Positions 1 to 64,000 of a stretch of DNA of 64,000 nucleotides are shown one piece after another. The notes under the pieces are model-generated. The model saw nothing but the letters and a program-made list of their open reading frames with translations, was not told where the DNA came from and made no database searches. A program made the translations under genes and the position numbers. This DNA comes from a virus (taxonomy: Duplodnaviria; Caudoviricetes). Each line of letters begins with the position of its first letter. The first letter of the stretch is position 1. Location of the stretch: positions 17,422 to 81,421 of the IMG/VR virus record IMGVR_UViG_3300030102_008735; one strand, 5' to 3'.

Positions 1-1
1 T

Positions 2-94
2 AATGATGAAAATAGGTATATGTGGACATGTGATGAATGTCAAAGCTCATTGAGTTATCCATCACCAAATGAAATTGAAGATTATTTAAAATAA
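2..94 (+). CDS. 3' end of a truncated small Zn-ribbon-like protein
   Basis: Open frame from the window edge: NDENRYMWTCDECQSSLSYPSPNEIEDYLK*; contains CxxC. Confidence 0.55.
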   Translation, partial: NDENRYMWTCDECQSSLSYPSPNEIEDYLK

Positions 95-101
95 AGGTTA
101 T

Positions 102-1034
102 ATGAAAAACTATTTAATTGGATCAAATAATTATGCACTACTTGCTTCTTATCTTTTAAGTGACATAACAATTATACCAACAAGTAAATTTGAAGCAAAC
201 AATGTAGAACCCGAATTCTTACCTAACACTCCGGAAATAATTAATATCGTAAATTCATTAGGACTAAAATATAAGGTAAAAATATTAAATGCATTTTTTG
301 ATGATAGAGGCAAAATATCAACAGTACCTTCAGATTCATTTAAAAATGTATATGCACTATCAACTAGGGGAAAACTTGCAGTTGAAAATAGTTACTTTGA
401 AAAATTTAAAGGTAGCATGGAATATGTTTCAATAAAAAATAAAGGACCATTTGAAAGTTTCTACTTACTATTTAAAGAGATTAAGAAAAATATTGTTCTT
501 AAGGATATGATAGATTCTGAGATAGATTCTATTAGTGTTAAAGATAGTAACATAATACTATCAGATGGAAATATACTTGAATATAAAAGACTAATATGGA
601 CTGGTGATATAAAAAATTTAGATAAAAAACTTAATTTATTTACAAAAAAAATATATGTATATGTATGTGAATACAATAACGAGGCTGATAAAAAAATGTC
701 AAACTTTTTTAGCTTTGGATATTCAACAGGTAAAACATACTTTAGAACTATTTATTTAAAAGACAAAATTGAATATCATTGTATGAAGAGAACATTTAAA
801 GATGAAATTGATGGCAATAAAATAGTAAACAGTTTTAATACGGAACAAATAATTGATAATTTAAGAAAAACAAACATGTATAATATAGATCTAATAAGTA
901 TGTACTCACAGTGGAATTTAGGTTATTCAATTAGTCAAGCATACCGTGATTGTAAAGAATTGTATGAATATTACAATTTAGATAAAAAAATAGGTGATAA
1001 TATTTTTAAATCCCAACAAAATTTGTTATATTAG
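102..1034 (+). CDS. Degenerate FAD-dependent oxidoreductase/mutase-like protein
   Basis: N-terminus YLIGSNNYALLASYLL resembles a decayed Rossmann motif; KRLIWTGDI resembles the UGM/amine-oxidase IYTGPID motif. Confidence 0.45.
   Translation: MKNYLIGSNNYALLASYLLSDITIIPTSKFEANNVEPEFLPNTPEIINIVNSLGLKYKVKILNAFFDDRGKISTVPSDSFKNVYALSTRGKLAVENSYFEKFKGSMEYVSIKNKGPFESFYLLFKEIKKNIVLKDMIDSEIDSISVKDSNIILSDGNILEYKRLIWTGDIKNLDKKLNLFTKKIYVYVCEYNNEADKKMSNFFSFGYSTGKTYFRTIYLKDKIEYHCMKRTFKDEIDGNKIVNSFNTEQIIDNLRKTNMYNIDLISMYSQWNLGYSISQAYRDCKELYEYYNLDKKIGDNIFKSQQNLLY
1003..1033 (+). promoter_or_regulatory. Conserved phage promoter, copy 1
   Basis: TTTTTAAATCCCAA-N6-TTGTTATATTA upstream of the 1061 ORF. Confidence 0.7.
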
Positions 1035-1060
1035 ATAAAATAAATAATAAAGGTTATATT

Positions 1061-1903
1061 ATGAATATTTACAAAAATCTTAATGAAGCATTCTGGCATG
1101 AACTCAATAGTATATCTATAATGGGTAAAAATGTAGAAAGCCGTGGTACAAAACAAAAAGAAATACTTTTTAGAAATTTTACCATAGAAGATCCAACAGA
1201 CTTAGATATAGTTTGGCCAAGTAGAAAATTTAATACAACATATACACTTGCTGAATTTCTTTGGTATCTGTCAAGAAATCCTAACTCAGTTAACATTGGA
1301 AAATTTGCAAGAATTTGGTTAAACATCAAAGATAACGAAGATAATGTAGAATCAAATTATGGCTGTTATGTATTTGGTAGTCAATGGGACTGGGCAGTAA
1401 AAGAATTGTTAGATGACAAGGATAGTCGACGTGCAACATTTGTAATTGGTCAACCATATCACAAAACAAAAAATCCTAATGATATACCATGTACACAATA
1501 TCTTCAATTTTTTATACGTGACAATAAACTTCATATGGGAACATACATGAGAAGTAATGACATTGTATTTGGTATGTCAAATGATATTTTTATATTTTGT
1601 TTGTTTCAACAATTAATGTTTAATGAATTAAAACAACATTACCCTGATTTACAAATAGGTACATACCATCACCATGCAGGAAGTTTACACTTATATGAAA
1701 TGCATTATGATATGGCTGCACAAATATTGGAAGGTGATAGGGCATCTGAGGATTATGAATTCTCAAGCAATATATTTACTCTTAAACCTAATATAACACT
1801 AGATTATATACAACAAAACAATCTGTATTTACCAGCCAAAGATATGACTAAAGAAGAAATTGGTGAATATGCAAAAACAACTGGTGAAAAATTATTTATA
1901 TGA
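1061..1903 (+). CDS. Thymidylate synthase-family dCMP hydroxymethylase-like enzyme (T4 gp42-like)
   Basis: ESNYG, DKDSRRA, catalytic PCT, MRSNDIVFGMSND (Asp at the E. coli TS N177 position, as in gp42 RSNDVVFGFRND), HHHAGSLHLY. Confidence 0.85.
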   Translation: MNIYKNLNEAFWHELNSISIMGKNVESRGTKQKEILFRNFTIEDPTDLDIVWPSRKFNTTYTLAEFLWYLSRNPNSVNIGKFARIWLNIKDNEDNVESNYGCYVFGSQWDWAVKELLDDKDSRRATFVIGQPYHKTKNPNDIPCTQYLQFFIRDNKLHMGTYMRSNDIVFGMSNDIFIFCLFQQLMFNELKQHYPDLQIGTYHHHAGSLHLYEMHYDMAAQILEGDRASEDYEFSSNIFTLKPNITLDYIQQNNLYLPAKDMTKEEIGEYAKTTGEKLFI

Positions 1904-2181
1904 AAAAGAAATCAATACTAAATAAGGCTGATGAAATAATTAATAATCGTTCAGAAGAAAAAGAAAGAATGTACGGTCCTTTTAGTGAAGGAATGGAAAG
2001 GGCTGCAAAAATAGCAAGTGGCATGACAGGTAAAGACTTTACTGCTGAAGATATGTATGCTGCATTGGTTGCACTAAAACTATCAAGACATTCATATAAT
2101 TATCGTGAAGATAATTTATTAGATTGTGTTGCATATTTAGGTGCATTAGATAATTACATAAAGGAGAATAAGAATGGCTAA
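1900..2181 (+). CDS. DUF6378-like nucleotide-modification-associated protein
   Basis: SILNKADEII..R..MYGP..MERAA..LKLSR..DNLLDCVAY pattern. Confidence 0.7.
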   Translation: MKKKSILNKADEIINNRSEEKERMYGPFSEGMERAAKIASGMTGKDFTAEDMYAALVALKLSRHSYNYREDNLLDCVAYLGALDNYIKENKNG

Positions 2182-2641
2182 TTTTGATAATGAATGTAAA
2201 GATTTAAATGTAAAGGATTCATATAGTGAATCAACAACTCATTTGCATGATATAATGAGTCACCAAAAGTATATGCAAGAATATACTTATAAGTTAGATT
2301 TTTCAGAAATGACTATTGCTGAAATTATGAAGTTTTGGCATGCAAACAATCATGCAATTATTGATGAAATACATGAAATGACAGATGCTCTAGGTGGAAT
2401 AAAGGATGGCTCAGGTAGTGCGGTTTGGAAGTACTGGAAACAGGATCATAAGAAATACGAGAGTATGAAAATATCAGATCTATCTGAAGGTGATAGAAAA
2501 GAGTTATATATGGAATTTGTTGATGTACTACATTTCCTAATGAACTATGCAGCATCAATAGGTTTGGATGCAAAAACAGTGTATAACTATTATTTTGCAA
2601 AGGCTGAGGAAAATAAGAAAAGACAACACCGAGGATATTAA
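2174..2641 (+). CDS. Dimeric (all-alpha) dCTPase/dUTPase, T4 gp56-like
   Basis: DEIHEMTDA, WKYWK, EFVDVLHF, C-terminal KAEENKKRQHRGY. Confidence 0.85.
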   Translation: MANFDNECKDLNVKDSYSESTTHLHDIMSHQKYMQEYTYKLDFSEMTIAEIMKFWHANNHAIIDEIHEMTDALGGIKDGSGSAVWKYWKQDHKKYESMKISDLSEGDRKELYMEFVDVLHFLMNYAASIGLDAKTVYNYYFAKAEENKKRQHRGY

Positions 2642-3057
2642 TGGACAAACAAAGTAGATACGACATGGCATATATGAAAATGGCTAAAGAATGGAGTCAA
2701 CTATCATTTGCAAATAGAATGAAGGTTGGTGCAATTATAGTCAAAGACCAGCAAATTATTAGTGATGGTTTCAATGGTATGCCAAGTGGTATGGATAATT
2801 GTTGTGAAGGTAATGACGGACAAACAAAAAAGGAAGTTTTACATGCAGAGGCAAATGCAATTCTTAAATGTGCAAAACATAGAGGAGGTTGTGCAGGTTC
2901 AACTTTATATATTACATTAAGTCCATGCCAAGATTGCGCAAAACTAATTCACCAAGCAGGAATTAAAAGAGTTGTTTACAGTGATATCTATAGACATGGA
3001 AATGGATTAGAATTCCTAAATAGTTGCGGAATAAAAACTGAAAAAATTAATCTATGA
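2641..3057 (+). CDS. dCMP deaminase
   Basis: KVGAIIV, GFNG, HAEANAI, PCQDC zinc-deaminase motifs. Confidence 0.93.
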   Translation: MDKQSRYDMAYMKMAKEWSQLSFANRMKVGAIIVKDQQIISDGFNGMPSGMDNCCEGNDGQTKKEVLHAEANAILKCAKHRGGCAGSTLYITLSPCQDCAKLIHQAGIKRVVYSDIYRHGNGLEFLNSCGIKTEKINL

Positions 3058-3108
3058 AAACACCTGCTTTGAACTTTTCAACTTGTATTTATATGAGAGA
3101 CAAAAAAT

Positions 3109-3384
3109 ATGGTATATGCAAATAAAAAAATAGATTGGAAAATAAATATGGTTACGGTCGGCAATTGTGATGAATGCAAAAGAGTACATCCATTAGTTTC
3201 AAAATTCTGTGCAAAAAATAACATTAAGTTAAACATAATTCCTAATGCGGAATATGATCCAAAGAAATGGAATTTTGTAAATCAAATATGGCCATTTTTT
3301 ATTTTGGAAAAAAATGGTGAAAGTGTTTTAAAAATTAATGGATATAGAGGTGAATTTAAAAAAATTGAAAGGATGATATTATGA
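3109..3384 (+). CDS. Glutaredoxin/thioredoxin-fold protein
   Basis: CDEC motif after the first strand; WP cis-Pro-like motif. Confidence 0.6.
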   Translation: MVYANKKIDWKINMVTVGNCDECKRVHPLVSKFCAKNNIKLNIIPNAEYDPKKWNFVNQIWPFFILEKNGESVLKINGYRGEFKKIERMIL

Positions 3385-4676
3385 AAATAGGAATAGGTAA
3401 AATGGGGAAATCAATGTTATTTTCTCAAAGTAAATGGGGATTGATTGGTGGCGATGCTGCACCATCAATACTTTACACATCACTGGCATCAATAAATCCA
3501 AACATTACATTTTACATTGTAGGACGTTCTGACTTTTCAAAATTAACCAATGATGAAAAATCAAGACTATTTCCAAACAATAATGTTATAGACTGTTGGT
3601 CAGAAGCTGATATGAAAAATGCACATAGCAAATTTCATGCACCACTTGAATATGTAAACCAACACAACATAAAATTGGATGCATTTGTTATGATGTCAGG
3701 AATGTGTAGTAGTGTTAATATGAATGATATGATTTGGAGTGTAAAGAATCCAGGAAAATATTCAAAGACATTATATCAATTCCATCACTATGCAGGTCCA
3801 ATAATTCACTTTCTAAACATGACGCAAGTTCCAATGTTTACAATTAGTGAAGATCCTAGACACATAAGACTTAATGCAAAAGATTTATTCAATAGGGAAA
3901 AATTTTGTTTAAGTCAAGAAAACTCAGTACAGAAAGTAAAGCATATAGTTAATTATGATGATCAATCAACTGTTGAGTATGATATACCTGTTAAGTATGG
4001 TCAAACTGAAAAGATATTTTTAATTGGTGAAACTAAAAGAAATACATTAGAACTAAAAAAGGATATTCCAATAACAATGTTTATGAATAGTCACACAATG
4101 AAATCAAAAGAAACCAGAAAACCATTCATAGATGAATACATACACAGTAACTTTCCAGATTCAAAGGTTTATGGTAAATGGCCAAAGGAACTACTAGAAA
4201 GTGATAATAGATATGAAGCTATTAGAATGGGAGATATCATGGATGAAGTATTAAGAACAAAATATACATTAGTGGTATCAATAAAGCCAGGGTTTGTAAC
4301 TTGTAAACCTTGGGAAATGATAAATTTTGGAATCATACCATTTTTACATCCAACATATGACACTAACAATCTACTAGGATTTCCAGAATGGCTGCATGTA
4401 AAAGATGCAAATGATTTTAAAAATAAGGTTGAATTTTTAGAAAACAATCCTGATAAGTATATGAAGTTACGTGAATTACTACAAGATATGTTAGAACCAG
4501 AATTTTATGACGGAACATATATGAACAATTTAATTATGAGTAATGTATGTAATATGATAGGTAAAGAATATGAAAATGCTAATCAAGGAACATCAGTAAA
4601 AATGTCATCATTTTCAGAAAAAGAAAGTGTACAGAAAAAATTAAAAAAAGATAAAAAACAAATGGAGTTATTTTAA
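3381..4676 (+). CDS. DNA glycosyltransferase, GT-B fold, T4 beta-glucosyltransferase-like
   Basis: C-terminal half FVTCKPWEMINFGIIPFLHPTYD..LHVKDANDFKNKVEFL aligns by eye with T4 BGT FITLRVWETMAS..DEEFD..YVNNRAELIDRVNEL; sits beside the gp42/gp56-like genes; ends QMELF. Confidence 0.7.
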   Translation: MKIGIGKMGKSMLFSQSKWGLIGGDAAPSILYTSLASINPNITFYIVGRSDFSKLTNDEKSRLFPNNNVIDCWSEADMKNAHSKFHAPLEYVNQHNIKLDAFVMMSGMCSSVNMNDMIWSVKNPGKYSKTLYQFHHYAGPIIHFLNMTQVPMFTISEDPRHIRLNAKDLFNREKFCLSQENSVQKVKHIVNYDDQSTVEYDIPVKYGQTEKIFLIGETKRNTLELKKDIPITMFMNSHTMKSKETRKPFIDEYIHSNFPDSKVYGKWPKELLESDNRYEAIRMGDIMDEVLRTKYTLVVSIKPGFVTCKPWEMINFGIIPFLHPTYDTNNLLGFPEWLHVKDANDFKNKVEFLENNPDKYMKLRELLQDMLEPEFYDGTYMNNLIMSNVCNMIGKEYENANQGTSVKMSSFSEKESVQKKLKKDKKQMELF

Positions 4677-5041
4677 TGAATGATACAAGACCTAAAACAA
4701 TATTTTGTGATATAGATGGAACATTGGTTGAACATATGAAACCTAGCGAAGCAACCACGCCTTTTTCACGAATGAAACCTTTACCAGGTGCAGTTGATAA
4801 ATTATTAGAATGGGAAAGAAAAGGGTACAATATTATACTTACAACTGGTAGAAGAAATTGTGCAAGAAAACAAACAGAAGAACAATTAGCAAATGCAGGT
4901 ATAGTTTATGATCAATTGATTATGGGATTTGGTGGTGGAAAGAGATATTTAATCAATGATAGAAAACCTAATGGTCAAGAAGACTATGCAGTTGCAATAA
5001 ACATAGAAAGAAATACAGGAATTGGAAATATAGAATTATGA
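4676..5041 (+). CDS. HAD-superfamily sugar phosphatase
   Basis: FCDIDGTL motif I, TTGR motif II, IND motif IV. Confidence 0.85.
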   Translation: MNDTRPKTIFCDIDGTLVEHMKPSEATTPFSRMKPLPGAVDKLLEWERKGYNIILTTGRRNCARKQTEEQLANAGIVYDQLIMGFGGGKRYLINDRKPNGQEDYAVAINIERNTGIGNIEL

Positions 5042-5589
5042 ATTACGCTGAATTAAAAACAACAGTGATGTCAGAAATAAATGATGTATTAACATCAGTA
5101 GATGAAAAATCATTAGACATAATGTGTGACATAATACAATCATCAAATAAAATAGTTGTAGCTGGTGCCGGTAGAATGGGGTATTCAATAAAATGCTTTG
5201 GTATGAGATTAGGTCATATGGGATATCAAGCTTGGACTTTAGGTGATTCAACTGTACCTCAAATAGGAAAAGGTGATTTACTAATAGTTGCATCAGGAAG
5301 TGGTGAAACTGAAACCATCTACAATATAGTTTTAAAAGCAAAACAGAATCGTGCAAAGGTGATATTAATAACAACTAAAAAGGAATCAAGAATGGCTTCT
5401 TCATCAGACCATTTAGTAATTATGAATGCCGTTTCTGCCTTTACAGGTGATAGAGGAACTATTCAGCCTATGAAAACATATGTAGAGCAGTCATTACTTA
5501 TCTTATTGGATATTATGGCACTAAAACTTATGCAAGAGTCTGGTGAGACAAATTTCACAATGTCAAAAAGGCATTCACTTTTAGAGTAG
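5038..5589 (+). CDS. SIS-domain sugar-phosphate isomerase (6-phospho-3-hexuloisomerase/HxlB-like)
   Basis: GAGRMG, FGMRLGHMG, GDLLIVASGSGET, QPM..EQ, C-terminal RHSLLE. Confidence 0.88.
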   Translation: MNYAELKTTVMSEINDVLTSVDEKSLDIMCDIIQSSNKIVVAGAGRMGYSIKCFGMRLGHMGYQAWTLGDSTVPQIGKGDLLIVASGSGETETIYNIVLKAKQNRAKVILITTKKESRMASSSDHLVIMNAVSAFTGDRGTIQPMKTYVEQSLLILLDIMALKLMQESGETNFTMSKRHSLLE

Positions 5590-5594
5590 AAAAT

Positions 5595-6293
5595 ATGAAA
5601 AACAAATTTATGATAGGTGCATCTTTAATATGTGGAAATCAAGCAGATTTAAAAGGTGACGTTGAATTACTAAAAAAATCAGGTCAAGTTGACTTTTTAC
5701 ATGTTGATACTATGGATGGATTGTTTGTACCTAGATATGGAATGTATCCTGAACAAGTAAAACACATTAAAGAAATATGCGACATACCTGTAAATGTACA
5801 TATGATGGTATCAAATCCTGAACCATTCATTGACTGGTTTGCAGAATCAGGTGCTGATATAATTACAATTCATGTAGAACCTAATCAGCAATTAGGAAGA
5901 ACTATTGCAATGATAAAAAAGGCAGGATGTAAAGTTGGACTTGCATTTAATATACATTCACAATATCATATCATTGAAAGTTTTATAGATGATATAAGTT
6001 TAGTTATGTTAATGGCAATAAATCCGGGAATCCTAGGACAAGGTTGTTGGCCAGGAATCTACAATAAGATTGATAGATTTAGAAAGTATTTGGACAACAA
6101 CGGAAGAAGAGATGTTATAATTGAGATAGATGGAGGTGTAACACCAGAAACAGCTCCTAAATTAATAAAGGCAGGTGCAAATATGTTAACTTGTGGAACT
6201 GGAACAATATATAGACCTAAAGAGGCACCATTAGATATTAAGATTGGTCAATTTAAAAATAAAGTAAATAGGGAATTAGAATATGCAGTATAA
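5595..6293 (+). CDS. rpe: Ribulose-phosphate 3-epimerase family (Rpe/AlsE)
   Basis: LHVDTMDGLFVP, NVHMMV, MAINPG..GQ, IEIDGGV. Confidence 0.9.
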   Translation: MKNKFMIGASLICGNQADLKGDVELLKKSGQVDFLHVDTMDGLFVPRYGMYPEQVKHIKEICDIPVNVHMMVSNPEPFIDWFAESGADIITIHVEPNQQLGRTIAMIKKAGCKVGLAFNIHSQYHIIESFIDDISLVMLMAINPGILGQGCWPGIYNKIDRFRKYLDNNGRRDVIIEIDGGVTPETAPKLIKAGANMLTCGTGTIYRPKEAPLDIKIGQFKNKVNRELEYAV

Positions 6294-7911
6294 AGTATTA
6301 TTAACAACTTCAGGTATAGGTAGTAGATTAGGTGAAATAACCGACTATACAAATAAAGGATTAGTCAAGGTTGGTAAAAAACCAGCAATATCTTACATTA
6401 TTGAATCATATCCAAAAACAATGGAATTTGTTGTAACCATAGGATACTTTGCAGACCATGTAAGACAATTTCTAAACATTGCATATCCTGATAGAAAATT
6501 TACGTTTGTGGAAATTGATAACTATTCAGGTGAAGGAAGTAGTTTAGGATATTCTCAATTATGTGCAAAGGAACATTTACAATGCCCATTTATATATAAT
6601 GCATGCGATACTATAGTACTTGATACAATACCCGAACCTGATAGAGATTGGGTAGGTGGATTTAAACAAAAAGGATCCAGCCAATATGACAGCTATTGTG
6701 TTACAAATGGTGATGTTAAAGAGTTTTATACTAAAGGAAATATAGATTCTGATTATGTATATATTGGACTAATAGGTGTTAATGATTATGAAAACTATTG
6801 GGAAACAATGGAAAAACTATATAATGAAGATCATAATATGAGATCATTATCAGATCTATATTGTGTAAAGAATCAACTAAAAGAAGGCAAAAAAATATAT
6901 CACAAACAATTTATGACATGGTATGACATAGGAAATGTTGAGTCTTTAAATAAAGCAAGGACTGATATTCCAGACTCATTTAATATTTTAGATAAGTTAG
7001 AAGAATCTATTTATTTATTTGATGACCATGTTATTAAGTTTTTTGCAAATGAAAAAATGTCAACACAAAGAGTTGATAGAGCATCTATCCTTGATGGTAT
7101 GGTACCAAAGATTGTTGCTAAATCCCCAAACTTTTATAGATATGAATATGCCGAAGGTGATTTATATTCAAAGGTTGCAAATCCAATTACATTTGTTAAA
7201 CTATTAGATTGGGCAAAGGAAAATTTATGGAAAGAAAATGATGTTGTTAGTGAAACAGATTTTAGAAAAGCATGTATAGATTTTTACTATGAAAAAACAA
7301 TATCAAGAATAAATAAGTTTTATGATTCAACTCGTAACCTTGATAAAGTAGAAACGATTAATGGTTTGCAAACACCAACAATAAATGAAATGCTTAAAGC
7401 CATAAATAGTGATTGGTTATGTAAGCCAAAACAAACAGGCTTTCATGGTGACTTTATATTAGACAATATAATTTTAGGAGAAGAAGGATTTACTTTACTT
7501 GATTGGAGACAAAATTTTGGAGGTCTTATTGAGTGTGGTGATATGTATTATGACTTGGCAAAACTTAATCACAACTTAGTAGTTAATCATGAAATAGTAA
7601 ACAATAATCAATTTAAAGTTACAAAATCAAAAGATAATATTATAGTTGATATACATAGACGTCAATCCCTAATTGAATGTCAACAGGTTTATCATAAATG
7701 GATTGTTGATAACGGATATGATTTAAGTAAAGTAAAAGTTTTAACATCTTTGATTTGGTTAAATATGTCCGCACTTCACCATCATCCATTTGATGAATTT
7801 TTATATTATTATGGAAAATACACATTATTAAAAACATTAGGAGAATTAGAAAATGAATACGTTCCAACCTACAAACTTCAGTCCTCTAACAAAGTCTCAA
7901 ACATACTTTAA
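6283..7911 (+). CDS. Sugar-1-phosphate nucleotidyltransferase fused to an APH/choline-kinase-like domain
   Basis: N-terminal TTSGIGSRL..NKGLV and WYDIGN; C-terminal HGDFILDN, LLDW, YYDLAKL. Confidence 0.85.
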   Translation: MQYKVLLTTSGIGSRLGEITDYTNKGLVKVGKKPAISYIIESYPKTMEFVVTIGYFADHVRQFLNIAYPDRKFTFVEIDNYSGEGSSLGYSQLCAKEHLQCPFIYNACDTIVLDTIPEPDRDWVGGFKQKGSSQYDSYCVTNGDVKEFYTKGNIDSDYVYIGLIGVNDYENYWETMEKLYNEDHNMRSLSDLYCVKNQLKEGKKIYHKQFMTWYDIGNVESLNKARTDIPDSFNILDKLEESIYLFDDHVIKFFANEKMSTQRVDRASILDGMVPKIVAKSPNFYRYEYAEGDLYSKVANPITFVKLLDWAKENLWKENDVVSETDFRKACIDFYYEKTISRINKFYDSTRNLDKVETINGLQTPTINEMLKAINSDWLCKPKQTGFHGDFILDNIILGEEGFTLLDWRQNFGGLIECGDMYYDLAKLNHNLVVNHEIVNNNQFKVTKSKDNIIVDIHRRQSLIECQQVYHKWIVDNGYDLSKVKVLTSLIWLNMSALHHHPFDEFLYYYGKYTLLKTLGELENEYVPTYKLQSSNKVSNIL

Positions 7912-8215
7912 GACTTGGGGTGAGAATAAGTCTGAATTATTAAAAGATCTATTCACAGACGATATATTATTACAAGACTGGGATAATAAAGCAACTGGTA
8001 TAGATGAAGTATTAGAGGCAAATGCAGCAATATTTGCCGGTGTAACAGATATTAAAGCAGTTCCTTTAATGATAAGAGTTGTTGATAACATAGCCTATTG
8101 TGAACTAGAAGTATTAGTAAAGGCAGAAGGTACTATAAGTAAAATTTTAGTATTGGATATAATAACTTTTGACGAGGAAGGAAAAATTAAATCAATAAGA
8201 GCATATAAAGGGTAA
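7853..8215 (+). CDS. SnoaL/NTF2-like protein
   Basis: YFKTW..LFTDDILLQDW..DIITFDEEGKIKSIRAY pattern. Confidence 0.75.
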   Translation: MNTFQPTNFSPLTKSQTYFKTWGENKSELLKDLFTDDILLQDWDNKATGIDEVLEANAAIFAGVTDIKAVPLMIRVVDNIAYCELEVLVKAEGTISKILVLDIITFDEEGKIKSIRAYKG

Positions 8216-8217
8216 AC

Positions 8218-9465
8218 ATGAAACACGCAACAATAATTCCTTTAATAGGTGGTATGACACTTGCAAATAAAAAGATAACTGGTAAAGATCCAGAAGTTAT
8301 ATTATCATACTCACCGTTTAAGGCAAACGATAGTCACATAACCAAATATCTTCCAAAAGTACCATATAAAGTATTAGATGATATGGGAGATGATGAAAAA
8401 AATATATTAATTGAAAAACTAAAAGGAAAACTTGATTTTGTTTCAACTGTTTGTCCTTGTGCAGGATTGGCAGGTACAAATACTGCACCTAAAACAAGTA
8501 GTAAAGGTCGTGGAGCACATGCAGAACAAAATCAATGGATGTATAAAAGTGCAAAGCTAATTTTAGAAGATATAAAACCAAAAGTATTTTGGGGAGAAAA
8601 TGCGCCAGGCCTATTTACTAAAATGGGTGTAGAGGTTGCAGATAATCTTAGAAAAATTGGTGAAGATGCAGGATATAGCTTTTCAATGATTAAGACAAAT
8701 ACAGAGCTACATGGAATACCTCAGAGAAGAATTAGAACATTTTATTTTTTCTGGGATAGTCCTTCTCCACCACTCTTTAATTGGGTTAAGAGAGATACTC
8801 CAAAACTATTAGACTATCTTGGTGAAATACCAAAAGATGCAACACAATTTGATATGAGAATATGGATGGATCCCGTTACTGTTAAATATCCACCATATAA
8901 ATTTTTATTAGATAAATTAGGTTTGACTCATGAACAAATGGTTAAAAAAGTTGGAAAGGGAACTGTATTTAGATATATGCAAGACAATGATTTATTTGAT
9001 GAGTGCCTAGACTGGCTAAAAGTACACGCACCAAATGATGGTCCTAGTGGAGGAAAACCTGGAACAAATACTTATATTGATATCATTAATCATATAAAAA
9101 ATAAATTGGCTGATGGGAAAGGATATTGGGATAGTTCACCGCATTTATTTCACGAATCATTTAATGCAGTTATTGGAAGAAATATGTTTGATGGTGTACA
9201 TCCAATTGAAAATAGATATATGAGTGTTAGAGAATATATTCATATGATGGGAATGCCTCATGACTTTGAACTTGACAATATTAAAAACATAAATCATATT
9301 GCACAAAATGTTCCTGTAGGTACGGCATCAGATATGACTCAACATGTTGTTGACTATATAAACGGAAAGTCATCATTATCAGATTCAAAGTTTTTAAAAC
9401 AAGATAATGTTTCTAGAAAAACTGATGTAATTACAAATGAAAAACAACTTGAACTTTTTTCATAA
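8218..9465 (+). CDS. Divergent C5-cytosine DNA methyltransferase-like protein
   Basis: Motif IV CPCAG, motif VI GENAPGL, motif VIII PQRRIRTF, motif IX SVRE..GMP, motif X AQNVP; motif I atypical (IIPLIGG); ends QLELFS. Confidence 0.8.
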   Translation: MKHATIIPLIGGMTLANKKITGKDPEVILSYSPFKANDSHITKYLPKVPYKVLDDMGDDEKNILIEKLKGKLDFVSTVCPCAGLAGTNTAPKTSSKGRGAHAEQNQWMYKSAKLILEDIKPKVFWGENAPGLFTKMGVEVADNLRKIGEDAGYSFSMIKTNTELHGIPQRRIRTFYFFWDSPSPPLFNWVKRDTPKLLDYLGEIPKDATQFDMRIWMDPVTVKYPPYKFLLDKLGLTHEQMVKKVGKGTVFRYMQDNDLFDECLDWLKVHAPNDGPSGGKPGTNTYIDIINHIKNKLADGKGYWDSSPHLFHESFNAVIGRNMFDGVHPIENRYMSVREYIHMMGMPHDFELDNIKNINHIAQNVPVGTASDMTQHVVDYINGKSSLSDSKFLKQDNVSRKTDVITNEKQLELFS

Positions 9466-9469
9466 AATA

Positions 9470-9501
9470 TTTTTTTATATCGTGAGAAATGGTTATATTT
9501 A
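9470..9501 (+). promoter_or_regulatory. Conserved phage promoter, copy 2
   Basis: TTTTTTTATATCGT-N6-TGGTTATATTTA, 4 nt before ATG 9506. Confidence 0.7.
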
Positions 9502-9505
9502 ATAT

Positions 9506-9733
9506 ATGTCACCGGAAATACAAAAAATAATATATGAAGCAGCCATAAAGGCAGGTGACGAACTAAAAGGTAAACTGCCTCCCCACCGCTTTCATCCTAA
9601 TGGAAGAAACCCATATGCGCATGTATTCGAGAGAATAAAAAGTAAAATGGGTAAAAGCTATAAGGAATGTCAAGACTGGGAGGCAGATAAAATATTGGAT
9701 TTAATAGAATACTATGTTAAAAATCCATGCTAA
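9506..9733 (+). CDS. Hypothetical protein
   Basis: 75-aa ORF directly after the promoter (HPNGRNPYAH). Confidence 0.75.
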   Translation: MSPEIQKIIYEAAIKAGDELKGKLPPHRFHPNGRNPYAHVFERIKSKMGKSYKECQDWEADKILDLIEYYVKNPC

Positions 9734-9755
9734 CTAATAATAAAATTATTGCTAT

Positions 9756-12242
9756 ATGAAAAACAATTTTAAACTATCAAGAATTACAAGTAAATTTGAC
9801 AAAGGTTATTTTAACATATATCAATTTGGTTATGATGAAAACAATAAATTTGTAACTAAAGTTGATAAAATAAGAGACTATTTTTACTACTCTGCAAATA
9901 ACATTGATGATATAATGGACACACCTAACATGGATTTTGGGGATACACAGTTCTATGATAGCTTTAATGGTGAAAAAGTAAATAAAGTTTTCTATAATTC
10001 CATAAAGATAAAAAATAAAATTGTTAGAGAAAAAGCACCAAGAACATATCATGGAGATGTAAGCCCAGAGTTTAAACATATACTCGATAAAGGTTTAGAA
10101 TGGACTAATAATAGACATATTATTTATTATGATATTGAGACATGGGTAGACTTAGAAAATCCAACGGACAATAAACCAGAAAATGCCAAACAACCAATAA
10201 CATCAATACAGTGTTATTCAACTGATAAGAAACAATATTTTGTATTTGCATGGCACCCAGAAAAAACAAAAGACTTATCTGAGCCTTCAATGAAAACTGA
10301 AGGAAACACAACTTATGTAATGTGTAAAGATGAAGAAGATGTAATTATGGGATTCATAAATTTACTATCAATTAGTCATTGTGATATTTTAACAGGGTGG
10401 TACTGTTCAGGTTATGATATGCCATACATTATTAATAGATGTAAAAAACTAGGACTACCTTATGAAGAGATATCTCCAATCAAAGATGTATTTATGAAAA
10501 GGCGTGGTGAATATTGGAGAATTAACATACGAGGACTAGATCACGTTGATATGATGGAGGCTTTACAAGATATGGGTTACAATCTTCCTAATTGGAAATT
10601 AGCAACGGCATCAAAGGAAATACTTGGTATGGGCGAAATGGAAAAGTTAACAGAAGTCACTTGGAGAGATTGGATTGATAACTTTGACGGATTTATTAAG
10701 TATGGTATACGTGATGTACAAATATTGAAAGAAATATCTGAAAAGATACAGATGTTTGAATTATATACAACATTACAGCAAATTAGTAACATAGAAATAT
10801 TAACACATGCATTTTTTAAATCGGTTGTAGTTGATAACTATATACTTAAAGAATTTCATGGCCAACTTGCGTTTCCAACTAGAAGAACAGGAAAAAGACA
10901 AAATTACGCCGGAGCAATAGTGTTCAATCCAACAGAACCCGGCCGCCATAAAGATGTAACTGTAATGGACTATACTTCACTATATCCTACAAGCATTATG
11001 GCATTTAACATTAGCCCAGAAACATTTATATGTTCTAAGCAACAATGTGATTCTGCAGGATTTAAAATAGATGAAGTCATTGATAAATTAAAATCAGAAA
11101 ATACTCCTTACATAGATACTGGAGAAGACAGTACTTTATTTGGTGATAGATATCTTTTTTATGGCCATGATGAAAAGGAAGGACTATTACCTTATGTATT
11201 AAGAAAGCTTTTTCTAAAAAGAGTTGAAATAAATAAAAACTTATCGGAAGGTAAATATAAAGGTGATGAAAAAATTGCAATGGAAAAAAGGCAATGGACC
11301 TATAAGATCATCTTAAACAGTGCTTATGGTGCAATGGGATTCCCATTCTTTAGATTATATAAACCTGAATGTGCAGATGCAATTACATACTTTGCAAGAC
11401 AGGCATTAAAGTTTGCAACCGTTAAGTTTAATAGTGATCATAAAGTTTTATATGGTGATACTGATAGTATATTTGTAAAGTCAAATGGAAAGTCTGAAAA
11501 TGAAATGAAAGATGCATTGGTTGAATTTAATCATCAATTAAGAAATGAATTTATAGCAAAATACAATACAGGACTACCAGATGAATATATGTTAATGGAC
11601 CTTAAGTTTGAATATGATTTAGAATACATATATTTTGGAAACTCAAAAAAGAGATACTATGGAATAGTAAGGGATACAGGTAAAAAGTATATTAGAGGTA
11701 TGAACATTATTCGTAAAGATGCACCAACATTTTTAAAGAAGGCATTAAATGTTGTAACTGAAATGGCTGTAAGAGACAAATTAACATTGGATCATTTAGT
11801 AAAGTTAAGACAGAAAATAACAACTATTGACTATAAGGATATTGGAATATCAAAAAAGTTTACTAAAAAGTTTAATCAGTATACAAAAAATAAACCTCAA
11901 CATATAAAGGCATCAATGTGGGCCAATGATAAATTAGGAACATCAATTACACATACAGATACTCCATATCTATTTTATATAAAAAGTAAATGTGAAGATG
12001 ATCTTAAACCTAAAGAAAGACAAACTGCAATATGTTTAAACGAAGAAGATTTGCATCTAATAGATAAGCATAATGAAATATTTGAAATTGATTATGATAC
12101 ATACTATAAGAAGCAAGTAACTGAACAATTAAAAGAATTTGATTTAATACCAAACGTAAAAAAGTTACTAGAAAATGAAAAAAATAACAATGAATTTAAT
12201 ATTTATTCTGGTAAAGAGGTTACAGGATCACATATAAATTAG
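9756..12242 (+). CDS. polB: Family B DNA polymerase
   Basis: ExoI YDIET, DYTSLYPTSIMAFNISPET, KIILNSAYG, YGDTDS, KKRYYG. Confidence 0.97.
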   Translation: MKNNFKLSRITSKFDKGYFNIYQFGYDENNKFVTKVDKIRDYFYYSANNIDDIMDTPNMDFGDTQFYDSFNGEKVNKVFYNSIKIKNKIVREKAPRTYHGDVSPEFKHILDKGLEWTNNRHIIYYDIETWVDLENPTDNKPENAKQPITSIQCYSTDKKQYFVFAWHPEKTKDLSEPSMKTEGNTTYVMCKDEEDVIMGFINLLSISHCDILTGWYCSGYDMPYIINRCKKLGLPYEEISPIKDVFMKRRGEYWRINIRGLDHVDMMEALQDMGYNLPNWKLATASKEILGMGEMEKLTEVTWRDWIDNFDGFIKYGIRDVQILKEISEKIQMFELYTTLQQISNIEILTHAFFKSVVVDNYILKEFHGQLAFPTRRTGKRQNYAGAIVFNPTEPGRHKDVTVMDYTSLYPTSIMAFNISPETFICSKQQCDSAGFKIDEVIDKLKSENTPYIDTGEDSTLFGDRYLFYGHDEKEGLLPYVLRKLFLKRVEINKNLSEGKYKGDEKIAMEKRQWTYKIILNSAYGAMGFPFFRLYKPECADAITYFARQALKFATVKFNSDHKVLYGDTDSIFVKSNGKSENEMKDALVEFNHQLRNEFIAKYNTGLPDEYMLMDLKFEYDLEYIYFGNSKKRYYGIVRDTGKKYIRGMNIIRKDAPTFLKKALNVVTEMAVRDKLTLDHLVKLRQKITTIDYKDIGISKKFTKKFNQYTKNKPQHIKASMWANDKLGTSITHTDTPYLFYIKSKCEDDLKPKERQTAICLNEEDLHLIDKHNEIFEIDYDTYYKKQVTEQLKEFDLIPNVKKLLENEKNNNEFNIYSGKEVTGSHIN

Positions 12243-12244
12243 TT

Positions 12245-12541
12245 ATGAAAAATTACTATCAACAATATTTAGACAATCATTCAAATCCAAAATGTAGACT
12301 ATTACATTTTATTGGACAGTGGTTTACAATATTTTTTACAATTGGTGTAATTTATTTTCAGTACTGGTTATTGGTACCTTTTATTCCTCTAGTAGTATAT
12401 CCTTTTGCAATAAGTGGCCATTACTTTTTTGGCAACAAAGGTGAAAAACCATCATTTACTAAAATGGGATTTTTACAAGCAAAGCTATCCGATTGGAAAA
12501 TGTTTTTTGATATACTACGAGGAAAGATAACAATATGGTAA
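12245..12541 (+). CDS. DUF962/Mpo1-like membrane protein
   Basis: YL.HSNPKCRLLHFIG, GHYFF..KP.F. Confidence 0.8.
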   Translation: MKNYYQQYLDNHSNPKCRLLHFIGQWFTIFFTIGVIYFQYWLLVPFIPLVVYPFAISGHYFFGNKGEKPSFTKMGFLQAKLSDWKMFFDILRGKITIW

Positions 12542-12561
12542 AATTAATTTAGGAGATAAAA

Positions 12562-14502
<1,941 letters not shown>

Positions 14503-14503
<1 letters not shown>

Positions 14504-14754
14504 TGAATATGAATAAAAACCAAGGGTTAAATCTAAATATAAATCCAAATGAATTGGATGATGTTGTTTGCGATAGTTGTGGAAACTCTACATTTATACA
14601 GGCAGTACTATTAAAAAGAATTCCGGCATCTCTATCGCCAAATGGAAAAAAGACTTTTTTACCAATGCCTATATTTGAATGTAGTGAATGTGGAAATGTA
14701 AACGATGAATTGATACCTAAAGTAAAAGGAAGTGATGACGAAATTATCAAATAA
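14503..14754 (+). CDS. Zn-ribbon protein
   Basis: CDSCG...CSECG. Confidence 0.75.
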
Positions 14755-14941
14755 GGTAGAACATCCAAACCACTATAACCAAGGAATTGAAATGTGGGAC
14801 TATGCAATGTCTCATAATCTTGATTTTATGGAAGGTAATATTGTAAAATATGTTACCAGGTGGCGTCACAAAAATGGAATTGAAGACCTACTCAAAGCCA
14901 AACAATACCTTGATAAGCTTGTAGAAAAAAACACTAAATAA
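14732..14941 (+). CDS. DUF3310 family protein
   Basis: VEHPNHY..GIE..GNIVKYVTRW.HKNGIEDL.KA..YL. Confidence 0.85.
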   Translation: MMTKLSNKVEHPNHYNQGIEMWDYAMSHNLDFMEGNIVKYVTRWRHKNGIEDLLKAKQYLDKLVEKNTK

Positions 14942-14973
14942 TTTTTTTATCCCAATAGAAATGGTTATATTTA
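14942..14973 (+). promoter_or_regulatory. Conserved phage promoter, copy 3
   Basis: TTTTTTTATCCCAA-N6-TGGTTATATTTA, 3 nt before ATG 14977. Confidence 0.75.
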
Positions 14974-14976
14974 GTT

Positions 14977-15903
14977 ATGCAACTTAAAACACCTAGAGAT
15001 TTAGCAATAAAGGCAAGAATGATGGGTAAGAAGACAATTTCTTACAGTCAATTCAATATGTATAAAACTTGCCCGCATCAATGGAAGTTAAACTATATAG
15101 ATAAACATAGGGACTTTGAACCTTCTATATATCTAACATTTGGTACCTCCATGCATGAAGTTATTCAACATTATTTAGATGTTATGTACAATGACTCAAT
15201 AAAGGCGGCTGATAATATTGATCTTCATAAAATGCTTAAAGAAAGAATGGCACATAATTACAAGGAGACTTGCGATGAATTTGGTGAACACTTTTCTAGT
15301 AAAGATGAAATGATGGAGTTTTACTGGGATGGAGTTGAAATCATAGATTATCTAAAAAGAAAGCGTGGTGGATACTTTAGCAAAAAAAATTGTGAGTTGG
15401 TTGGAATTGAAATGCCTATTTTCCATGAAATAGAATCCAATCCAAATATTATGATGACTGGATTTATTGATCTTGTCATTAAAGAACATGATAGGATAAA
15501 AATAATAGATATAAAAACCAGTACTATGGGATGGAAACCTGCACAGAAAAAACAAAATGGTGACCAACTTAGAATCTATAAGGAATATTTTGCAAAACAA
15601 TATCATGTTGATGTTAAAGATATAGAAGTTGAATATTTTATTGTTAAAAGAAAATTATATGAAAATTTAGATTTTCCTCAAAGAAGAATACAGCAATATA
15701 GGCCTGCTGCCGGTAAACCAAGTTTATCAAAGGTAAATAAAAATTTAAATAAATTTATTAAGGAAGCATTTACAGTTGATGGAAAACATAACAAGGACGG
15801 TATATACCCAGCAATAAAAGGCGAAAAGAATAAAAATTGTAGATGGTGTCCCTTTAAAACTAATTATGAATTATGTCCTAAGGAAAATAGAGTATTGGTA
15901 TGA
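14977..15903 (+). CDS. PD-(D/E)XK Cas4/RecB-like nuclease
   Basis: SYSQ..CP, GFIDL..IIDIKT, QL.IY, CRWCPF...C Fe-S ligands. Confidence 0.88.
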   Translation: MQLKTPRDLAIKARMMGKKTISYSQFNMYKTCPHQWKLNYIDKHRDFEPSIYLTFGTSMHEVIQHYLDVMYNDSIKAADNIDLHKMLKERMAHNYKETCDEFGEHFSSKDEMMEFYWDGVEIIDYLKRKRGGYFSKKNCELVGIEMPIFHEIESNPNIMMTGFIDLVIKEHDRIKIIDIKTSTMGWKPAQKKQNGDQLRIYKEYFAKQYHVDVKDIEVEYFIVKRKLYENLDFPQRRIQQYRPAAGKPSLSKVNKNLNKFIKEAFTVDGKHNKDGIYPAIKGEKNKNCRWCPFKTNYELCPKENRVLV

Positions 15904-16298
15904 AGATTGGAGTTATAGGAAATTCAAGATATGAAAACAAAAGACGAATAAAAAAAGTCATATTTGATCTTAAGAATAGGTTTGGTGATAAATTAATTGT
16001 TGCAACTCTAGGAAACAGAAATGGTGCAGAAAAATATGTAAAGAAATATGTACTAGAAATGGGAATGCAATATAAAGAATTTAATCCTGCGCATACGCAA
16101 AAAACTTTATACAGTGCAATGAATGAATCATACTACAATAAACCATATCGTCCTAGAAATTTTTTTCATAGAAATACAATGTTAGTAAAATATATTGACT
16201 ACATAATTGCATTTATTGATAATGCACCAGAAACTGGGATTGATGATATTTTAAAAAATGCAAAAAAATTTGAAAAAAAAGTAATGGTAATTGAATAA
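15900..16298 (+). CDS. SLOG/YspA-like (DUF2493-like) protein
   Basis: MKIGVIGNSR, GAE, FFHRN..V..D.IIAF. Confidence 0.7.
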   Translation: MKIGVIGNSRYENKRRIKKVIFDLKNRFGDKLIVATLGNRNGAEKYVKKYVLEMGMQYKEFNPAHTQKTLYSAMNESYYNKPYRPRNFFHRNTMLVKYIDYIIAFIDNAPETGIDDILKNAKKFEKKVMVIE

Positions 16299-16355
16299 TA
16301 TTTGTTTCATTTATATATTTATATTCAAATATATAGATATACAAGGATATGAATT

Positions 16356-16544
16356 ATGAAAAATGGATTGATGAAATTAACTTCTGTAAAAATTAAAAAT
16401 GATTTACATCGTAAGTTTAAAATTAAATGTATTGAGGATGATATAACAATTCAAAAAATACTAAACAGGTCTATACATTTATACTTAAATAATCGTGATT
16501 TTAAGCAAAAAATATTAGAAACAACAATTGGAAACAATTTATAG
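16356..16544 (+). CDS. Ribbon-helix-helix-like DNA-binding protein
   Basis: LTSVKI..DLHRKFKIKC..ITIQKILNRSIHLY. Confidence 0.65.
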   Translation: MKNGLMKLTSVKIKNDLHRKFKIKCIEDDITIQKILNRSIHLYLNNRDFKQKILETTIGNNL

Positions 16545-16561
16545 ATTAAGGAATAAAGGTT

Positions 16562-18022
16562 ATGGATATAAAATTACCAAAATTAAAAAAGATTAATCTC
16601 AACAAAGTAAAAAAGAAAAAGATACTTTTAATGTCAGATGACATGAGGGTACATAGCGGTATAGGAACAATGTCAAAAGAATGTGTAATTGGTACTGTAC
16701 ATAAATATGACTGGGTACAATTGGCAGGTGCAATAAAACATCCAGAGGAAGGAAAGGTTATTGATATGTCAGCTGATGTTGCAAAACTATCAGGAGTTGA
16801 TGATGCATCAGTTAAACTATACCCAATAACAGGATATGGAAGTTCCGATATCTTACGCCAAATAATTGATCTTGAAAAACCAGATGCAATACTACATTTT
16901 ACAGATCCAAGATTTTGGGGATGGTTATATAATATGGAACATGAAGTAAGACAACAAATTCCAATAATGTATTACAACATCTGGGATGATCTCCCATACC
17001 CACATTGGAATGAAAATTTTTATGAATCATGCGATTTACTTATGGCAATATCAAAACAAACATATAACATTAATGCAAATGTTTGTCAAAGAAAGCCTAG
17101 GACAGATTGGGACTTAACATATGTACCTCATGGAATAGATGAAAAATCGTACTTTCCAATAACTCAAGATCATAAAAATTATGAAGATTATATAAAATTT
17201 AAAAATCATTCACTCAATAATAAGGAATATGATTTTATTTTAATGTACAATAGTAGAAACATTAGAAGAAAAAGTACCTCAGATTTAATGTTAGCATTTA
17301 GATTATTTTGTGATAGCATTCCTAAAGAAAAGGCAGATAAATGTGTAATTATACTACACACAGATCCTGTTGATGATGCAGGTACTGATTTACCAGCCGT
17401 ATCTAAAAACATAATGAATGGTCACAATGTTATATTTTCAAATAAAAAACTTGATAGCAAGCACTTAAACTATTTATATAATATGGCAGATCTAGGATGT
17501 AATATTAGTTCAGCCGAAGGGTTTGGATTAAGCTGTATGGAATCAATAATGTCAGGAACTCCAGTGTTAGTCAACTGCATAGGAGGTTTACAGGACCAAC
17601 TAGGACTAACAAAGGACGATGGTACACCTGTTACATTAGAAGATTATAACACTAAGTGGCCAAGTAATAGTGATGGAAAATATAAAAATCATGGCGAATG
17701 GTCGTATGTTGTATGGCCTCAACATAATCTTCAAGGTTCTCCAATGACACCATACATTTATGATTCAAATTGTAACATTAGAGATGTGGCATTACAAATA
17801 AAAAAGGCATATGAAAATAGAGATAAGTTAAAAAAGCAAGGTTTAGTTGGTAGGGAATGGGCAATTGAGAATGGATTCACTGCAAAAGGAATGTGTGATT
17901 CAATGATTAAATCTATTGAAGGTTGCTTTGAAAATTGGAAACCTAGAAAAAGATTTACATTAATTGATACTAATGAACCTAAACCGATATACCCAGATGG
18001 TATAATATTGGAGGAGATATAA
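16562..18022 (+). CDS. GT4-family glycosyltransferase
   Basis: SGIG, RNIRRK, SSAEGFGLSCMESIMSGTPV; N-terminal LPKLKK. Confidence 0.9.
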   Translation: MDIKLPKLKKINLNKVKKKKILLMSDDMRVHSGIGTMSKECVIGTVHKYDWVQLAGAIKHPEEGKVIDMSADVAKLSGVDDASVKLYPITGYGSSDILRQIIDLEKPDAILHFTDPRFWGWLYNMEHEVRQQIPIMYYNIWDDLPYPHWNENFYESCDLLMAISKQTYNINANVCQRKPRTDWDLTYVPHGIDEKSYFPITQDHKNYEDYIKFKNHSLNNKEYDFILMYNSRNIRRKSTSDLMLAFRLFCDSIPKEKADKCVIILHTDPVDDAGTDLPAVSKNIMNGHNVIFSNKKLDSKHLNYLYNMADLGCNISSAEGFGLSCMESIMSGTPVLVNCIGGLQDQLGLTKDDGTPVTLEDYNTKWPSNSDGKYKNHGEWSYVVWPQHNLQGSPMTPYIYDSNCNIRDVALQIKKAYENRDKLKKQGLVGREWAIENGFTAKGMCDSMIKSIEGCFENWKPRKRFTLIDTNEPKPIYPDGIILEEI

Positions 18023-18025
18023 GTT

Positions 18026-19303
18026 ATGAATAAACCACTTTTAATTATGAGTGCACCAGTTGCAACCAGGTCAGGGTATGGGGATCACTCAAGGGATTTA
18101 TTAAGAAGCTTAATTGCAATGGATAAATATGATATAAAGGTTATGAGCCAAAGATGGGGTGACTGTCCATTAAATGCACTTAATGATAAAGAAGATCAAG
18201 ATATAATATCCAGACTATGGTTTGGAAATCAGCTTCCTAAACAACCTGATATATGGATTCAGGTAACAGTACCTAATGAGTTTCAACCAGTTGGTAAATA
18301 TAATATTGGTGTTACAGCAGGTATTGAAACAACTCATATATCCCACCAATGGATAGAAGGTTTAAATAGAATGGACTTAAACATAGTTCCATCTGTACAT
18401 TCACGAAATAGTATTCTCAATTCAGTATATGATAAAATGGATGAAAAGACTAAACAGAAAGTTGGTGAACTTAAATGTGAAAAACCAATTGAAGTTTTAT
18501 TTGAAGGCCTTGATACTAATGTATTTAAAAAAGTATCTGATGCACCATTATCCTTTGTAAACGAAATGAAAAATATAAAAGAAGAATTTTGTTTTCTATT
18601 CGTTGGTCACTGGCTAAAGGGTGATTATGGTCATGATAGAAAAGATGTTGCTGGTATGATAAAAACATTCTGTGAAACTTTTAAAGGTCATAAAACTCCA
18701 AAGCCTGCACTAATACTAAAATCAAGTCATGCAACGTTTAGTGTAATAGACAGGGAACAAACAATAAACAAAATAAATGAGATTAAACAAATGGTTGGTG
18801 GATCTTTACCAAGTATATATGTACTACATGGTGATATGACTCAAGAAGAAATGAATGCATTATATAACCATCCAAAGGTTAAGGCTCATATTAGTTTTAC
18901 TCATGGTGAAGGATTTGGTAGGCCACTATTAGAAGCAAGTTCTACTCAAAAGCCTGTCATTGCAAGTAATTGGTCAGGGCATATAGATTTTTTAAAACAT
19001 TCAGTATTACTTCCAGGCCAATTGAATAATGTACATAAATCAGCTGCTTGGAAAGATGTTATATTGAAAGAATCAAAATGGTATTATGTTGATCATGCAT
19101 ATGCAAAAAAAGTTCTAAAAGCAGTATACAAAAAATATAAAAAGTTTTTACCTGCAGCTAGAATACAGGCCAAGTATACAAGAGACAACTTTAGTTTAGA
19201 TAAAATGACAAAGGATTTTCAAAGTATATTGGAGTCATCAGTACCAGCTGTACCGGAACAAGTTAAATTAACCTTACCTAAATTGAAAAAAGTGGGAGTA
19301 TAA
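18026..19303 (+). CDS. GT4-family glycosyltransferase
   Basis: SGYG, HDRKD, HGEGFGRPLLEA, PVIASNWSG; C-terminal LPKLKK. Confidence 0.9.
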   Translation: MNKPLLIMSAPVATRSGYGDHSRDLLRSLIAMDKYDIKVMSQRWGDCPLNALNDKEDQDIISRLWFGNQLPKQPDIWIQVTVPNEFQPVGKYNIGVTAGIETTHISHQWIEGLNRMDLNIVPSVHSRNSILNSVYDKMDEKTKQKVGELKCEKPIEVLFEGLDTNVFKKVSDAPLSFVNEMKNIKEEFCFLFVGHWLKGDYGHDRKDVAGMIKTFCETFKGHKTPKPALILKSSHATFSVIDREQTINKINEIKQMVGGSLPSIYVLHGDMTQEEMNALYNHPKVKAHISFTHGEGFGRPLLEASSTQKPVIASNWSGHIDFLKHSVLLPGQLNNVHKSAAWKDVILKESKWYYVDHAYAKKVLKAVYKKYKKFLPAARIQAKYTRDNFSLDKMTKDFQSILESSVPAVPEQVKLTLPKLKKVGV

Positions 19304-19304
19304 A

Positions 19305-19784
19305 ATGGATAATAAAACCATTGATAAAGAAACATTAGATATAAGTCCTTTTACAGGAAATAAAGATGTACTAATTGAAAATGACCAAACTAATGGTGAA
19401 AGTAGATTATGTTTAGTATCAGGATATAATACTAGGGAATTATACAAAATAGATAATCCTGATGTTGAAAAGTTTGAATCAACTTCAACTGAGTTAATAA
19501 GAAGCCTAAGGTATGAAGATAAAAAATTAGGTCAGTACTGGTATTTAACAACGGTTGTAACTGACAAAGGAATGATATATCCAGACCACCATGAAGTTGA
19601 TGGATATGAATGGATATTTGCACCACTCATAACAATTGATGAAAGTGAAAAGGAAAAATATCCTATACCAGATAAACCTGGTGAATTCTATGCACAACGT
19701 TTAGCAATAGAAGTACAAAGGAAGTTTCATAAAGATAGTTTCATGGCAGCATGTAGAGAACTAGGAGCGCTTAGAGCACAATAA
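19305..19784 (+). CDS. Hypothetical protein
   Basis: Tightly packed ORF in the operon. Confidence 0.75.
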   Translation: MDNKTIDKETLDISPFTGNKDVLIENDQTNGESRLCLVSGYNTRELYKIDNPDVEKFESTSTELIRSLRYEDKKLGQYWYLTTVVTDKGMIYPDHHEVDGYEWIFAPLITIDESEKEKYPIPDKPGEFYAQRLAIEVQRKFHKDSFMAACRELGALRAQ

Positions 19785-20377
19785 TGCCTAGAAAATCTGA
19801 CATAGCAAAAAAGTCAAAGTTTCTGTTTGCTCACTTAAGATTAGGTGGAATTAAGAAAGCAATAACAGTTAATTCTTTAGAATCTGGTATGATTGTTGAA
19901 GCTGTATATACATCTGATTCAAAATCAGGTGGAGGCGATAGATATATGCTTCTTATTTTAAATCCATCTAAGTCAGGAAAGGTGCATGCATTATCTTTAG
20001 GTGATATATCTGTAAATTCATTTAATGTATTGGTAAAAGAATTTGGTGTCTCACTAAATGGATCCTTTAATGACAAAGGATTTAAAGCAAAAGGTTTACA
20101 TCTAGAAGAGTCACCTCAATCCGTGTATAATGATTTAGATTCAAAGTTTAAAAAGAATTCACCATTTTCAGGAAGTTACAGAACACTATTTAAAGGAGGA
20201 TTTAAAAAATTACTTCTATGTGATTATGAATTTGATGAAACAATTGTTAATAGGGATTTACCAAGATTAGAAATTGAAAAGAAATTGGAATCTTTAAATC
20301 CTAAGGATGACCTTGCAAAAAAGTTAACTGAGGAAATGAATCAGTTACCAGAGAATAAAATATTAAGACCTAACTAG
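19784..20377 (+). CDS. Hypothetical protein
   Basis: Tightly packed ORF with TAATG overlap. Confidence 0.7.
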   Translation: MPRKSDIAKKSKFLFAHLRLGGIKKAITVNSLESGMIVEAVYTSDSKSGGGDRYMLLILNPSKSGKVHALSLGDISVNSFNVLVKEFGVSLNGSFNDKGFKAKGLHLEESPQSVYNDLDSKFKKNSPFSGSYRTLFKGGFKKLLLCDYEFDETIVNRDLPRLEIEKKLESLNPKDDLAKKLTEEMNQLPENKILRPN

Positions 20378-20387
20378 GGAATTAGAC

Positions 20388-21017
20388 ATGAAGATAAGTT
20401 ATGCAATAACAGCATGTAATGAACATAAAGAAATAGAAAGATTATTAACATTTCTATTTGAACATAAGAGGGATGAAGATCAAGTTGTGGTTCAAGTTGA
20501 TATGGATAATGGAACAAAAAAGGTTGTGGATATATGCGAAAAGTTTGAAAACAGACCACTAGATGAATATAAACTACATGAATACTCATTAAATAAAAAT
20601 TTTGCAGAATATAAAAACTATCTTAATAAAAATTGCGATGGAAATTGGATATTTCAAATAGATGCAGATGAACAACCAAGTGAATATTTAATTAAAGCCC
20701 TCCCTTTTATTTTAGAAGCAAATCAAGATACAGAAGCATTTTGGGTACCAAGGGTAAACACAGTTGCCGGCATAACAGATTCTCACGTTGCTAAATGGGG
20801 TTGGAAAATGAATGAATATGGTTGGGTTAATTTTCCTGACTGGCAGATGAGAATATATAAAAATAATGAAAATATATATTGGATTAAACCTGTACATGAA
20901 CAATTAAAAGGCTATACAAAATTTACCAATCTGCCAGCAGAAGAAAAGTTTGCATTATATCATCCAAAGGATATTGGAAGACAGGAAAAACAAAATGCAT
21001 TTTATGAGACAATATAA
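20388..21017 (+). CDS. GT2-family glycosyltransferase
   Basis: MKISYAITACNE, WIFQIDADE, PDWQMR, PVHE. Confidence 0.88.
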   Translation: MKISYAITACNEHKEIERLLTFLFEHKRDEDQVVVQVDMDNGTKKVVDICEKFENRPLDEYKLHEYSLNKNFAEYKNYLNKNCDGNWIFQIDADEQPSEYLIKALPFILEANQDTEAFWVPRVNTVAGITDSHVAKWGWKMNEYGWVNFPDWQMRIYKNNENIYWIKPVHEQLKGYTKFTNLPAEEKFALYHPKDIGRQEKQNAFYETI

Positions 21018-21886
21018 TGGCTGAATTTTGGAGACTATATAACAATAAATTATACAGGCTATACGATACTTCTGAATTAGGTTTCCCTGAAGCAGATCCT
21101 TCATATATACCTGATGAATATTTAAGTAGTAAGAATTTTGTTCTATTTAGAACCTGTCATGCAATTGGTGATTGGGCAATCCTATCAGCCATGCCTAGAT
21201 TGCTAAAAAGAAAATATCCTGACTGTAAAGTATATTTACCATCTGAAAAATTATTAGAATCAATATTTGAAATGTATAGACATCAGTGGGGATCTTGGAA
21301 TAATCCATTTAGTAATGTTACAAAGGTATTTGAAAACAATCCCTATATAGATGACTATGTTGATTCAGTTGAAGGTGATGTTTTTCATGATCACTATAGA
21401 ATTTATCCAAAGGATAAAAATATTCCTTTAATAAAACAAATGTTAAAGTTTTGGCAATTTAAAGAAAACGAAATGAATGATTGCCAACCAGAATTATACT
21501 TTTCAGAAAAAGAAAAAGAATTAGGTGACAAAATAATAAATGAACATTCATCAGGTAAAATAGGCACAATACTTTTATCAGATAGATTTGATTATTCACC
21601 TAAAAAAATTGAAAAAATACAAAACTTAATTAATGAAAATGATTTTGAATATTTCTATTGGACAAGTATACCTAACACTGGATTAAATTTTAAAAAGGCT
21701 TTAGATATGAGACACATTGATATTAGAGTTCAGTGGTATATAAAAACAAAGTCAAATATAAATATAGGTAATCAGACAGGTGTTAATGATATGATTGCAA
21801 GATACGCACCAACCTATACTATACCTCACGGAGAGTTGGAATCGAGTTTAGGAGGAAATGTTATAGAGGATCAAAACTATATATGA
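21017..21886 (+). CDS. GT9 (heptosyltransferase)-like glycosyltransferase
   Basis: AIGDWAILSAMPRLLKRKYPDCKV, FENNPYID, IGNQTG. Confidence 0.7.
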   Translation: MAEFWRLYNNKLYRLYDTSELGFPEADPSYIPDEYLSSKNFVLFRTCHAIGDWAILSAMPRLLKRKYPDCKVYLPSEKLLESIFEMYRHQWGSWNNPFSNVTKVFENNPYIDDYVDSVEGDVFHDHYRIYPKDKNIPLIKQMLKFWQFKENEMNDCQPELYFSEKEKELGDKIINEHSSGKIGTILLSDRFDYSPKKIEKIQNLINENDFEYFYWTSIPNTGLNFKKALDMRHIDIRVQWYIKTKSNINIGNQTGVNDMIARYAPTYTIPHGELESSLGGNVIEDQNYI

Positions 21887-22569
21887 AAAAAGTAATATAC
21901 ACAGCAATATTTGGCGACTACGATAACTTACATGAACCTGAAGTTATACCTCCTGGATTTGACTTCATATGTTTTACTGATTGTGATTTTAAAAAGGAAG
22001 ATACTGTTTGGGATATTAGGAAGGTAACTCCAATATATCAAGATTCAACCAGAAATGCAAGAAAGTATAAAATATTGGCACATAGGTATTTATCTGAATA
22101 TGATTTTAGTTTATGGATAGATGGAAATAAAATTATAGTTGGTGATGCAAATAATTACATAAACATGTTAGGTGATCTATCTTTTGCAACCTTTGATCAT
22201 ATGAAATGTTTTGACAAAAGAAACTGTGTATATAAAGAAGCACAAGCAATATTTGATTTAGGAAGTAATGATAGTAACAATTGGAAAGATAGTCCACCAG
22301 TTATAGTTAAACAAATGGAAAAATATCAAAGAGAAGACTACCCAGGAAATAATGGTTTAGTTTTTACTTCGAATTTAGTTAGAATGCATAATGACGAAAA
22401 ATGTATAAATGCAATGGAAGAATGGTGGACTGAACTTAAGTACGGATCTAAACGTGATCAACTTAGCTTTAATTATGTTGCTTGGAAAAATAATTTTAAA
22501 TTTAACTATCTACCCGGCGATGGTCGTGATGATGGTTATGTTAAGCAGGTTATTGGCCATAAGAAATGA
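21883..22569 (+). CDS. DUF616 (TOD1/MUCI70) glycosyltransferase-like protein
   Basis: YTAIFGDYDNL, CFTD, KILAHRYL, SLWIDG, RDQLSFNYV. Confidence 0.85.
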   Translation: MKKVIYTAIFGDYDNLHEPEVIPPGFDFICFTDCDFKKEDTVWDIRKVTPIYQDSTRNARKYKILAHRYLSEYDFSLWIDGNKIIVGDANNYINMLGDLSFATFDHMKCFDKRNCVYKEAQAIFDLGSNDSNNWKDSPPVIVKQMEKYQREDYPGNNGLVFTSNLVRMHNDEKCINAMEEWWTELKYGSKRDQLSFNYVAWKNNFKFNYLPGDGRDDGYVKQVIGHKK

Positions 22570-23600
22570 AAAAGATTCTTTTTGTGACAACTCAGTATAG
22601 AACTGGAGAAAGAATATATCCTGTTTTGCCTTGGCTGTGCAAAAATTTTAGTGTTGACCTATTCAGATCATATCAGATGGACTATAGCCACAAATGGGTT
22701 GGTGATATTGATATGAGAAAAATATTTGACCAAAAGTACATCAACTTATTTAAAAAAGTATATGCACTTTCAGAATTTTCATCTATAAACGTATCTGATT
22801 ATGACATAATATTAACTGATGACAACAGAAGTAGAAATTTATTACCTGAATTTTACAAAAATAGAAAAGGAATAATGATAGGTTGTAGTCATGGAAATGC
22901 AACTGTGAAACATTACAATCACAATTATGGAAAGGCATTTGATAAATGTTTTGTATTTGGTGATAAAGAAAAGGAAGACCATACAATTCCTATTGGTATT
23001 CCTGCAAATGATAACTTAAAAAAATATAGAAACATTGAAAAAGAACACATATTAATAATAGTTAACTTCCTAGGAAATCGTTCGCATCCATTTAGGGTTT
23101 CATTTGATAAAAAATTATTTTTCAATTGTAATCTCCATCATTTACAAAAGTACTATAAGAAGAAAATTATTTTAAAATTAAAAAGTAGGGCTGATGAAGG
23201 TGGATATGAAAAAAACCTATCCTATTTAAATTCAATAATGCCTAGTGATTTAGATTGGTCAGTTACAATAGATAGCAAAAATGATAATGAATTAATTGCA
23301 AAATCCTGTTGTGTAATATCTGCACCATCAACACTTACATTTAAATCAATACAATTATCAATACCTACAGTGGTAATAAATGATTCTGGGCAAATAGGAT
23401 TATTTAATGATTTTTGTGGTTTAGTTGATATTAATAGTGTTGGTCAAAATAGATTAAAAATATTTGAAAATTTAATTATGCAAGAGTCAAATAGTAATTT
23501 ACTTAATGATTTTATTTTAAAAACAATAAAGGGTGGAAGTAATTTTTCGTCAACTAAAATCATGATAAAAGAATTGGAAAAAATATCAAATGAAATATAA
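22566..23600 (+). CDS. Putative GT-B transferase (possibly a nonulosonate transferase)
   Basis: SHG, IGIP..D, ISAPST..IPTV; sits next to neuA/neuB. Confidence 0.5.
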   Translation: MKKILFVTTQYRTGERIYPVLPWLCKNFSVDLFRSYQMDYSHKWVGDIDMRKIFDQKYINLFKKVYALSEFSSINVSDYDIILTDDNRSRNLLPEFYKNRKGIMIGCSHGNATVKHYNHNYGKAFDKCFVFGDKEKEDHTIPIGIPANDNLKKYRNIEKEHILIIVNFLGNRSHPFRVSFDKKLFFNCNLHHLQKYYKKKIILKLKSRADEGGYEKNLSYLNSIMPSDLDWSVTIDSKNDNELIAKSCCVISAPSTLTFKSIQLSIPTVVINDSGQIGLFNDFCGLVDINSVGQNRLKIFENLIMQESNSNLLNDFILKTIKGGSNFSSTKIMIKELEKISNEI

Positions 23601-24522
23601 AACAATAGCACTCATAACACCGGTAAGTCATTTAAATGGAATTGGTGAACTACTAAAATCAAAGGGGTTAGTATACTATTTGGAAAATGGTAATAAATAT
23701 GAAGTTAGAAATTTATTACTTAAAACTAAAGCAAATACTATACTGTGTAATCCTAATCAGCAAACATATAAAATAGATAGCCAATTATTAGATGGTACTA
23801 ATGTAAAACTAATAAATACATGTTCTACAGGTATGAATCATATAGATGTAGAATATTGTAATAAAAATAATATTGAAATATATTCATTAACTAAAGATAT
23901 GGATTTAATAAATAATCTACCATCAACATCGGAGTTGGCATTTGGTTTAATGATGTCTCTTTTACGAAAAATACCAGATTGTAAAAATCACGTTAGTAAT
24001 TATGAATGGGACTATACTCAATTTATGGGAAGACAAGTTAAAGACTTAAACATAGGAATAGTTGGTTATGGTAGATTAGGTAAAATGATGTCTGATTATT
24101 GTAAAGCCTTTGGTGCAAAAGTTACAATATATGATCCATACGTGTTTCCTTCACAACATAAATCAAACCTAGTTGAAATGTTTAAACAATGCGATGTAAT
24201 ATCACTTCATGTTCACGTAACAAATGAAACTATTGGAATAATAAACCAAGAATTATTTTCAAATATCAAGAAAAATTGTTATATTGTAAATACAAGCAGA
24301 GGAGAGATAGTTAATGAAGTTGATGTTGTAAATGCACTCAAAAGTGGAAAGTTAACAGGTTATGCAACTGATGTTATTGAAAATGAGTTTGATGATTTAC
24401 ATAAGTCAACAATAATTAAAGCAATGAATGAAGGTGAAAACATAATAGTAACTCCACACATCGGAGGTATGACTTATGAAGGACAACAAAAAGCATATGA
24501 ATGGGCAATAAATAAATTATGA
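23590..24522 (+). CDS. D-isomer-specific 2-hydroxyacid dehydrogenase
   Basis: GIVGYGRLG, NTSRGE, DV, TPHIGG. Confidence 0.92.
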   Translation: MKYKTIALITPVSHLNGIGELLKSKGLVYYLENGNKYEVRNLLLKTKANTILCNPNQQTYKIDSQLLDGTNVKLINTCSTGMNHIDVEYCNKNNIEIYSLTKDMDLINNLPSTSELAFGLMMSLLRKIPDCKNHVSNYEWDYTQFMGRQVKDLNIGIVGYGRLGKMMSDYCKAFGAKVTIYDPYVFPSQHKSNLVEMFKQCDVISLHVHVTNETIGIINQELFSNIKKNCYIVNTSRGEIVNEVDVVNALKSGKLTGYATDVIENEFDDLHKSTIIKAMNEGENIIVTPHIGGMTYEGQQKAYEWAINKL

Positions 24523-25058
24523 AAGTATTAGCAATTATACCAGCAAAAACAGATTCAAAAAGATTACCAAAAAAGAACTTGCAAAAAATAAACGGTAAAA
24601 CATTAATTGAACATTCTATTGATTATGCAAAAGAATGTAAATATGTAGATGATATAATTTTATCAACTGAATCATCGGATGTTATAAGTATAGCTATTCA
24701 AAATAGCATAAGAGGTATTATTAGAGATAAAAGTTTATGTGGAGATACTGAAGTTACTGATGTATACATTGATGTATTAAATAATATTGATGAAAAATAT
24801 GACTATGTTGTATGCCTTCAACCAGATCATCCTGATAGAGAACATTCTCTTAAATACTGTTTAGATTATATGATAGATAATAATTATGATGACATTATAA
24901 CAATAGAACCTAATTTCAAAAGAAGTGGTTCAGTTAGAATATTTAAGTATGAACATTTATTGAGTGGAAATGTAAGTAAAAGAATTGGCTGCATTAAAGA
25001 TGACGCAACTGATATACATTACCAAAAAGATTTAGAAAAAGCAAGAAAAAGATTATGA
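24519..25058 (+). CDS. neuA: CMP-nonulosonate synthetase (cytidylyltransferase)
   Basis: AIIPAK..SKRLPKKN, LQPDHP, DIH..DL. Confidence 0.85.
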   Translation: MKVLAIIPAKTDSKRLPKKNLQKINGKTLIEHSIDYAKECKYVDDIILSTESSDVISIAIQNSIRGIIRDKSLCGDTEVTDVYIDVLNNIDEKYDYVVCLQPDHPDREHSLKYCLDYMIDNNYDDIITIEPNFKRSGSVRIFKYEHLLSGNVSKRIGCIKDDATDIHYQKDLEKARKRL

Positions 25059-25882
25059 TACAAGTAATAGCTGAAATAGGATGGAATCATTGTGGTGATA
25101 TGGAATTGGCAAAGAAAATGATTAAGGCTGCCGCCGATAATGGAGCTACATATGCAAAATTTCAAACATGGAGTGTAGACAGATTAAAGCCAGGTAGTTG
25201 GGACAATGATGGAAGACGTCAAATATATGAAAAGGCTGAACTATCCAAAAAGGATCATATTGATTTAATAAACTACTGTAATAAAGTTGGCATTAAATTT
25301 TTATCAAGTGTATTTAGTATTGATGATGCAATGTTATTATTTCAATTAGGATGTGAAGAAGTTAAAATACCAAGCTTTGAATCTAGAAATCATTCACTTA
25401 TTAAATATTGTGATAATAATTTCAATACTGTGTTTATGTCTACAGGTACATCAACAATGGACGAGATAACAGAGTCTTGTGATTTAATTAGTCAACGTAC
25501 TAAGCTATATCTTCTTCATTGTGTTTCAACATATCCATGTAAACCTGAAATTGCAAATATTAGAAAAATTGAATCATTAAAAAGGGCATGTCATTTACCA
25601 ACTGTGGCATATGCTGATTGGATAGGATATAGTGATCATATGCAAGGAGTTGAATCAGCTAAGGTTGCAATAGGATTTGGTGCAACAGTTATTGAAAAGC
25701 ATTTCACTATAGATAACAATTTACCAGGCCGTGATAATAAGTTTGCAATATTACCGCATGAATTAAAGGATTTATCTAACTTTATTGAATTAAGAGAAAA
25801 GATGATGAAGGATCATGGTGATGATTATCAAGATTGTGAATTAGATTCAAGAAAAAATTATACAGGAAGATTTGATGGATAA
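25055..25882 (+). CDS. neuB: N-acetylneuraminate/nonulosonate synthase, lacking the C-terminal SAF domain
   Basis: IAEIGWNHCGD, AKFQ, STG, LHCVSTYP, GYSDH, IEKHFT. Confidence 0.92.
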   Translation: MIQVIAEIGWNHCGDMELAKKMIKAAADNGATYAKFQTWSVDRLKPGSWDNDGRRQIYEKAELSKKDHIDLINYCNKVGIKFLSSVFSIDDAMLLFQLGCEEVKIPSFESRNHSLIKYCDNNFNTVFMSTGTSTMDEITESCDLISQRTKLYLLHCVSTYPCKPEIANIRKIESLKRACHLPTVAYADWIGYSDHMQGVESAKVAIGFGATVIEKHFTIDNNLPGRDNKFAILPHELKDLSNFIELREKMMKDHGDDYQDCELDSRKNYTGRFDG

Positions 25883-26513
25883 TATAAGTATAGTAATTAG
25901 GAATAGAAATGAAAAGGATTATATTGGATTTGCAATACAATCTTGTCTAGACTTTTTTAAAGATCCTGAAATAATAATTGTTGATAATGGTACAACTGAT
26001 GATTCATTAAGAATAGTTGACCTATTTAACTGGTCTAATATTAGAGTAATGAACATAAATAACTACTCACCAGGAATTGCATTAAATACAGGGGTAAGAC
26101 AAACATCAAATTCTCATGTTTTAATAATGTCAGCTCATACACAAATAACTAAACTTAATGCCGATATAAAAGGCTTATTAAATGAATACAAAGCAGTGTT
26201 TGGAAACCAAATACCCATTTATAGAGGTAAGAGAATAAATAAAAGATATATATGGTCTCACTTTATTAAAGGTGATGTAATGAACATGTTTTCTAAAATT
26301 GAAGATAGACATTTTTTACATAATGCATTTTGTTTTTATGATAGGGATTTTTTATTGGAACATCCATTTGATGAAACTTTAGCTGGAAAAGAAGACAGGT
26401 ACTGGGCCGATAATTTGGTAAATGTATTGGGTGAAAAATATTTCTATACATCACAACTTGAATCAAATCATTATTGGACACCAAATGGTGCAACATGGAA
26501 GGGATTAGGATAA
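25872..26513 (+). CDS. GT2-family glycosyltransferase
   Basis: SIVIRNRNE, IVDNG, MSAH, EDRYW. Confidence 0.85.
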   Translation: MMDNISIVIRNRNEKDYIGFAIQSCLDFFKDPEIIIVDNGTTDDSLRIVDLFNWSNIRVMNINNYSPGIALNTGVRQTSNSHVLIMSAHTQITKLNADIKGLLNEYKAVFGNQIPIYRGKRINKRYIWSHFIKGDVMNMFSKIEDRHFLHNAFCFYDRDFLLEHPFDETLAGKEDRYWADNLVNVLGEKYFYTSQLESNHYWTPNGATWKGLG

Positions 26514-26514
26514 T

Positions 26515-27309
26515 ATGAAAGTAGCATTATGTTTATATGGATTGGTTGGAAGCACAGCAGGTAAATCATCTGATAAAAAGGGTGGTACAAAGGAAGTTTT
26601 AAATTTATGTTATGACGCATTTAAAAAAATGATAATTGACAAAAACGATACTGATGTTTTTTTCCATACATGGGACACTGATGTTGAAAATGAATTGGTT
26701 GAAAAATATGAACCAAAAAAATATCACTGTGAAAATCAAATTGTTTTTCCTATGGGTAAATGGGCAAATGATGTATGTACTAAATATGAAGGAAAAGTTA
26801 ATTTTGATATAAGAAAACGAATTCAGTCACATTATAGTAGATGGTATAGTACACAGGAAGTTTTAGATTTAAAATCACAACATGAAAATGAAAAAGGTTT
26901 CAAATATGACATGGTTATGATATGTAGGTTTGATGTTGTATGGAATAAGCCAGTAATTTTTAAACAATTTAATAATGAACTTTTCTATATATCAAATACA
27001 TATAAAAGAAACAAACCTTGGGGTTGGCCTTTTGGAAAGGAGATGGACGAAGTTGATGACCTGTGGTTCTTTTCAAATAGTGTTAACATGGATAGGTTTG
27101 GTATATTATTTGAAATGATTGATTCATATATGGAATCAGGTTGCCCAGATTACAATGGAATATCCAATCATATGTTGGCAAAATGGCATTTAGAAAAGTT
27201 AGGTTTATTACCAGATAGTATAGGATTTGCTTTTCGCAATGATTGGTTTGGAATGACATTTTTACATACATCTCCAACGGCTAGACATTTTTATGGAGTT
27301 AAGATATGA
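26515..27309 (+). CDS. Putative glycosyltransferase of viral glycan clusters
   Basis: MKVALCLYG, DVFFHTW, YDMVMICRFD, DLWFFS. Confidence 0.6.
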   Translation: MKVALCLYGLVGSTAGKSSDKKGGTKEVLNLCYDAFKKMIIDKNDTDVFFHTWDTDVENELVEKYEPKKYHCENQIVFPMGKWANDVCTKYEGKVNFDIRKRIQSHYSRWYSTQEVLDLKSQHENEKGFKYDMVMICRFDVVWNKPVIFKQFNNELFYISNTYKRNKPWGWPFGKEMDEVDDLWFFSNSVNMDRFGILFEMIDSYMESGCPDYNGISNHMLAKWHLEKLGLLPDSIGFAFRNDWFGMTFLHTSPTARHFYGVKI

Positions 27310-28946
27310 GAATAGTTGGTTTCCAATCTGGTGCACACGATGTAGCTTACTGCATATTAGAGAATGGTGTACCAATTATACATGAAGAACTTGAAAGATT
27401 AATAAGAATAAAGGAACCTAGAGGTGATGGTTTAAAAATGTACTTTGATAGGGTAGGTGAAGATTTACATGTAGATAATTTTGCATTTGGAAATCCAGGA
27501 TTTGCATATCCAGGTGATAGTGAAAAGGCAAAGAAAATGAGAAAAGATTGTTATAATCAATCTTCAATGGATGCAATGGAAAGGGTACTAGAAAAAAGTG
27601 GAGGTAAAATGCATGAAATAGGACATCACCAAAGTCATGCAGCAAATGCATTTTTCTCAAGTAATTTCAATGATGCTATAATATTCACTATAGATGGTGG
27701 TGGAGTTGATTTTGCAATGCCGCATCAACTAAAAGGTGGTAGTCATATTCAAACTGCAACCACTGTTTGGTTAGGAAAAGAAAATAAGATACACCCAGTT
27801 GATATAATGGATGTAAAGTTAAGAAATATTGGATCACCTTGGAGATTATACACTAGGCAAATATTTGGACTATCATCAGGATATCCTAAAGGTAACCAAG
27901 TTGGAACAGTTATGGCATTGGCATGTGTAGGAAATCCTGATAAATATTTTAGTGAATTTCTTTATGGATTTGAAGCAGGTGGTGGTGGTCATACACCTTT
28001 AACAAAAGGAATATGCGAAAAGTATAGAAAAATTGTACAGAGGTCTGAACAAGATAAGTATGATGTAGCGGCTGCAATACAAAAGGCAACTGAAATAGCA
28101 ACATTTGAATTTATGGATTTTCATATCAAACAAGGAAACTATAAAAACATATGTTTATCTGGAGGAGTGGCATTAAATTGCTTAATGGTTGGAAAAATGT
28201 TGGATTGGTGGCCTGGTGTAAATATTTATGTTGACCCTGTCCCATATGATGGAGGATTGGCTATTGGTTGTGCAAGATATTTATGGCATCATATATTAGA
28301 TAATCCTAGAATAGAGTGGAAAGATAATTCTTCACCATACCTAGGAACAAAGTATGATTTGGAAGACATAGAGACTGCAATAGATAATCATAATGTAAAG
28401 TATAGAAAAGTTACAGATGATGATATTGTAAAAATGTTATGTGATCAAAAGATAGTGTCAGTATTTGGTGGAGGTTCAGAATCAGGAAGAAGGGCATTAG
28501 GAAATAGAAGTATACTTGCTGACCCAAGATATAAGGAAATGAAAGATACTATTAATGAAAAAGTAAAACACAGGCAGTGGTTTAGACCATTCGCACCTGC
28601 TATATTATCTGAAGAAACTAAAAATTGGTTTGAAAAAGATGTTAATAGTCCGTATATGAGTTTTGCAATTCCATTCAAAAAAGAAGTAAGGGACAAGGTA
28701 CAAGCAGTTGTACATTTTGACGGTACAGGTAGATTACAGACAGTTAGTAAAAATGATAATAAATGGTTTCATGGATTAATATCAAAATTTAAGAAAAAAA
28801 CAGGAGTACCAGTTTTATTAAACACGAGTTTTAATGATAGAGAACCAATTGTAGAAACACCGGAAGATGCAATAAAATGTTTTATGGGTACAGATATTGA
28901 CGTCTTATACTTTTTTGATGTTGGTTTAATAGTGGAGAAAAAATAA
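27306..28946 (+). CDS. NodU/CmcH-family carbamoyltransferase
   Basis: HD, EELER, HHQSHAA, DGGG, SGGVALNC, RALGNRSILA, FRPFAP, LLNTSFN. Confidence 0.95.
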   Translation: MRIVGFQSGAHDVAYCILENGVPIIHEELERLIRIKEPRGDGLKMYFDRVGEDLHVDNFAFGNPGFAYPGDSEKAKKMRKDCYNQSSMDAMERVLEKSGGKMHEIGHHQSHAANAFFSSNFNDAIIFTIDGGGVDFAMPHQLKGGSHIQTATTVWLGKENKIHPVDIMDVKLRNIGSPWRLYTRQIFGLSSGYPKGNQVGTVMALACVGNPDKYFSEFLYGFEAGGGGHTPLTKGICEKYRKIVQRSEQDKYDVAAAIQKATEIATFEFMDFHIKQGNYKNICLSGGVALNCLMVGKMLDWWPGVNIYVDPVPYDGGLAIGCARYLWHHILDNPRIEWKDNSSPYLGTKYDLEDIETAIDNHNVKYRKVTDDDIVKMLCDQKIVSVFGGGSESGRRALGNRSILADPRYKEMKDTINEKVKHRQWFRPFAPAILSEETKNWFEKDVNSPYMSFAIPFKKEVRDKVQAVVHFDGTGRLQTVSKNDNKWFHGLISKFKKKTGVPVLLNTSFNDREPIVETPEDAIKCFMGTDIDVLYFFDVGLIVEKK

Positions 28947-29713
28947 TGAAAAATATAGTATTTATACCAAATGTAAAATTTAATGGAAGAGGTGGAAACT
29001 ACCACTACTCAATAAAGAGTTGGACACATTGGTGTAAAAAAAATAATTGTGAATTGTTAGTTTGGGAAGATCCTATTCATGATCCTAACTTTATGACTAT
29101 TATGTGGCAAAGATATTATTTGTTTGATATACTAAAGGCAAATGAAATAGATTATGATCAAATACTTATGGTTGATGCAGATACAATTGTACATCCAGAT
29201 TGTCCTAATTTCTTTAATGAAACTGAACATAAATATTGTGGAGTAATGAATGATGGATGTTATGAATGGGTATTAAGAAGTTTAAATGTTTACAGCAAAA
29301 ATGTATTTAATGGTGATTGGGTAAATCCTTGGGAATATATAAATGGAGGGTTTCAAATAGTTAATAAGAAACATAAAGATTTTTTTGATAGTGTTGTAAA
29401 ATTTTATTTAGATAATCAGAAAAATCTCTATTCAATACAAAAAGCAAACGGATTAGGCACTGACCAAACTCCAGTTAACTTTTTAATAAAAAATAGCGAT
29501 GTTGAATTAAAGATATTACCTCAATGTTATAACTTACACCAAATGGCTACAAAAAATCTATTATTTTTACATGAGTCACATTGGTGGGGCGATACACTAG
29601 AAAATATGTATAAATCTGGATGGGTATATCACTTTAATGCTATGCCAGGAAATCCTTTAAATAGAAACACAAATTATTGGTTAGAGAGATGTTACAATGA
29701 ACTTTACGGATAA
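28946..29713 (+). CDS. GT-A glycosyltransferase (GT8/GT34-like)
   Basis: LMVDADT, YINGGF, DQTPVN, YHF. Confidence 0.8.
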   Translation: MKNIVFIPNVKFNGRGGNYHYSIKSWTHWCKKNNCELLVWEDPIHDPNFMTIMWQRYYLFDILKANEIDYDQILMVDADTIVHPDCPNFFNETEHKYCGVMNDGCYEWVLRSLNVYSKNVFNGDWVNPWEYINGGFQIVNKKHKDFFDSVVKFYLDNQKNLYSIQKANGLGTDQTPVNFLIKNSDVELKILPQCYNLHQMATKNLLFLHESHWWGDTLENMYKSGWVYHFNAMPGNPLNRNTNYWLERCYNELYG

Positions 29714-30665
29714 AAAAATTGCATTCTTTACTGAAATGCCTTTTATTGGAAAGGTAGGTAGGGATCATATACACATGAGAACTGAATTTGCTCAAATGTG
29801 TGCAATGGAGGTTGATCATTATTCATATTACAATTTAGAAAGATTATTTACAAAACACACTGGGTATGATCATGTAATAATGTTAGTTAGTAAAACAACT
29901 AAGCTAAGAGATTGGATGGTAGATCATGATCTTATGCATTATGCAAGATATATGGGTAAAAAGGTTTGGTTTATGCAAGAAGCAACATGTTGGATTCACC
30001 AAACAATGAAACTACACCACCAGATTAATCACTATAATTTATTAAATGAAGTTGATGGAATATTGGCTGAAAATTTTACAGACTTTGAATACTATCGTGG
30101 TATAGCTCCAGAAAAGCCTGTTCATGTAATTCCAACACTTATGATTGAAGAACCTCTTTTAAATGCAAGAAAAGTTGAAAGAGAAGACAAATCAATGATA
30201 GGTGGAAACTGTAATAGTTGGTATGGTGGATTTGATTCATACTTAGTTGCAAGTCATTTTAAAAATAAAATAAGTGTACCTAAAATGAGAAATGTTGAAA
30301 ATGAAAATCAATTAGATAATCTGGAAATATTACCTCATATAAAATTTAGAGAATGGATATATCATTTGGCATCGTATAAATATGCTGTTCACTTAATGCC
30401 TTCAGTCACTGCAGGTACATTTAGTTTAAACTGTTCATTTTTAGGAATACCTTGTATAGGATATAAACAATCTGATACACAAAGATTATGCCAACCAGAT
30501 TTATCAGTTAATCATTGGGATTTAGAAAAAGCAATGCATCTTGCAAAACGTCTTAAAGAAGATGATAAATTCTATAAGCACTGTAGTGAAACAGCAATAG
30601 AAAATTATAACAAACACTTCAATGAAGAAGTATTTATTAAACATATGAGAAAAGTTTTATCATGA
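29697..30665 (+). CDS. Putative GT-B glycosyltransferase
   Basis: C-terminal AGTFSLNCSFLGIPCIG typical of a GT-B donor domain. Confidence 0.65.
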   Translation: MNFTDKKIAFFTEMPFIGKVGRDHIHMRTEFAQMCAMEVDHYSYYNLERLFTKHTGYDHVIMLVSKTTKLRDWMVDHDLMHYARYMGKKVWFMQEATCWIHQTMKLHHQINHYNLLNEVDGILAENFTDFEYYRGIAPEKPVHVIPTLMIEEPLLNARKVEREDKSMIGGNCNSWYGGFDSYLVASHFKNKISVPKMRNVENENQLDNLEILPHIKFREWIYHLASYKYAVHLMPSVTAGTFSLNCSFLGIPCIGYKQSDTQRLCQPDLSVNHWDLEKAMHLAKRLKEDDKFYKHCSETAIENYNKHFNEEVFIKHMRKVLS

Positions 30666-31861
30666 AAATAAGTTTTATTCAACCAAGTAGAAACAATCTT
30701 AAGTATTTAAAATGGTCTTATGATTCAATTAGAAAAAATCAAGGTGATCACACTGTGGAAATTTGTGTGGCTGATGATTTTTCTAATGATGGTACATGGA
30801 ATTGGTGTCAAGAAACAATGAAGAATGATTCTAATTTTAAAGCAATTAGAAATGAAGGACCAACTAGATTAGGACATACAATACTATATGACAGATTAGT
30901 TAATGAAGTGGCAAGTCATGACATCTGTATGATATATCATGCCGATATGTATTTATGCCCAGATGCATTAGATGCAATTGAAAGATATATAAAACCAAAA
31001 GAAATTGTATCATTAACAAGAATAGAACCACCACTACACCCAGAAGGACCAGAAAAAATATTAAAAGATTTTGGAATAGAGCCTGAAGAATTTAAAGAAG
31101 ACGACTTATTACATTTTTTATATAGAAATGAAAAATTATTAGGAAGAGTTACTGAAGGTATATTTGCTCCATGGGCTTTCTATAAAAAAGATTTTCAGGA
31201 GATAGGTGGCCATGATAAAATATTTGCACCTCAATCAAAAGAAGACACTGATATATTTAATAGGTTTCAATTGAATGGGGTTAAATTTACTCAAACATGG
31301 CGAGGTTGTGTTTATCATATGACTTGTAGAGGTAGTAGGTTTGCCGATGGTGCAAAAAGAAATCCTGATGGTCAAGTATTTATGAAGAACAGGGAAACAG
31401 ATGAATGGTTGAAACAAAATCAAAAAGCAACTAGGGAATTTATTAGAAAATGGGGACACTTTTGTAAACATGATGAATATATGAAACCAATTATTCCACC
31501 GAAGTATGATATAGGATTTGTCATTAATAATATCCATGAACAATTAATAGGTGCTTTAGAACCTTGGTGCAGTACAATATATACCGATGATAGTTATATT
31601 CCAATCGGAGATTATATTGAGAATGAAGATACATCATTTGATATGAATGCTAAATTTAAACCACTATCTAGTAAAAAGGAAAATGATATTTTAGTTGAAA
31701 TAGAAGGAAGATTATTTAACCAAAACGATTTTCAGTATATACAACAACTGTCTGAAATAATCAATGATAGTGGTGAAATAGGATCTTTTAATTTAGGCAA
31801 TTTAAAAATAACCATTAATAGTTTAAATACATATGAAAAGGAATTGATAGTCTGTGAATAA
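30662..31861 (+). CDS. GT2-family glycosyltransferase
   Basis: ADDFSNDGT, YHADM, GGHD..F, EDTD, YH. Confidence 0.88.
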   Translation: MKISFIQPSRNNLKYLKWSYDSIRKNQGDHTVEICVADDFSNDGTWNWCQETMKNDSNFKAIRNEGPTRLGHTILYDRLVNEVASHDICMIYHADMYLCPDALDAIERYIKPKEIVSLTRIEPPLHPEGPEKILKDFGIEPEEFKEDDLLHFLYRNEKLLGRVTEGIFAPWAFYKKDFQEIGGHDKIFAPQSKEDTDIFNRFQLNGVKFTQTWRGCVYHMTCRGSRFADGAKRNPDGQVFMKNRETDEWLKQNQKATREFIRKWGHFCKHDEYMKPIIPPKYDIGFVINNIHEQLIGALEPWCSTIYTDDSYIPIGDYIENEDTSFDMNAKFKPLSSKKENDILVEIEGRLFNQNDFQYIQQLSEIINDSGEIGSFNLGNLKITINSLNTYEKELIVCE

Positions 31862-32933
31862 GTTTATACATATATTAGGTGCTAGACCTCAATTTGTTAA
31901 AGCAGGTATAATTGTTAATAAGATGATCAATAAAGGATGGGACTGTAAAATAATTCATACAGGACAACACTTTGATTCAAATATGTCAGATATCTTCTTT
32001 AGTGAAATGAATTTACCAACTCCAGATTACAATTTAGGTATACATTCAATGTCACATGGTGAAATGACTGGAGAAATGATTATACAAATTGAAAGATTAT
32101 TGGTTAAAGAAAAACCAGACTTTATAGTTATTTATGGTGATACAAATTCAACTTTGGCCGGTGCAATTGCTGCAAAGAAATTAGATATAAAAATTATTCA
32201 TATTGAAGGCGGAATAAGAAATTATGATTTTAAAATGCCTGAAGAAATAAATAGAATATTGGTTGATAAAATATCAAACATAGTACTTTGTCCAACAGAA
32301 CATTCAATGGACAATATGATTATGGAAGCATGTGATAGACATGAACAAAAATGTTATTTTACAGGTGATATAATGTATGACTGTTATTTACAATCAAAGA
32401 ATATTTTTAAATATGATAATGTTCCTAATAACGATTATGCATTAGTAACAATCCATCGCCAAGAAAATGTTGATGATCACATAGAACAAATTGTTGATTT
32501 TCTAAATTCAGTAAATGAAAAAATACAAATTTTATTTCCTATACATCCTAGAACTAGAAATAAAATAAATAAAGAAAAACTAACTAATAGAGTCAAGTTT
32601 AAAACAATAGATCCAGTTGGTTATTTAAATATGCAAGGACTTATAGAAAAAAGTAGTTTTGTAATTACTGATAGTGGAGGTTTGATTAAAGAGGCATACT
32701 ATCATAAAAAACCAAGCCTGTGTTTATTGAAAAATCCAGTTTGGCCGGAACTAGAAAAGGCTTCTATAAATTCATGGATTGGCGATTCAGAATTACTAAA
32801 TAAATGTGATAGTATAATTTATGGATTGGAATATATGAATAAACATATTGATGCACAACACCAAAAAAGTCATATTTTTGGAAATGGTACAACATGTGAT
32901 TTAATAATTAAAAGTATTGAAGAAAATATATAA
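31854..32933 (+). CDS. wecB: UDP-GlcNAc 2-epimerase, non-hydrolysing (WecB/WbpI)
   Basis: GARPQFVK, HTGQH, GDTNST, HIEGG, MPEEINR, TIHRQEN, TDSGG. Confidence 0.93.
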   Translation: MNKFIHILGARPQFVKAGIIVNKMINKGWDCKIIHTGQHFDSNMSDIFFSEMNLPTPDYNLGIHSMSHGEMTGEMIIQIERLLVKEKPDFIVIYGDTNSTLAGAIAAKKLDIKIIHIEGGIRNYDFKMPEEINRILVDKISNIVLCPTEHSMDNMIMEACDRHEQKCYFTGDIMYDCYLQSKNIFKYDNVPNNDYALVTIHRQENVDDHIEQIVDFLNSVNEKIQILFPIHPRTRNKINKEKLTNRVKFKTIDPVGYLNMQGLIEKSSFVITDSGGLIKEAYYHKKPSLCLLKNPVWPELEKASINSWIGDSELLNKCDSIIYGLEYMNKHIDAQHQKSHIFGNGTTCDLIIKSIEENI

Positions 32934-33799
32934 TGAAAAAATTTGCATTAATAGGGGCAAGCGGCTATATAGCACCAAGACATGTTGAGGCAATAAAACA
33001 TATAGGTGGTGATTTAGTTGCATTACTAGATCCATATGACGGAATAGGATACATAGATAAATATTTTCCTAATGCATCATACTTTAAGGAAACTGAAAGA
33101 TTTGATAGACATTTAGACAGACTTAGGAGAAAGGGAAATGGAGTGGATTATGTATCAATATGTTCCCCAAATTATTTACATGATTCTCACATAAGACTAG
33201 GACTAAGGAATGGTGCAAATATAATATGTGAAAAACCTATAGTACTAAAACATGAACACATACAGTCGCTTTTAAATATACAGAATGAAACAGGAAAAAC
33301 AATAAATACTATTTTGCAATTAAGACATCATCCAACAATAGTTTCACTAAGAGAAAGATTTAAGGATACAAAAAATATTCATGACATTACCTTAAAATAT
33401 ATAACTCCAAGAGGGTTGTGGTATAAGTATTCATGGAAAGGTGATATAGATAAATCAGGTGGTGTAGCATCAAATATTGGTGTACATTTTTTTGATATGC
33501 TAATTTGGATTTTTGGAAATGTAAGAATTGTTGATGTAAAAAATACTGAGACAAGTTCAAAAGGTACTCTTATACTTGATAATGCAAATGTAAAATTCAA
33601 CCTAAGTATAAATCAAGAAGATTTACCTTGGAATGAATGGAAAGCATTTAGGTCTATAACAATAAATGGTGAAGAACTTGAGTTCTCAGACGGATTTACA
33701 GAATTACATAACGTTAGTTATGATAAGATTATTAATGGAAATGGATGGGGTTTAACCGATGTTGAAAAAACTATAGAATTAGTCGAGAAATTAACATGA
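32933..33799 (+). CDS. wbpB: UDP-GlcNAcA 3-dehydrogenase (WbpB/WlbA, Gfo/Idh/MocA)
   Basis: FALIGASGYIAPRH, SICSPNYLHD, CEKP, SWKG..KSGG..NIGVHFFD, EFSDGFT.LH. Confidence 0.9.
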   Translation: MKKFALIGASGYIAPRHVEAIKHIGGDLVALLDPYDGIGYIDKYFPNASYFKETERFDRHLDRLRRKGNGVDYVSICSPNYLHDSHIRLGLRNGANIICEKPIVLKHEHIQSLLNIQNETGKTINTILQLRHHPTIVSLRERFKDTKNIHDITLKYITPRGLWYKYSWKGDIDKSGGVASNIGVHFFDMLIWIFGNVRIVDVKNTETSSKGTLILDNANVKFNLSINQEDLPWNEWKAFRSITINGEELEFSDGFTELHNVSYDKIINGNGWGLTDVEKTIELVEKLT

Positions 33800-34770
33800 A
33801 AGATAATATAATAATATATGTATCATCAAAAAATAACTATGATATGTTGGAACATGAAGTACTTAAAAATATAAAACTTAATGGGTTTGAGTTTATTAAT
33901 GTTGATGACAATTCATATGATATTGAAAAGGAAAATGGTATTGATCTATGTAAAGAAAAAAACATAACATTTTTGGAAAATGAAGGCATAGGAGTACAAT
34001 GGGCAACTCAAACTTTAATTAATTTCATAAATAAAAATAGACCTAATTGTAAATGGATATTATGTTTTCAGCATGATAATTATCCTATAACTCCAAACTT
34101 TTTTGAAAGAATAAGTAATCTTACTAATACTGGAAAAATTGACGAGTTTGGCTTATTAGGATTCAATGTACTTGACAGGGGCAAATATTGTAAGAACCAT
34201 TATGAAAAGTGGAAAGACGGAGAATATGTACCAGGAATGTTAGGTCTTTGTCATTTAAGTGTAAAAAGTGAAAGTAAAAGATGGATATCGCCTAGTCACA
34301 ACTATGACCTATGTGTAGATAATTGGGATAACTGGAAAAATCCGTTTATAGTTGAAATGCCTATGTGGGCAGCTGTTGGAATAAATGTTAAAAAGTGGAA
34401 TGATAATATAGAACCTTGTAATGATTATAGGTTTCATCTTTGGTTACCAGATATTGCAATGAAATTTAATTCATTAAATATTCCAACAATTATTCTTCCT
34501 AAATTATATTGTATGAATGATCAGGACTTAAAGGAAAAATATGACATACCTAGTAAGTCAGTTACCTCAGGATTTAAACATTATTTTGGTGATGTAAGTT
34601 CAAAGGATTCTCAAAAAATATTTAATTCAAGATGGGGTTGGAAATATAATGATGCAAAAAATACTTTTGGTAAAGTTGAAAAAAAATATAGTAATACTTT
34701 ATTAAGTGATTATTTCAATAATGATCCATATAAAGGTGCTTTAAAAACATACGACTTTGGAGAATACTAA
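33796..34770 (+). CDS. GT2-like glycosyltransferase
   Basis: NVDDNS, WILCFQHD. Confidence 0.7.
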   Translation: MKDNIIIYVSSKNNYDMLEHEVLKNIKLNGFEFINVDDNSYDIEKENGIDLCKEKNITFLENEGIGVQWATQTLINFINKNRPNCKWILCFQHDNYPITPNFFERISNLTNTGKIDEFGLLGFNVLDRGKYCKNHYEKWKDGEYVPGMLGLCHLSVKSESKRWISPSHNYDLCVDNWDNWKNPFIVEMPMWAAVGINVKKWNDNIEPCNDYRFHLWLPDIAMKFNSLNIPTIILPKLYCMNDQDLKEKYDIPSKSVTSGFKHYFGDVSSKDSQKIFNSRWGWKYNDAKNTFGKVEKKYSNTLLSDYFNNDPYKGALKTYDFGEY

Positions 34771-35729
34771 TGAATATAATGGTAACAGGTGCAGCAGGAC
34801 TTATAGGTTCGCATTTAGTTGATAAACTATTGGTTGATGGCCATAATGTAATTGGTTTAGATAACCTATCATTTGGAACAGCTGACAATTTAAAATTTGC
34901 AAGAAAATTTAAAAATTTTATATTTCATAAAAATCAATCTAAAAATTATTCTAATATTGATTTTGTGTTTCACTTAGCATCTGGTAAAAAGGCATATCCT
35001 AATAGCTCAAAAAATATTATGAGTCAAGAAATGTCATGTTCTGATGTGCTAAAAAATAATTCACAAATGATTATGGATATATCAAAATATTGTATGCAGA
35101 GAAACATTCCTATGATATTTACTTCAACATCAGATGTATATGGAGATCATCATGATTTTAAAGAAAGTAGTTCAGTACAAATAGGACCAACAAATATTGA
35201 GAGGTACAGTTATTCAATGACTAAATTATTTGAAGAACAATATCTTTTAAATTTATATAATGAAAATAAAATAAATGTATGCATTCCAAGAATATTTGGA
35301 TGCTTTAGTGAAAGGTCAAAAAAAGGTTGGTCTGCAGGACATATTCCAATTTTTATTAATAATGCATTAAATAATAAAGACATTGTAATTCATGGTGACG
35401 GAAAGCAAACACGTACAATGGTTTATGTAAGTGATATTGTTGAAGGACTAATTAAAATAATGGAAAACTTTGAAAAAGTAAATGGTGAAATAATCAATCT
35501 AGGTGGTGAAGAAGAAATGAGTATATATGATCATGCAAAAATGATATTGGAAATCACAAACTCAAATTCAGATATAAAATTTGTTGATGAAAAGTCAATT
35601 CATGGAAAGTACAAGGACATAAGAAGAAGAAAACCTAACTTAACAAAAATAAAAAATTTATTAGGATTTAAACAGAAATCCAATTTTAAAGAATCCCTAA
35701 TAAAAGTAATAGATGATTGGAAAAATTAA
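34770..35729 (+). CDS. NAD-dependent epimerase/dehydratase (extended SDR)
   Basis: TGAAGLIG, STSDVYG, YSMTK, GDGKQTR. Confidence 0.92.
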   Translation: MNIMVTGAAGLIGSHLVDKLLVDGHNVIGLDNLSFGTADNLKFARKFKNFIFHKNQSKNYSNIDFVFHLASGKKAYPNSSKNIMSQEMSCSDVLKNNSQMIMDISKYCMQRNIPMIFTSTSDVYGDHHDFKESSSVQIGPTNIERYSYSMTKLFEEQYLLNLYNENKINVCIPRIFGCFSERSKKGWSAGHIPIFINNALNNKDIVIHGDGKQTRTMVYVSDIVEGLIKIMENFEKVNGEIINLGGEEEMSIYDHAKMILEITNSNSDIKFVDEKSIHGKYKDIRRRKPNLTKIKNLLGFKQKSNFKESLIKVIDDWKN

Positions 35730-35730
35730 A

Positions 35731-36642
35731 ATGAAAAAATTACAAAGAGCAATAGTAACTGGTGGGGCTGGATTTATAGGATCACATTTAGTTGATAAAT
35801 TAATTGATATGGGAGTAAGAGTTACTATTATTGATGACTTTTCAACAGGTAAACGTGAAAACATCAACCCAGCCGCATATTGTTGGGAACAGGATTTATC
35901 AACAGTCGAGGTAAGTACTCTAACTGAATATATGAAAAATGTAGATGTAGTATTTCATATGGCTGCATTGGCAAGAGTTCAACCATCAATAGAAAATCCT
36001 GTAGACTATCATAATGTAAATGTTACAGGTACACATAACTTATTGGTTGCTGCAAGGGATGGAGGAGTAAGAAGATTTATATACAGTTCGTCAAGTTCAA
36101 TATATGGTGATGCAAAAGTTCCAACATTAGAAGAACATCCAAAAAATCCAATGTCACCTTATGCACTACATAAATTAATTGGAGAACAATACTGTAAATT
36201 GTTTAATACATTATATAATATTGATGCAATATCATTAAGATACTTTAATGTATATGGTGACAGAATGTCATTGGATGGTGCATATAGATTGGCCATTCCA
36301 ATATTTGCAACTCAAATCAAAGAAGGTAAACCTTGTACTATTAATAATGATGGTAATCAAAAAAGAGACTTTACTTATGTAGGTGACGTTGTTGAAGCAA
36401 ATATATTGGCAGCAATGGATGAAGATATTAAAGGAGAAGTATTTAATATTGGTAATGGAAATAACTATTCAGTTAATGAACTAGTTGATATGATGGGTGG
36501 AGAAAAAAGTTATGGTAATAAAGTTATCGAACCATTTGAAACTTTAGCCGATAATTCAAAAGCTTATTTTGATTTTGGCTGGAGTCCAAAAGGAAATTTA
36601 GAAAAATGGATAAAAAATTATATGGAGAAATTAAGGTTATGA
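35731..36642 (+). CDS. NAD-dependent NDP-sugar 4-epimerase-like SDR
   Basis: TGGAGFIG, SSSSIYG, YALHK, LRYFNVYG, RDFTYV. Confidence 0.93.
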   Translation: MKKLQRAIVTGGAGFIGSHLVDKLIDMGVRVTIIDDFSTGKRENINPAAYCWEQDLSTVEVSTLTEYMKNVDVVFHMAALARVQPSIENPVDYHNVNVTGTHNLLVAARDGGVRRFIYSSSSSIYGDAKVPTLEEHPKNPMSPYALHKLIGEQYCKLFNTLYNIDAISLRYFNVYGDRMSLDGAYRLAIPIFATQIKEGKPCTINNDGNQKRDFTYVGDVVEANILAAMDEDIKGEVFNIGNGNNYSVNELVDMMGGEKSYGNKVIEPFETLADNSKAYFDFGWSPKGNLEKWIKNYMEKLRL

Positions 36643-36845
36643 AAAAATCAAAAAGAGGAAGACCACCAAAAAAAGTAAAAAAATGGAATCCTATGTATAC
36701 TAAAATTATGGTTAGAAAAATTTTACAAGAAAAGCTTAGGGAAAATGATCATGATATAGCGGAGTTGGTTGACATAAGATCTAAATTTATAGACTCAGTA
36801 TTGGAGGAACTTGATAAAACCGTTAAGGGAGAAAATGAACAATGA
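36639..36845 (+). CDS. Small basic protein with an AT-hook-like motif
   Basis: KRGRPPKK; ATGA overlaps at both ends. Confidence 0.65.
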   Translation: MKKSKRGRPPKKVKKWNPMYTKIMVRKILQEKLRENDHDIAELVDIRSKFIDSVLEELDKTVKGENEQ

Positions 36846-37717
36846 AAAAAATAGGAATAGTTGGTAGAGGATTTGTTGGCTCAGCAGTTGAATATGGATT
36901 TTCACCACAAACAGGATGTGATGCACAAGTTATGATTTATGATAAAGATCCGTCAAAGAGTATACATTCTTTGGAAGAAACTGTAAATAATTCAGACTTT
37001 ATATTTATATCTGTACCAACACCTTCAAATCCAGATGGCAGTATGAATGTTGATATACTACATTCTGCACTTTCTGAAATAGAAAAAATAAATAAAAGAA
37101 AAGGAAATATATTTTTAATAAGATCAACTGTTACCCCTGGAACTACAACTTGGTTAGCAAGAAATTTTACAAAACTTAATATAGTTTTTAATCCTGAGTT
37201 TTTAACAGAAAGATCTGCTAGATTTGACTTCATAAATCAATCAAGAATAATTCTTGGAGGTAGAAAAAGAAACACGGCAAGAGTTTCAGAACTATTTAGA
37301 TGGAGATTTGGTGATTCAATGTCAATAATTGAAACAAACTTTGAAACGGCAGAAATGATAAAGTACATGAATAATTGTTATTTTGCAACAAAGGTATCCT
37401 TTATGAATGAAATGAAAATGGTTGCTGATGAGTGTAGTGTAGACTGGGACATGGCTGTTGAAGGATTTGTTCGTGATGGAAGAATAGGTCATAGTCACTT
37501 AGCAGTTCCAGGTCCTGATGGTAGAAAAGGATTTGGTGGAAGTTGCTTTCCAAAGGATGTACAAGCAATGATACATTTTGGTGAAGAACTAGGATTAGGT
37601 ATGCATACACTAAATGGTACTTGGAAAACTAATTTAACTGTAAGACCTGAAAAAGATTGGGAACAACTAAAAGGTAGAGCAGTTGTAGAAAATAAAGGAG
37701 AAGAAAATGATTCATGA
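36842..37717 (+). CDS. UDP-glucose/GDP-mannose 6-dehydrogenase family (short form)
   Basis: GRGFVG, SVPTP, RSTVTPG, NPEFL, GFGGSCFPKD. Confidence 0.93.
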   Translation: MKKIGIVGRGFVGSAVEYGFSPQTGCDAQVMIYDKDPSKSIHSLEETVNNSDFIFISVPTPSNPDGSMNVDILHSALSEIEKINKRKGNIFLIRSTVTPGTTTWLARNFTKLNIVFNPEFLTERSARFDFINQSRIILGGRKRNTARVSELFRWRFGDSMSIIETNFETAEMIKYMNNCYFATKVSFMNEMKMVADECSVDWDMAVEGFVRDGRIGHSHLAVPGPDGRKGFGGSCFPKDVQAMIHFGEELGLGMHTLNGTWKTNLTVRPEKDWEQLKGRAVVENKGEENDS

Positions 37718-38096
37718 AACAGCAAATGTTTTTGATTCTGCAATACTTGGTGAAAACGTAAAGGTTGGAGCATTTGCAGAAATAGGAAGAAACGTTGAAA
37801 TAGGGGATGGTTCAAACATATCTGCAGGAGTTTATATTCCTGAAAATGTTGTGATTGGTAAGAATGTATTTATAGGACCTCATGCAGTATTTACAAATGA
37901 TAAAAAACCACCATCAAATGGCGAATGGAGAAACACTGAAAAGACTTATGTAAATGATGGTGCGTCTATAGGTGCAAATTCAACAATACTTCCTTCAGTT
38001 ACAATTGGAAAGAATTCATTAATAGGTGCAGGTTCAGTTGTCACTAAAAATGTTCCAGATAATACAACAGCTTATGGAAATCCAGCAAAATGGTAG
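37707..38096 (+). CDS. Hexapeptide N-acetyltransferase (WbpD/WlbB-like)
   Basis: VFIGPHAVFTND, ASIGANSTIL, GAGSVVTK, GNPAK. Confidence 0.9.
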   Translation: MIHETANVFDSAILGENVKVGAFAEIGRNVEIGDGSNISAGVYIPENVVIGKNVFIGPHAVFTNDKKPPSNGEWRNTEKTYVNDGASIGANSTILPSVTIGKNSLIGAGSVVTKNVPDNTTAYGNPAKW

Positions 38097-38317
38097 AATA
38101 CTATTTAATATATAATAACGAAGATGAACCTATAACTATAGGTACTGATAATGGCTTTGGCGTTTTCTGGACAGATCAAGGAATGACAGCATTAATGAAC
38201 ATGGTTGATAAACATCCTGAAGAATTAGTGAATGTAATAATAAAAACAGATAAAGGAAAAAAATTTGGAATAACAGAATTCCTAGAGAAAATAAAAAATT
38301 TAAAGGTTAGAACATAA
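38090..38317 (+). CDS. Hypothetical protein
   Basis: ORF overlapping the end of the previous gene. Confidence 0.65.
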   Translation: MVEYYLIYNNEDEPITIGTDNGFGVFWTDQGMTALMNMVDKHPEELVNVIIKTDKGKKFGITEFLEKIKNLKVRT

Positions 38318-38442
38318 TGACTCCAAAATTAGATTTAAAAAAAGTTTTTGAAATAGACGATGATATTATCCTAAAAAAACAAAAAATAAAAAAAAGAAAG
38401 GATAAAACTGAAAAACAACAGAAAAAAAACAATAATAAGTAA
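38317..38442 (+). CDS. Short Lys-rich hypothetical peptide (41 aa; not in ORF track)
   Basis: TAATG overlap; MTPKLDLKKVFEIDDDIILKKQK... Confidence 0.45.
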   Translation: MTPKLDLKKVFEIDDDIILKKQKIKKRKDKTEKQQKKNNNK

Positions 38443-38462
38443 TATATACATATATTTATATA

Positions 38463-38720
38463 GTGTCAGCAAAGAAAAATAAAATAAAGTACGGAAACTA
38501 TTTATGTAACGTTGGATACTTTGATATTCGACAAAAAATAGTACTCTCTAAAAAAATAAAAAAGTCCGGAAAACTAGTTTCAACTAAGGGCTCAGTTGAC
38601 ATCTTTGTATATCATGGCAAACACCAGGTTGCTGGACCGTTTAAGGATAAAGCTTTGGCGATTGAAAAAGCAAATAAACTATTAAGTGAAAATTTTAAAT
38701 ATGATAAACATAGAAAGTAA
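38463..38720 (+). CDS. Hypothetical basic protein
   Basis: GTG start just after ATATTTATA. Confidence 0.6.
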   Translation: MSAKKNKIKYGNYLCNVGYFDIRQKIVLSKKIKKSGKLVSTKGSVDIFVYHGKHQVAGPFKDKALAIEKANKLLSENFKYDKHRK

Positions 38721-38889
38721 TCTCATAGGAAAAAAGGTTAAAGCAACTGAAACTATTACAACTCATAATGGTGCAATATATGCTGGTACTATTCTAAAAG
38801 TAAATGATATTAGGTCAGAAAAATTAATGGTTGAATGTCCTATGGGAAAGATACATTGGCTATCTAAAAATCATATAACTCTTATGTGA
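38701..38889 (+). CDS. Small SH3/KOW-like hypothetical protein
   Basis: LIGKKVKA..GTILKV..GKIHWL. Confidence 0.55.
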   Translation: MINIESNLIGKKVKATETITTHNGAIYAGTILKVNDIRSEKLMVECPMGKIHWLSKNHITLM

Positions 38890-38937
38890 GATTGATATTT
38901 ATTTAATAATTAAAAATCAAACCTTAGGAGTTTATAT

Positions 38938-39540
38938 ATGTACACAAAAGAAAAAATTGAAGCCGCTGTTAAATCTAAAGGATATGCTTGGTTTGAAACA
39001 GGCGACTATAATCTTAACATAGTAGGTGTTAGAAATTCTGAAACTGGCACTGAAGTAACAAACAAATTTGACGATAAAATTACGCTATCATTTATGTGTG
39101 ATGGACAATGGGAATTTTATTGTTATGATTGCACAACAGATCCTGGAAGATACTGGGTTGAAAACATTATGAGAAAAGAAGGTGTAGCTGTCTTAAAGGA
39201 AGGACAATACAGAGGAAGCCATATTATTAGATTGCATCAAGGTAGATATGAAGCATTAGGTCAAGATAGAAATGTAACAGTTTACAGGGATAATAACAAA
39301 GATGGTAAATATGACCTAGATCCAAACAATACTCAAACAGGACTATTTGGAATCAATATTCACAGGGCTACTAAATGGGGTGGTAAAAAATCTAGCCAAG
39401 TAGATAAGTGGAGTGCAGGATGTCAAGTAATAGCAGCTAATGATGATTGGCATGAATTTATGGATATATGTAGAGTTGCTAGGGATAAGTGGGGTAACAG
39501 ATTTACATATACTCTACTAGAAAGTAAAGATATAATATAA
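38938..39540 (+). CDS. Putative peptidoglycan-active enzyme with an L,D-transpeptidase (YkuD)-like catalytic motif
   Basis: GINIHRA...WSAGCQV (His...SxGC); AGGAG RBS. Confidence 0.65.
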   Translation: MYTKEKIEAAVKSKGYAWFETGDYNLNIVGVRNSETGTEVTNKFDDKITLSFMCDGQWEFYCYDCTTDPGRYWVENIMRKEGVAVLKEGQYRGSHIIRLHQGRYEALGQDRNVTVYRDNNKDGKYDLDPNNTQTGLFGINIHRATKWGGKKSSQVDKWSAGCQVIAANDDWHEFMDICRVARDKWGNRFTYTLLESKDII

Positions 39541-39627
39541 GTAAATTTCATTTTTTGAAGCCACTATATTATATTTATATTAATAGATATATAGTGAAAA
39601 AAGCTTATAACATAGGAAAAGAAAATT

Positions 39628-40863
39628 ATGAAAAAATCCCAACTAAGAAAACTGATAAAGTCTACAATCTCCGAAGTTTTATCAGAAGCAAGAATCAAAA
39701 AAGGAAGTATTGTAATTGCCAAAACAGGTGTACACAAAGGTGATAAACATGAAGTAATACATGATTTTGGAAATGGAAAATTCAATGTTACACCTCTTTC
39801 ATTTAGAAACAAATATCGTATGGGAGCTGCCGGTGCAGATGCTAAGGACTTAATACTTGTTAAAGAAACTAGAGAACAGGTACTTAATGAAAGGTTTGCG
39901 TCACGATTAGTACAAGACATGTTTAATAAAATGACTAGGTCTAGGGGATTTGGTAGTAGAGGAGACAAAAAGTTTTTTAATGCAGCATCAAAAGCGTATG
40001 GTATTGAATGGGATAAATTATCTGATGACGCAATATCAGGTCCTACTGCAAGGATGAAAAGACAAGGCCTTGAGTTTATACTATCAAAGACAAATCAAAC
40101 AGTAAAAGGTACTGGGAAGTATGATTATGAACGTGCTATTCAAGCAGGACAATTATTAGGTGTTGCAATGAATGGTAAAGCAGTATACTTTGGAAAGAGT
40201 GGATTGAAAACTGGTGCACCTAGTAGCCGTGATTTTCCTGAATATGTAGGACTTAATGTAATGGGATTTAAAAATGCAGATAGCATTATCAAAAGACTTA
40301 GTCCTAATGTTGAAGTATACCAAGTAGACATTAGTAAAGCTGGTGGTGCTAAGGAAAAACAACAAGCTAGGAAAGATGCAAGAAGAGGAGCAACTGCACT
40401 TCTGGACTTTAATACAATTAAAAGAGAAAACCAAGCAAGATATGAAAAGGCACTAAGAGATAGGTTGGCAAATTCAAGTCCTGTTGATCAGGCCTATAAA
40501 ATGGTTGAGGCCACTCAAAAAATGGCAGTTGCAGTTTCAAATAAAGATATTGAAATGTTGAAAAAAGGAATGGTCAGGGATAGTTGGTCTAGTAGAGGTG
40601 GTCAAATCAATAATGCATACAATCAAATGTTTACATCAATGCAAAGATTACTAAGTTTTGAAAATCAAGCAATCAAGGCAGCCGATAAAGATAAGGCAAT
40701 GAAATTGAAAAATGGTGAAAAACCTGCATGGAGTGAAGAAAAGTATTATTTAGATCAAATGATATCCGAGGCACGTAATATACAAAGAGTGTTTAAGGAA
40801 CTAAAAGCTGATTTATCTAAACTTAGCAAAGATAAAGACTATGTATCAATAAATCCAAGATAG
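39628..40863 (+). CDS. Basic modular protein, putative internal head polyprotein (KOW-like module first)
   Basis: MKKSQLRKLIKSTISEVLSE; junctions LVKE, VLNE. Confidence 0.6.
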   Translation: MKKSQLRKLIKSTISEVLSEARIKKGSIVIAKTGVHKGDKHEVIHDFGNGKFNVTPLSFRNKYRMGAAGADAKDLILVKETREQVLNERFASRLVQDMFNKMTRSRGFGSRGDKKFFNAASKAYGIEWDKLSDDAISGPTARMKRQGLEFILSKTNQTVKGTGKYDYERAIQAGQLLGVAMNGKAVYFGKSGLKTGAPSSRDFPEYVGLNVMGFKNADSIIKRLSPNVEVYQVDISKAGGAKEKQQARKDARRGATALLDFNTIKRENQARYEKALRDRLANSSPVDQAYKMVEATQKMAVAVSNKDIEMLKKGMVRDSWSSRGGQINNAYNQMFTSMQRLLSFENQAIKAADKDKAMKLKNGEKPAWSEEKYYLDQMISEARNIQRVFKELKADLSKLSKDKDYVSINPR

Positions 40864-40872
40864 GAGATCCAA

Positions 40873-41172
40873 ATGAAACTAAAAAAATTAATCAATGAAC
40901 ATCATATTTTAGGAGATCTTCCATCATCAAAATTGAAAAAAATGAAGTGGAATCCAGTAACTGAAGAAGAAAAACTAGATGAAGCTCCAATGGATAAATC
41001 ATTTGCAAAAGATTTTGAAAAAAGTACAAATGCATTTATTAATCACGTTCAATCAGAAATGAAAAATTCAGATAGTGGAGCCGACAGATTGGTGTTTAAA
41101 AAAATGTTACAAAATCTTCGAACAGTACAAGGCTACCCACAATTAATGACAAGATTGGTAGGAAGTAAATAA
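40873..41172 (+). CDS. Putative internal head protein
   Basis: MKLKKLINE tag; KLDE junction; AGGAGA RBS. Confidence 0.6.
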   Translation: MKLKKLINEHHILGDLPSSKLKKMKWNPVTEEEKLDEAPMDKSFAKDFEKSTNAFINHVQSEMKNSDSGADRLVFKKMLQNLRTVQGYPQLMTRLVGSK

Positions 41173-41429
41173 TGCAAACATTTAATGATTCAGAATGGAG
41201 AAGAAAAATTCGTGAAACATCAATGACACGAGGATTTACAGCTGCTGTTGAAAAATTAAAAAAGGTTCAACTTCAACAACAGGAGCTTAGGAAAGATTTT
41301 GTGAAAGAACAAGATCCTAAAAAGAAAGAACAATTAAAAAATAAATTAGTGAAATTGCATAAAGATGTACAAAAGGCTGAGGCTGAATTCAATAAGGCAG
41401 TTTTAAACGAACCAATAGACTTGGACTAA
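41172..41429 (+). CDS. Coiled-coil protein, possibly of the same family
   Basis: KIRE junction followed by a helical hairpin. Confidence 0.55.
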   Translation: MQTFNDSEWRRKIRETSMTRGFTAAVEKLKKVQLQQQELRKDFVKEQDPKKKEQLKNKLVKLHKDVQKAEAEFNKAVLNEPIDLD

Positions 41430-41442
41430 AGGATATTAAATT

Positions 41443-41763
41443 ATGGCAAAACGAGCAAAAAAAGTAAAAAAAGTTGTTAAGAAAGCGGTTAAAAAGACCG
41501 TTAAAAAAGTTTTAGATAAAACAACTGTTGATGAAAAAGTGGTTAAACACGTAAATGAAAATAGAAGTTTATACAATTTAATTTTATGTTACATTAAATG
41601 TTATGGTGGATATGTATTAGCATTAGGAGCTGGTTGCACATTCGGCGTTAATATTTGGGCAGGATTAGGATTAATAGTTGCAGCAGCAGCTTGGGGATGG
41701 TGGTCTACATGTGGATGTAAATTATGTAAAGGAGGTAAAAAAGGAAGTTGCTGTAAGGAATAA
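41443..41763 (+). CDS. Small membrane protein (holin candidate)
   Basis: Lys-rich N-terminus, two hydrophobic segments, Cys-rich tail. Confidence 0.5.
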   Translation: MAKRAKKVKKVVKKAVKKTVKKVLDKTTVDEKVVKHVNENRSLYNLILCYIKCYGGYVLALGAGCTFGVNIWAGLGLIVAAAAWGWWSTCGCKLCKGGKKGSCCKE

Positions 41764-41768
41764 CTGTT

Positions 41769-42158
41769 ATGGATAAGTATGTTTATAGAGGTAAATTAGA
41801 AAGAGTTGTTGACGGAGATACTATTGATGCTCTTATTGATGTTGGCTTTGATATTTGGATTAAGAAAAGAATCAGATACAAAGGAATTGACTGTTGGGAA
41901 AGTAGAACTAGAGACTTAGAAGAAAAAAAGAAAGGCCTAGCTGCTAAAGAAAGAAATAAAGAGCTCTTAGAATCAGTGAGTTCTAAACCAGGACTTTTTA
42001 GATTAAAGAGTTATGGTGTTGGAAAATATGGTAGAGTTCTTGGTGAAATATTCATAGAGGATACAGAAGGTAAACAATATAGTATAAATGAAACTTTAAT
42101 AAACGAAGGCCATGCATATACATATGAAGGTGGTAAAAAAAAATTATTTAAAGGATAG
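41769..42158 (+). CDS. Thermonuclease (SNase) family protein
   Basis: RVVDGDT, RIRYKGIDCWE, GKYGRVLG, INETLINEGHA. Confidence 0.9.
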   Translation: MDKYVYRGKLERVVDGDTIDALIDVGFDIWIKKRIRYKGIDCWESRTRDLEEKKKGLAAKERNKELLESVSSKPGLFRLKSYGVGKYGRVLGEIFIEDTEGKQYSINETLINEGHAYTYEGGKKKLFKG

Positions 42159-42164
42159 AATATT

Positions 42165-42527
42165 ATGAAAATGAAAAACATACTTAGTGAAAAAGGCAAA
42201 GGACTTTGGCATAATATTCATGCAAAGAAAAAACGTGGTGAAAAATCAGATCCTAGATCTAAATCATATAAGGCAGCAGTAAAAGCAGGCGAGAAAATAA
42301 GAAGAAGTGAAACAACTAAGGACGGGGTTAATGTACCTGCACCACCAAATGTAACAGGACTTTTAAATGCCAACATGGATGAATTACTTATGGATATTAA
42401 TGATCCTAAAACATTAAAAGAATTAGCAAAAAAACTTTATGAAAAATTAGTTTTCTATAGGGACAAACAGAAGAGAATCAGAAGATTTGATACTGAAAAG
42501 AGTAAAAACGATAAATTAAGGAAGTAG
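42165..42527 (+). CDS. Putative internal head protein
   Basis: MKMKNILSE tag, then a GLWHNIHAKKKRGEK module. Confidence 0.6.
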   Translation: MKMKNILSEKGKGLWHNIHAKKKRGEKSDPRSKSYKAAVKAGEKIRRSETTKDGVNVPAPPNVTGLLNANMDELLMDINDPKTLKELAKKLYEKLVFYRDKQKRIRRFDTEKSKNDKLRK

Positions 42528-42559
42528 TTTTTACTATACTAAATAAAGGGGAAAATGTT

Positions 42560-42712
42560 ATGAAAGTTAATTGGATAAATGGCTTTGATGCCGGAAACAA
42601 AAAAGAGAAGTACTATCTTGAATTTAGAGTTGGTACTTTTACTATTTTAGAAATAAAATGGGAAAAATCTAGATTTAGATTTATGTTATTAAATATGGGA
42701 TTTGAAATATGA
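42560..42712 (+). CDS. 50-aa hypothetical protein (not in ORF track)
   Basis: MKVNWINGFDAGNKKEKYYLEFRVG...MGFEI*; ATGA overlap with 42709. Confidence 0.6.
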   Translation: MKVNWINGFDAGNKKEKYYLEFRVGTFTILEIKWEKSRFRFMLLNMGFEI

Positions 42713-45700
42713 AAAAATTTCTGTTCAGTTTATTGTTGTTACCACTGTTTGTAATTTCACAAGACACAATTGTTGATCCACCATCTTATGGGTCAATTAT
42801 GGAACCAGTCACTTTTAGATTGGATCTGAACGATATCACAGATGAGATACCTAATTATGAAGATGCACAAGTATTTATACAAACTAGTGTTGCAAATTGG
42901 GTTGACATACCAATGGAGGATATTGGAGGAAATGGTATATGGAGAAAGAATATTAATATTAGTCATCCGGAAGATGAAAACATAGATGTATTTTATAGAT
43001 TTAAGATAACATCTTTTGGTGATAATGGTTTACCATATACAATGTGGGAAGGAGGTAATGTAGATACTACTTGCCTTTTTGATCCCGGTACTCAAGGTTT
43101 AGCACAAGGTGATATAAGACAGATACTATTTCCGCAAGAGTTAATTGATAATGGTACTTATGTTAATCCAACAGGTGAATATAAATTAACACATTGCTTT
43201 AATGAATGTGGTAATGAACCATGCGCACCAGAAGTAATAATATATGATTCTTGGATCAATATAGATGTTCATACGGATGATTGGCCTGAAGAAACAACAT
43301 GGGAATTAGTAGATTCAAACGAAAATGTAATAGCAGAAGGTGGCCCATACGATTTAGATCAAACTTTATATAGTGAAATAGTAGAATTAAATTCGGGAGA
43401 ATATTATTATTTCTTATTTGATTCTTATGGTGATGGTTTATGGACAGGTGGGTATGTTGAAATAACAAATACATGTGATAGCGTATTATTTTTTCATGAA
43501 GGATCATTTACCGGAAATACAATTGAAGAAATAGAAAATGGTGCAGAGTGGGAACAAAATGAATTAATAGAATCATTAACAATTGCACCATGCGCTCCAC
43601 CAACATTAGGCTGTACAGATGAAATAGCAATCAATTTTAATGAAGAAGCATATGAAGACGACGGAACATGTGAATATTTAGAAGGATGTACAAATGAAAA
43701 TGCATCTAACTATGATCCAGAGGCGGCAGTATTTCCATCAGGACTAATTTTTCCAGGAGGTAGTTGTAATACCACTGTGTGGGGACAAAACTATTTTGGT
43801 GTAGATCCTGATTTTTATTTTAATGGAAACCAAGATATATTTGAAGTTGGTAATAAATTATACATAGGTGAAAATACTTTCTATGTAGATTTTGTTGCAG
43901 AGGTTCAAGGTAACTGTAATGCTCCAGCAGTATTAATTTATGTATGTTATACAGAGGCAGAAGCTGATGGAAACTTAGGAACATTTTCACCAGGACTAAA
44001 TGTTAATGCTGTAGTAGGTGAATATTGGTATATGGACCCATGTACATTTATTTATGGTTGTACAGATCCAAATGCATTAAACTTCAATCCTGAAGCAGGG
44101 GTTAATGACGGTTCTTGTATCAATATACCAGGTTGTACAGATCCAACATCTAATATGTACAATCCAGCAGCAACTATAGATGATGGTTCATGTGATGGAA
44201 CCGACATATCTTGTTCTCCAGGAAAGACGGTAGTAACAGTAGAAATAACATTAGATCAATATCAAGAAGAAACTGGCTGGGCAATTTATGACGGAGGAGG
44301 AACTGTATTGGATTTAGTTGCACCAGGAACATATAGTGATATTCCTGATTATGGTATTGTTGAAAAACAAGTTTGTATTGATAATGGAACATCAGTTTTA
44401 TTTAGTATAACAGATACTTATGGTGATGGTTTAGCTGGTTCAATATGGGGTGGTGTAGATGGATCTTGGATAGTATATACTCCTTGTGATACACTTTCAA
44501 CTGGTGGTGGTAATTTTGGTCCTATATTTCAAGAAAACATATTTGTTCAAGAATGTATTGATGAAGTAATACCAGGATGTACAGATTCTGATTATGTGGA
44601 ATATGATGTTTATGCTACAGAGGACGATGGAACTTGCTTAAATTTAAATGTTTATGGCTGTACAGATACTGATGCATATAATTACGATGAAGAAGCAACT
44701 TCAACACTATTTACTCCAAATTGTGATAATACATTAACATTGCAAGATTGGGGTGATAATGGCTGGGCTGGATCTTTCCTAGTAGTAACACAAGGTGATG
44801 ATTGGTGGGGACCATTTACATTGGAGTCAGACCAATTACAATTAGACACAGTTTTAAATTTAAATACATCTGAAATGGTAAACACTTATTTTTACTCCTT
44901 TGGAAATTCTCAACAAACGGCAGAACAATGTAGATTTACAATAACAAATCCAGTAGGATTGGTAATAGCAAACGGAGGAACAAATCCATATACAAATCCA
45001 ATACTATCTTACAATCAATATGGATTTATATACAAGGCAGAAGCTAAGTGTGGTGATAGTTGCATACCAAAAATTTATGGATGTTTAGATGAAGAGGCTA
45101 TTAATTATATAGCAACAGCAAATACAACTGATGGCTCATGTTATTACAATCCAGGTTGTGATAATGAAGCATATACTGAATATTATACTTACATAGATGA
45201 ATATGGAGTAGAAGCCGACTTTAATGATGGTTCATGCGAAGAGTTTGCAGTATTTGGATGTATGGATGATACACAATTTAATTTTGATTATAATGCAACA
45301 GTTAATGCAACAGCAATAGGGGATCCTACAGATCCATGTATACCTTACATATTAGGATGTACAGATGGAACTGCATTTAATTATGATCCAAATGCTAATT
45401 TTGATTTTGATGGATTGATTTGTGAACCGTTCATTTATGGATGTACTGATGAACTAGCATTTAATTACGATTCATCCGCTAACTCAGATAATGATTCTTG
45501 TATTCCAGTAGTTTATGGTTGTACTGAAGATGATGCCTTTAATTATGATATAGAAGCAAATGTAGATGATGAATCATGTATACCAGTAATAGAAGGATGT
45601 ACACAAACAAATCAATTTAATTATGATCCAGAAGCCAATACAGACGATGGTTCGTGTTATCCATTTGTTTATGGTTGTTTAAATCCTAATTCATATACCT

Positions 45701-47646
45701 ATAATGATTATGATAATGATGGTGTAGGAAATCCACTAACAGGAATAGATGGTGTAGATGTAAACACAAATAATAATTTATGTGAACCATTTATATACGG
45801 TTGTTTGGATGAAACAGCATTTAACTATAACCCTGAAGCAAATACAGAAGATGAAAACAATCCATGTGAGCCATTTGTTTATGGCTGTATGGATCCTACA
45901 CAATTTAACTTTAACATCAATGCAAATACGGATGATGGTTCATGTATTGAATATGTATATGGATGTACAGATCCAGAAGCATTTAATTATGATGAGTTAG
46001 CAAATACAAATGTTGGCTGTGTATCATTTGTTTATGGCTGCACAGATCCTGAAGCTTTTAATTACAATCCTCAAGCCAATACAGAAGATGGTAGTTGTGA
46101 AGAAGTAGTAATAGGATGTACAGATGATACAGCCAATAATTATAATGAACTAGCAAACACTAACTCAGGCTGCATATATCCATCATTAGGATGTACAGAT
46201 CCAGAAGCATTCAATTTTGACATCAATGCAAATGTTGATGATGGTAGTTGTGAAGAAGTAATAATTGGCTGCACCGACAATACTGCATTAAATTATGATG
46301 ACTTGGCGAATACTAATAGTGGATGCATTTATCCTATTTTAGGCTGTACAGATCTTGAAGCATTTAATTTTAATGTTAATGCAAATACAGATGACGGAAG
46401 TTGTGTTCCAGTTATAATTGGTTGTACTGATTCTACTGCTAATAATTATGATGAAACAGCAAATACTAATAGTGGATGTATTTATCCAGTACTTGGTTGT
46501 ACTGACCCCAATGCATTTAATTATGATGTTAATGCCAATGTAGATGATGATAGCTGTGAGCCAGTAATTATTGGTTGTACAGACGACACAGCTCTTAACT
46601 ATAACTCTTCTGCAAACACAAATTCAGGATGTACTTATGCAATATATGGATGTACAGATCCAAATGCATTTAACTATGATGTTAATGCAAATGTTAATAA
46701 TGGTTCATGTATAGATGTTGTAATTGGATGTACAGATTCAACCGCATTAAATTACAATTCAAATGCCAATACTAATAACGGTTGTATATATCCTATTTTA
46801 GGTTGTACGGATGAAGAAGCATTTAACTATAACTCAAATGCCAATACAGATGACGGAAGTTGTATTCCTCTTATATATGGATGTACAGATAATACAATGT
46901 GGAATTACAATGAAGAAGCAAATACTGAGAATGGTTCTTGTATAGAATTCGTTTATGGCTGTATGGATTCAACAGCATTTAATTATGATCCAACAGCCAA
47001 TACTGATAATGGAACTTGTATTCCATTTATTTATGGTTGTACAGATCCTAGTGCGTTTAACTATAATGTAGATGCAAACACTGAAGACTTTTCGTGTATT
47101 GAAGTTGTGATAGGTTGTACTGACCCAGATGCAATTAATTATGATCCACTGGCAAATACAGATTCAGGAGCTTGTATAGATGTATTAACAGGATGTACTG
47201 ACGTTGATGCATATAATTATAGTTTCACAGCAAATACAGACGACGGAAGTTGTGTTTATGATGCAGGATGTAGTGGAGGACCTGGTGTTCCATATTGGTT
47301 ACCTAATGAATGTTTTGCATGGGTAATATCAGTAGACGATGAATGTTGTGATGGAGAATGGGATTCATTCTGTGTTGAATTATATAATTACTGTGATTTA
47401 GGATGGCCTATAGATTTACAGGAAATAAATAGGGAATTATTAATATATCCAAACCCAGTTACAAATATGTTAACTATTTCTGGATATTATGATTCTAATG
47501 TTGATATTTATGATATGAAAGGACAACTAGTAATATCAAAGGAAAAAGCAAACAGCATAGATATGTCAAGATTACCAGCCGGCATATATAATTTAAAAGT
47601 TTTATATAACAATAAGATAATTAATCAAAGGATAACAAAACAATGA
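42709..47646 (+). CDS. Large secreted Cys-repeat protein with a C-terminal T9SS type A sorting domain
   Basis: Sec signal MKKFLFSLLLLPLFVIS-Q; about 33 GC(T/L/M)DxxAxN(Y/F)..A..D.GSC repeats; C-terminal LLIYPNPVTNML..IYDMKGQLV..LPAGIYNLKV..RITKQ. Confidence 0.9.
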   Translation: MKKFLFSLLLLPLFVISQDTIVDPPSYGSIMEPVTFRLDLNDITDEIPNYEDAQVFIQTSVANWVDIPMEDIGGNGIWRKNINISHPEDENIDVFYRFKITSFGDNGLPYTMWEGGNVDTTCLFDPGTQGLAQGDIRQILFPQELIDNGTYVNPTGEYKLTHCFNECGNEPCAPEVIIYDSWINIDVHTDDWPEETTWELVDSNENVIAEGGPYDLDQTLYSEIVELNSGEYYYFLFDSYGDGLWTGGYVEITNTCDSVLFFHEGSFTGNTIEEIENGAEWEQNELIESLTIAPCAPPTLGCTDEIAINFNEEAYEDDGTCEYLEGCTNENASNYDPEAAVFPSGLIFPGGSCNTTVWGQNYFGVDPDFYFNGNQDIFEVGNKLYIGENTFYVDFVAEVQGNCNAPAVLIYVCYTEAEADGNLGTFSPGLNVNAVVGEYWYMDPCTFIYGCTDPNALNFNPEAGVNDGSCINIPGCTDPTSNMYNPAATIDDGSCDGTDISCSPGKTVVTVEITLDQYQEETGWAIYDGGGTVLDLVAPGTYSDIPDYGIVEKQVCIDNGTSVLFSITDTYGDGLAGSIWGGVDGSWIVYTPCDTLSTGGGNFGPIFQENIFVQECIDEVIPGCTDSDYVEYDVYATEDDGTCLNLNVYGCTDTDAYNYDEEATSTLFTPNCDNTLTLQDWGDNGWAGSFLVVTQGDDWWGPFTLESDQLQLDTVLNLNTSEMVNTYFYSFGNSQQTAEQCRFTITNPVGLVIANGGTNPYTNPILSYNQYGFIYKAEAKCGDSCIPKIYGCLDEEAINYIATANTTDGSCYYNPGCDNEAYTEYYTYIDEYGVEADFNDGSCEEFAVFGCMDDTQFNFDYNATVNATAIGDPTDPCIPYILGCTDGTAFNYDPNANFDFDGLICEPFIYGCTDELAFNYDSSANSDNDSCIPVVYGCTEDDAFNYDIEANVDDESCIPVIEGCTQTNQFNYDPEANTDDGSCYPFVYGCLNPNSYTYNDYDNDGVGNPLTGIDGVDVNTNNNLCEPFIYGCLDETAFNYNPEANTEDENNPCEPFVYGCMDPTQFNFNINANTDDGSCIEYVYGCTDPEAFNYDELANTNVGCVSFVYGCTDPEAFNYNPQANTEDGSCEEVVIGCTDDTANNYNELANTNSGCIYPSLGCTDPEAFNFDINANVDDGSCEEVIIGCTDNTALNYDDLANTNSGCIYPILGCTDLEAFNFNVNANTDDGSCVPVIIGCTDSTANNYDETANTNSGCIYPVLGCTDPNAFNYDVNANVDDDSCEPVIIGCTDDTALNYNSSANTNSGCTYAIYGCTDPNAFNYDVNANVNNGSCIDVVIGCTDSTALNYNSNANTNNGCIYPILGCTDEEAFNYNSNANTDDGSCIPLIYGCTDNTMWNYNEEANTENGSCIEFVYGCMDSTAFNYDPTANTDNGTCIPFIYGCTDPSAFNYNVDANTEDFSCIEVVIGCTDPDAINYDPLANTDSGACIDVLTGCTDVDAYNYSFTANTDDGSCVYDAGCSGGPGVPYWLPNECFAWVISVDDECCDGEWDSFCVELYNYCDLGWPIDLQEINRELLIYPNPVTNMLTISGYYDSNVDIYDMKGQLVISKEKANSIDMSRLPAGIYNLKVLYNNKIINQRITKQ
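45961..46878 (+). repeat. Six tandem 153-bp (25+26 aa) higher-order units within the GCTD repeat array
   Basis: GC starts at 45961, 46036, 46114, 46189 ... 46726, 46801, alternating 75/78 nt. Confidence 0.85.
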
Positions 47647-47861
47647 GAATATTACTAATAACAATAATTATGACATTAAGTTCATGCATGGTATCACAAA
47701 AATCATTTGAAGATAAATGTTGTAAAATAGAATCAGAAATTGAAGAATTAAAAAGTAGATGTAATGGTATGGATTTAAAAGAACAAATTTTAAGACAAGC
47801 TATTGAAGATTTACAAGATAAACAAGAACTAAAACCACCTCACGACCCGGCAAATGAATAA
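47643..47861 (+). CDS. Lipoprotein with coiled coil
   Basis: Lipobox LSSC. Confidence 0.7.
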   Translation: MRILLITIIMTLSSCMVSQKSFEDKCCKIESEIEELKSRCNGMDLKEQILRQAIEDLQDKQELKPPHDPANE

Positions 47862-48387
47862 ATCAATTTACATATTACTAATTTTAATATTATCAGGTTG
47901 TTATGTAACTTCATATACACCAGATCCAATATATGAAGATAATTATCATTCATCTGAAGTTTATTGGGCAAATGATTATGAAATAGGTGGTGATCCTTAT
48001 TGGGGATATTGGAGTGGATTCTATTACTATTATGGTGTTCCCCATTATTATCCTTGGTGGTATTACTATCAGTTTATACCTCCATATCACTATCATGTAC
48101 ATTCCCATATACATATTCAATGTAATAATGGAAACTATGTTTATGGACATAGGGGAACAGTAATAAATAATAAAATTGAAAAGAAATTTATTCCAACCAT
48201 TAAATCAAAAAATAATAGTGATAAATCATTTGTATTTCCAAAAAACTGGAAAAGAGATAGTGGTATAAAATATAATATAAATAAATTAAACTATAATAGG
48301 ACTTTTGGAAAACAATACAGAAGTAATTCAATAAATAAACAAAATAATAACCGAAACAAAATAAATACAACGAGGCGAAAAAAATGA
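47854..48387 (+). CDS. Tyr/Trp-rich lipoprotein with a basic tail
   Basis: Lipobox LSGC; YWGYW..YYPWWYYY. Confidence 0.75.
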   Translation: MNKSIYILLILILSGCYVTSYTPDPIYEDNYHSSEVYWANDYEIGGDPYWGYWSGFYYYYGVPHYYPWWYYYQFIPPYHYHVHSHIHIQCNNGNYVYGHRGTVINNKIEKKFIPTIKSKNNSDKSFVFPKNWKRDSGIKYNINKLNYNRTFGKQYRSNSINKQNNNRNKINTTRRKK

Positions 48388-49442
48388 AAAAGATTCTAGT
48401 TTTATTATTACTTCCTCTACTATGTTTATCTCAAAAAGATGATAAAAAATTTAATCTAGGTAAAGAAGTAAAAAAAGTTTTTAAGTTTTCAACATTCTAT
48501 GCAGGGGCTAATGGGGGATCATCATTAACGGATGATAATATATATTCTATAACAACTGGCACATTAGATCAAGGAATAATTGAAACTCCGTTTGATTATT
48601 CAATTATATTTGGGGTAAGAAAAATTGCAAGATTTGGATACTTACCTAAAGAATCATTTAAAAAAGGAAATGAAAATTCTTTTTCAGATGCAGCTACTAT
48701 GGGTAAGGTAACAGGATTTGAGTTTTTATTTGAGGCTGAATATAAAAGACAGCAAGGTTTAACATTTTTTGATCAACATCATTTTTTAAGATATGTTGCT
48801 GATAGGTGGATGACCAAAGCTGAATTTGTAAAGGATGGATTTGCTGATATTGAATACTTTGAAGCATCATTAAGATATAGATTAAAAGTAAATAGAAAAC
48901 TATCATTTACAGTAGGAACGGCACAAAGACTATCTGAACCTTATGGATTTAATCCACTAGACGATTGGATATTACAAAATGGTAATTTGCATTATACATA
49001 TTTAGCACTACAAGAAGGATATGAAATAGATCCATTCAATGAAGTATACACAGACCCAAGTGGAAAAGTAGTCGCAAATTCAAATGAAGTATGGGAAGAA
49101 GTTGTTATACCTCAAATGCTAGATGATTACGTAATAAGCGAAAAGAATAAACTACCAAATGTTTGGAATTACTCAGTGATTGCAGGATTTGATTACTATA
49201 GTTACAAAAAAGATTATTGGTTACATGCATGGGGTAATGTTTTACCATTGCATTGGTTAGATGATAATGAATATTCATATAATACGTTTAATGGTGGAAA
49301 TTGGATAGATTATAGTGGAGGTTTAATCTTTGGATATTGGTTTAATAAAAATATGGGAATATTTATAGAAGGTAAATATAACAAATATTGGAATAGAGAA
49401 TGGCACAATTTTAGCTTTGGTGTCAATTACAAGATATTTTAG
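48384..49442 (+). CDS. Putative outer-membrane beta-barrel protein
   Basis: Signal peptide, alternating aromatic strands, C-terminal FGVNYKIF beta-signal. Confidence 0.75.
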   Translation: MKKILVLLLLPLLCLSQKDDKKFNLGKEVKKVFKFSTFYAGANGGSSLTDDNIYSITTGTLDQGIIETPFDYSIIFGVRKIARFGYLPKESFKKGNENSFSDAATMGKVTGFEFLFEAEYKRQQGLTFFDQHHFLRYVADRWMTKAEFVKDGFADIEYFEASLRYRLKVNRKLSFTVGTAQRLSEPYGFNPLDDWILQNGNLHYTYLALQEGYEIDPFNEVYTDPSGKVVANSNEVWEEVVIPQMLDDYVISEKNKLPNVWNYSVIAGFDYYSYKKDYWLHAWGNVLPLHWLDDNEYSYNTFNGGNWIDYSGGLIFGYWFNKNMGIFIEGKYNKYWNREWHNFSFGVNYKIF

Positions 49443-49452
49443 GAGATAAATA

Positions 49453-49737
49453 ATGGCAAAAGAATTAAATGAAGATACCTCGTTTAAGGTTAGTATAAAA
49501 ACATTAGGAGCTATCGCCGTGTTTATTTTTACCATAGTTGGTCTATGGTTTACACTACAGGCAGATATTGCAGAAGCAAAGGAATTACCTGTACCTCCTC
49601 CTGCTGATGTAACAAGGATGGAATTTGATATGAAGGATAAAAACATACGATTGACTATTCAGAATACACAAAAAGATGTTGAAGAAATAAAAGAAGATCT
49701 TAGGCGTATTGAGGATAAAATCGATAGATTAAAATAA
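49453..49737 (+). CDS. Single-TM coiled-coil protein
   Basis: TM LGAIAVFIFTIVGLWF followed by heptads. Confidence 0.7.
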   Translation: MAKELNEDTSFKVSIKTLGAIAVFIFTIVGLWFTLQADIAEAKELPVPPPADVTRMEFDMKDKNIRLTIQNTQKDVEEIKEDLRRIEDKIDRLK

Positions 49738-49748
49738 GGAATTAGAGT

Positions 49749-50087
49749 ATGAAAAAATTATTAACATTATTATTATTAGTTCCATTTTTATGTTTGTCTC
49801 AAACACCTTGTGACGAAGATATTTGTGTAGTACAATTTAATGCTGCATGGAATTCAGGAAATGATGTAGAGTGGCACGGTAAATTAAAAGACTGTGAAAT
49901 TAAATACATAGACATTGCAGCAAATCCAACAGCCGGTACTAAATATAAAATAACAGTTGTACCAACAATTATAGTTTTTAATGGTGAAGAAGTTAAAAGA
50001 TTTGAGGCAGATATTTCATTTGCAATCAAAGAATCAAAGGGCGATATACAAGAAGTTGTAGACGAACTTGTAATGGATCAATTCTGA
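49749..50087 (+). CDS. Secreted thioredoxin-fold protein lacking CxxC
   Basis: Signal peptide; VVQFNAAWN replaces F.A.WC; VVPTIIVF.GEEV.RF. Confidence 0.75.
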   Translation: MKKLLTLLLLVPFLCLSQTPCDEDICVVQFNAAWNSGNDVEWHGKLKDCEIKYIDIAANPTAGTKYKITVVPTIIVFNGEEVKRFEADISFAIKESKGDIQEVVDELVMDQF

Positions 50088-50275
50088 TGTCACATAAAGT
50101 TTTCATTCGCCACACATACATTTACAAGTGCTCAGACGAAGAGTGTGGAGGTGAATGGAAAATAAATGAAGCAGTTGATCTTGAAAGATTAAACTGTCCC
50201 CACTGTGGTAAAAATGATACAGTTCACTATGTAATGGTGGATCAAAGAGAGAAGTATCAAAGAAAATGGGAATAA
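50087..50275 (+). CDS. Zn-finger protein
   Basis: CSDEEC...CPHCG. Confidence 0.7.
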   Translation: MSHKVFIRHTYIYKCSDEECGGEWKINEAVDLERLNCPHCGKNDTVHYVMVDQREKYQRKWE

Positions 50276-50338
50276 CTACCACTTAAATTATCCGTTTGTA
50301 TATGTCTTTATTATCCTTAATTTGATATTTATTATTGT

Positions 50339-50983
50339 ATGAAATCATTAATGAACATATTAAATATGGATAAAATTGTGTACACTCAGAATGTATTACC
50401 TAAACATGAAAAGAAATTAAAAAGTCATGGTGGTATGTTTGAGGATTTTGACATATTTCAATTTAAAGCACTACCTCCACCAAATAATAGTTCATTAAAA
50501 ACAAAACAAGAAATAAGATACATACAAAACATTCCAAAAAATGAAAAGGTAATTTTGGCAACTGATGACATAACAAAATACTTTGGTGACTACATCAATG
50601 ATATAGGTTATACATTTCCAGAGGATAAGATTGAAAACATCCTTCAGGATTCATCTAAAGTGATATTGAAACTCAAATATCATCATAATAGGCCTAGGCC
50701 AAAACAAATGGCAGATATACTTGGAATGGATTTAGATACAACATATACGGACACAATGGAAACTCCATCATACCCTAGTGGCCACTCTACGCAAGGAATA
50801 TTAGTTGCACTTATTCTTAGTGACCAATATCCTGAATTAAGAACAACATTAATGGATATGGGAAAAAAAGTATCATTTGCAAGACTTTCGGCAAAGGCAC
50901 ACTATCCAAGTGATTCAAATTTTGGAGAAGAATTAGGAATTGCATTGTATAAACATTATGTAAAAGATAGGAGCAAAAAGTGA
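50339..50983 (+). CDS. PAP2/vanadium haloperoxidase-family phosphatase
   Basis: KYHHNRPRP, PSYPSGH, RLSAKAHYPSD. Confidence 0.9.
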   Translation: MKSLMNILNMDKIVYTQNVLPKHEKKLKSHGGMFEDFDIFQFKALPPPNNSSLKTKQEIRYIQNIPKNEKVILATDDITKYFGDYINDIGYTFPEDKIENILQDSSKVILKLKYHHNRPRPKQMADILGMDLDTTYTDTMETPSYPSGHSTQGILVALILSDQYPELRTTLMDMGKKVSFARLSAKAHYPSDSNFGEELGIALYKHYVKDRSKK

Positions 50984-51870
50984 AACTAAAAGTATTCAAA
51001 AAATTATTAAGAAACGAAATAATTAATGTATTGAAAGAAAATGCTGTTCCTGATCATGATGGTAAATCTGCCCCATTTGGTTCTGGGTATAAAAAAATGA
51101 ATGAACTTGATGACAATGAAGGGCAAATGGCTAAAGCACAACTTGAACGTTCAATGGAATATTCAAAAATGATATACGATTTTATGATTGATTTTGGTGG
51201 TGACTCTGATAAGTTACAGTTTCCTGCATGGGTTCAGTCAAAGTTAACAAAGTCAATGGACTATTTACAAAGTGTATACAATTATTTAGATGGCAAGGAT
51301 GGATTGGCAGATGATCCATCAGCATTAAGAAAGAAACAGGAATCTCATGTATATGGTCATGATGATGAAGATAGTGAATTAAATGAAGCTAGTTTTGCTG
51401 GTGATGTATCATCAATTAGAAAGGGTCTCAGATTATTCAAAATAGATTCTCCTAAAACATATAAAATATTAGATAGAAAATTCAAACTAACTAAGATATT
51501 AAATGTCCTTAATAAGTTGCAAGATTATATGGATGATGTCGAAGATGGAAAGATAAAACTTGGTGAAAGCAAATTAAATGAAGATGTATTCAAATCATTT
51601 TTAAGAGATGACCCAGCATTCAAATTATATACTGCAAAAAATACTGATAACCGAAAAAGTGTAATGGCTAGAAAAACTGACAGGACTTTTGATGATGGAG
51701 TGCCAGTACTAAAATTTATTGCAAGAGCACCAAAAAAACCTGCACCTTTGCCAAAAGGTTCATTTAAGATTATAGAAGACAATAAACATGGTTGGTGGTA
51801 TTACCAAGTTGGTAGTACATGGTATGGTATAAGACAAAAAGATTATGGAACACCACCATTTGAATATTAA
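50980..51870 (+). CDS. Putative internal head polyprotein
   Basis: MKLKVFKKLLRNEIINVLKE; junctions KMNE, ELNE, KLGE, KLNE. Confidence 0.6.
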   Translation: MKLKVFKKLLRNEIINVLKENAVPDHDGKSAPFGSGYKKMNELDDNEGQMAKAQLERSMEYSKMIYDFMIDFGGDSDKLQFPAWVQSKLTKSMDYLQSVYNYLDGKDGLADDPSALRKKQESHVYGHDDEDSELNEASFAGDVSSIRKGLRLFKIDSPKTYKILDRKFKLTKILNVLNKLQDYMDDVEDGKIKLGESKLNEDVFKSFLRDDPAFKLYTAKNTDNRKSVMARKTDRTFDDGVPVLKFIARAPKKPAPLPKGSFKIIEDNKHGWWYYQVGSTWYGIRQKDYGTPPFEY

Positions 51871-51890
51871 TTAATGGAGAAAAATAAATA

Positions 51891-52520
51891 ATGCCATATA
51901 CAATTAGAAAACAGAAATGTAAGCAAGCTGATGGTGACTCTGGAAGTTATGTTCTTTCATATACTTCTAAAAAAGGTAAAAAATATAATAACTGTCACAC
52001 TTCTAAAAAAGGAGCTCAAGACCAGATTGCTGCAATAGAAGGACCTAGAGAAATGGCTGAAAATTTTAAAGAACTATTAAAGAAAGAAGTTAAAAAAGCA
52101 ATTGCTGAAATCGCTTCAGATGAAAGTAAAGTAAAACATAATAGACATTTAGATGAAGAACTACTAGTTCGTAATGAAGACCGTGAATGTTTTATTGAAT
52201 ACATAAAGGAAACATGTAGACCTGAAAATATCCAAGAAGCCGAATATCAAGGAAGACAGGTTAAATTAAATAAAGTAACTAGGACTACCGGTGATAAGAA
52301 ATTTCAGGTATATGTTAAAGATCCAAAAACAAAGAATATTAAAAAGATATCATTTGGTGATGGAACAGGTCTTAGTATTAAAACAAAAGATCCAGATAGA
52401 AGAAGAAACTTTAGAGCAAGACACAATTGTGACACTCCTGGACCTAAAACAAAAGCAAGATACTGGTCATGTAGAATGTGGTCAGGACCAGATGCTGTTA
52501 AGAATATGTTAAAGAAATGA
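51891..52520 (+). CDS. Putative internal head polyprotein with a C-terminal AEYQGR..RARHNC..ARYWSC module
   Basis: Junctions AIAE, YIKE, NIQE; the C-terminal module resembles a basic domain of large marine myoviruses. Confidence 0.6.
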   Translation: MPYTIRKQKCKQADGDSGSYVLSYTSKKGKKYNNCHTSKKGAQDQIAAIEGPREMAENFKELLKKEVKKAIAEIASDESKVKHNRHLDEELLVRNEDRECFIEYIKETCRPENIQEAEYQGRQVKLNKVTRTTGDKKFQVYVKDPKTKNIKKISFGDGTGLSIKTKDPDRRRNFRARHNCDTPGPKTKARYWSCRMWSGPDAVKNMLKK

Positions 52521-52810
52521 TAAAACTAAAAAACATAATAGAAATGAATAGGATTGGTAATTTTACCTGGTCCGGACATATTGAAAGGGGAAGATCATTA
52601 GATAATACTGTTGGTGGTCAACCTGCTGGAAAATCGGTTCCTAGACGTGTTGCTGAAGATGACTATGCAGGAACACCAGCTGGTATATCCCTTAAGAATG
52701 AATTTGTTGGTGCAATATCTTTAGGCTTACTTATTAAATTTTTAGTAAGATACTTAAAAAGAAATCCTCAACATATGAATAAAATAAAATCATTTGTAAA
52801 AAAACTATAA
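52517..52810 (+). CDS. Putative internal head protein with a C-terminal amphipathic peptide
   Basis: MIKLKNIIE tag; LKNE junction. Confidence 0.6.
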   Translation: MIKLKNIIEMNRIGNFTWSGHIERGRSLDNTVGGQPAGKSVPRRVAEDDYAGTPAGISLKNEFVGAISLGLLIKFLVRYLKRNPQHMNKIKSFVKKL

Positions 52811-52821
52811 GTGGAATAATT

Positions 52822-53721
52822 ATGATAAATTTAAAAAACATAGCAGAAGAAAGTAATTTAATTCCTAAAGACACAGGACCTATATTTGGATATCTCAATG
52901 AAATATCTACAAAGCAAGGATTAGAAGATGTAATGAAAGGAAGAACTACTTCTATTGAAGGTATTAAAGTATCAAAGGACTTAGCCCAAGGTTTAATGAG
53001 TTTTATTAATATGTCACCTTATGGTAGAAAATATGGTAAACAAATAATGAAAGGTCGTTTTGCTTCATTAATTCGTCCAGCAAATGCATTTGGAGTTGAA
53101 CGATATCTATCACCAAAAGCCAAAAAGGAATTTAAAACAATATTTAAAAATATGAAATCTTCTAATGAAATAAAGGAAGAAAAGAAAGATATCTTACTTG
53201 GAAAAAAGAAAGGGCCAGCTGGAGCAGATCCAAAAAAGACTCCAGGATATTACAAAGGACTTTCTAAAAAAGATAAAGAGGAAAGGTCTAGGGTGATAAA
53301 AAGAAGAACAGCAATGGACGATGATGATCCAGATGCATATAAAGCATTTAGAAGCGATAAAGGTGTAAAGACAAAACCATCGGTTCATACAAATAAATTT
53401 AAAAAAATGTTTGGTGAACAAAAGTGGAATACTTTAAGAGAAGTATTTAGAATGTCAAAAGGTCTAAATGAAATGAGTGCAGCTGTAAAAAAAGCACTAA
53501 AAACAAAAGCTGAAAAATCAGGAATGCCATTTGGAGTACTTAAGCAAGTATTTAATAGAGGAATGGCTGCATGGAAAACAGGACATAGGCCTGGGGCAAG
53601 TCAACAACAATGGGGATATGCAAGAGTAAATAGTTTTGCAACAAAAAGTCCAGGAACTTGGGGTAAAGCAGATAAAGATTTAGCTAAAAAAGTTAGAGAT
53701 AGGAAGAAGAAAAAGAAATGA
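52822..53721 (+). CDS. Putative internal head polyprotein (C-terminal DUF5824-like module)
   Basis: MINLKNIAEE tag; junctions YLNE, IKEE, MFGE, TLRE, GLNE; RGMAAWKTGHRPGASQQQWGYARVNSF. Confidence 0.65.
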   Translation: MINLKNIAEESNLIPKDTGPIFGYLNEISTKQGLEDVMKGRTTSIEGIKVSKDLAQGLMSFINMSPYGRKYGKQIMKGRFASLIRPANAFGVERYLSPKAKKEFKTIFKNMKSSNEIKEEKKDILLGKKKGPAGADPKKTPGYYKGLSKKDKEERSRVIKRRTAMDDDDPDAYKAFRSDKGVKTKPSVHTNKFKKMFGEQKWNTLREVFRMSKGLNEMSAAVKKALKTKAEKSGMPFGVLKQVFNRGMAAWKTGHRPGASQQQWGYARVNSFATKSPGTWGKADKDLAKKVRDRKKKKK

Positions 53722-53969
53722 TAAAATTAACAGATATATTGATCCAGGTATGTAATGAAGATGTTAGAAAAGTTGGCAATAAATTTTGTGCATATGTAGA
53801 TGATAAACTAACTAAGGCTGAAAAAGAAAACAATCCTAAAAAATATAAAGGTAAAAAGATTGGAAGTATCCAAAGAACTAAATCTGGTAAACCTAGAATG
53901 AAAGCACGTGCATGTTACCAGTCAAGAAAAAAGGCCAATAATGCAATGGCAGCTGCAATGATGGGATAG
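53718..53969 (+). CDS. Putative internal head protein
   Basis: MIKLTDILIQVCNE tag, then a basic module. Confidence 0.6.
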   Translation: MIKLTDILIQVCNEDVRKVGNKFCAYVDDKLTKAEKENNPKKYKGKKIGSIQRTKSGKPRMKARACYQSRKKANNAMAAAMMG

Positions 53970-53973
53970 AAAA

Positions 53974-54246
53974 ATGATTAAATTAAAAACCATATTGGAA
54001 AAATTTGATAGTAAAGCTCAGCAGAGGTTTCTATATGCAACAGATCCTAAAGCCGCAAAAGAAAAAGGCGAAAAAATGACCAAAAAGGATTATGAAGAAT
54101 TACCAGATAAAGTAAATGAAATTAGCCCAGGCCCTTTTGGAATAACAATGGCTATAGGAGTAATATTGAAAGCACTATTAAAGTGGTATCAACAAGCAAA
54201 CTCGTCTGATAAGAAAAAACTAAAAAAGTTTGTGGATGATCTGTGA
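53974..54246 (+). CDS. Putative internal head protein with a C-terminal amphipathic peptide
   Basis: MIKLKTILE tag; KVNE junction. Confidence 0.6.
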   Translation: MIKLKTILEKFDSKAQQRFLYATDPKAAKEKGEKMTKKDYEELPDKVNEISPGPFGITMAIGVILKALLKWYQQANSSDKKKLKKFVDDL

Positions 54247-55214
54247 TTAATCTAAAAGACATATTACCTGAAGCAGAAAAAAGGACCCCAAGAAAAAAAG
54301 GCCAAAAGAAGAAAAGTAGTAAACATTCTGATTTATTTACTGATGAAGATCCTAAAGGTACAATTCATGGACTAGGATTTAAAGATGCCAAAACGGCGAG
54401 TGCCGGTGTTGCTAAAATCAATAAGGCCAAACGAACTCATGCACATAAAGTTCAGGCAACATTGGTAATGAAACAACGTGCAAAAGTTGCAAAAGAAAGA
54501 ACAAAGGATCCAGAAAAGAAAAAAGATCTAAATGCAGCCTTTAGAGTATGGTCAGCACATTTAGAAAAACTTAAAGCAAAGACTAAAAAAATGAATGAAA
54601 TGAGTGCAACGGCAAAAAAGCATGGTAAGTTTGGTTTAACAAATGTACCGTTTCCTACAGAAGAACCTAATGAATTTGCATATATGGATTTTGTGAATTA
54701 CATCAAAAAAAATGAAAAGAAAATGATTAAATTTCTTAAACCAATTAGACCTGATGCAATGTTTAAAGCTTTAGAAAATATATGGTCAGGATGGGATAGA
54801 AAAACTAACCAAGGAGCTTTTTCAAATATTCGAGGCAATAAGTTTGGTAGAAAACTAGTTTTAATGCTAAGAAATGATGGTTTATTATTTAATAAGGACA
54901 GTAATAAGATAACAAACCTTAAGGAGAAAAGTATGAAATTAAAAAAAATAGCAGAAGCATCAAATGTCTGGAAAATATTTGATATGAAACAAAAGTTACA
55001 AGGTGATATCATAGATCTTGAAATGGATATGAAAATGATCAATAAAGATTTAAGCCAACTTCATAAGGATATGGAACAGGAAGCTGAACCGGAAGGTGGT
55101 CCTAAAGCCACTATGTATGGTAGAGAGATTGAAAAGAAAGAAAAAGAATATAAAAAGAAAAAAATGGAATTCAAAAAACTTATGGCTAAATTAGATAGAT
55201 TAGAGATGTTTTAA
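54243..55214 (+). CDS. Putative internal head polyprotein with an internal RBS/ATG at 54933
   Basis: MINLKDILPE tag; HSDLFTDEDPKGTIHGLGFKD module; junctions KMNE, NLKE; internal MKLKKIAE. Confidence 0.65.
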   Translation: MINLKDILPEAEKRTPRKKGQKKKSSKHSDLFTDEDPKGTIHGLGFKDAKTASAGVAKINKAKRTHAHKVQATLVMKQRAKVAKERTKDPEKKKDLNAAFRVWSAHLEKLKAKTKKMNEMSATAKKHGKFGLTNVPFPTEEPNEFAYMDFVNYIKKNEKKMIKFLKPIRPDAMFKALENIWSGWDRKTNQGAFSNIRGNKFGRKLVLMLRNDGLLFNKDSNKITNLKEKSMKLKKIAEASNVWKIFDMKQKLQGDIIDLEMDMKMINKDLSQLHKDMEQEAEPEGGPKATMYGREIEKKEKEYKKKKMEFKKLMAKLDRLEMF

Positions 55215-55301
55215 ATAACAAGGGAAGCACAACGGCGGTGACGCTATGAAAAAATGTTTCAAAATCGGTTAATTAAAGGTTGCTATTTGATATATATTAA
55301 T

Positions 55302-55526
55302 ATGAACACGTATAATCATGTGGTAACGCATAAATATAGAAGAATAAATGGTCAGCAGGCCTTTTTGGTTAATTTAGTAGATGGGGCTTCAGGAAGTCCT
55401 CTAGAATCAAAAGTTGCTGATACAGAAAAAGAAAAGGTTATGATCGCAAATCAAATGGCTGAAAAGCATTCAGTTTCAAAAATAAGTCACAACACAGGAT
55501 ATTCATTAGTGGCTAAAAATCAATAG
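55302..55526 (+). CDS. Hypothetical protein
   Basis: In-frame ATG 55302 preferred over the 55254 start. Confidence 0.6.
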   Translation: MNTYNHVVTHKYRRINGQQAFLVNLVDGASGSPLESKVADTEKEKVMIANQMAEKHSVSKISHNTGYSLVAKNQ

Positions 55527-55532
55527 GAAATG

Positions 55533-55564
55533 TTTTAATATATCAAGTTTTTTTGTTATATTTG
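55533..55564 (+). promoter_or_regulatory. Conserved phage promoter, copy 4 (perfect TAnnTTTG)
   Basis: TTTTAATATATCAA-N6-TTGTTATATTTG. Confidence 0.7.
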
Positions 55565-55576
55565 TATACTAAGAAA

Positions 55577-55594
55577 ATTGCTCATGAGAGCAAT
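55577..55594 (+). promoter_or_regulatory. 5'-UTR hairpin
   Basis: ATTGCTC-ATGA-GAGCAAT, perfect 7-bp stem. Confidence 0.55.
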
Positions 55595-55637
55595 CTAAAC
55601 TGAAGGGATGAGATAGGAATAGAAATAGGAGAATTAT

Positions 55638-56051
55638 ATGAGAAATTTAATTTTAACATTAGCTTTAGTATGTGGATTTGTTTTCACATCAGAAGCACAA
55701 AACGCTAAAGGCGATTGGTATGTAGGAACTGGTGATATCACTGGAGTTTCTTGGACTGACTGGGCAATTGATGCAACAGTTGGTTATGCATTTACGGATG
55801 CATTAATACTAGGCGGAAGCATATCTCAGGATAATGCAGATGCTGATATGAATCTAGATTTTTATGCTAGATACTTTTGGAACGGTGTGTTTATTCACGC
55901 TGGCATGAATGGTCTCAACTTTGATGAGATGGAGTTAGGTATAGGTAAACAACTTTCTTTAAGAAATAATGTTTATGTAGACCCAACATTAATTTACAAT
56001 GCGGGAGCTGAAACTGTAAACCTAGGAATAGGTTTCGGATTTAAGTTCTAA
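55638..56051 (+). CDS. Small (about 8-stranded) outer-membrane beta-barrel protein
   Basis: Signal peptide ending SEA-Q; KGDWYVG; C-terminal GIGFGFKF. Confidence 0.8.
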   Translation: MRNLILTLALVCGFVFTSEAQNAKGDWYVGTGDITGVSWTDWAIDATVGYAFTDALILGGSISQDNADADMNLDFYARYFWNGVFIHAGMNGLNFDEMELGIGKQLSLRNNVYVDPTLIYNAGAETVNLGIGFGFKF

Positions 56052-56110
56052 TTTAAACCTACATCACCTTCAGTAATTATTAATCTTTAAAAAATTTAAA
56101 GGAGAAAACA

Positions 56111-56335
56111 ATGGATTCAGTAATCAAACATGTAAATGGATTTTTCGGTGGATTAGGTACTTTAATGTTAGCTATCTTACCAGTAACAATCTTATGGCAA
56201 GTACTTACAGGTACTACTGTGTTTGGAATGGATGTTATTGCTAATCTCTCTACTCTTGTAAGTTCACTAGGTAATGGTGGATTTGTAGGACTAGTAGTAT
56301 TAGTAATAATTGCTTCATTCTTTATGAAGAAATAG
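56111..56335 (+). CDS. Small hydrophobic membrane protein
   Basis: Two TM-like segments; strong AAAGGAGA RBS. Confidence 0.8.
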   Translation: MDSVIKHVNGFFGGLGTLMLAILPVTILWQVLTGTTVFGMDVIANLSTLVSSLGNGGFVGLVVLVIIASFFMKK

Positions 56336-56355
56336 TTACTTTTTATTAGTATTAG

Positions 56356-56389
56356 AAGGCCTCAGAGAAATTTGGGGCCTTTTTATTTT
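56356..56389 (+). terminator. Rho-independent terminator
   Basis: AGGCCTCAGA-GAAA-TTTGGGGCCT followed by a T-tract. Confidence 0.85.
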
Positions 56390-56417
56390 ATTTTGTCAAT
56401 AATTTTTGTTATATTTA
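56386..56417 (+). promoter_or_regulatory. Conserved phage promoter, copy 5
   Basis: TTTTATTTTGTCAA-N6-TTGTTATATTTA. Confidence 0.7.
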
Positions 56418-56424
56418 TTTATCT

Positions 56425-56595
56425 ATGGAAACAACAGCATTTAATAAAGGATGGAAAATAATATCATCCTGTAAAGATAGGGACCAAATATATGTGGCAT
56501 TTAACTATGTTAACAATTTTAGAAATATGTTTGGTCATACATTAAAATATAGATATTTATACAACTATTGTGTTAAAAGAAAAAAATTATTATGA
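56425..56595 (+). CDS. 56-aa hypothetical protein (not in ORF track)
   Basis: METTAFNKGWKIISSC...KRKKLL* directly after the promoter. Confidence 0.6.
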   Translation: METTAFNKGWKIISSCKDRDQIYVAFNYVNNFRNMFGHTLKYRYLYNYCVKRKKLL

Positions 56596-56676
56596 ATAAA
56601 TATTGGACAACAAATACAACTTATGGTGATATTGAAATAAATTACATAATAACCAAAACAGATAAGGAGATTACGC

Positions 56677-56910
56677 ATGGGTATGAACAAGAGATATGTT
56701 AGTAAAGAAAATCTAATCAGGGAATATAGGGATTCAGGAATGGCTGGAGTTGAAGAATTTTTACTATCAGCTGATGCATTAATAATAATGGATGACTTTA
56801 CTTCTACAGTTGTAGAATACTTTGGAAGTGAAATGATTAATGACTCTGAAAGATGGAATGAAATATCTAGACTTATTTCCTTTGAATCAATAAAGCATGG
56901 ATATAGTTAG
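56677..56910 (+). CDS. Hypothetical protein
   Basis: AAGGAGA RBS. Confidence 0.7.
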   Translation: MGMNKRYVSKENLIREYRDSGMAGVEEFLLSADALIIMDDFTSTVVEYFGSEMINDSERWNEISRLISFESIKHGYS

Positions 56911-57415
56911 AAAGAGACATAGTAAAAGACCACTGTTAAAGGCTGAAATAGAGTTAGCCATGCAAAACACAAGGTCAAATAAAGAAGCCGCTAGGTTTCT
57001 AGGTGTATCATATAATACATATAAAAAATATGCAAAAATGTATAAGGATGATGATACACAAAAAACTCTTTTTGATAAACACTTAAATCTTTTTGGACGA
57101 GGTATACCAAAAAAACGTGATTATCATAAGATTCCTTTAAATGAAATACTTGAAGGTAAACATCCAACATATCCACGAAATATACTAAAAGAAAGATTAA
57201 TAAAGCATGGCTACAAGGATGGTTCATGTAGTAATTGTGGATTTTGTGAATCTAGGGTAAGTGATGGTAAAATACCACTTCTTTTAGAATTCTATGATGA
57301 AAATACCAATAACTTAGGTATAGATAATCTATACTTATTATGTTATAATTGTCACTATTTACTAATAGGTGGACTAAATGTAAAGAAATCTAATAAATTA
57401 ATGGGAATGGACTAA
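56897..57415 (+). CDS. HTH plus degenerate HNH/Zn-finger protein
   Basis: EAARFLGVSYNTY HTH; CSNCG...NL..DNLYLLCYNCH. Confidence 0.75.
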   Translation: MDIVRKRHSKRPLLKAEIELAMQNTRSNKEAARFLGVSYNTYKKYAKMYKDDDTQKTLFDKHLNLFGRGIPKKRDYHKIPLNEILEGKHPTYPRNILKERLIKHGYKDGSCSNCGFCESRVSDGKIPLLLEFYDENTNNLGIDNLYLLCYNCHYLLIGGLNVKKSNKLMGMD

Positions 57416-57416
57416 T

Positions 57417-57971
57417 ATGAAAACAGCAATAAAAACAATATTTTTTATAGGATTTACAATTTTATTATTATTTGTATTAAATCAAAATAAAGAAATAGAA
57501 AAATTACATCAAAAGGAAAAAGAATATCATGAAGCACTAGATTTTTTAGATGATATGATAGATAGTTTAAATTTAGAAATAAAAGATCTATTAAAGGATT
57601 TAGATTCTATACCTTCTCCAATAAATGTAAAAGCAACAATGTATCACCCAGTTGAATCACAATGTGATAGTGATCCTTTGATAACGGCTGACGGTAGTAA
57701 AATAGATCCTCATAATGTATCAGATTGGAATTGGATTGCCGTTAGTCAAGATATGCTACTAAAAAATGGTGGAATTTTTGAATACGGAGACCAGGTATAT
57801 ATAAAAGGAACTCATAAGGATGGGGTTTATACAATACATGACTGTATGAATAAAAGAAAGACAAAACAAATTGACTTTTTAGAATCAATAGGTACTAAAC
57901 AATATAAGTATGATAATGTAGAAATATTTGCATTAGATATGTACTCAGAGGTGTATGCGTCAAATGAATAA
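57417..57971 (+). CDS. Membrane-anchored 3D-domain (MltA/RlpA-like) cell-wall enzyme
   Basis: N-terminal TM, coiled coil, VKATMY..QCD..TADG..IAVS.D..HDCMN.R..IDF. Confidence 0.8.
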   Translation: MKTAIKTIFFIGFTILLLFVLNQNKEIEKLHQKEKEYHEALDFLDDMIDSLNLEIKDLLKDLDSIPSPINVKATMYHPVESQCDSDPLITADGSKIDPHNVSDWNWIAVSQDMLLKNGGIFEYGDQVYIKGTHKDGVYTIHDCMNKRKTKQIDFLESIGTKQYKYDNVEIFALDMYSEVYASNE

Positions 57972-58218
57972 AAGAAATAATGAATTCTATATTTTAATAA
58001 AGTGGCATTACAATCCAACAACAAATGCAGTTGGAAAGAAAAAGAACTTACCAGTATTAATGTTAGATTCTCATGGAGATCCGTTAGAATTTGATGACAA
58101 AGATTCAGCAAATGAATTTTTGGAAATAATGAATATCAATACTAATCAAGGATTTAGATATGAAGTTAGACAGATAGGTAAGAAATATCTAAAAGTTAAT
58201 CAGAAAAACTGCAATTGA
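57964..58218 (+). CDS. Hypothetical protein
   Basis: Packed ORF. Confidence 0.65.
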   Translation: MNKRNNEFYILIKWHYNPTTNAVGKKKNLPVLMLDSHGDPLEFDDKDSANEFLEIMNINTNQGFRYEVRQIGKKYLKVNQKNCN

Positions 58219-58249
58219 CAAATTGTCATTAAATTCTGACATATTGTCA
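58216..58249. promoter_or_regulatory. Tandem palindromic operator-like sites TGACA-N3-TGTCA
   Basis: TGACAAATTGTCA (58216) and TGACATATTGTCA (58237), 21 bp apart. Confidence 0.65.
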
Positions 58250-58258
58250 CCTAAAAAA

Positions 58259-58290
58259 TTTTTTTATCCCAATTTAGTTGGTTATATTTA
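58259..58290 (+). promoter_or_regulatory. Conserved phage promoter, copy 6
   Basis: TTTTTTTATCCCAA-N6-TGGTTATATTTA. Confidence 0.75.
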
Positions 58291-58307
58291 TATTAAATAA
58301 AAACAAT

Positions 58308-58625
58308 ATGGCTAACAAGCAAATTAAGAAAATAAAGCATAATCATCCAATTTATCCACCCAGTTTAATGAATTTAAACGGAAAAAAATACTTAATGCCT
58401 GGATGGGTAGAAGTACCAAACAATACTACATTGGATGATATTGATTGGACTCCACCTAAACAACCAGAAACAACTGGTGAGTGGGAGTTTGAGAGTTCAA
58501 GTAGTCCTGGCGTTATGTACAAAGTAACAGAAGTTAGTGGTTCATTAAAATGCGACTGTCCTGGACATCAATATAGAAAAGTAAAGTGTAAACACATAAA
58601 ATCAGTAGAGAATGATAGACAATAA
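58308..58625 (+). CDS. SWIM zinc-finger protein
   Basis: CDCPG..CKH; ATG 58308 preferred because the TTG start lies inside the promoter. Confidence 0.8.
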   Translation: MANKQIKKIKHNHPIYPPSLMNLNGKKYLMPGWVEVPNNTTLDDIDWTPPKQPETTGEWEFESSSSPGVMYKVTEVSGSLKCDCPGHQYRKVKCKHIKSVENDRQ

Positions 58626-59898
58626 TTTAGGAATATTAAATCAATTTGTAAATGAAATGAAAAGTACTTCTTCACTTAATGAAAAGAAGGCTATCATAGA
58701 TAGTTACAAAGACAATGAATTTGTTATGAAGGCTATAAGATATACTTATGATCCATATAAAAAGTATAATGTCACAAGTAAAAATTGTAAAAAGAATAGT
58801 CATTTAACAACAAAGTACCCTCACGATACAATATTTAATTTATTAAAACATTTAGATAGAAGAACTTTTACTGGCCATTCAGCAATTGAGGTTGTAAATG
58901 GATTTGTTGAAGCAAATAAAGAATATGAAGATCTAATTTTTGGCATTCTTGATAGAAATATTGAAATAAGAGCAAATGCTAGTGTATTTAATAAAATAGT
59001 TCCAGGACTTGTACCAACATTTGATGTTGCATTGGCAACTAAATATGAACCAAGATTTTGTGATTTTGATAATGAAGAGTGGTTTGCAAGTAGAAAATTG
59101 GATGGCGTAAGATGTATTGTTAGAAAAGAAGGCGATACTATCAAAGCTTTCTCAAGAGCTGGGAATGAATTCACAACTTTACAAAAAGTATTAGATGATG
59201 TAGCAATGATGCCAGGTGACTTTGTTTTAGATGGGGAGATATGTTTGATGGATGAAAATGGCAATGAAGATTTTCAAGGTATCATGAAACAAATCAAAAA
59301 GAAAGAACATACTATTGAGAATCCAAAATTTGTTATATTTGATTACATAACACTAAAAGAATTTGATACAAAGGAAGGAACTACAAGGTTATCGGACAGA
59401 ATAGATGGATTGTCGGTACTTAATAAATCTTTAGAAAAAACATTAAGTGTATTGGACCAACATAAAATTGAAAGTGAAGAAGAACTTTTAGAGGTGACAG
59501 CTGAAGCTGAAGCCAATGGTTATGAAGGAGTTATGTTAAGAAAGAACGTTGGTTATGAAGGTAAGAGAAGCAAGAATCTTTTAAAATGTAAAAAATTCCA
59601 TGATGCTGAATATATTGTTGAAAGTATTGTAAATGACACAATGAGATTTATTGAAGATGGACAAGACGTTGAAAGAGAAACATTAAGTTATATAACAATA
59701 ACTCATAAGGGATATGAAGTAAGAGTAGGTTCAGGATTCTCTAAAGAGCAAAGAGAAAAGTATTACACAAATCCAGAATCTCTTATAGGAAAAACAATTA
59801 CCGTACAATATTTTGAAGAAAGTAAAAACCAACAAGGGGAATTGAGTTTGAGATTCCCAACCATAAAACATATATTTGAAAATGGAAGAAATGTCTAA
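58612..59898 (+). CDS. lig: ATP-dependent DNA ligase
   Basis: RKLDGVR, LDGE, FD, EGVMLR, GSGF, LRFP. Confidence 0.95.
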   Translation: MIDNNLGILNQFVNEMKSTSSLNEKKAIIDSYKDNEFVMKAIRYTYDPYKKYNVTSKNCKKNSHLTTKYPHDTIFNLLKHLDRRTFTGHSAIEVVNGFVEANKEYEDLIFGILDRNIEIRANASVFNKIVPGLVPTFDVALATKYEPRFCDFDNEEWFASRKLDGVRCIVRKEGDTIKAFSRAGNEFTTLQKVLDDVAMMPGDFVLDGEICLMDENGNEDFQGIMKQIKKKEHTIENPKFVIFDYITLKEFDTKEGTTRLSDRIDGLSVLNKSLEKTLSVLDQHKIESEEELLEVTAEAEANGYEGVMLRKNVGYEGKRSKNLLKCKKFHDAEYIVESIVNDTMRFIEDGQDVERETLSYITITHKGYEVRVGSGFSKEQREKYYTNPESLIGKTITVQYFEESKNQQGELSLRFPTIKHIFENGRNV

Positions 59899-60301
59899 TA
59901 AAAAGATTGATATGGACTATGATGGTATGGGTAATCAAGGAAGATTTCCAGAACCAATAAAAAAACCAATAAAAAAAATAAATAATATGAAAGATACTAC
60001 AGGAAAATTTTTAATGTTTGCAATAGCATTTTTATTGACAATGTTAATTATGTTAACAGGATGTGAAAAAGAGGAATTTATAGATGACTCAGAATGTTGC
60101 ACAGAATGTTGTGAACCTCAAAGAATAAAGCCAGAGGTAAGCATGATTGAATCTGTTAAGCCAAATGTTAGTACAATTGAACAAGTATGTTGTGATTGGG
60201 ACGCTGCAAATTTTCAGTTTGAATTTCAAGGTCATAATGTAAATCAATTGTATTTTACAAATAGCTCATTATGTAATGATGAATTATGTGTTTACTACTA
60301 A
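59891..60301 (+). CDS. Cys-rich lipoprotein (alternative start 59987)
   Basis: Hydrophobic stretch ending in the lipobox LTGC. Confidence 0.65.
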   Translation: MSNKKIDMDYDGMGNQGRFPEPIKKPIKKINNMKDTTGKFLMFAIAFLLTMLIMLTGCEKEEFIDDSECCTECCEPQRIKPEVSMIESVKPNVSTIEQVCCDWDAANFQFEFQGHNVNQLYFTNSSLCNDELCVYY

Positions 60302-60353
60302 ATAAAAATTTCTAAAAATAAGAGTAATTAAATAGAAAAAATATTTATATAAT

Positions 60354-60629
60354 ATGGAAGAATTATTCAAATATGGATTTAATGATAGAGGAGAAGTTGA
60401 TGAAATGGTTGACTTAATAAGAGATGAAACTCTAAATGTAGGATTTTTAATGATAGTTGAGAATACTTATGAAGACCTAAAGTCATTAGGAATAGAAAAT
60501 CCTAGAGCCATTGCACAAAAGTTGATAGAGTATTTTGAATCTACTGAAGAATATGAAAAATGTTCTAGGTTACTTAAATTTATCAAAAAATCTAAAAAAG
60601 TTATTAACAATTCTAAAAAAAATGCATAG
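60354..60629 (+). CDS. Hypothetical protein (UVR-like YFE..EEYEKC motif)
   Basis: ORF just after ATATTTAT. Confidence 0.65.
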   Translation: MEELFKYGFNDRGEVDEMVDLIRDETLNVGFLMIVENTYEDLKSLGIENPRAIAQKLIEYFESTEEYEKCSRLLKFIKKSKKVINNSKKNA

Positions 60630-60654
60630 TTGGGAGAAAAAAGTTGTGAAAAAA

Positions 60655-60686
60655 TTTTTTTTTGTCAATTGTTATGGTTATTTTTA
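60655..60686 (+). promoter_or_regulatory. Conserved phage promoter, copy 7
   Basis: TTTTTTTTTGTCAA-N6-TGGTTATTTTTA. Confidence 0.7.
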
Positions 60687-60729
60687 TATATAACAAATTG
60701 GAAATAGTAGTTAATTAAAAAGACAATTT

Positions 60730-62811
60730 ATGAATAATAACAATACATATGGAAACTCATCATTTTGGTTCAATGACCAATGGAATAACGAAGACGGATT
60801 TGATGTAATTACTGGTGAAGCTTTAGAAGTAAAACCTGGTAAAGACCTCATAAAATTAGCAGCATATCAACGTGCAATTGCAAACTTCGTAAATATAGTT
60901 ACTGGTCAAAATATACCGGTAAAATTTAAAAATAATAATGATGGTAATAGTTACACTGATGGCAAATCTGTTACAATCAGTTCTAACTTAAAAGAAAAAG
61001 ATTTTGATCCAGCTGTTGGATTAGCATTACACGAAGGTAGTCATATAAAACTTACCGACTTTAAAGTTCTTAAAGATTTAGTTGATGGAGATCTTTTCCC
61101 TGATGAAATAGTTGATTTTATTATGATGAAATATAGTGTTGACAAATGGGTTGCTCATAACTATATTGTCAAGTATGTAAAAATGTTACTTAACGTAATA
61201 GAAGACCGTAGAATAGATAACTTTATTTACAATTCTGCTCCAGGATATCAAGGATACTACCATGCAATGTATGATAGATACTTTAATTCTAAAATAGTTG
61301 ATAAAGGTCTTAAATCATCTGAAAAGAGAGAAGCAAACTGGGAATCTTATTCATTTAGAATTATCAATATTACTAATCATAATCGTGATATGAAAGCATT
61401 ACCTGGTCTTATGAGGATATGGAAAGTATTAGACCTTAAAAATATTGGTAGATTAAAAAACACTCGTGATTCATTAGATGTAGCATATGAAATATTCAAA
61501 ATAGTTGAACAGTATATACCAGCTAAAGAAGATAGTGAATGTAAAGGTAAATGTGATAGTGGTAATGGTTCTGAAAATGGTAACGGAAATGATACTACAT
61601 GTACAGGAATAACATCAGATGATGGTTCTATTGCAGAAGGTGGAGAGGCTAAAAAAGGTTCAAGCAATAAAGGTGGTTCTACACAGGCACCAGAATTATC
61701 AAGTTCTCAGCAAAGACAATTGGCCAAAGCAATTGAAAAGCAAGAAACAATGCTTAATGATGATATCAAAAAAACTGGCCTTAGTAAAAAGGATGCAACT
61801 ATTCTTAATACATTATCAAAATCAAATTCATATTCAACACAGAAAGTTGCTCAAGGAGTAGAATATAATAATGATTGGCAAAACCGAGTATGTAAAGGCG
61901 TAAATGTTCTTATTGTTGATAATGTAACTAAAAAAACAATTGAAGACGATACATTTGATATTTTCTTAAAATCAAATGGTATGAATGATAGGGATCATTA
62001 TTCTGATTTTAAAGTTTCTGAAATGACAAATACTATTGACGAAGGATTTAGATTAGGTGCAAGATTAGGTACTAAACTAAAGGTAAGAAACGAGGTTAGA
62101 AAATTGGATTTTAATAGATTACCTAAAGGACGTTTAGATAAAAGATTATTGGCATCACTAGGATATGGTTCTCAAAATGTATTTAAAACTTCAGTATTTG
62201 AAAAGTTTAATGCTGCAAATATTCATGTAAGTATTGATGCTAGTGGTAGTATGTCTGGTGCAAGATACCATAAGGCAATGGTTACAGCTGTTGCAATTGC
62301 TAAAGCTGCACAAATGGCAGGAAATATAAATGTACAAATATCATTTAGAACAACTTGTGAATTAAACAGGATTCTTACACCAGTTATTATTATGGCATAT
62401 GATAGTAGAAAAGATAATATCCACAAAATTAAAAGTATATTTCCTCATGTATGTAGATTAGGTGTAACACCAGAAGGATTATGTTTTGAAGCAATACAGA
62501 AACAAATATTAGAATCATCTAATGATATGGATAGTTACTTTTTAAATCTTTCAGATGGTGAACCTTGGTTTAAGCAAGAAGGTACAGGATTTGAATACTA
62601 TGGTTCTAATGCCATTAAACATGGTAAAGGTGAAGTCAACAAAATGAGAGATAAAGGTGTAAATGTTTTAAGTTACTTCATAGATGGTAATAAAGCATCA
62701 GGGTCTTGGATTAGATTTATGGAAATGTACGGAAAAGATTCAGAAGCAATAGATACAACAAACATAACTCAGTTAGCAAAAACATTAAATAATATGTTCT
62801 TAAAAAAGTAA
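60730..62811 (+). CDS. CobT-like HEXXH metallopeptidase-like domain plus VWA domain
   Basis: LHEGSH, NVIEDRRID, low-complexity linker, MIDAS DASGS, LSDGEP. Confidence 0.88.
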   Translation: MNNNNTYGNSSFWFNDQWNNEDGFDVITGEALEVKPGKDLIKLAAYQRAIANFVNIVTGQNIPVKFKNNNDGNSYTDGKSVTISSNLKEKDFDPAVGLALHEGSHIKLTDFKVLKDLVDGDLFPDEIVDFIMMKYSVDKWVAHNYIVKYVKMLLNVIEDRRIDNFIYNSAPGYQGYYHAMYDRYFNSKIVDKGLKSSEKREANWESYSFRIINITNHNRDMKALPGLMRIWKVLDLKNIGRLKNTRDSLDVAYEIFKIVEQYIPAKEDSECKGKCDSGNGSENGNGNDTTCTGITSDDGSIAEGGEAKKGSSNKGGSTQAPELSSSQQRQLAKAIEKQETMLNDDIKKTGLSKKDATILNTLSKSNSYSTQKVAQGVEYNNDWQNRVCKGVNVLIVDNVTKKTIEDDTFDIFLKSNGMNDRDHYSDFKVSEMTNTIDEGFRLGARLGTKLKVRNEVRKLDFNRLPKGRLDKRLLASLGYGSQNVFKTSVFEKFNAANIHVSIDASGSMSGARYHKAMVTAVAIAKAAQMAGNINVQISFRTTCELNRILTPVIIMAYDSRKDNIHKIKSIFPHVCRLGVTPEGLCFEAIQKQILESSNDMDSYFLNLSDGEPWFKQEGTGFEYYGSNAIKHGKGEVNKMRDKGVNVLSYFIDGNKASGSWIRFMEMYGKDSEAIDTTNITQLAKTLNNMFLKK

Positions 62812-62815
62812 AGAT

Positions 62816-63187
62816 ATGAATGAAAAAAGGTTATATGAATTTCAAAAAATAAAGAAATCAATCAAAAGAAAATTTCCAAATGCAACTACAAAGTTTTCAA
62901 CTTCAGCAGGATATAAAGTTGAAGATGGAAATGGTAAGGCAATTATTGCAAATTATCCAGATCTGTGTTACTCGGATACAGTATTTGGTGCTTGGAAAAA
63001 CACAAATATTGTTCTACATTGGAATAATATCGAGAATAGAAATGTAAAAAAATCAAGAATAGACATAAAGAATATTGTTGGAAATAGTGACAATATACCA
63101 GCAAAGGAGGGTTGGGAATATAAAGATTCTCATGTTTCAAATACTGGTGAAGTTTATGACGAAGCAAATCAATTAATGGAGGAATAA
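62816..63187 (+). CDS. Hypothetical protein
   Basis: Packed ORF. Confidence 0.7.
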   Translation: MNEKRLYEFQKIKKSIKRKFPNATTKFSTSAGYKVEDGNGKAIIANYPDLCYSDTVFGAWKNTNIVLHWNNIENRNVKKSRIDIKNIVGNSDNIPAKEGWEYKDSHVSNTGEVYDEANQLMEE

Positions 63188-63190
63188 AAT

Positions 63191-63400
63191 ATGTATTATG
63201 TAGCAAACGTTAGATTCACAGACGATAGTCGTAAAGGTGCAAAACAATTCACAAAGGAGTTTTTAGTAGAGGCAGTAAGTATTACTGATGCTGAAACGAC
63301 TTTAACACGAGCTTTAACTGAGGAGGGAACAATATTGGACTATGAAGTTAGAGGTATACGTGCAAGTAGAATTGAAGAAGTTTATGCAAAGCCTGAATAG
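63191..63400 (+). CDS. DUF4494-like small protein
   Basis: EFLVEAVSITDAE..YEV..I..SRIEEV. Confidence 0.7.
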   Translation: MYYVANVRFTDDSRKGAKQFTKEFLVEAVSITDAETTLTRALTEEGTILDYEVRGIRASRIEEVYAKPE

Positions 63401-63402
63401 TT

Positions 63403-63567
63403 ATGGCATGGGAAGATTTATTCTGGGAAATTCACAAGTATGTTGAAGACTCAGGGAAGAAGAAACAGTTTAATGAAGAACTAAAAAAGCTTGAAGAAGA
63501 TGAACAATGGAGATACAGTGACACAAGATCATTGTGGCAAGAGGCTTATTACAGGATACAGGATTAA
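63403..63567 (+). CDS. 54-aa hypothetical protein (not in ORF track)
   Basis: MAWEDLFWEIH...QEAYYRIQD*; TAATG overlap with the next gene. Confidence 0.6.
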   Translation: MAWEDLFWEIHKYVEDSGKKKQFNEELKKLEEDEQWRYSDTRSLWQEAYYRIQD

Positions 63568-63815
63568 TGAAATCATTAGTAACGGGAAAAATAGATATGA
63601 AAGTACATATTTGGATAGATAAAAATGATGTTAGTAATTTGGCTAATGGAAAAACGGATATAGATTTTTGGTATAGGAAGCCTAGCTTTCCTAATAAGAA
63701 AAATAGAGAAACTGTAATGGTATCAACATCAGCTGATACATTTCAAGCCTTGTTAGATCATGAGGCAGTAGATGATATTCAAGATGATGAATTTTTGGAA
63801 GCATTTGGTGATTAA
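63567..63815 (+). CDS. Hypothetical protein
   Basis: ATG 63567 in a TAATG overlap. Confidence 0.6.
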   Translation: MKSLVTGKIDMKVHIWIDKNDVSNLANGKTDIDFWYRKPSFPNKKNRETVMVSTSADTFQALLDHEAVDDIQDDEFLEAFGD

Positions 63816-64000
63816 TGACTATGCCAAGAAAAACTAAAATAACATATGCATATCATGACTATGTCCATGCATGGAAAACATTAAAGGAAGCAAAAAGAAA
63901 CTATGACCTTGGTCTAATTTTGAGAGAAGAACTTTTTGATCACCAAATGTTTGAACACGAAATGGAATGCGAATTTATAGATGTGCTTAAGAGTAGATAA
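63815..64000 (+). CDS. Hypothetical protein
   Basis: 61-aa ORF, TAATG overlap. Confidence 0.6.
   Translation: MTMPRKTKITYAYHDYVHAWKTLKEAKRNYDLGLILREELFDHQMFEHEMECEFIDVLKSR

Follow-up and report, generated by a model that had tools for sequence, protein, structure and literature searches.

Gene content and layout

The DNA analysed (the window) is a 64,000-nucleotide stretch of an 81,421-base marine phage record. Between positions 1061 and 9465 the window carries a single densely packed chain of genes, all on the + strand, which is followed by the gene of a family B DNA polymerase (PolB). The chain and its flanks comprise the following features:

102–1034, +: possible FAD-oxidoreductase / UDP-galactopyranose-mutase-like fold, 310 aa (Atlas structure rows only)
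1061–1903, +: dCMP hydroxymethylase, thymidylate-synthase (TS) homolog of the T4 gp42 type (PF00303, 2e-15)
1900–2181, +: DUF6378 protein (PF19905, 1e-10)
2174–2641, +: dCTPase/dUTPase, T4 gp56 homolog (BLASTP, 2e-22; phrog_173, 1.5e-15)
2641–3057, +: dCMP deaminase (PF00383, 7e-25; phrog_174, 5e-57)
3109–3384, +: thioredoxin-fold protein with a CDEC motif (translation; Atlas)
3381–4676, +: GT-B glycosyltransferase (GT), predicted DNA (5hmC) glycosyltransferase (AF2 model, VIA-align, Foldseek)
4676–5041, +: predicted HAD-IIIA phosphatase (several HAD families, 1e-5 to 1e-8)
5038–5589, +: SIS sugar-phosphate isomerase of the 6-phospho-3-hexuloisomerase (PHI) clade (TIGR03127, 169.8 bits)
5595–6293, +: paralog of the ribulose-phosphate 3-epimerase (Rpe) family (PF00834, 1e-53)
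6283–7911, +: bifunctional NTase-kinase (NTK), N-terminal NTase and C-terminal sugar kinase of the APH/choline-kinase type (weak Pfam APH and NTP_transferase)
7853–8215, +: SnoaL_2 / NTF2-like protein (PF12680, 9e-8)
8218–9465, +: C5-cytosine-methyltransferase-like (MT-like) enzyme, partner of the GT (PF00145, 5e-14)
9756–12242, +: PolB, flanking replication gene (PF00136, 2e-44; PF03104)

Adjacent genes between 1061 and 9465 share 1–11 nt or are separated by 2–5 nt, with two exceptions: a gap of 51 nt before 3109 and an overlap of 59 nt at 7853 (ORF as listed). Every gene named in the first-pass annotation was found in its place on the + strand, with PolB starting at 9756. The description of the cluster as self-contained was not borne out: in the 81,421-base record, whose completeness is 49% (CheckV), neither PF02223 (thymidylate/dNMP kinase) nor PF02511 (ThyX) gave a match. 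The label 'glutaredoxin' for the 3109–3384 product proved rough. The CDEC motif in the translation and the Atlas matches to thioredoxin-family clusters (TM 0.70–0.74) agree with it, but Pfam, PHROG and NCBIfam gave no family match.

Related viral loci were collected with tblastn. In 80 such loci, many of which are cut contigs, the GT was found in 80, the MT-like gene in 76, the TS homolog in 51 and dCD in 42; iterated profiles located the NTase-kinase in 61 of the 80. The same genes recur together in these loci, so the joint recurrence of the cluster genes exceeds chance. Membership of ORF 102–1034 in the cluster is uncertain. It had no match in Pfam, PHROG or NCBIfam searches, its Atlas matches are to amine-oxidase/PPOX-type proteins (TM 0.68–0.74), its GxGxxG motif is degenerate, and among the related viral loci a homolog adjoins the TS homolog only in L006, a near-identical contig. 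This ORF had been left unnamed earlier. A DUF6378 homolog also adjoins the MT-like gene in locus L007. Of 80 cellular loci, 3 have a SnoaL_2 homolog close to the NTase-kinase; of 100 viral loci, none does.

Base-forming enzymes, glycosyltransferase and methyltransferase-like partner

The best solved relatives of the TS homolog are MilA (6e-25) and T4 dCMP hydroxymethylase (2.5e-17). At all ten ThyA active-site positions compared it is identical to T4 gp42 (Y94, D143, C146, T147, R166, S167, N168, D169, G173, D177), which bears out its earlier assignment as a gp42-like synthase. RB69 gp48 has N169 in place of D169; according to PMC13326640, N169 is present in all tested 5-hydroxycytosine (5hoC) synthases and is the rule that marks them. 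Since the window's enzyme keeps D169, it is of the hmC type rather than the 5-hydroxycytosine type. D169 and D177 are kept in 52 of 52 TS homologs of the related loci, and N169 occurs in none. The pyrophosphatase encoded at 2174–2641 is likewise gp56-like as annotated, with 29% identity to T4 gp56 over 150 aa in the BLASTP alignment.

No sequence similarity between the GT and T4 BGT was detected. In fold, the AF2 model (pLDDT 90.5) is closest to T4 BGT among solved structures, and the 'BGT-like' label stands. T4 BGT occupies the top four VIA-align entries (Z 20.1–20.8, rmsd 4.2–4.6, 307–314 aligned), the entry after it is at Z 18.5, and T4 BGT is also the top Foldseek match (2e-8). GT4 enzymes score about 2 Z units lower.

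The MT-like enzyme consistently accompanies the GT. The two genes are directly adjacent in most of the 76 loci (of 80) that have both, and in L007 they adjoin despite inverted order. The motifs PLIGG, CPCxG, GENA, QxRxR and QNVPV are kept in 67 homologs. The best PDB match is 4e-4, and among isolates the protein was found in 8 phage records only. GT and MT-like gene thus form a conserved pair (76/80 loci), between or beside which the sugar cassettes are swappable: in other relatives the same spot holds donor genes for GDP-mannose 4,6-dehydratase, cytidylyltransferases, an SDR epimerase or a second GT.

The proposed sugar-donor cassette and its relatives

Genes for making an NDP-sugar are present, as first proposed, in the same operon as the synthase and the GT. 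The HAD protein has a DxDGT N-terminus, scores below the NCBIfam cut-offs of TIGR01662 and TIGR01656, and is predicted to strip the terminal phosphate from a sugar bisphosphate. The SIS protein exceeds the cut-off of TIGR03127 (160 bits; NCBIfam), whereas KdsD gave only 27.7 bits; in the PDB it matches B. subtilis YckF (2.6e-30), MJ1247 (5.8e-21) and the API 3etn (8e-4). The Rpe paralog matches Rpe 1rpx (5.5e-37) and AlsE 3ct7 (5.7e-29). Its HVDTMDG, VHMM and EIDGG stretches, which we take to hold the metal-binding and catalytic residues, align with those of 1rpx; the loop NPGFGGQ of 1rpx is replaced by NPGILGQ. In the NTase-kinase, G11, R15, K25 and D109 as well as H388-G-D390, N395 and D407 are invariant in 18 sequences, and this invariance of both active sites counts for a donor-making role. 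Foldseek matched the N-terminal fold of its model to LicC (TMt 0.79), HddC, MurU and RmlA-type enzymes. A four-enzyme pathway taken over from bacteria probably makes the phage's own activated sugar.

SIS, Rpe and NTase-kinase recur as one unit. Of the 20 viral loci that contain an Rpe homolog, 10 have Rpe followed by the NTase-kinase; in 9 of these 10 SIS lies upstream, and in 9 GT-MT lies downstream. In L007 HAD and SIS are fused into a single ORF.

The set also matches a widespread cellular operon (SIS, Rpe, NTase/kinase and a KdsC-like HAD in place of the window's other HAD-IIIA type) of Patescibacteria, Bdellovibrionales, Bacteroidota and others, for which we found no characterisation in the literature. 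The gene order is the same and identities are 44–58%, with maxima of 58% (NTK), 52% (SIS) and 50% (Rpe). In a tree the window's NTK branches within 51 cellular sequences. CapD-like and DegT-like genes adjoin the cellular homologs; TS, GT and MT-like genes were found in 0 of 80 cellular loci. Three of five genomes searched carry, besides the operon Rpe, another Rpe-family gene that scores higher, which argues for a dedicated substrate and for a dedicated paralog there; of the other two genomes, one has a lower-scoring second Rpe match and one the operon copy only.

Proposed pathway, alternatives and known systems

On the sequence evidence we favour, with moderate confidence, an operon for a genome with glycosylated 5-hydroxymethylcytosine, whose sugar donor would be made by the phage. 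By homology with T4, before replication the gp56 homolog would destroy dCTP, the gp42-type enzyme would turn dCMP into 5-hydroxymethyl-dCMP, and the dCMP deaminase would supply dUMP; hmC would then enter DNA through a kinase (none located in the record) and PolB. Donor synthesis, modelled on the Afh arabinose and heptose routes, would start with the PHI-type isomerase and the Rpe paralog turning a ketose phosphate of the host into an aldose phosphate not available from it; the kinase domain would phosphorylate C1, the HAD would then remove the terminal phosphate, and the nucleotidyltransferase domain would yield the NDP-sugar. After replication the BGT-fold transferase would place the sugar on the hydroxymethyl group. 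Candidate sugars would span pentoses (arabinose, xylose or lyxose, from ribulose- or xylulose-5-phosphate) and hexoses (allose or altrose, from fructose-6-phosphate through allulose-6-phosphate).

The gp42 signature, the gp56 homolog, the T4 BGT fold, the translational packing and the recurring cassette count for this scheme, as do the alternative donor genes at the same spot in relatives. The lack of sequence similarity between GT and T4 BGT, with GT4 only about 2 Z lower, counts against it, as do the dNMP kinase not found in the record and a C5-methyltransferase that would lack a substrate in fully hmC-substituted DNA. The SIS scores above the curated threshold of genuine 6-phospho-3-hexuloisomerase, an enzyme that makes no aldose; if it works as one, the scheme fails. 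The Rpe paralog scores higher to ordinary Rpe than to AlsE and may only boost ribulose-5-phosphate. The cassette could also serve a non-DNA glycan, given its CapD-like and DegT-like cellular neighbours and a 21-kb surface-glycan-type island in the same phage (five GTs, a TOD1/MUCI70 glycosyltransferase-like protein, NeuB and a CMP-sugar synthetase). The base would then be ordinary glucosyl-5hmC made from host UDP-glucose, the substrate of T4 BGT, and the cassette, merely co-located, would serve another glycan, for instance host surface polysaccharide or one on the virion. Its likeness to the cellular operon and the island favour this reading, which we nevertheless judge decidedly improbable: the cassette lies between the GT and its fixed partner in a packed operon, other donor-making genes fill the slot in related phages, SIS-Rpe-NTK directly precede GT-MT in 9 further viral loci, and the cellular loci have no GT, MT or TS.

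A final base other than plain glycosyl-5hmC is also unlikely, though less so. The MT-like enzyme would then act on 5-substituted cytosine in DNA through covalent C6 attack or, more plainly, methylate unreplaced cytosines to give a mixed genome. The near-constant pairing with the GT, even where inverted, the conserved catalytic motifs, the distance from bacterial Dcm-type enzymes and the few isolate records speak for this reading. Against it, the chemistry is speculative, and gene order may stay conserved within a single broad phage lineage even when the genes are not functionally coupled. Moreover, in Enterococcus phage 9183 a 13-kb stretch with TS-HAD-NTK-GT lacks an MT-like gene, no Enterococcus phage is among the matches listed for the window's MT-like protein, and cyanophage S-TIM5 has an MT-like gene without this GT adjoining. 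An RB69-type system with arabinose on 5-hydroxycytosine (PMC13326640) is built alike, with a TS homolog, GT-B transferase, HAD, SIS and kinase/NTase fusion adjoining PolB. It is nonetheless very improbable in view of D169 against the N169 reported there, the PHI-type isomerase with its poor match to 3etn, a GT that resembles T4 BGT (Z 20.8) more than the HY126 transferase (Z 15.8), and a HAD that does not align with RB69 gp51.

With T4 the window shares the TS active-site signature, the gp56 homolog, dCMP deaminase, BGT as the closest fold and the position beside PolB. It differs in a GT unrelated in sequence, an NDP-sugar pathway of its own and the MT-like partner, and a gp1-type kinase was not found in the window's record. 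In NDP-heptose pathways GmhA (isomerase), HldE or HddA (kinase), GmhB (phosphatase) and HldE or HddC (transferase) turn a ketose phosphate into an aldose phosphate, phosphorylate it at the anomeric carbon, remove the terminal phosphate and transfer a nucleotidyl group. The window follows the same four-step logic; its NTase-kinase has HddC among the leading fold matches, and its HAD matches GmhB-type IIIA models weakly. GmhA, however, gives only 22–24 bits against the SIS, the kinase is of the APH rather than the PfkB or GHMP type, and there is an extra 3-epimerase.

The first-pass annotation had read the cluster as cytosine hypermodification with an enzyme set unlike known pathways. The hmC-type synthase, the BGT-like GT and the NDP-sugar genes sustain the former part; the unlikeness in the form claimed is not supported, and the modified base may or may not be new, as suggested there. 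For RB69, DLP3 and HY126, PMC13326640 describes an Afh pathway with a HAD phosphatase, a bifunctional kinase/nucleotidyltransferase and a SIS isomerase, so that the logic of isomerase, anomeric kinase, terminal phosphatase and nucleotidyltransferase is already known; there the base is 5-hydroxycytosine, which makes the premise that RB69-type phages arabinosylate hmC outdated. As in those phages, SIS, HAD and an NTase-kinase fusion would feed a GT-B DNA glycosyltransferase. The window's NTase-kinase aligns weakly over nearly its full length with RB69 gp53 (E 0.01) and gp52 (4e-5), and for the RB69 and DLP3 enzymes, too, LicC and MurU are given as fold matches (Table 1 of the same source). Identities are only 22–27%, 5hmC is predicted where those phages have 5hoC, the window has a PHI-type isomerase instead of the KdsD type and an additional Rpe paralog, and its HAD shows no sequence relationship to that of RB69. 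The module of Enterococcus phage 9183, a phage of a Gram-positive host, comprises thymidylate kinase, TS with the gp42 signature, dUTPase, HAD, an NDP-sugar pyrophosphorylase-like protein and ORF048, which is homologous to the window's GT (28% identity, 4e-39). SIS and Rpe are, like the MT-like gene, absent from the 13-kb stretch viewed; the HAD and a 545-aa NTase-type protein directly precede ORF048. This phage is cultured and therefore testable.

Gene arrangement and the predicted base

The record comprises 81,421 bases (CheckV completeness 49%), of which the window covers bases 17422-81421. The long ORFs in the first 14 kb of the window lie on the + strand without exception, and between 1061 and 9465 adjacent genes overlap by 1-11 nt or stand 2-5 nt apart. 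Two places deviate from this spacing: a 51-nt gap precedes 3109, and the ORF as listed at 7853 has a 59-nt overlap. Consensus scanning of 1-12500 did not reveal an excess of promoter-like (88 vs 85.8 expected) or terminator-like sites (2 vs 3.2 expected). Upstream of the window the record carries gp32-like, RecA/UvsX-like, FEN, DnaB-like and ribonucleotide reductase genes, thus the cluster is part of the phage's replication and nucleotide module. A 443-aa ORF in the upstream part (L002, 5376-6707) weakly matches DNA polymerase A, clearing the cut-off by a small margin (1.3e-8); the phage also has a full PolB. PolB is directly followed by genes for an Mpo1-like (DUF962) protein, GroES and GroEL (12245-14503). 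Chaperonins encoded by phages are uncommon.

Family searches recovered the genes named in the first-pass annotation: a thymidylate synthase homolog (TS), DUF6378, an all-alpha NTP pyrophosphatase, a dCMP deaminase (dCD), a glycosyltransferase (GT), a HAD phosphatase (HAD), a SIS-type isomerase (SIS), a ribulose-phosphate 3-epimerase-family protein (Rpe), a fusion of a nucleotidyltransferase with an APH-type kinase (NTK), SnoaL_2, a C5-cytosine-methyltransferase-like protein (MT-like) and PolB. The protein listed there as glutaredoxin has a CDEC motif and a thioredoxin-like fold, and gave no family match. The annotation had left unnamed the ORF at 102-1034 (310 aa). Its fold, as matched in the Atlas structure collection alone, resembles FAD amine oxidases, protoporphyrinogen oxidases (PPOX) and the flagellin-modification protein FlmF; the dinucleotide-binding motif is degenerate (LIGSNNY) and the nearest Atlas clusters are viral. 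The product might be a sugar-nucleotide mutase-like enzyme.

The TS homolog was aligned with E. coli ThyA, T4 gp42 and RB69 gp48 (residues are numbered as in E. coli ThyA). At all ten positions compared it is the same as T4 gp42, and the residues expected of a gp42-type dCMP hydroxymethylase are present: Cys146, an acidic residue at 143 (D143), D169 and D177. According to Lee et al. (PMC13326640), N177D in TS homologs goes with a cytosine substrate and an acidic residue at 143 with a product other than methyl, and D169N identifies 5-hydroxy-dCMP synthases that are flavin-dependent, among them those of RB69 and DLP3. In the same alignment RB69 gp48 has N169; with D169 the window protein does not fit the gp48 type. 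In the TS homologs of related viral loci D169 and D177 are kept in 52 of 52, and N169 occurs in none of the 52.

The pyrophosphatase is a homolog of T4 gp56 (BLASTP 2e-22, 29% identity, 150 of 155 residues); its sequence had no match below E 0.1 in the PDB. From the gp42-identical active site and the gp56 homology, the predicted base is 5-hydroxymethylcytosine (5hmC), which would be made as in T4. The T4 route also requires a dNMP kinase. No PF02223 match was found in the record, an absence that proves little because the record is half a genome.

The transferase pair and its viral relatives

The protein collection holds 67 homologs of the GT, none of them usefully named. In a Foldseek search of the PDB with a structure model built on 36 of the 67 (pLDDT 90.5), T4 beta-glucosyltransferase (BGT) came first (2e-8). 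With VIA-align the four BGT entries scored Z 20.1-20.8 (rmsd 4.2-4.6, 307-314 residues aligned); lower scores were obtained with GT4 enzymes (18.5 or less), the HY126 DNA arabinosyltransferase (15.8) and T4 alpha-glucosyltransferase (15.3-15.4). The description of the GT as BGT-like thus agrees with the fold, by about 2 Z units; BLASTP detected no sequence similarity to T4 BGT (E 0.19). The catalytic residue of BGT is Asp100; an Asp at residue 100 of the window protein, by its own numbering, is nearly invariant in the 36-sequence alignment and is a candidate for the counterpart. The predicted complex of the GT with the MT-like protein scored 0.00, which speaks neither for nor against an interaction.

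The MT-like protein matches PF00145 (5e-14), and the motifs PLIGG, CPCxG, GENA, QxRxR (QRRIR) and QNVPV are kept in 67 homologs. We take these to be C5-MTase motifs I (SAM binding), IV (PC), VI (ENV), VIII (QxRxR) and X, so the protein has the motif set of a putative DNA cytosine-5 methyltransferase. It is remote from solved enzymes (M.HaeIII, 4e-4), and among isolates homologs occur in only 8 phage records. One of the relatives is encoded by cyanophage S-TIM5 (L086; 5766-6602 and 8986-10203), which has an MT-like homolog of 29% identity plus a TS homolog with D177, C143 and H147 (signature YCCHRSNDGD); D177 makes a cytosine nucleotide its predicted substrate. BFVD has a 'DNA alpha-GT' entry for S-TIM5. 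DNA fully substituted with 5hmC leaves a C5-methyltransferase nothing to do. Replacement may be partial, with the enzyme covering the leftover cytosines, or the enzyme may act on the substituted base, or the linkage may be merely an inherited gene order.

When viral contigs were scanned with the GT as a single query protein, the near-identical contig L006 was the sole match, and alignments were needed for wider reach. With an alignment, the IMG/VR scan detected 193 relatives, a large, uncultured and mostly marine phage group, of which the best 80 were analysed by tblastn with window proteins (E 1e-4 or lower). Many of the loci are cut contigs, so absences make the counts below lower bounds.

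Table. Viral loci with homologs of window proteins (best 80 of 193 GT relatives; tblastn)
GT: 80 of 80
MT-like: 76 of 80
TS: 51 of 80
dCD: 42 of 80
NTK: 27 of 80
PolB: 27 of 80
HAD: 4 of 80
SIS: 1 of 80
Rpe: 1 of 80

Iterated profiles raised NTK to 61 of these 80 loci; the corresponding 71 loci for HAD are an upper bound, since the profile drifted and also marked some NTKs and a 340-aa ORF. MT-like directly follows GT in most loci; in L007 the order is inverted and the two still adjoin (DUF6378-MT-GT-SIS-Rpe-NTK). What lies between or beside them varies by phage. NTK plus HAD is the commonest content. In some loci the slot holds two unknown proteins and a CTP_transf_like cytidylyltransferase, in others a second GT, in one a cytidylyltransferase with an SDR epimerase/dehydratase, and in one a GDP-mannose 4,6-dehydratase (394 bits). 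The window belongs to a large uncharted phage family in which donor cassettes are exchanged around a GT and MT-like core.

The cassette type of the window recurs in other viral loci. Rpe homologs were found in 20 viral loci, in 10 of which Rpe is directly followed by NTK; in nine of these 10 SIS lies upstream, and in nine GT-MT lies downstream (one of the 10 is the same contig as L007). Of the remaining loci, two have GT and TS nearby in another arrangement and eight have Rpe alone. The HAD of the Rpe-NTK loci is KdsC-like: it is fused to SIS in L007, and is a separate ORF directly upstream of SIS in L091, L093, L098 and L099, the four other loci in which ORFs were inspected. L102 (2203-8111) and L103 represent a variant. 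After GT and a TS of gp42-like kind come a TIM-barrel protein resembling EryC (4k3z, 1.5e-45), a pair of Zn-dependent dehydrogenases of polyol-phosphate type (4a2c, 5e-36), a homolog of Rpe and an ORF of 518 aa; L103 has a weak NTK match (23%, 1e-5) upstream of GT.

Two relatives are cultured, and in them the chemistry is open to direct test. In Enterococcus phage 9183 consecutive genes encode thymidylate kinase, a TS bearing the signature of gp42, a dUTPase, a HAD, an NTase-type protein of 545 aa and a homolog of the GT. In Pseudoalteromonas phage vB_Psh_XG4 GT and MT-like lie about 1.2 kb apart.

Enzymes of the donor cassette and a cellular operon

NTK is a 542-aa protein of two domains (model pLDDT 78). 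Across 18 sequences, domain 1 has the invariant GxGxR...K of sugar-1-phosphate nucleotidyltransferases and domain 2 the invariant HGDxxxxN...D of APH/choline-kinase-type kinases. The modelled fold of domain 1 matches LicC, HddC, MurU and RmlA-type enzymes; LicC and MurU are also the fold matches reported for RB69 gp52:53 and DLP3 gp82 in PMC13326640. Along its length NTK aligns weakly with RB69 gp53 (25%, E 0.01) and gp52 (22%, 4e-5).

The SIS protein scored 169.8 bits with TIGR03127 (6-phospho-3-hexuloisomerase, PHI), which is above the curated equivalog cut-off of 160 and makes it a predicted HxlB-type enzyme. Among solved structures B. subtilis YckF is the nearest (2.6e-30), and with RB69 gp55 it shares 27% identity over 118 aa. 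An arabinose-5-phosphate isomerase of the KdsD or 3etn type was rejected on the lower scores with KdsD (27.7 bits) and 3etn (API, 8e-4).

The Rpe protein scored 182 bits as a member of the Rpe family and higher as Rpe than as AlsE. It is under the cut-off of TIGR01163 (177 bits, cut-off 212.6) and over that of the subfamily model NF004076 (173.3 bits, cut-off 165). The stretches HVDTMDG, VHMM and EIDGG, presumably the metal-binding and catalytic residues, align with the Rpe structure 1rpx, whose loop NPGFGGQ reads NPGILGQ in the window. A reverse RuMP route, in which PHI and Rpe would supply the hydroxymethylase with formaldehyde, was considered and set aside: the family matches to the cluster ORFs include no hexulose-phosphate synthase, and the Rpe-family match is full-length.

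Scanning one genome per prokaryote species with a type-D NTK alignment gave 196 cellular relatives. The best 80 of the 196 loci, which by their record titles come from Patescibacteria, Bdellovibrionales, Bacteroidota, Gammaproteobacteria, Chlamydiae, DPANN archaea and other groups, were analysed: NTK was present in 80, a KdsC-like HAD in 69, Rpe in 46, SIS in 42 and a SnoaL-like protein in 3, and none of the 80 had GT, MT, TS, dCD or PolB. The usual gene order is SIS-Rpe-NTK-HAD. The window proteins reach 58% (NTK), 52% (SIS) and 50% (Rpe) identity with cellular proteins, and 29-38%, 31-44% and 28-38%, respectively, with other phage copies. A midpoint-rooted FastTree was built from 86 NTK sequences; it places the window in a clade of 52 (support 0.905) that has no other phage leaf; sequences with fewer than 400 aligned residues or from ORFs under 450 aa were excluded, which dropped 5 of the 80 cellular loci.

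Five cellular genomes were searched for further Rpe copies. The operon Rpe scored 196-205 bits; three of the five have an Rpe-family gene outside the operon with 252-270 bits, a fourth has one with 114 bits, and the fifth has the operon copy alone. SIS and Rpe occur together in nine of nine uncut phage loci. The separate paralog in cells and the joint travel of SIS and Rpe in phages suggest that the two enzymes yield a compound that is not available from the host.

Among the neighbours in cells are proteins resembling CapD and DegT, labels that come from our own reading of sequence features and one tblastn match to the SDR gene of the window. The commonest neighbour (378 aa) had no match in the PDB. 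In cellular loci without SIS and Rpe a 115-121-aa cupin-like ORF often precedes the kinase gene (25 loci).

The sugar, its destination and known donor pathways

The sequence shows four enzyme types and that they are linked. In the order of steps proposed here, a ketose phosphate would undergo C3 epimerisation and isomerisation to an aldose phosphate, which would then be phosphorylated at C1, lose its terminal phosphate and be nucleotidylated. Such a route may start at ribulose- or xylulose-5-phosphate and end at the 5-phosphate of arabinose, xylose or lyxose. It may also start at fructose-6-phosphate and pass by way of allulose-6-phosphate to the 6-phosphate of allose or altrose, which fits because the isomerase is from a hexulose-6-phosphate clade and the epimerase family includes AlsE. 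The product may also be a heptose. For a pentose we roughly put the chances at even, with arabinose taking the larger share of that half, though less likely than not. A hexose is unlikely, and to the same degree so is the outcome that the sugar is something else or the scheme wrong.

We consider it improbable that a sugar never seen on DNA (for instance of allose or altrose type made via allulose-6-phosphate, or xylose or lyxose made via xylulose-5-phosphate) is placed on 5hmC and that MT-like is a new DNA-level hypermodification enzyme acting on the substituted cytosine. If true, this would give a first product to the widespread uncharacterised bacterial and archaeal SIS-Rpe-kinase/NTase-phosphatase operon.

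A rival reading, that the cassette makes sugar for some glycan and not for DNA, is kept alive by a glycan-biosynthesis island of about 21 kb at 16562-37717 of the window:

16562-37717, within: two GT4 glycosyltransferases (one matching the 'GT4 in conflict systems' family), three GT2 and one TOD1/MUCI70-like
16562-37717, within: 2-hydroxyacid dehydrogenase, CMP-sugar synthetase, NeuB
27306-28946: carbamoyltransferase
16562-37717, within: UDP-GlcNAc 2-epimerase, GFO/IDH/MocA oxidoreductase
16562-37717, within: two SDR epimerase/dehydratases, UDP-glucose/GDP-mannose dehydrogenase

Phage genes are also present beyond the island, at 38938 (endolysin-like) and 58612 (ATP-dependent DNA ligase), therefore the island lies inside the phage. 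Its enzymes may modify DNA, with further sugars or by carbamoylation, or else a glycan of the surface or the virion. The reading that we prefer is a 5hmC genome glycosylated with a phage-made NDP-sugar.

The record is of IMG/VR class 'provirus', yet phage replication genes, the modification cluster, an endolysin-like gene and a DNA ligase gene extend across it on one strand, and its G+C content is even, near 30%. No integrase was seen among the ORFs scanned in the record, and a tRNA scan of the window detected none. At 42709-47646 the window encodes a 1645-aa protein whose last 60 residues match the C-terminal sorting domain of type IX secretion (Por_Secre_tail, 2e-11), a hint that the host belongs to Bacteroidota. 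The cluster stretch, or at least a part of it, is present in 20 public runs from 8 studies (assembled contigs of marine and estuary metagenomes). The four of these runs that were compared gave near-identical pieces, with low-support joints (85% likeness, sides under 35 letters).

Literature searches, which did not reach most subscription journals, yielded no paper on phage DNA modification with a 6-phospho-3-hexuloisomerase, on the cellular SIS-Rpe-NTK-HAD operon or on DNA modification of Enterococcus phage 9183, and nothing relevant that combines a dCMP hydroxymethylase, a cytosine-5 methyltransferase and a glycosyltransferase.

Glycosylated cytosines shield phage DNA from CRISPR nucleases and from restriction enzymes, but type IV restriction and DNA glycosylases in turn target these bases. 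To our knowledge, the donors known so far are host UDP-glucose in T-even phages, phage-made UDP-arabinose, and galactose and glucose in phage RL38JI, the latter two on 5-hydroxycytosine. In this phage group interchangeable donor cassettes accompany an unchanging core (synthase of gp42 type, deaminase, transferase of BGT fold and C5-MTase-like protein), which provides a map for seeking new DNA sugars. Through its own cassette the window ties the modification of phage DNA to a cellular NDP-sugar operon that is unstudied, though common in Patescibacteria and Bacteroidota. Chemistry, not sequence alone, must decide which sugar is made and whether the base is new.

The cluster reported in the first-pass annotation is confirmed, and its interpretation is partly supported. 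The annotation considered the enzyme set unlike those of the T4 and RB69-type pathways, which is too strong because the window has the three kinds of enzyme of the Afh pathway (the arabinose donor pathway of RB69, DLP3 and HY126), kinase, nucleotidyltransferase and HAD phosphatase, together with an isomerase. In HY126, as given in PMC13326640 (citing He et al.), AfhE phosphorylates arabinose-5-phosphate at C1, AfhF (a HAD) strips the 5-phosphate and AfhE forms UDP-arabinose. The bifunctional arrangement of the Afh enzyme, an N-terminal nucleotidyltransferase with a C-terminal APH-type kinase, is also that of the window NTK. The window differs from the Afh pathway in that its isomerase is of the PHI clade, an Rpe-family gene is added, and the HAD, a member of the HAD superfamily, has no detectable similarity to the AfhF homolog RB69 gp51 (no BLASTP alignment). 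Taken whole, the predicted system combines hmC formation of the T4 type with an Afh-like donor pathway whose make-up is new.
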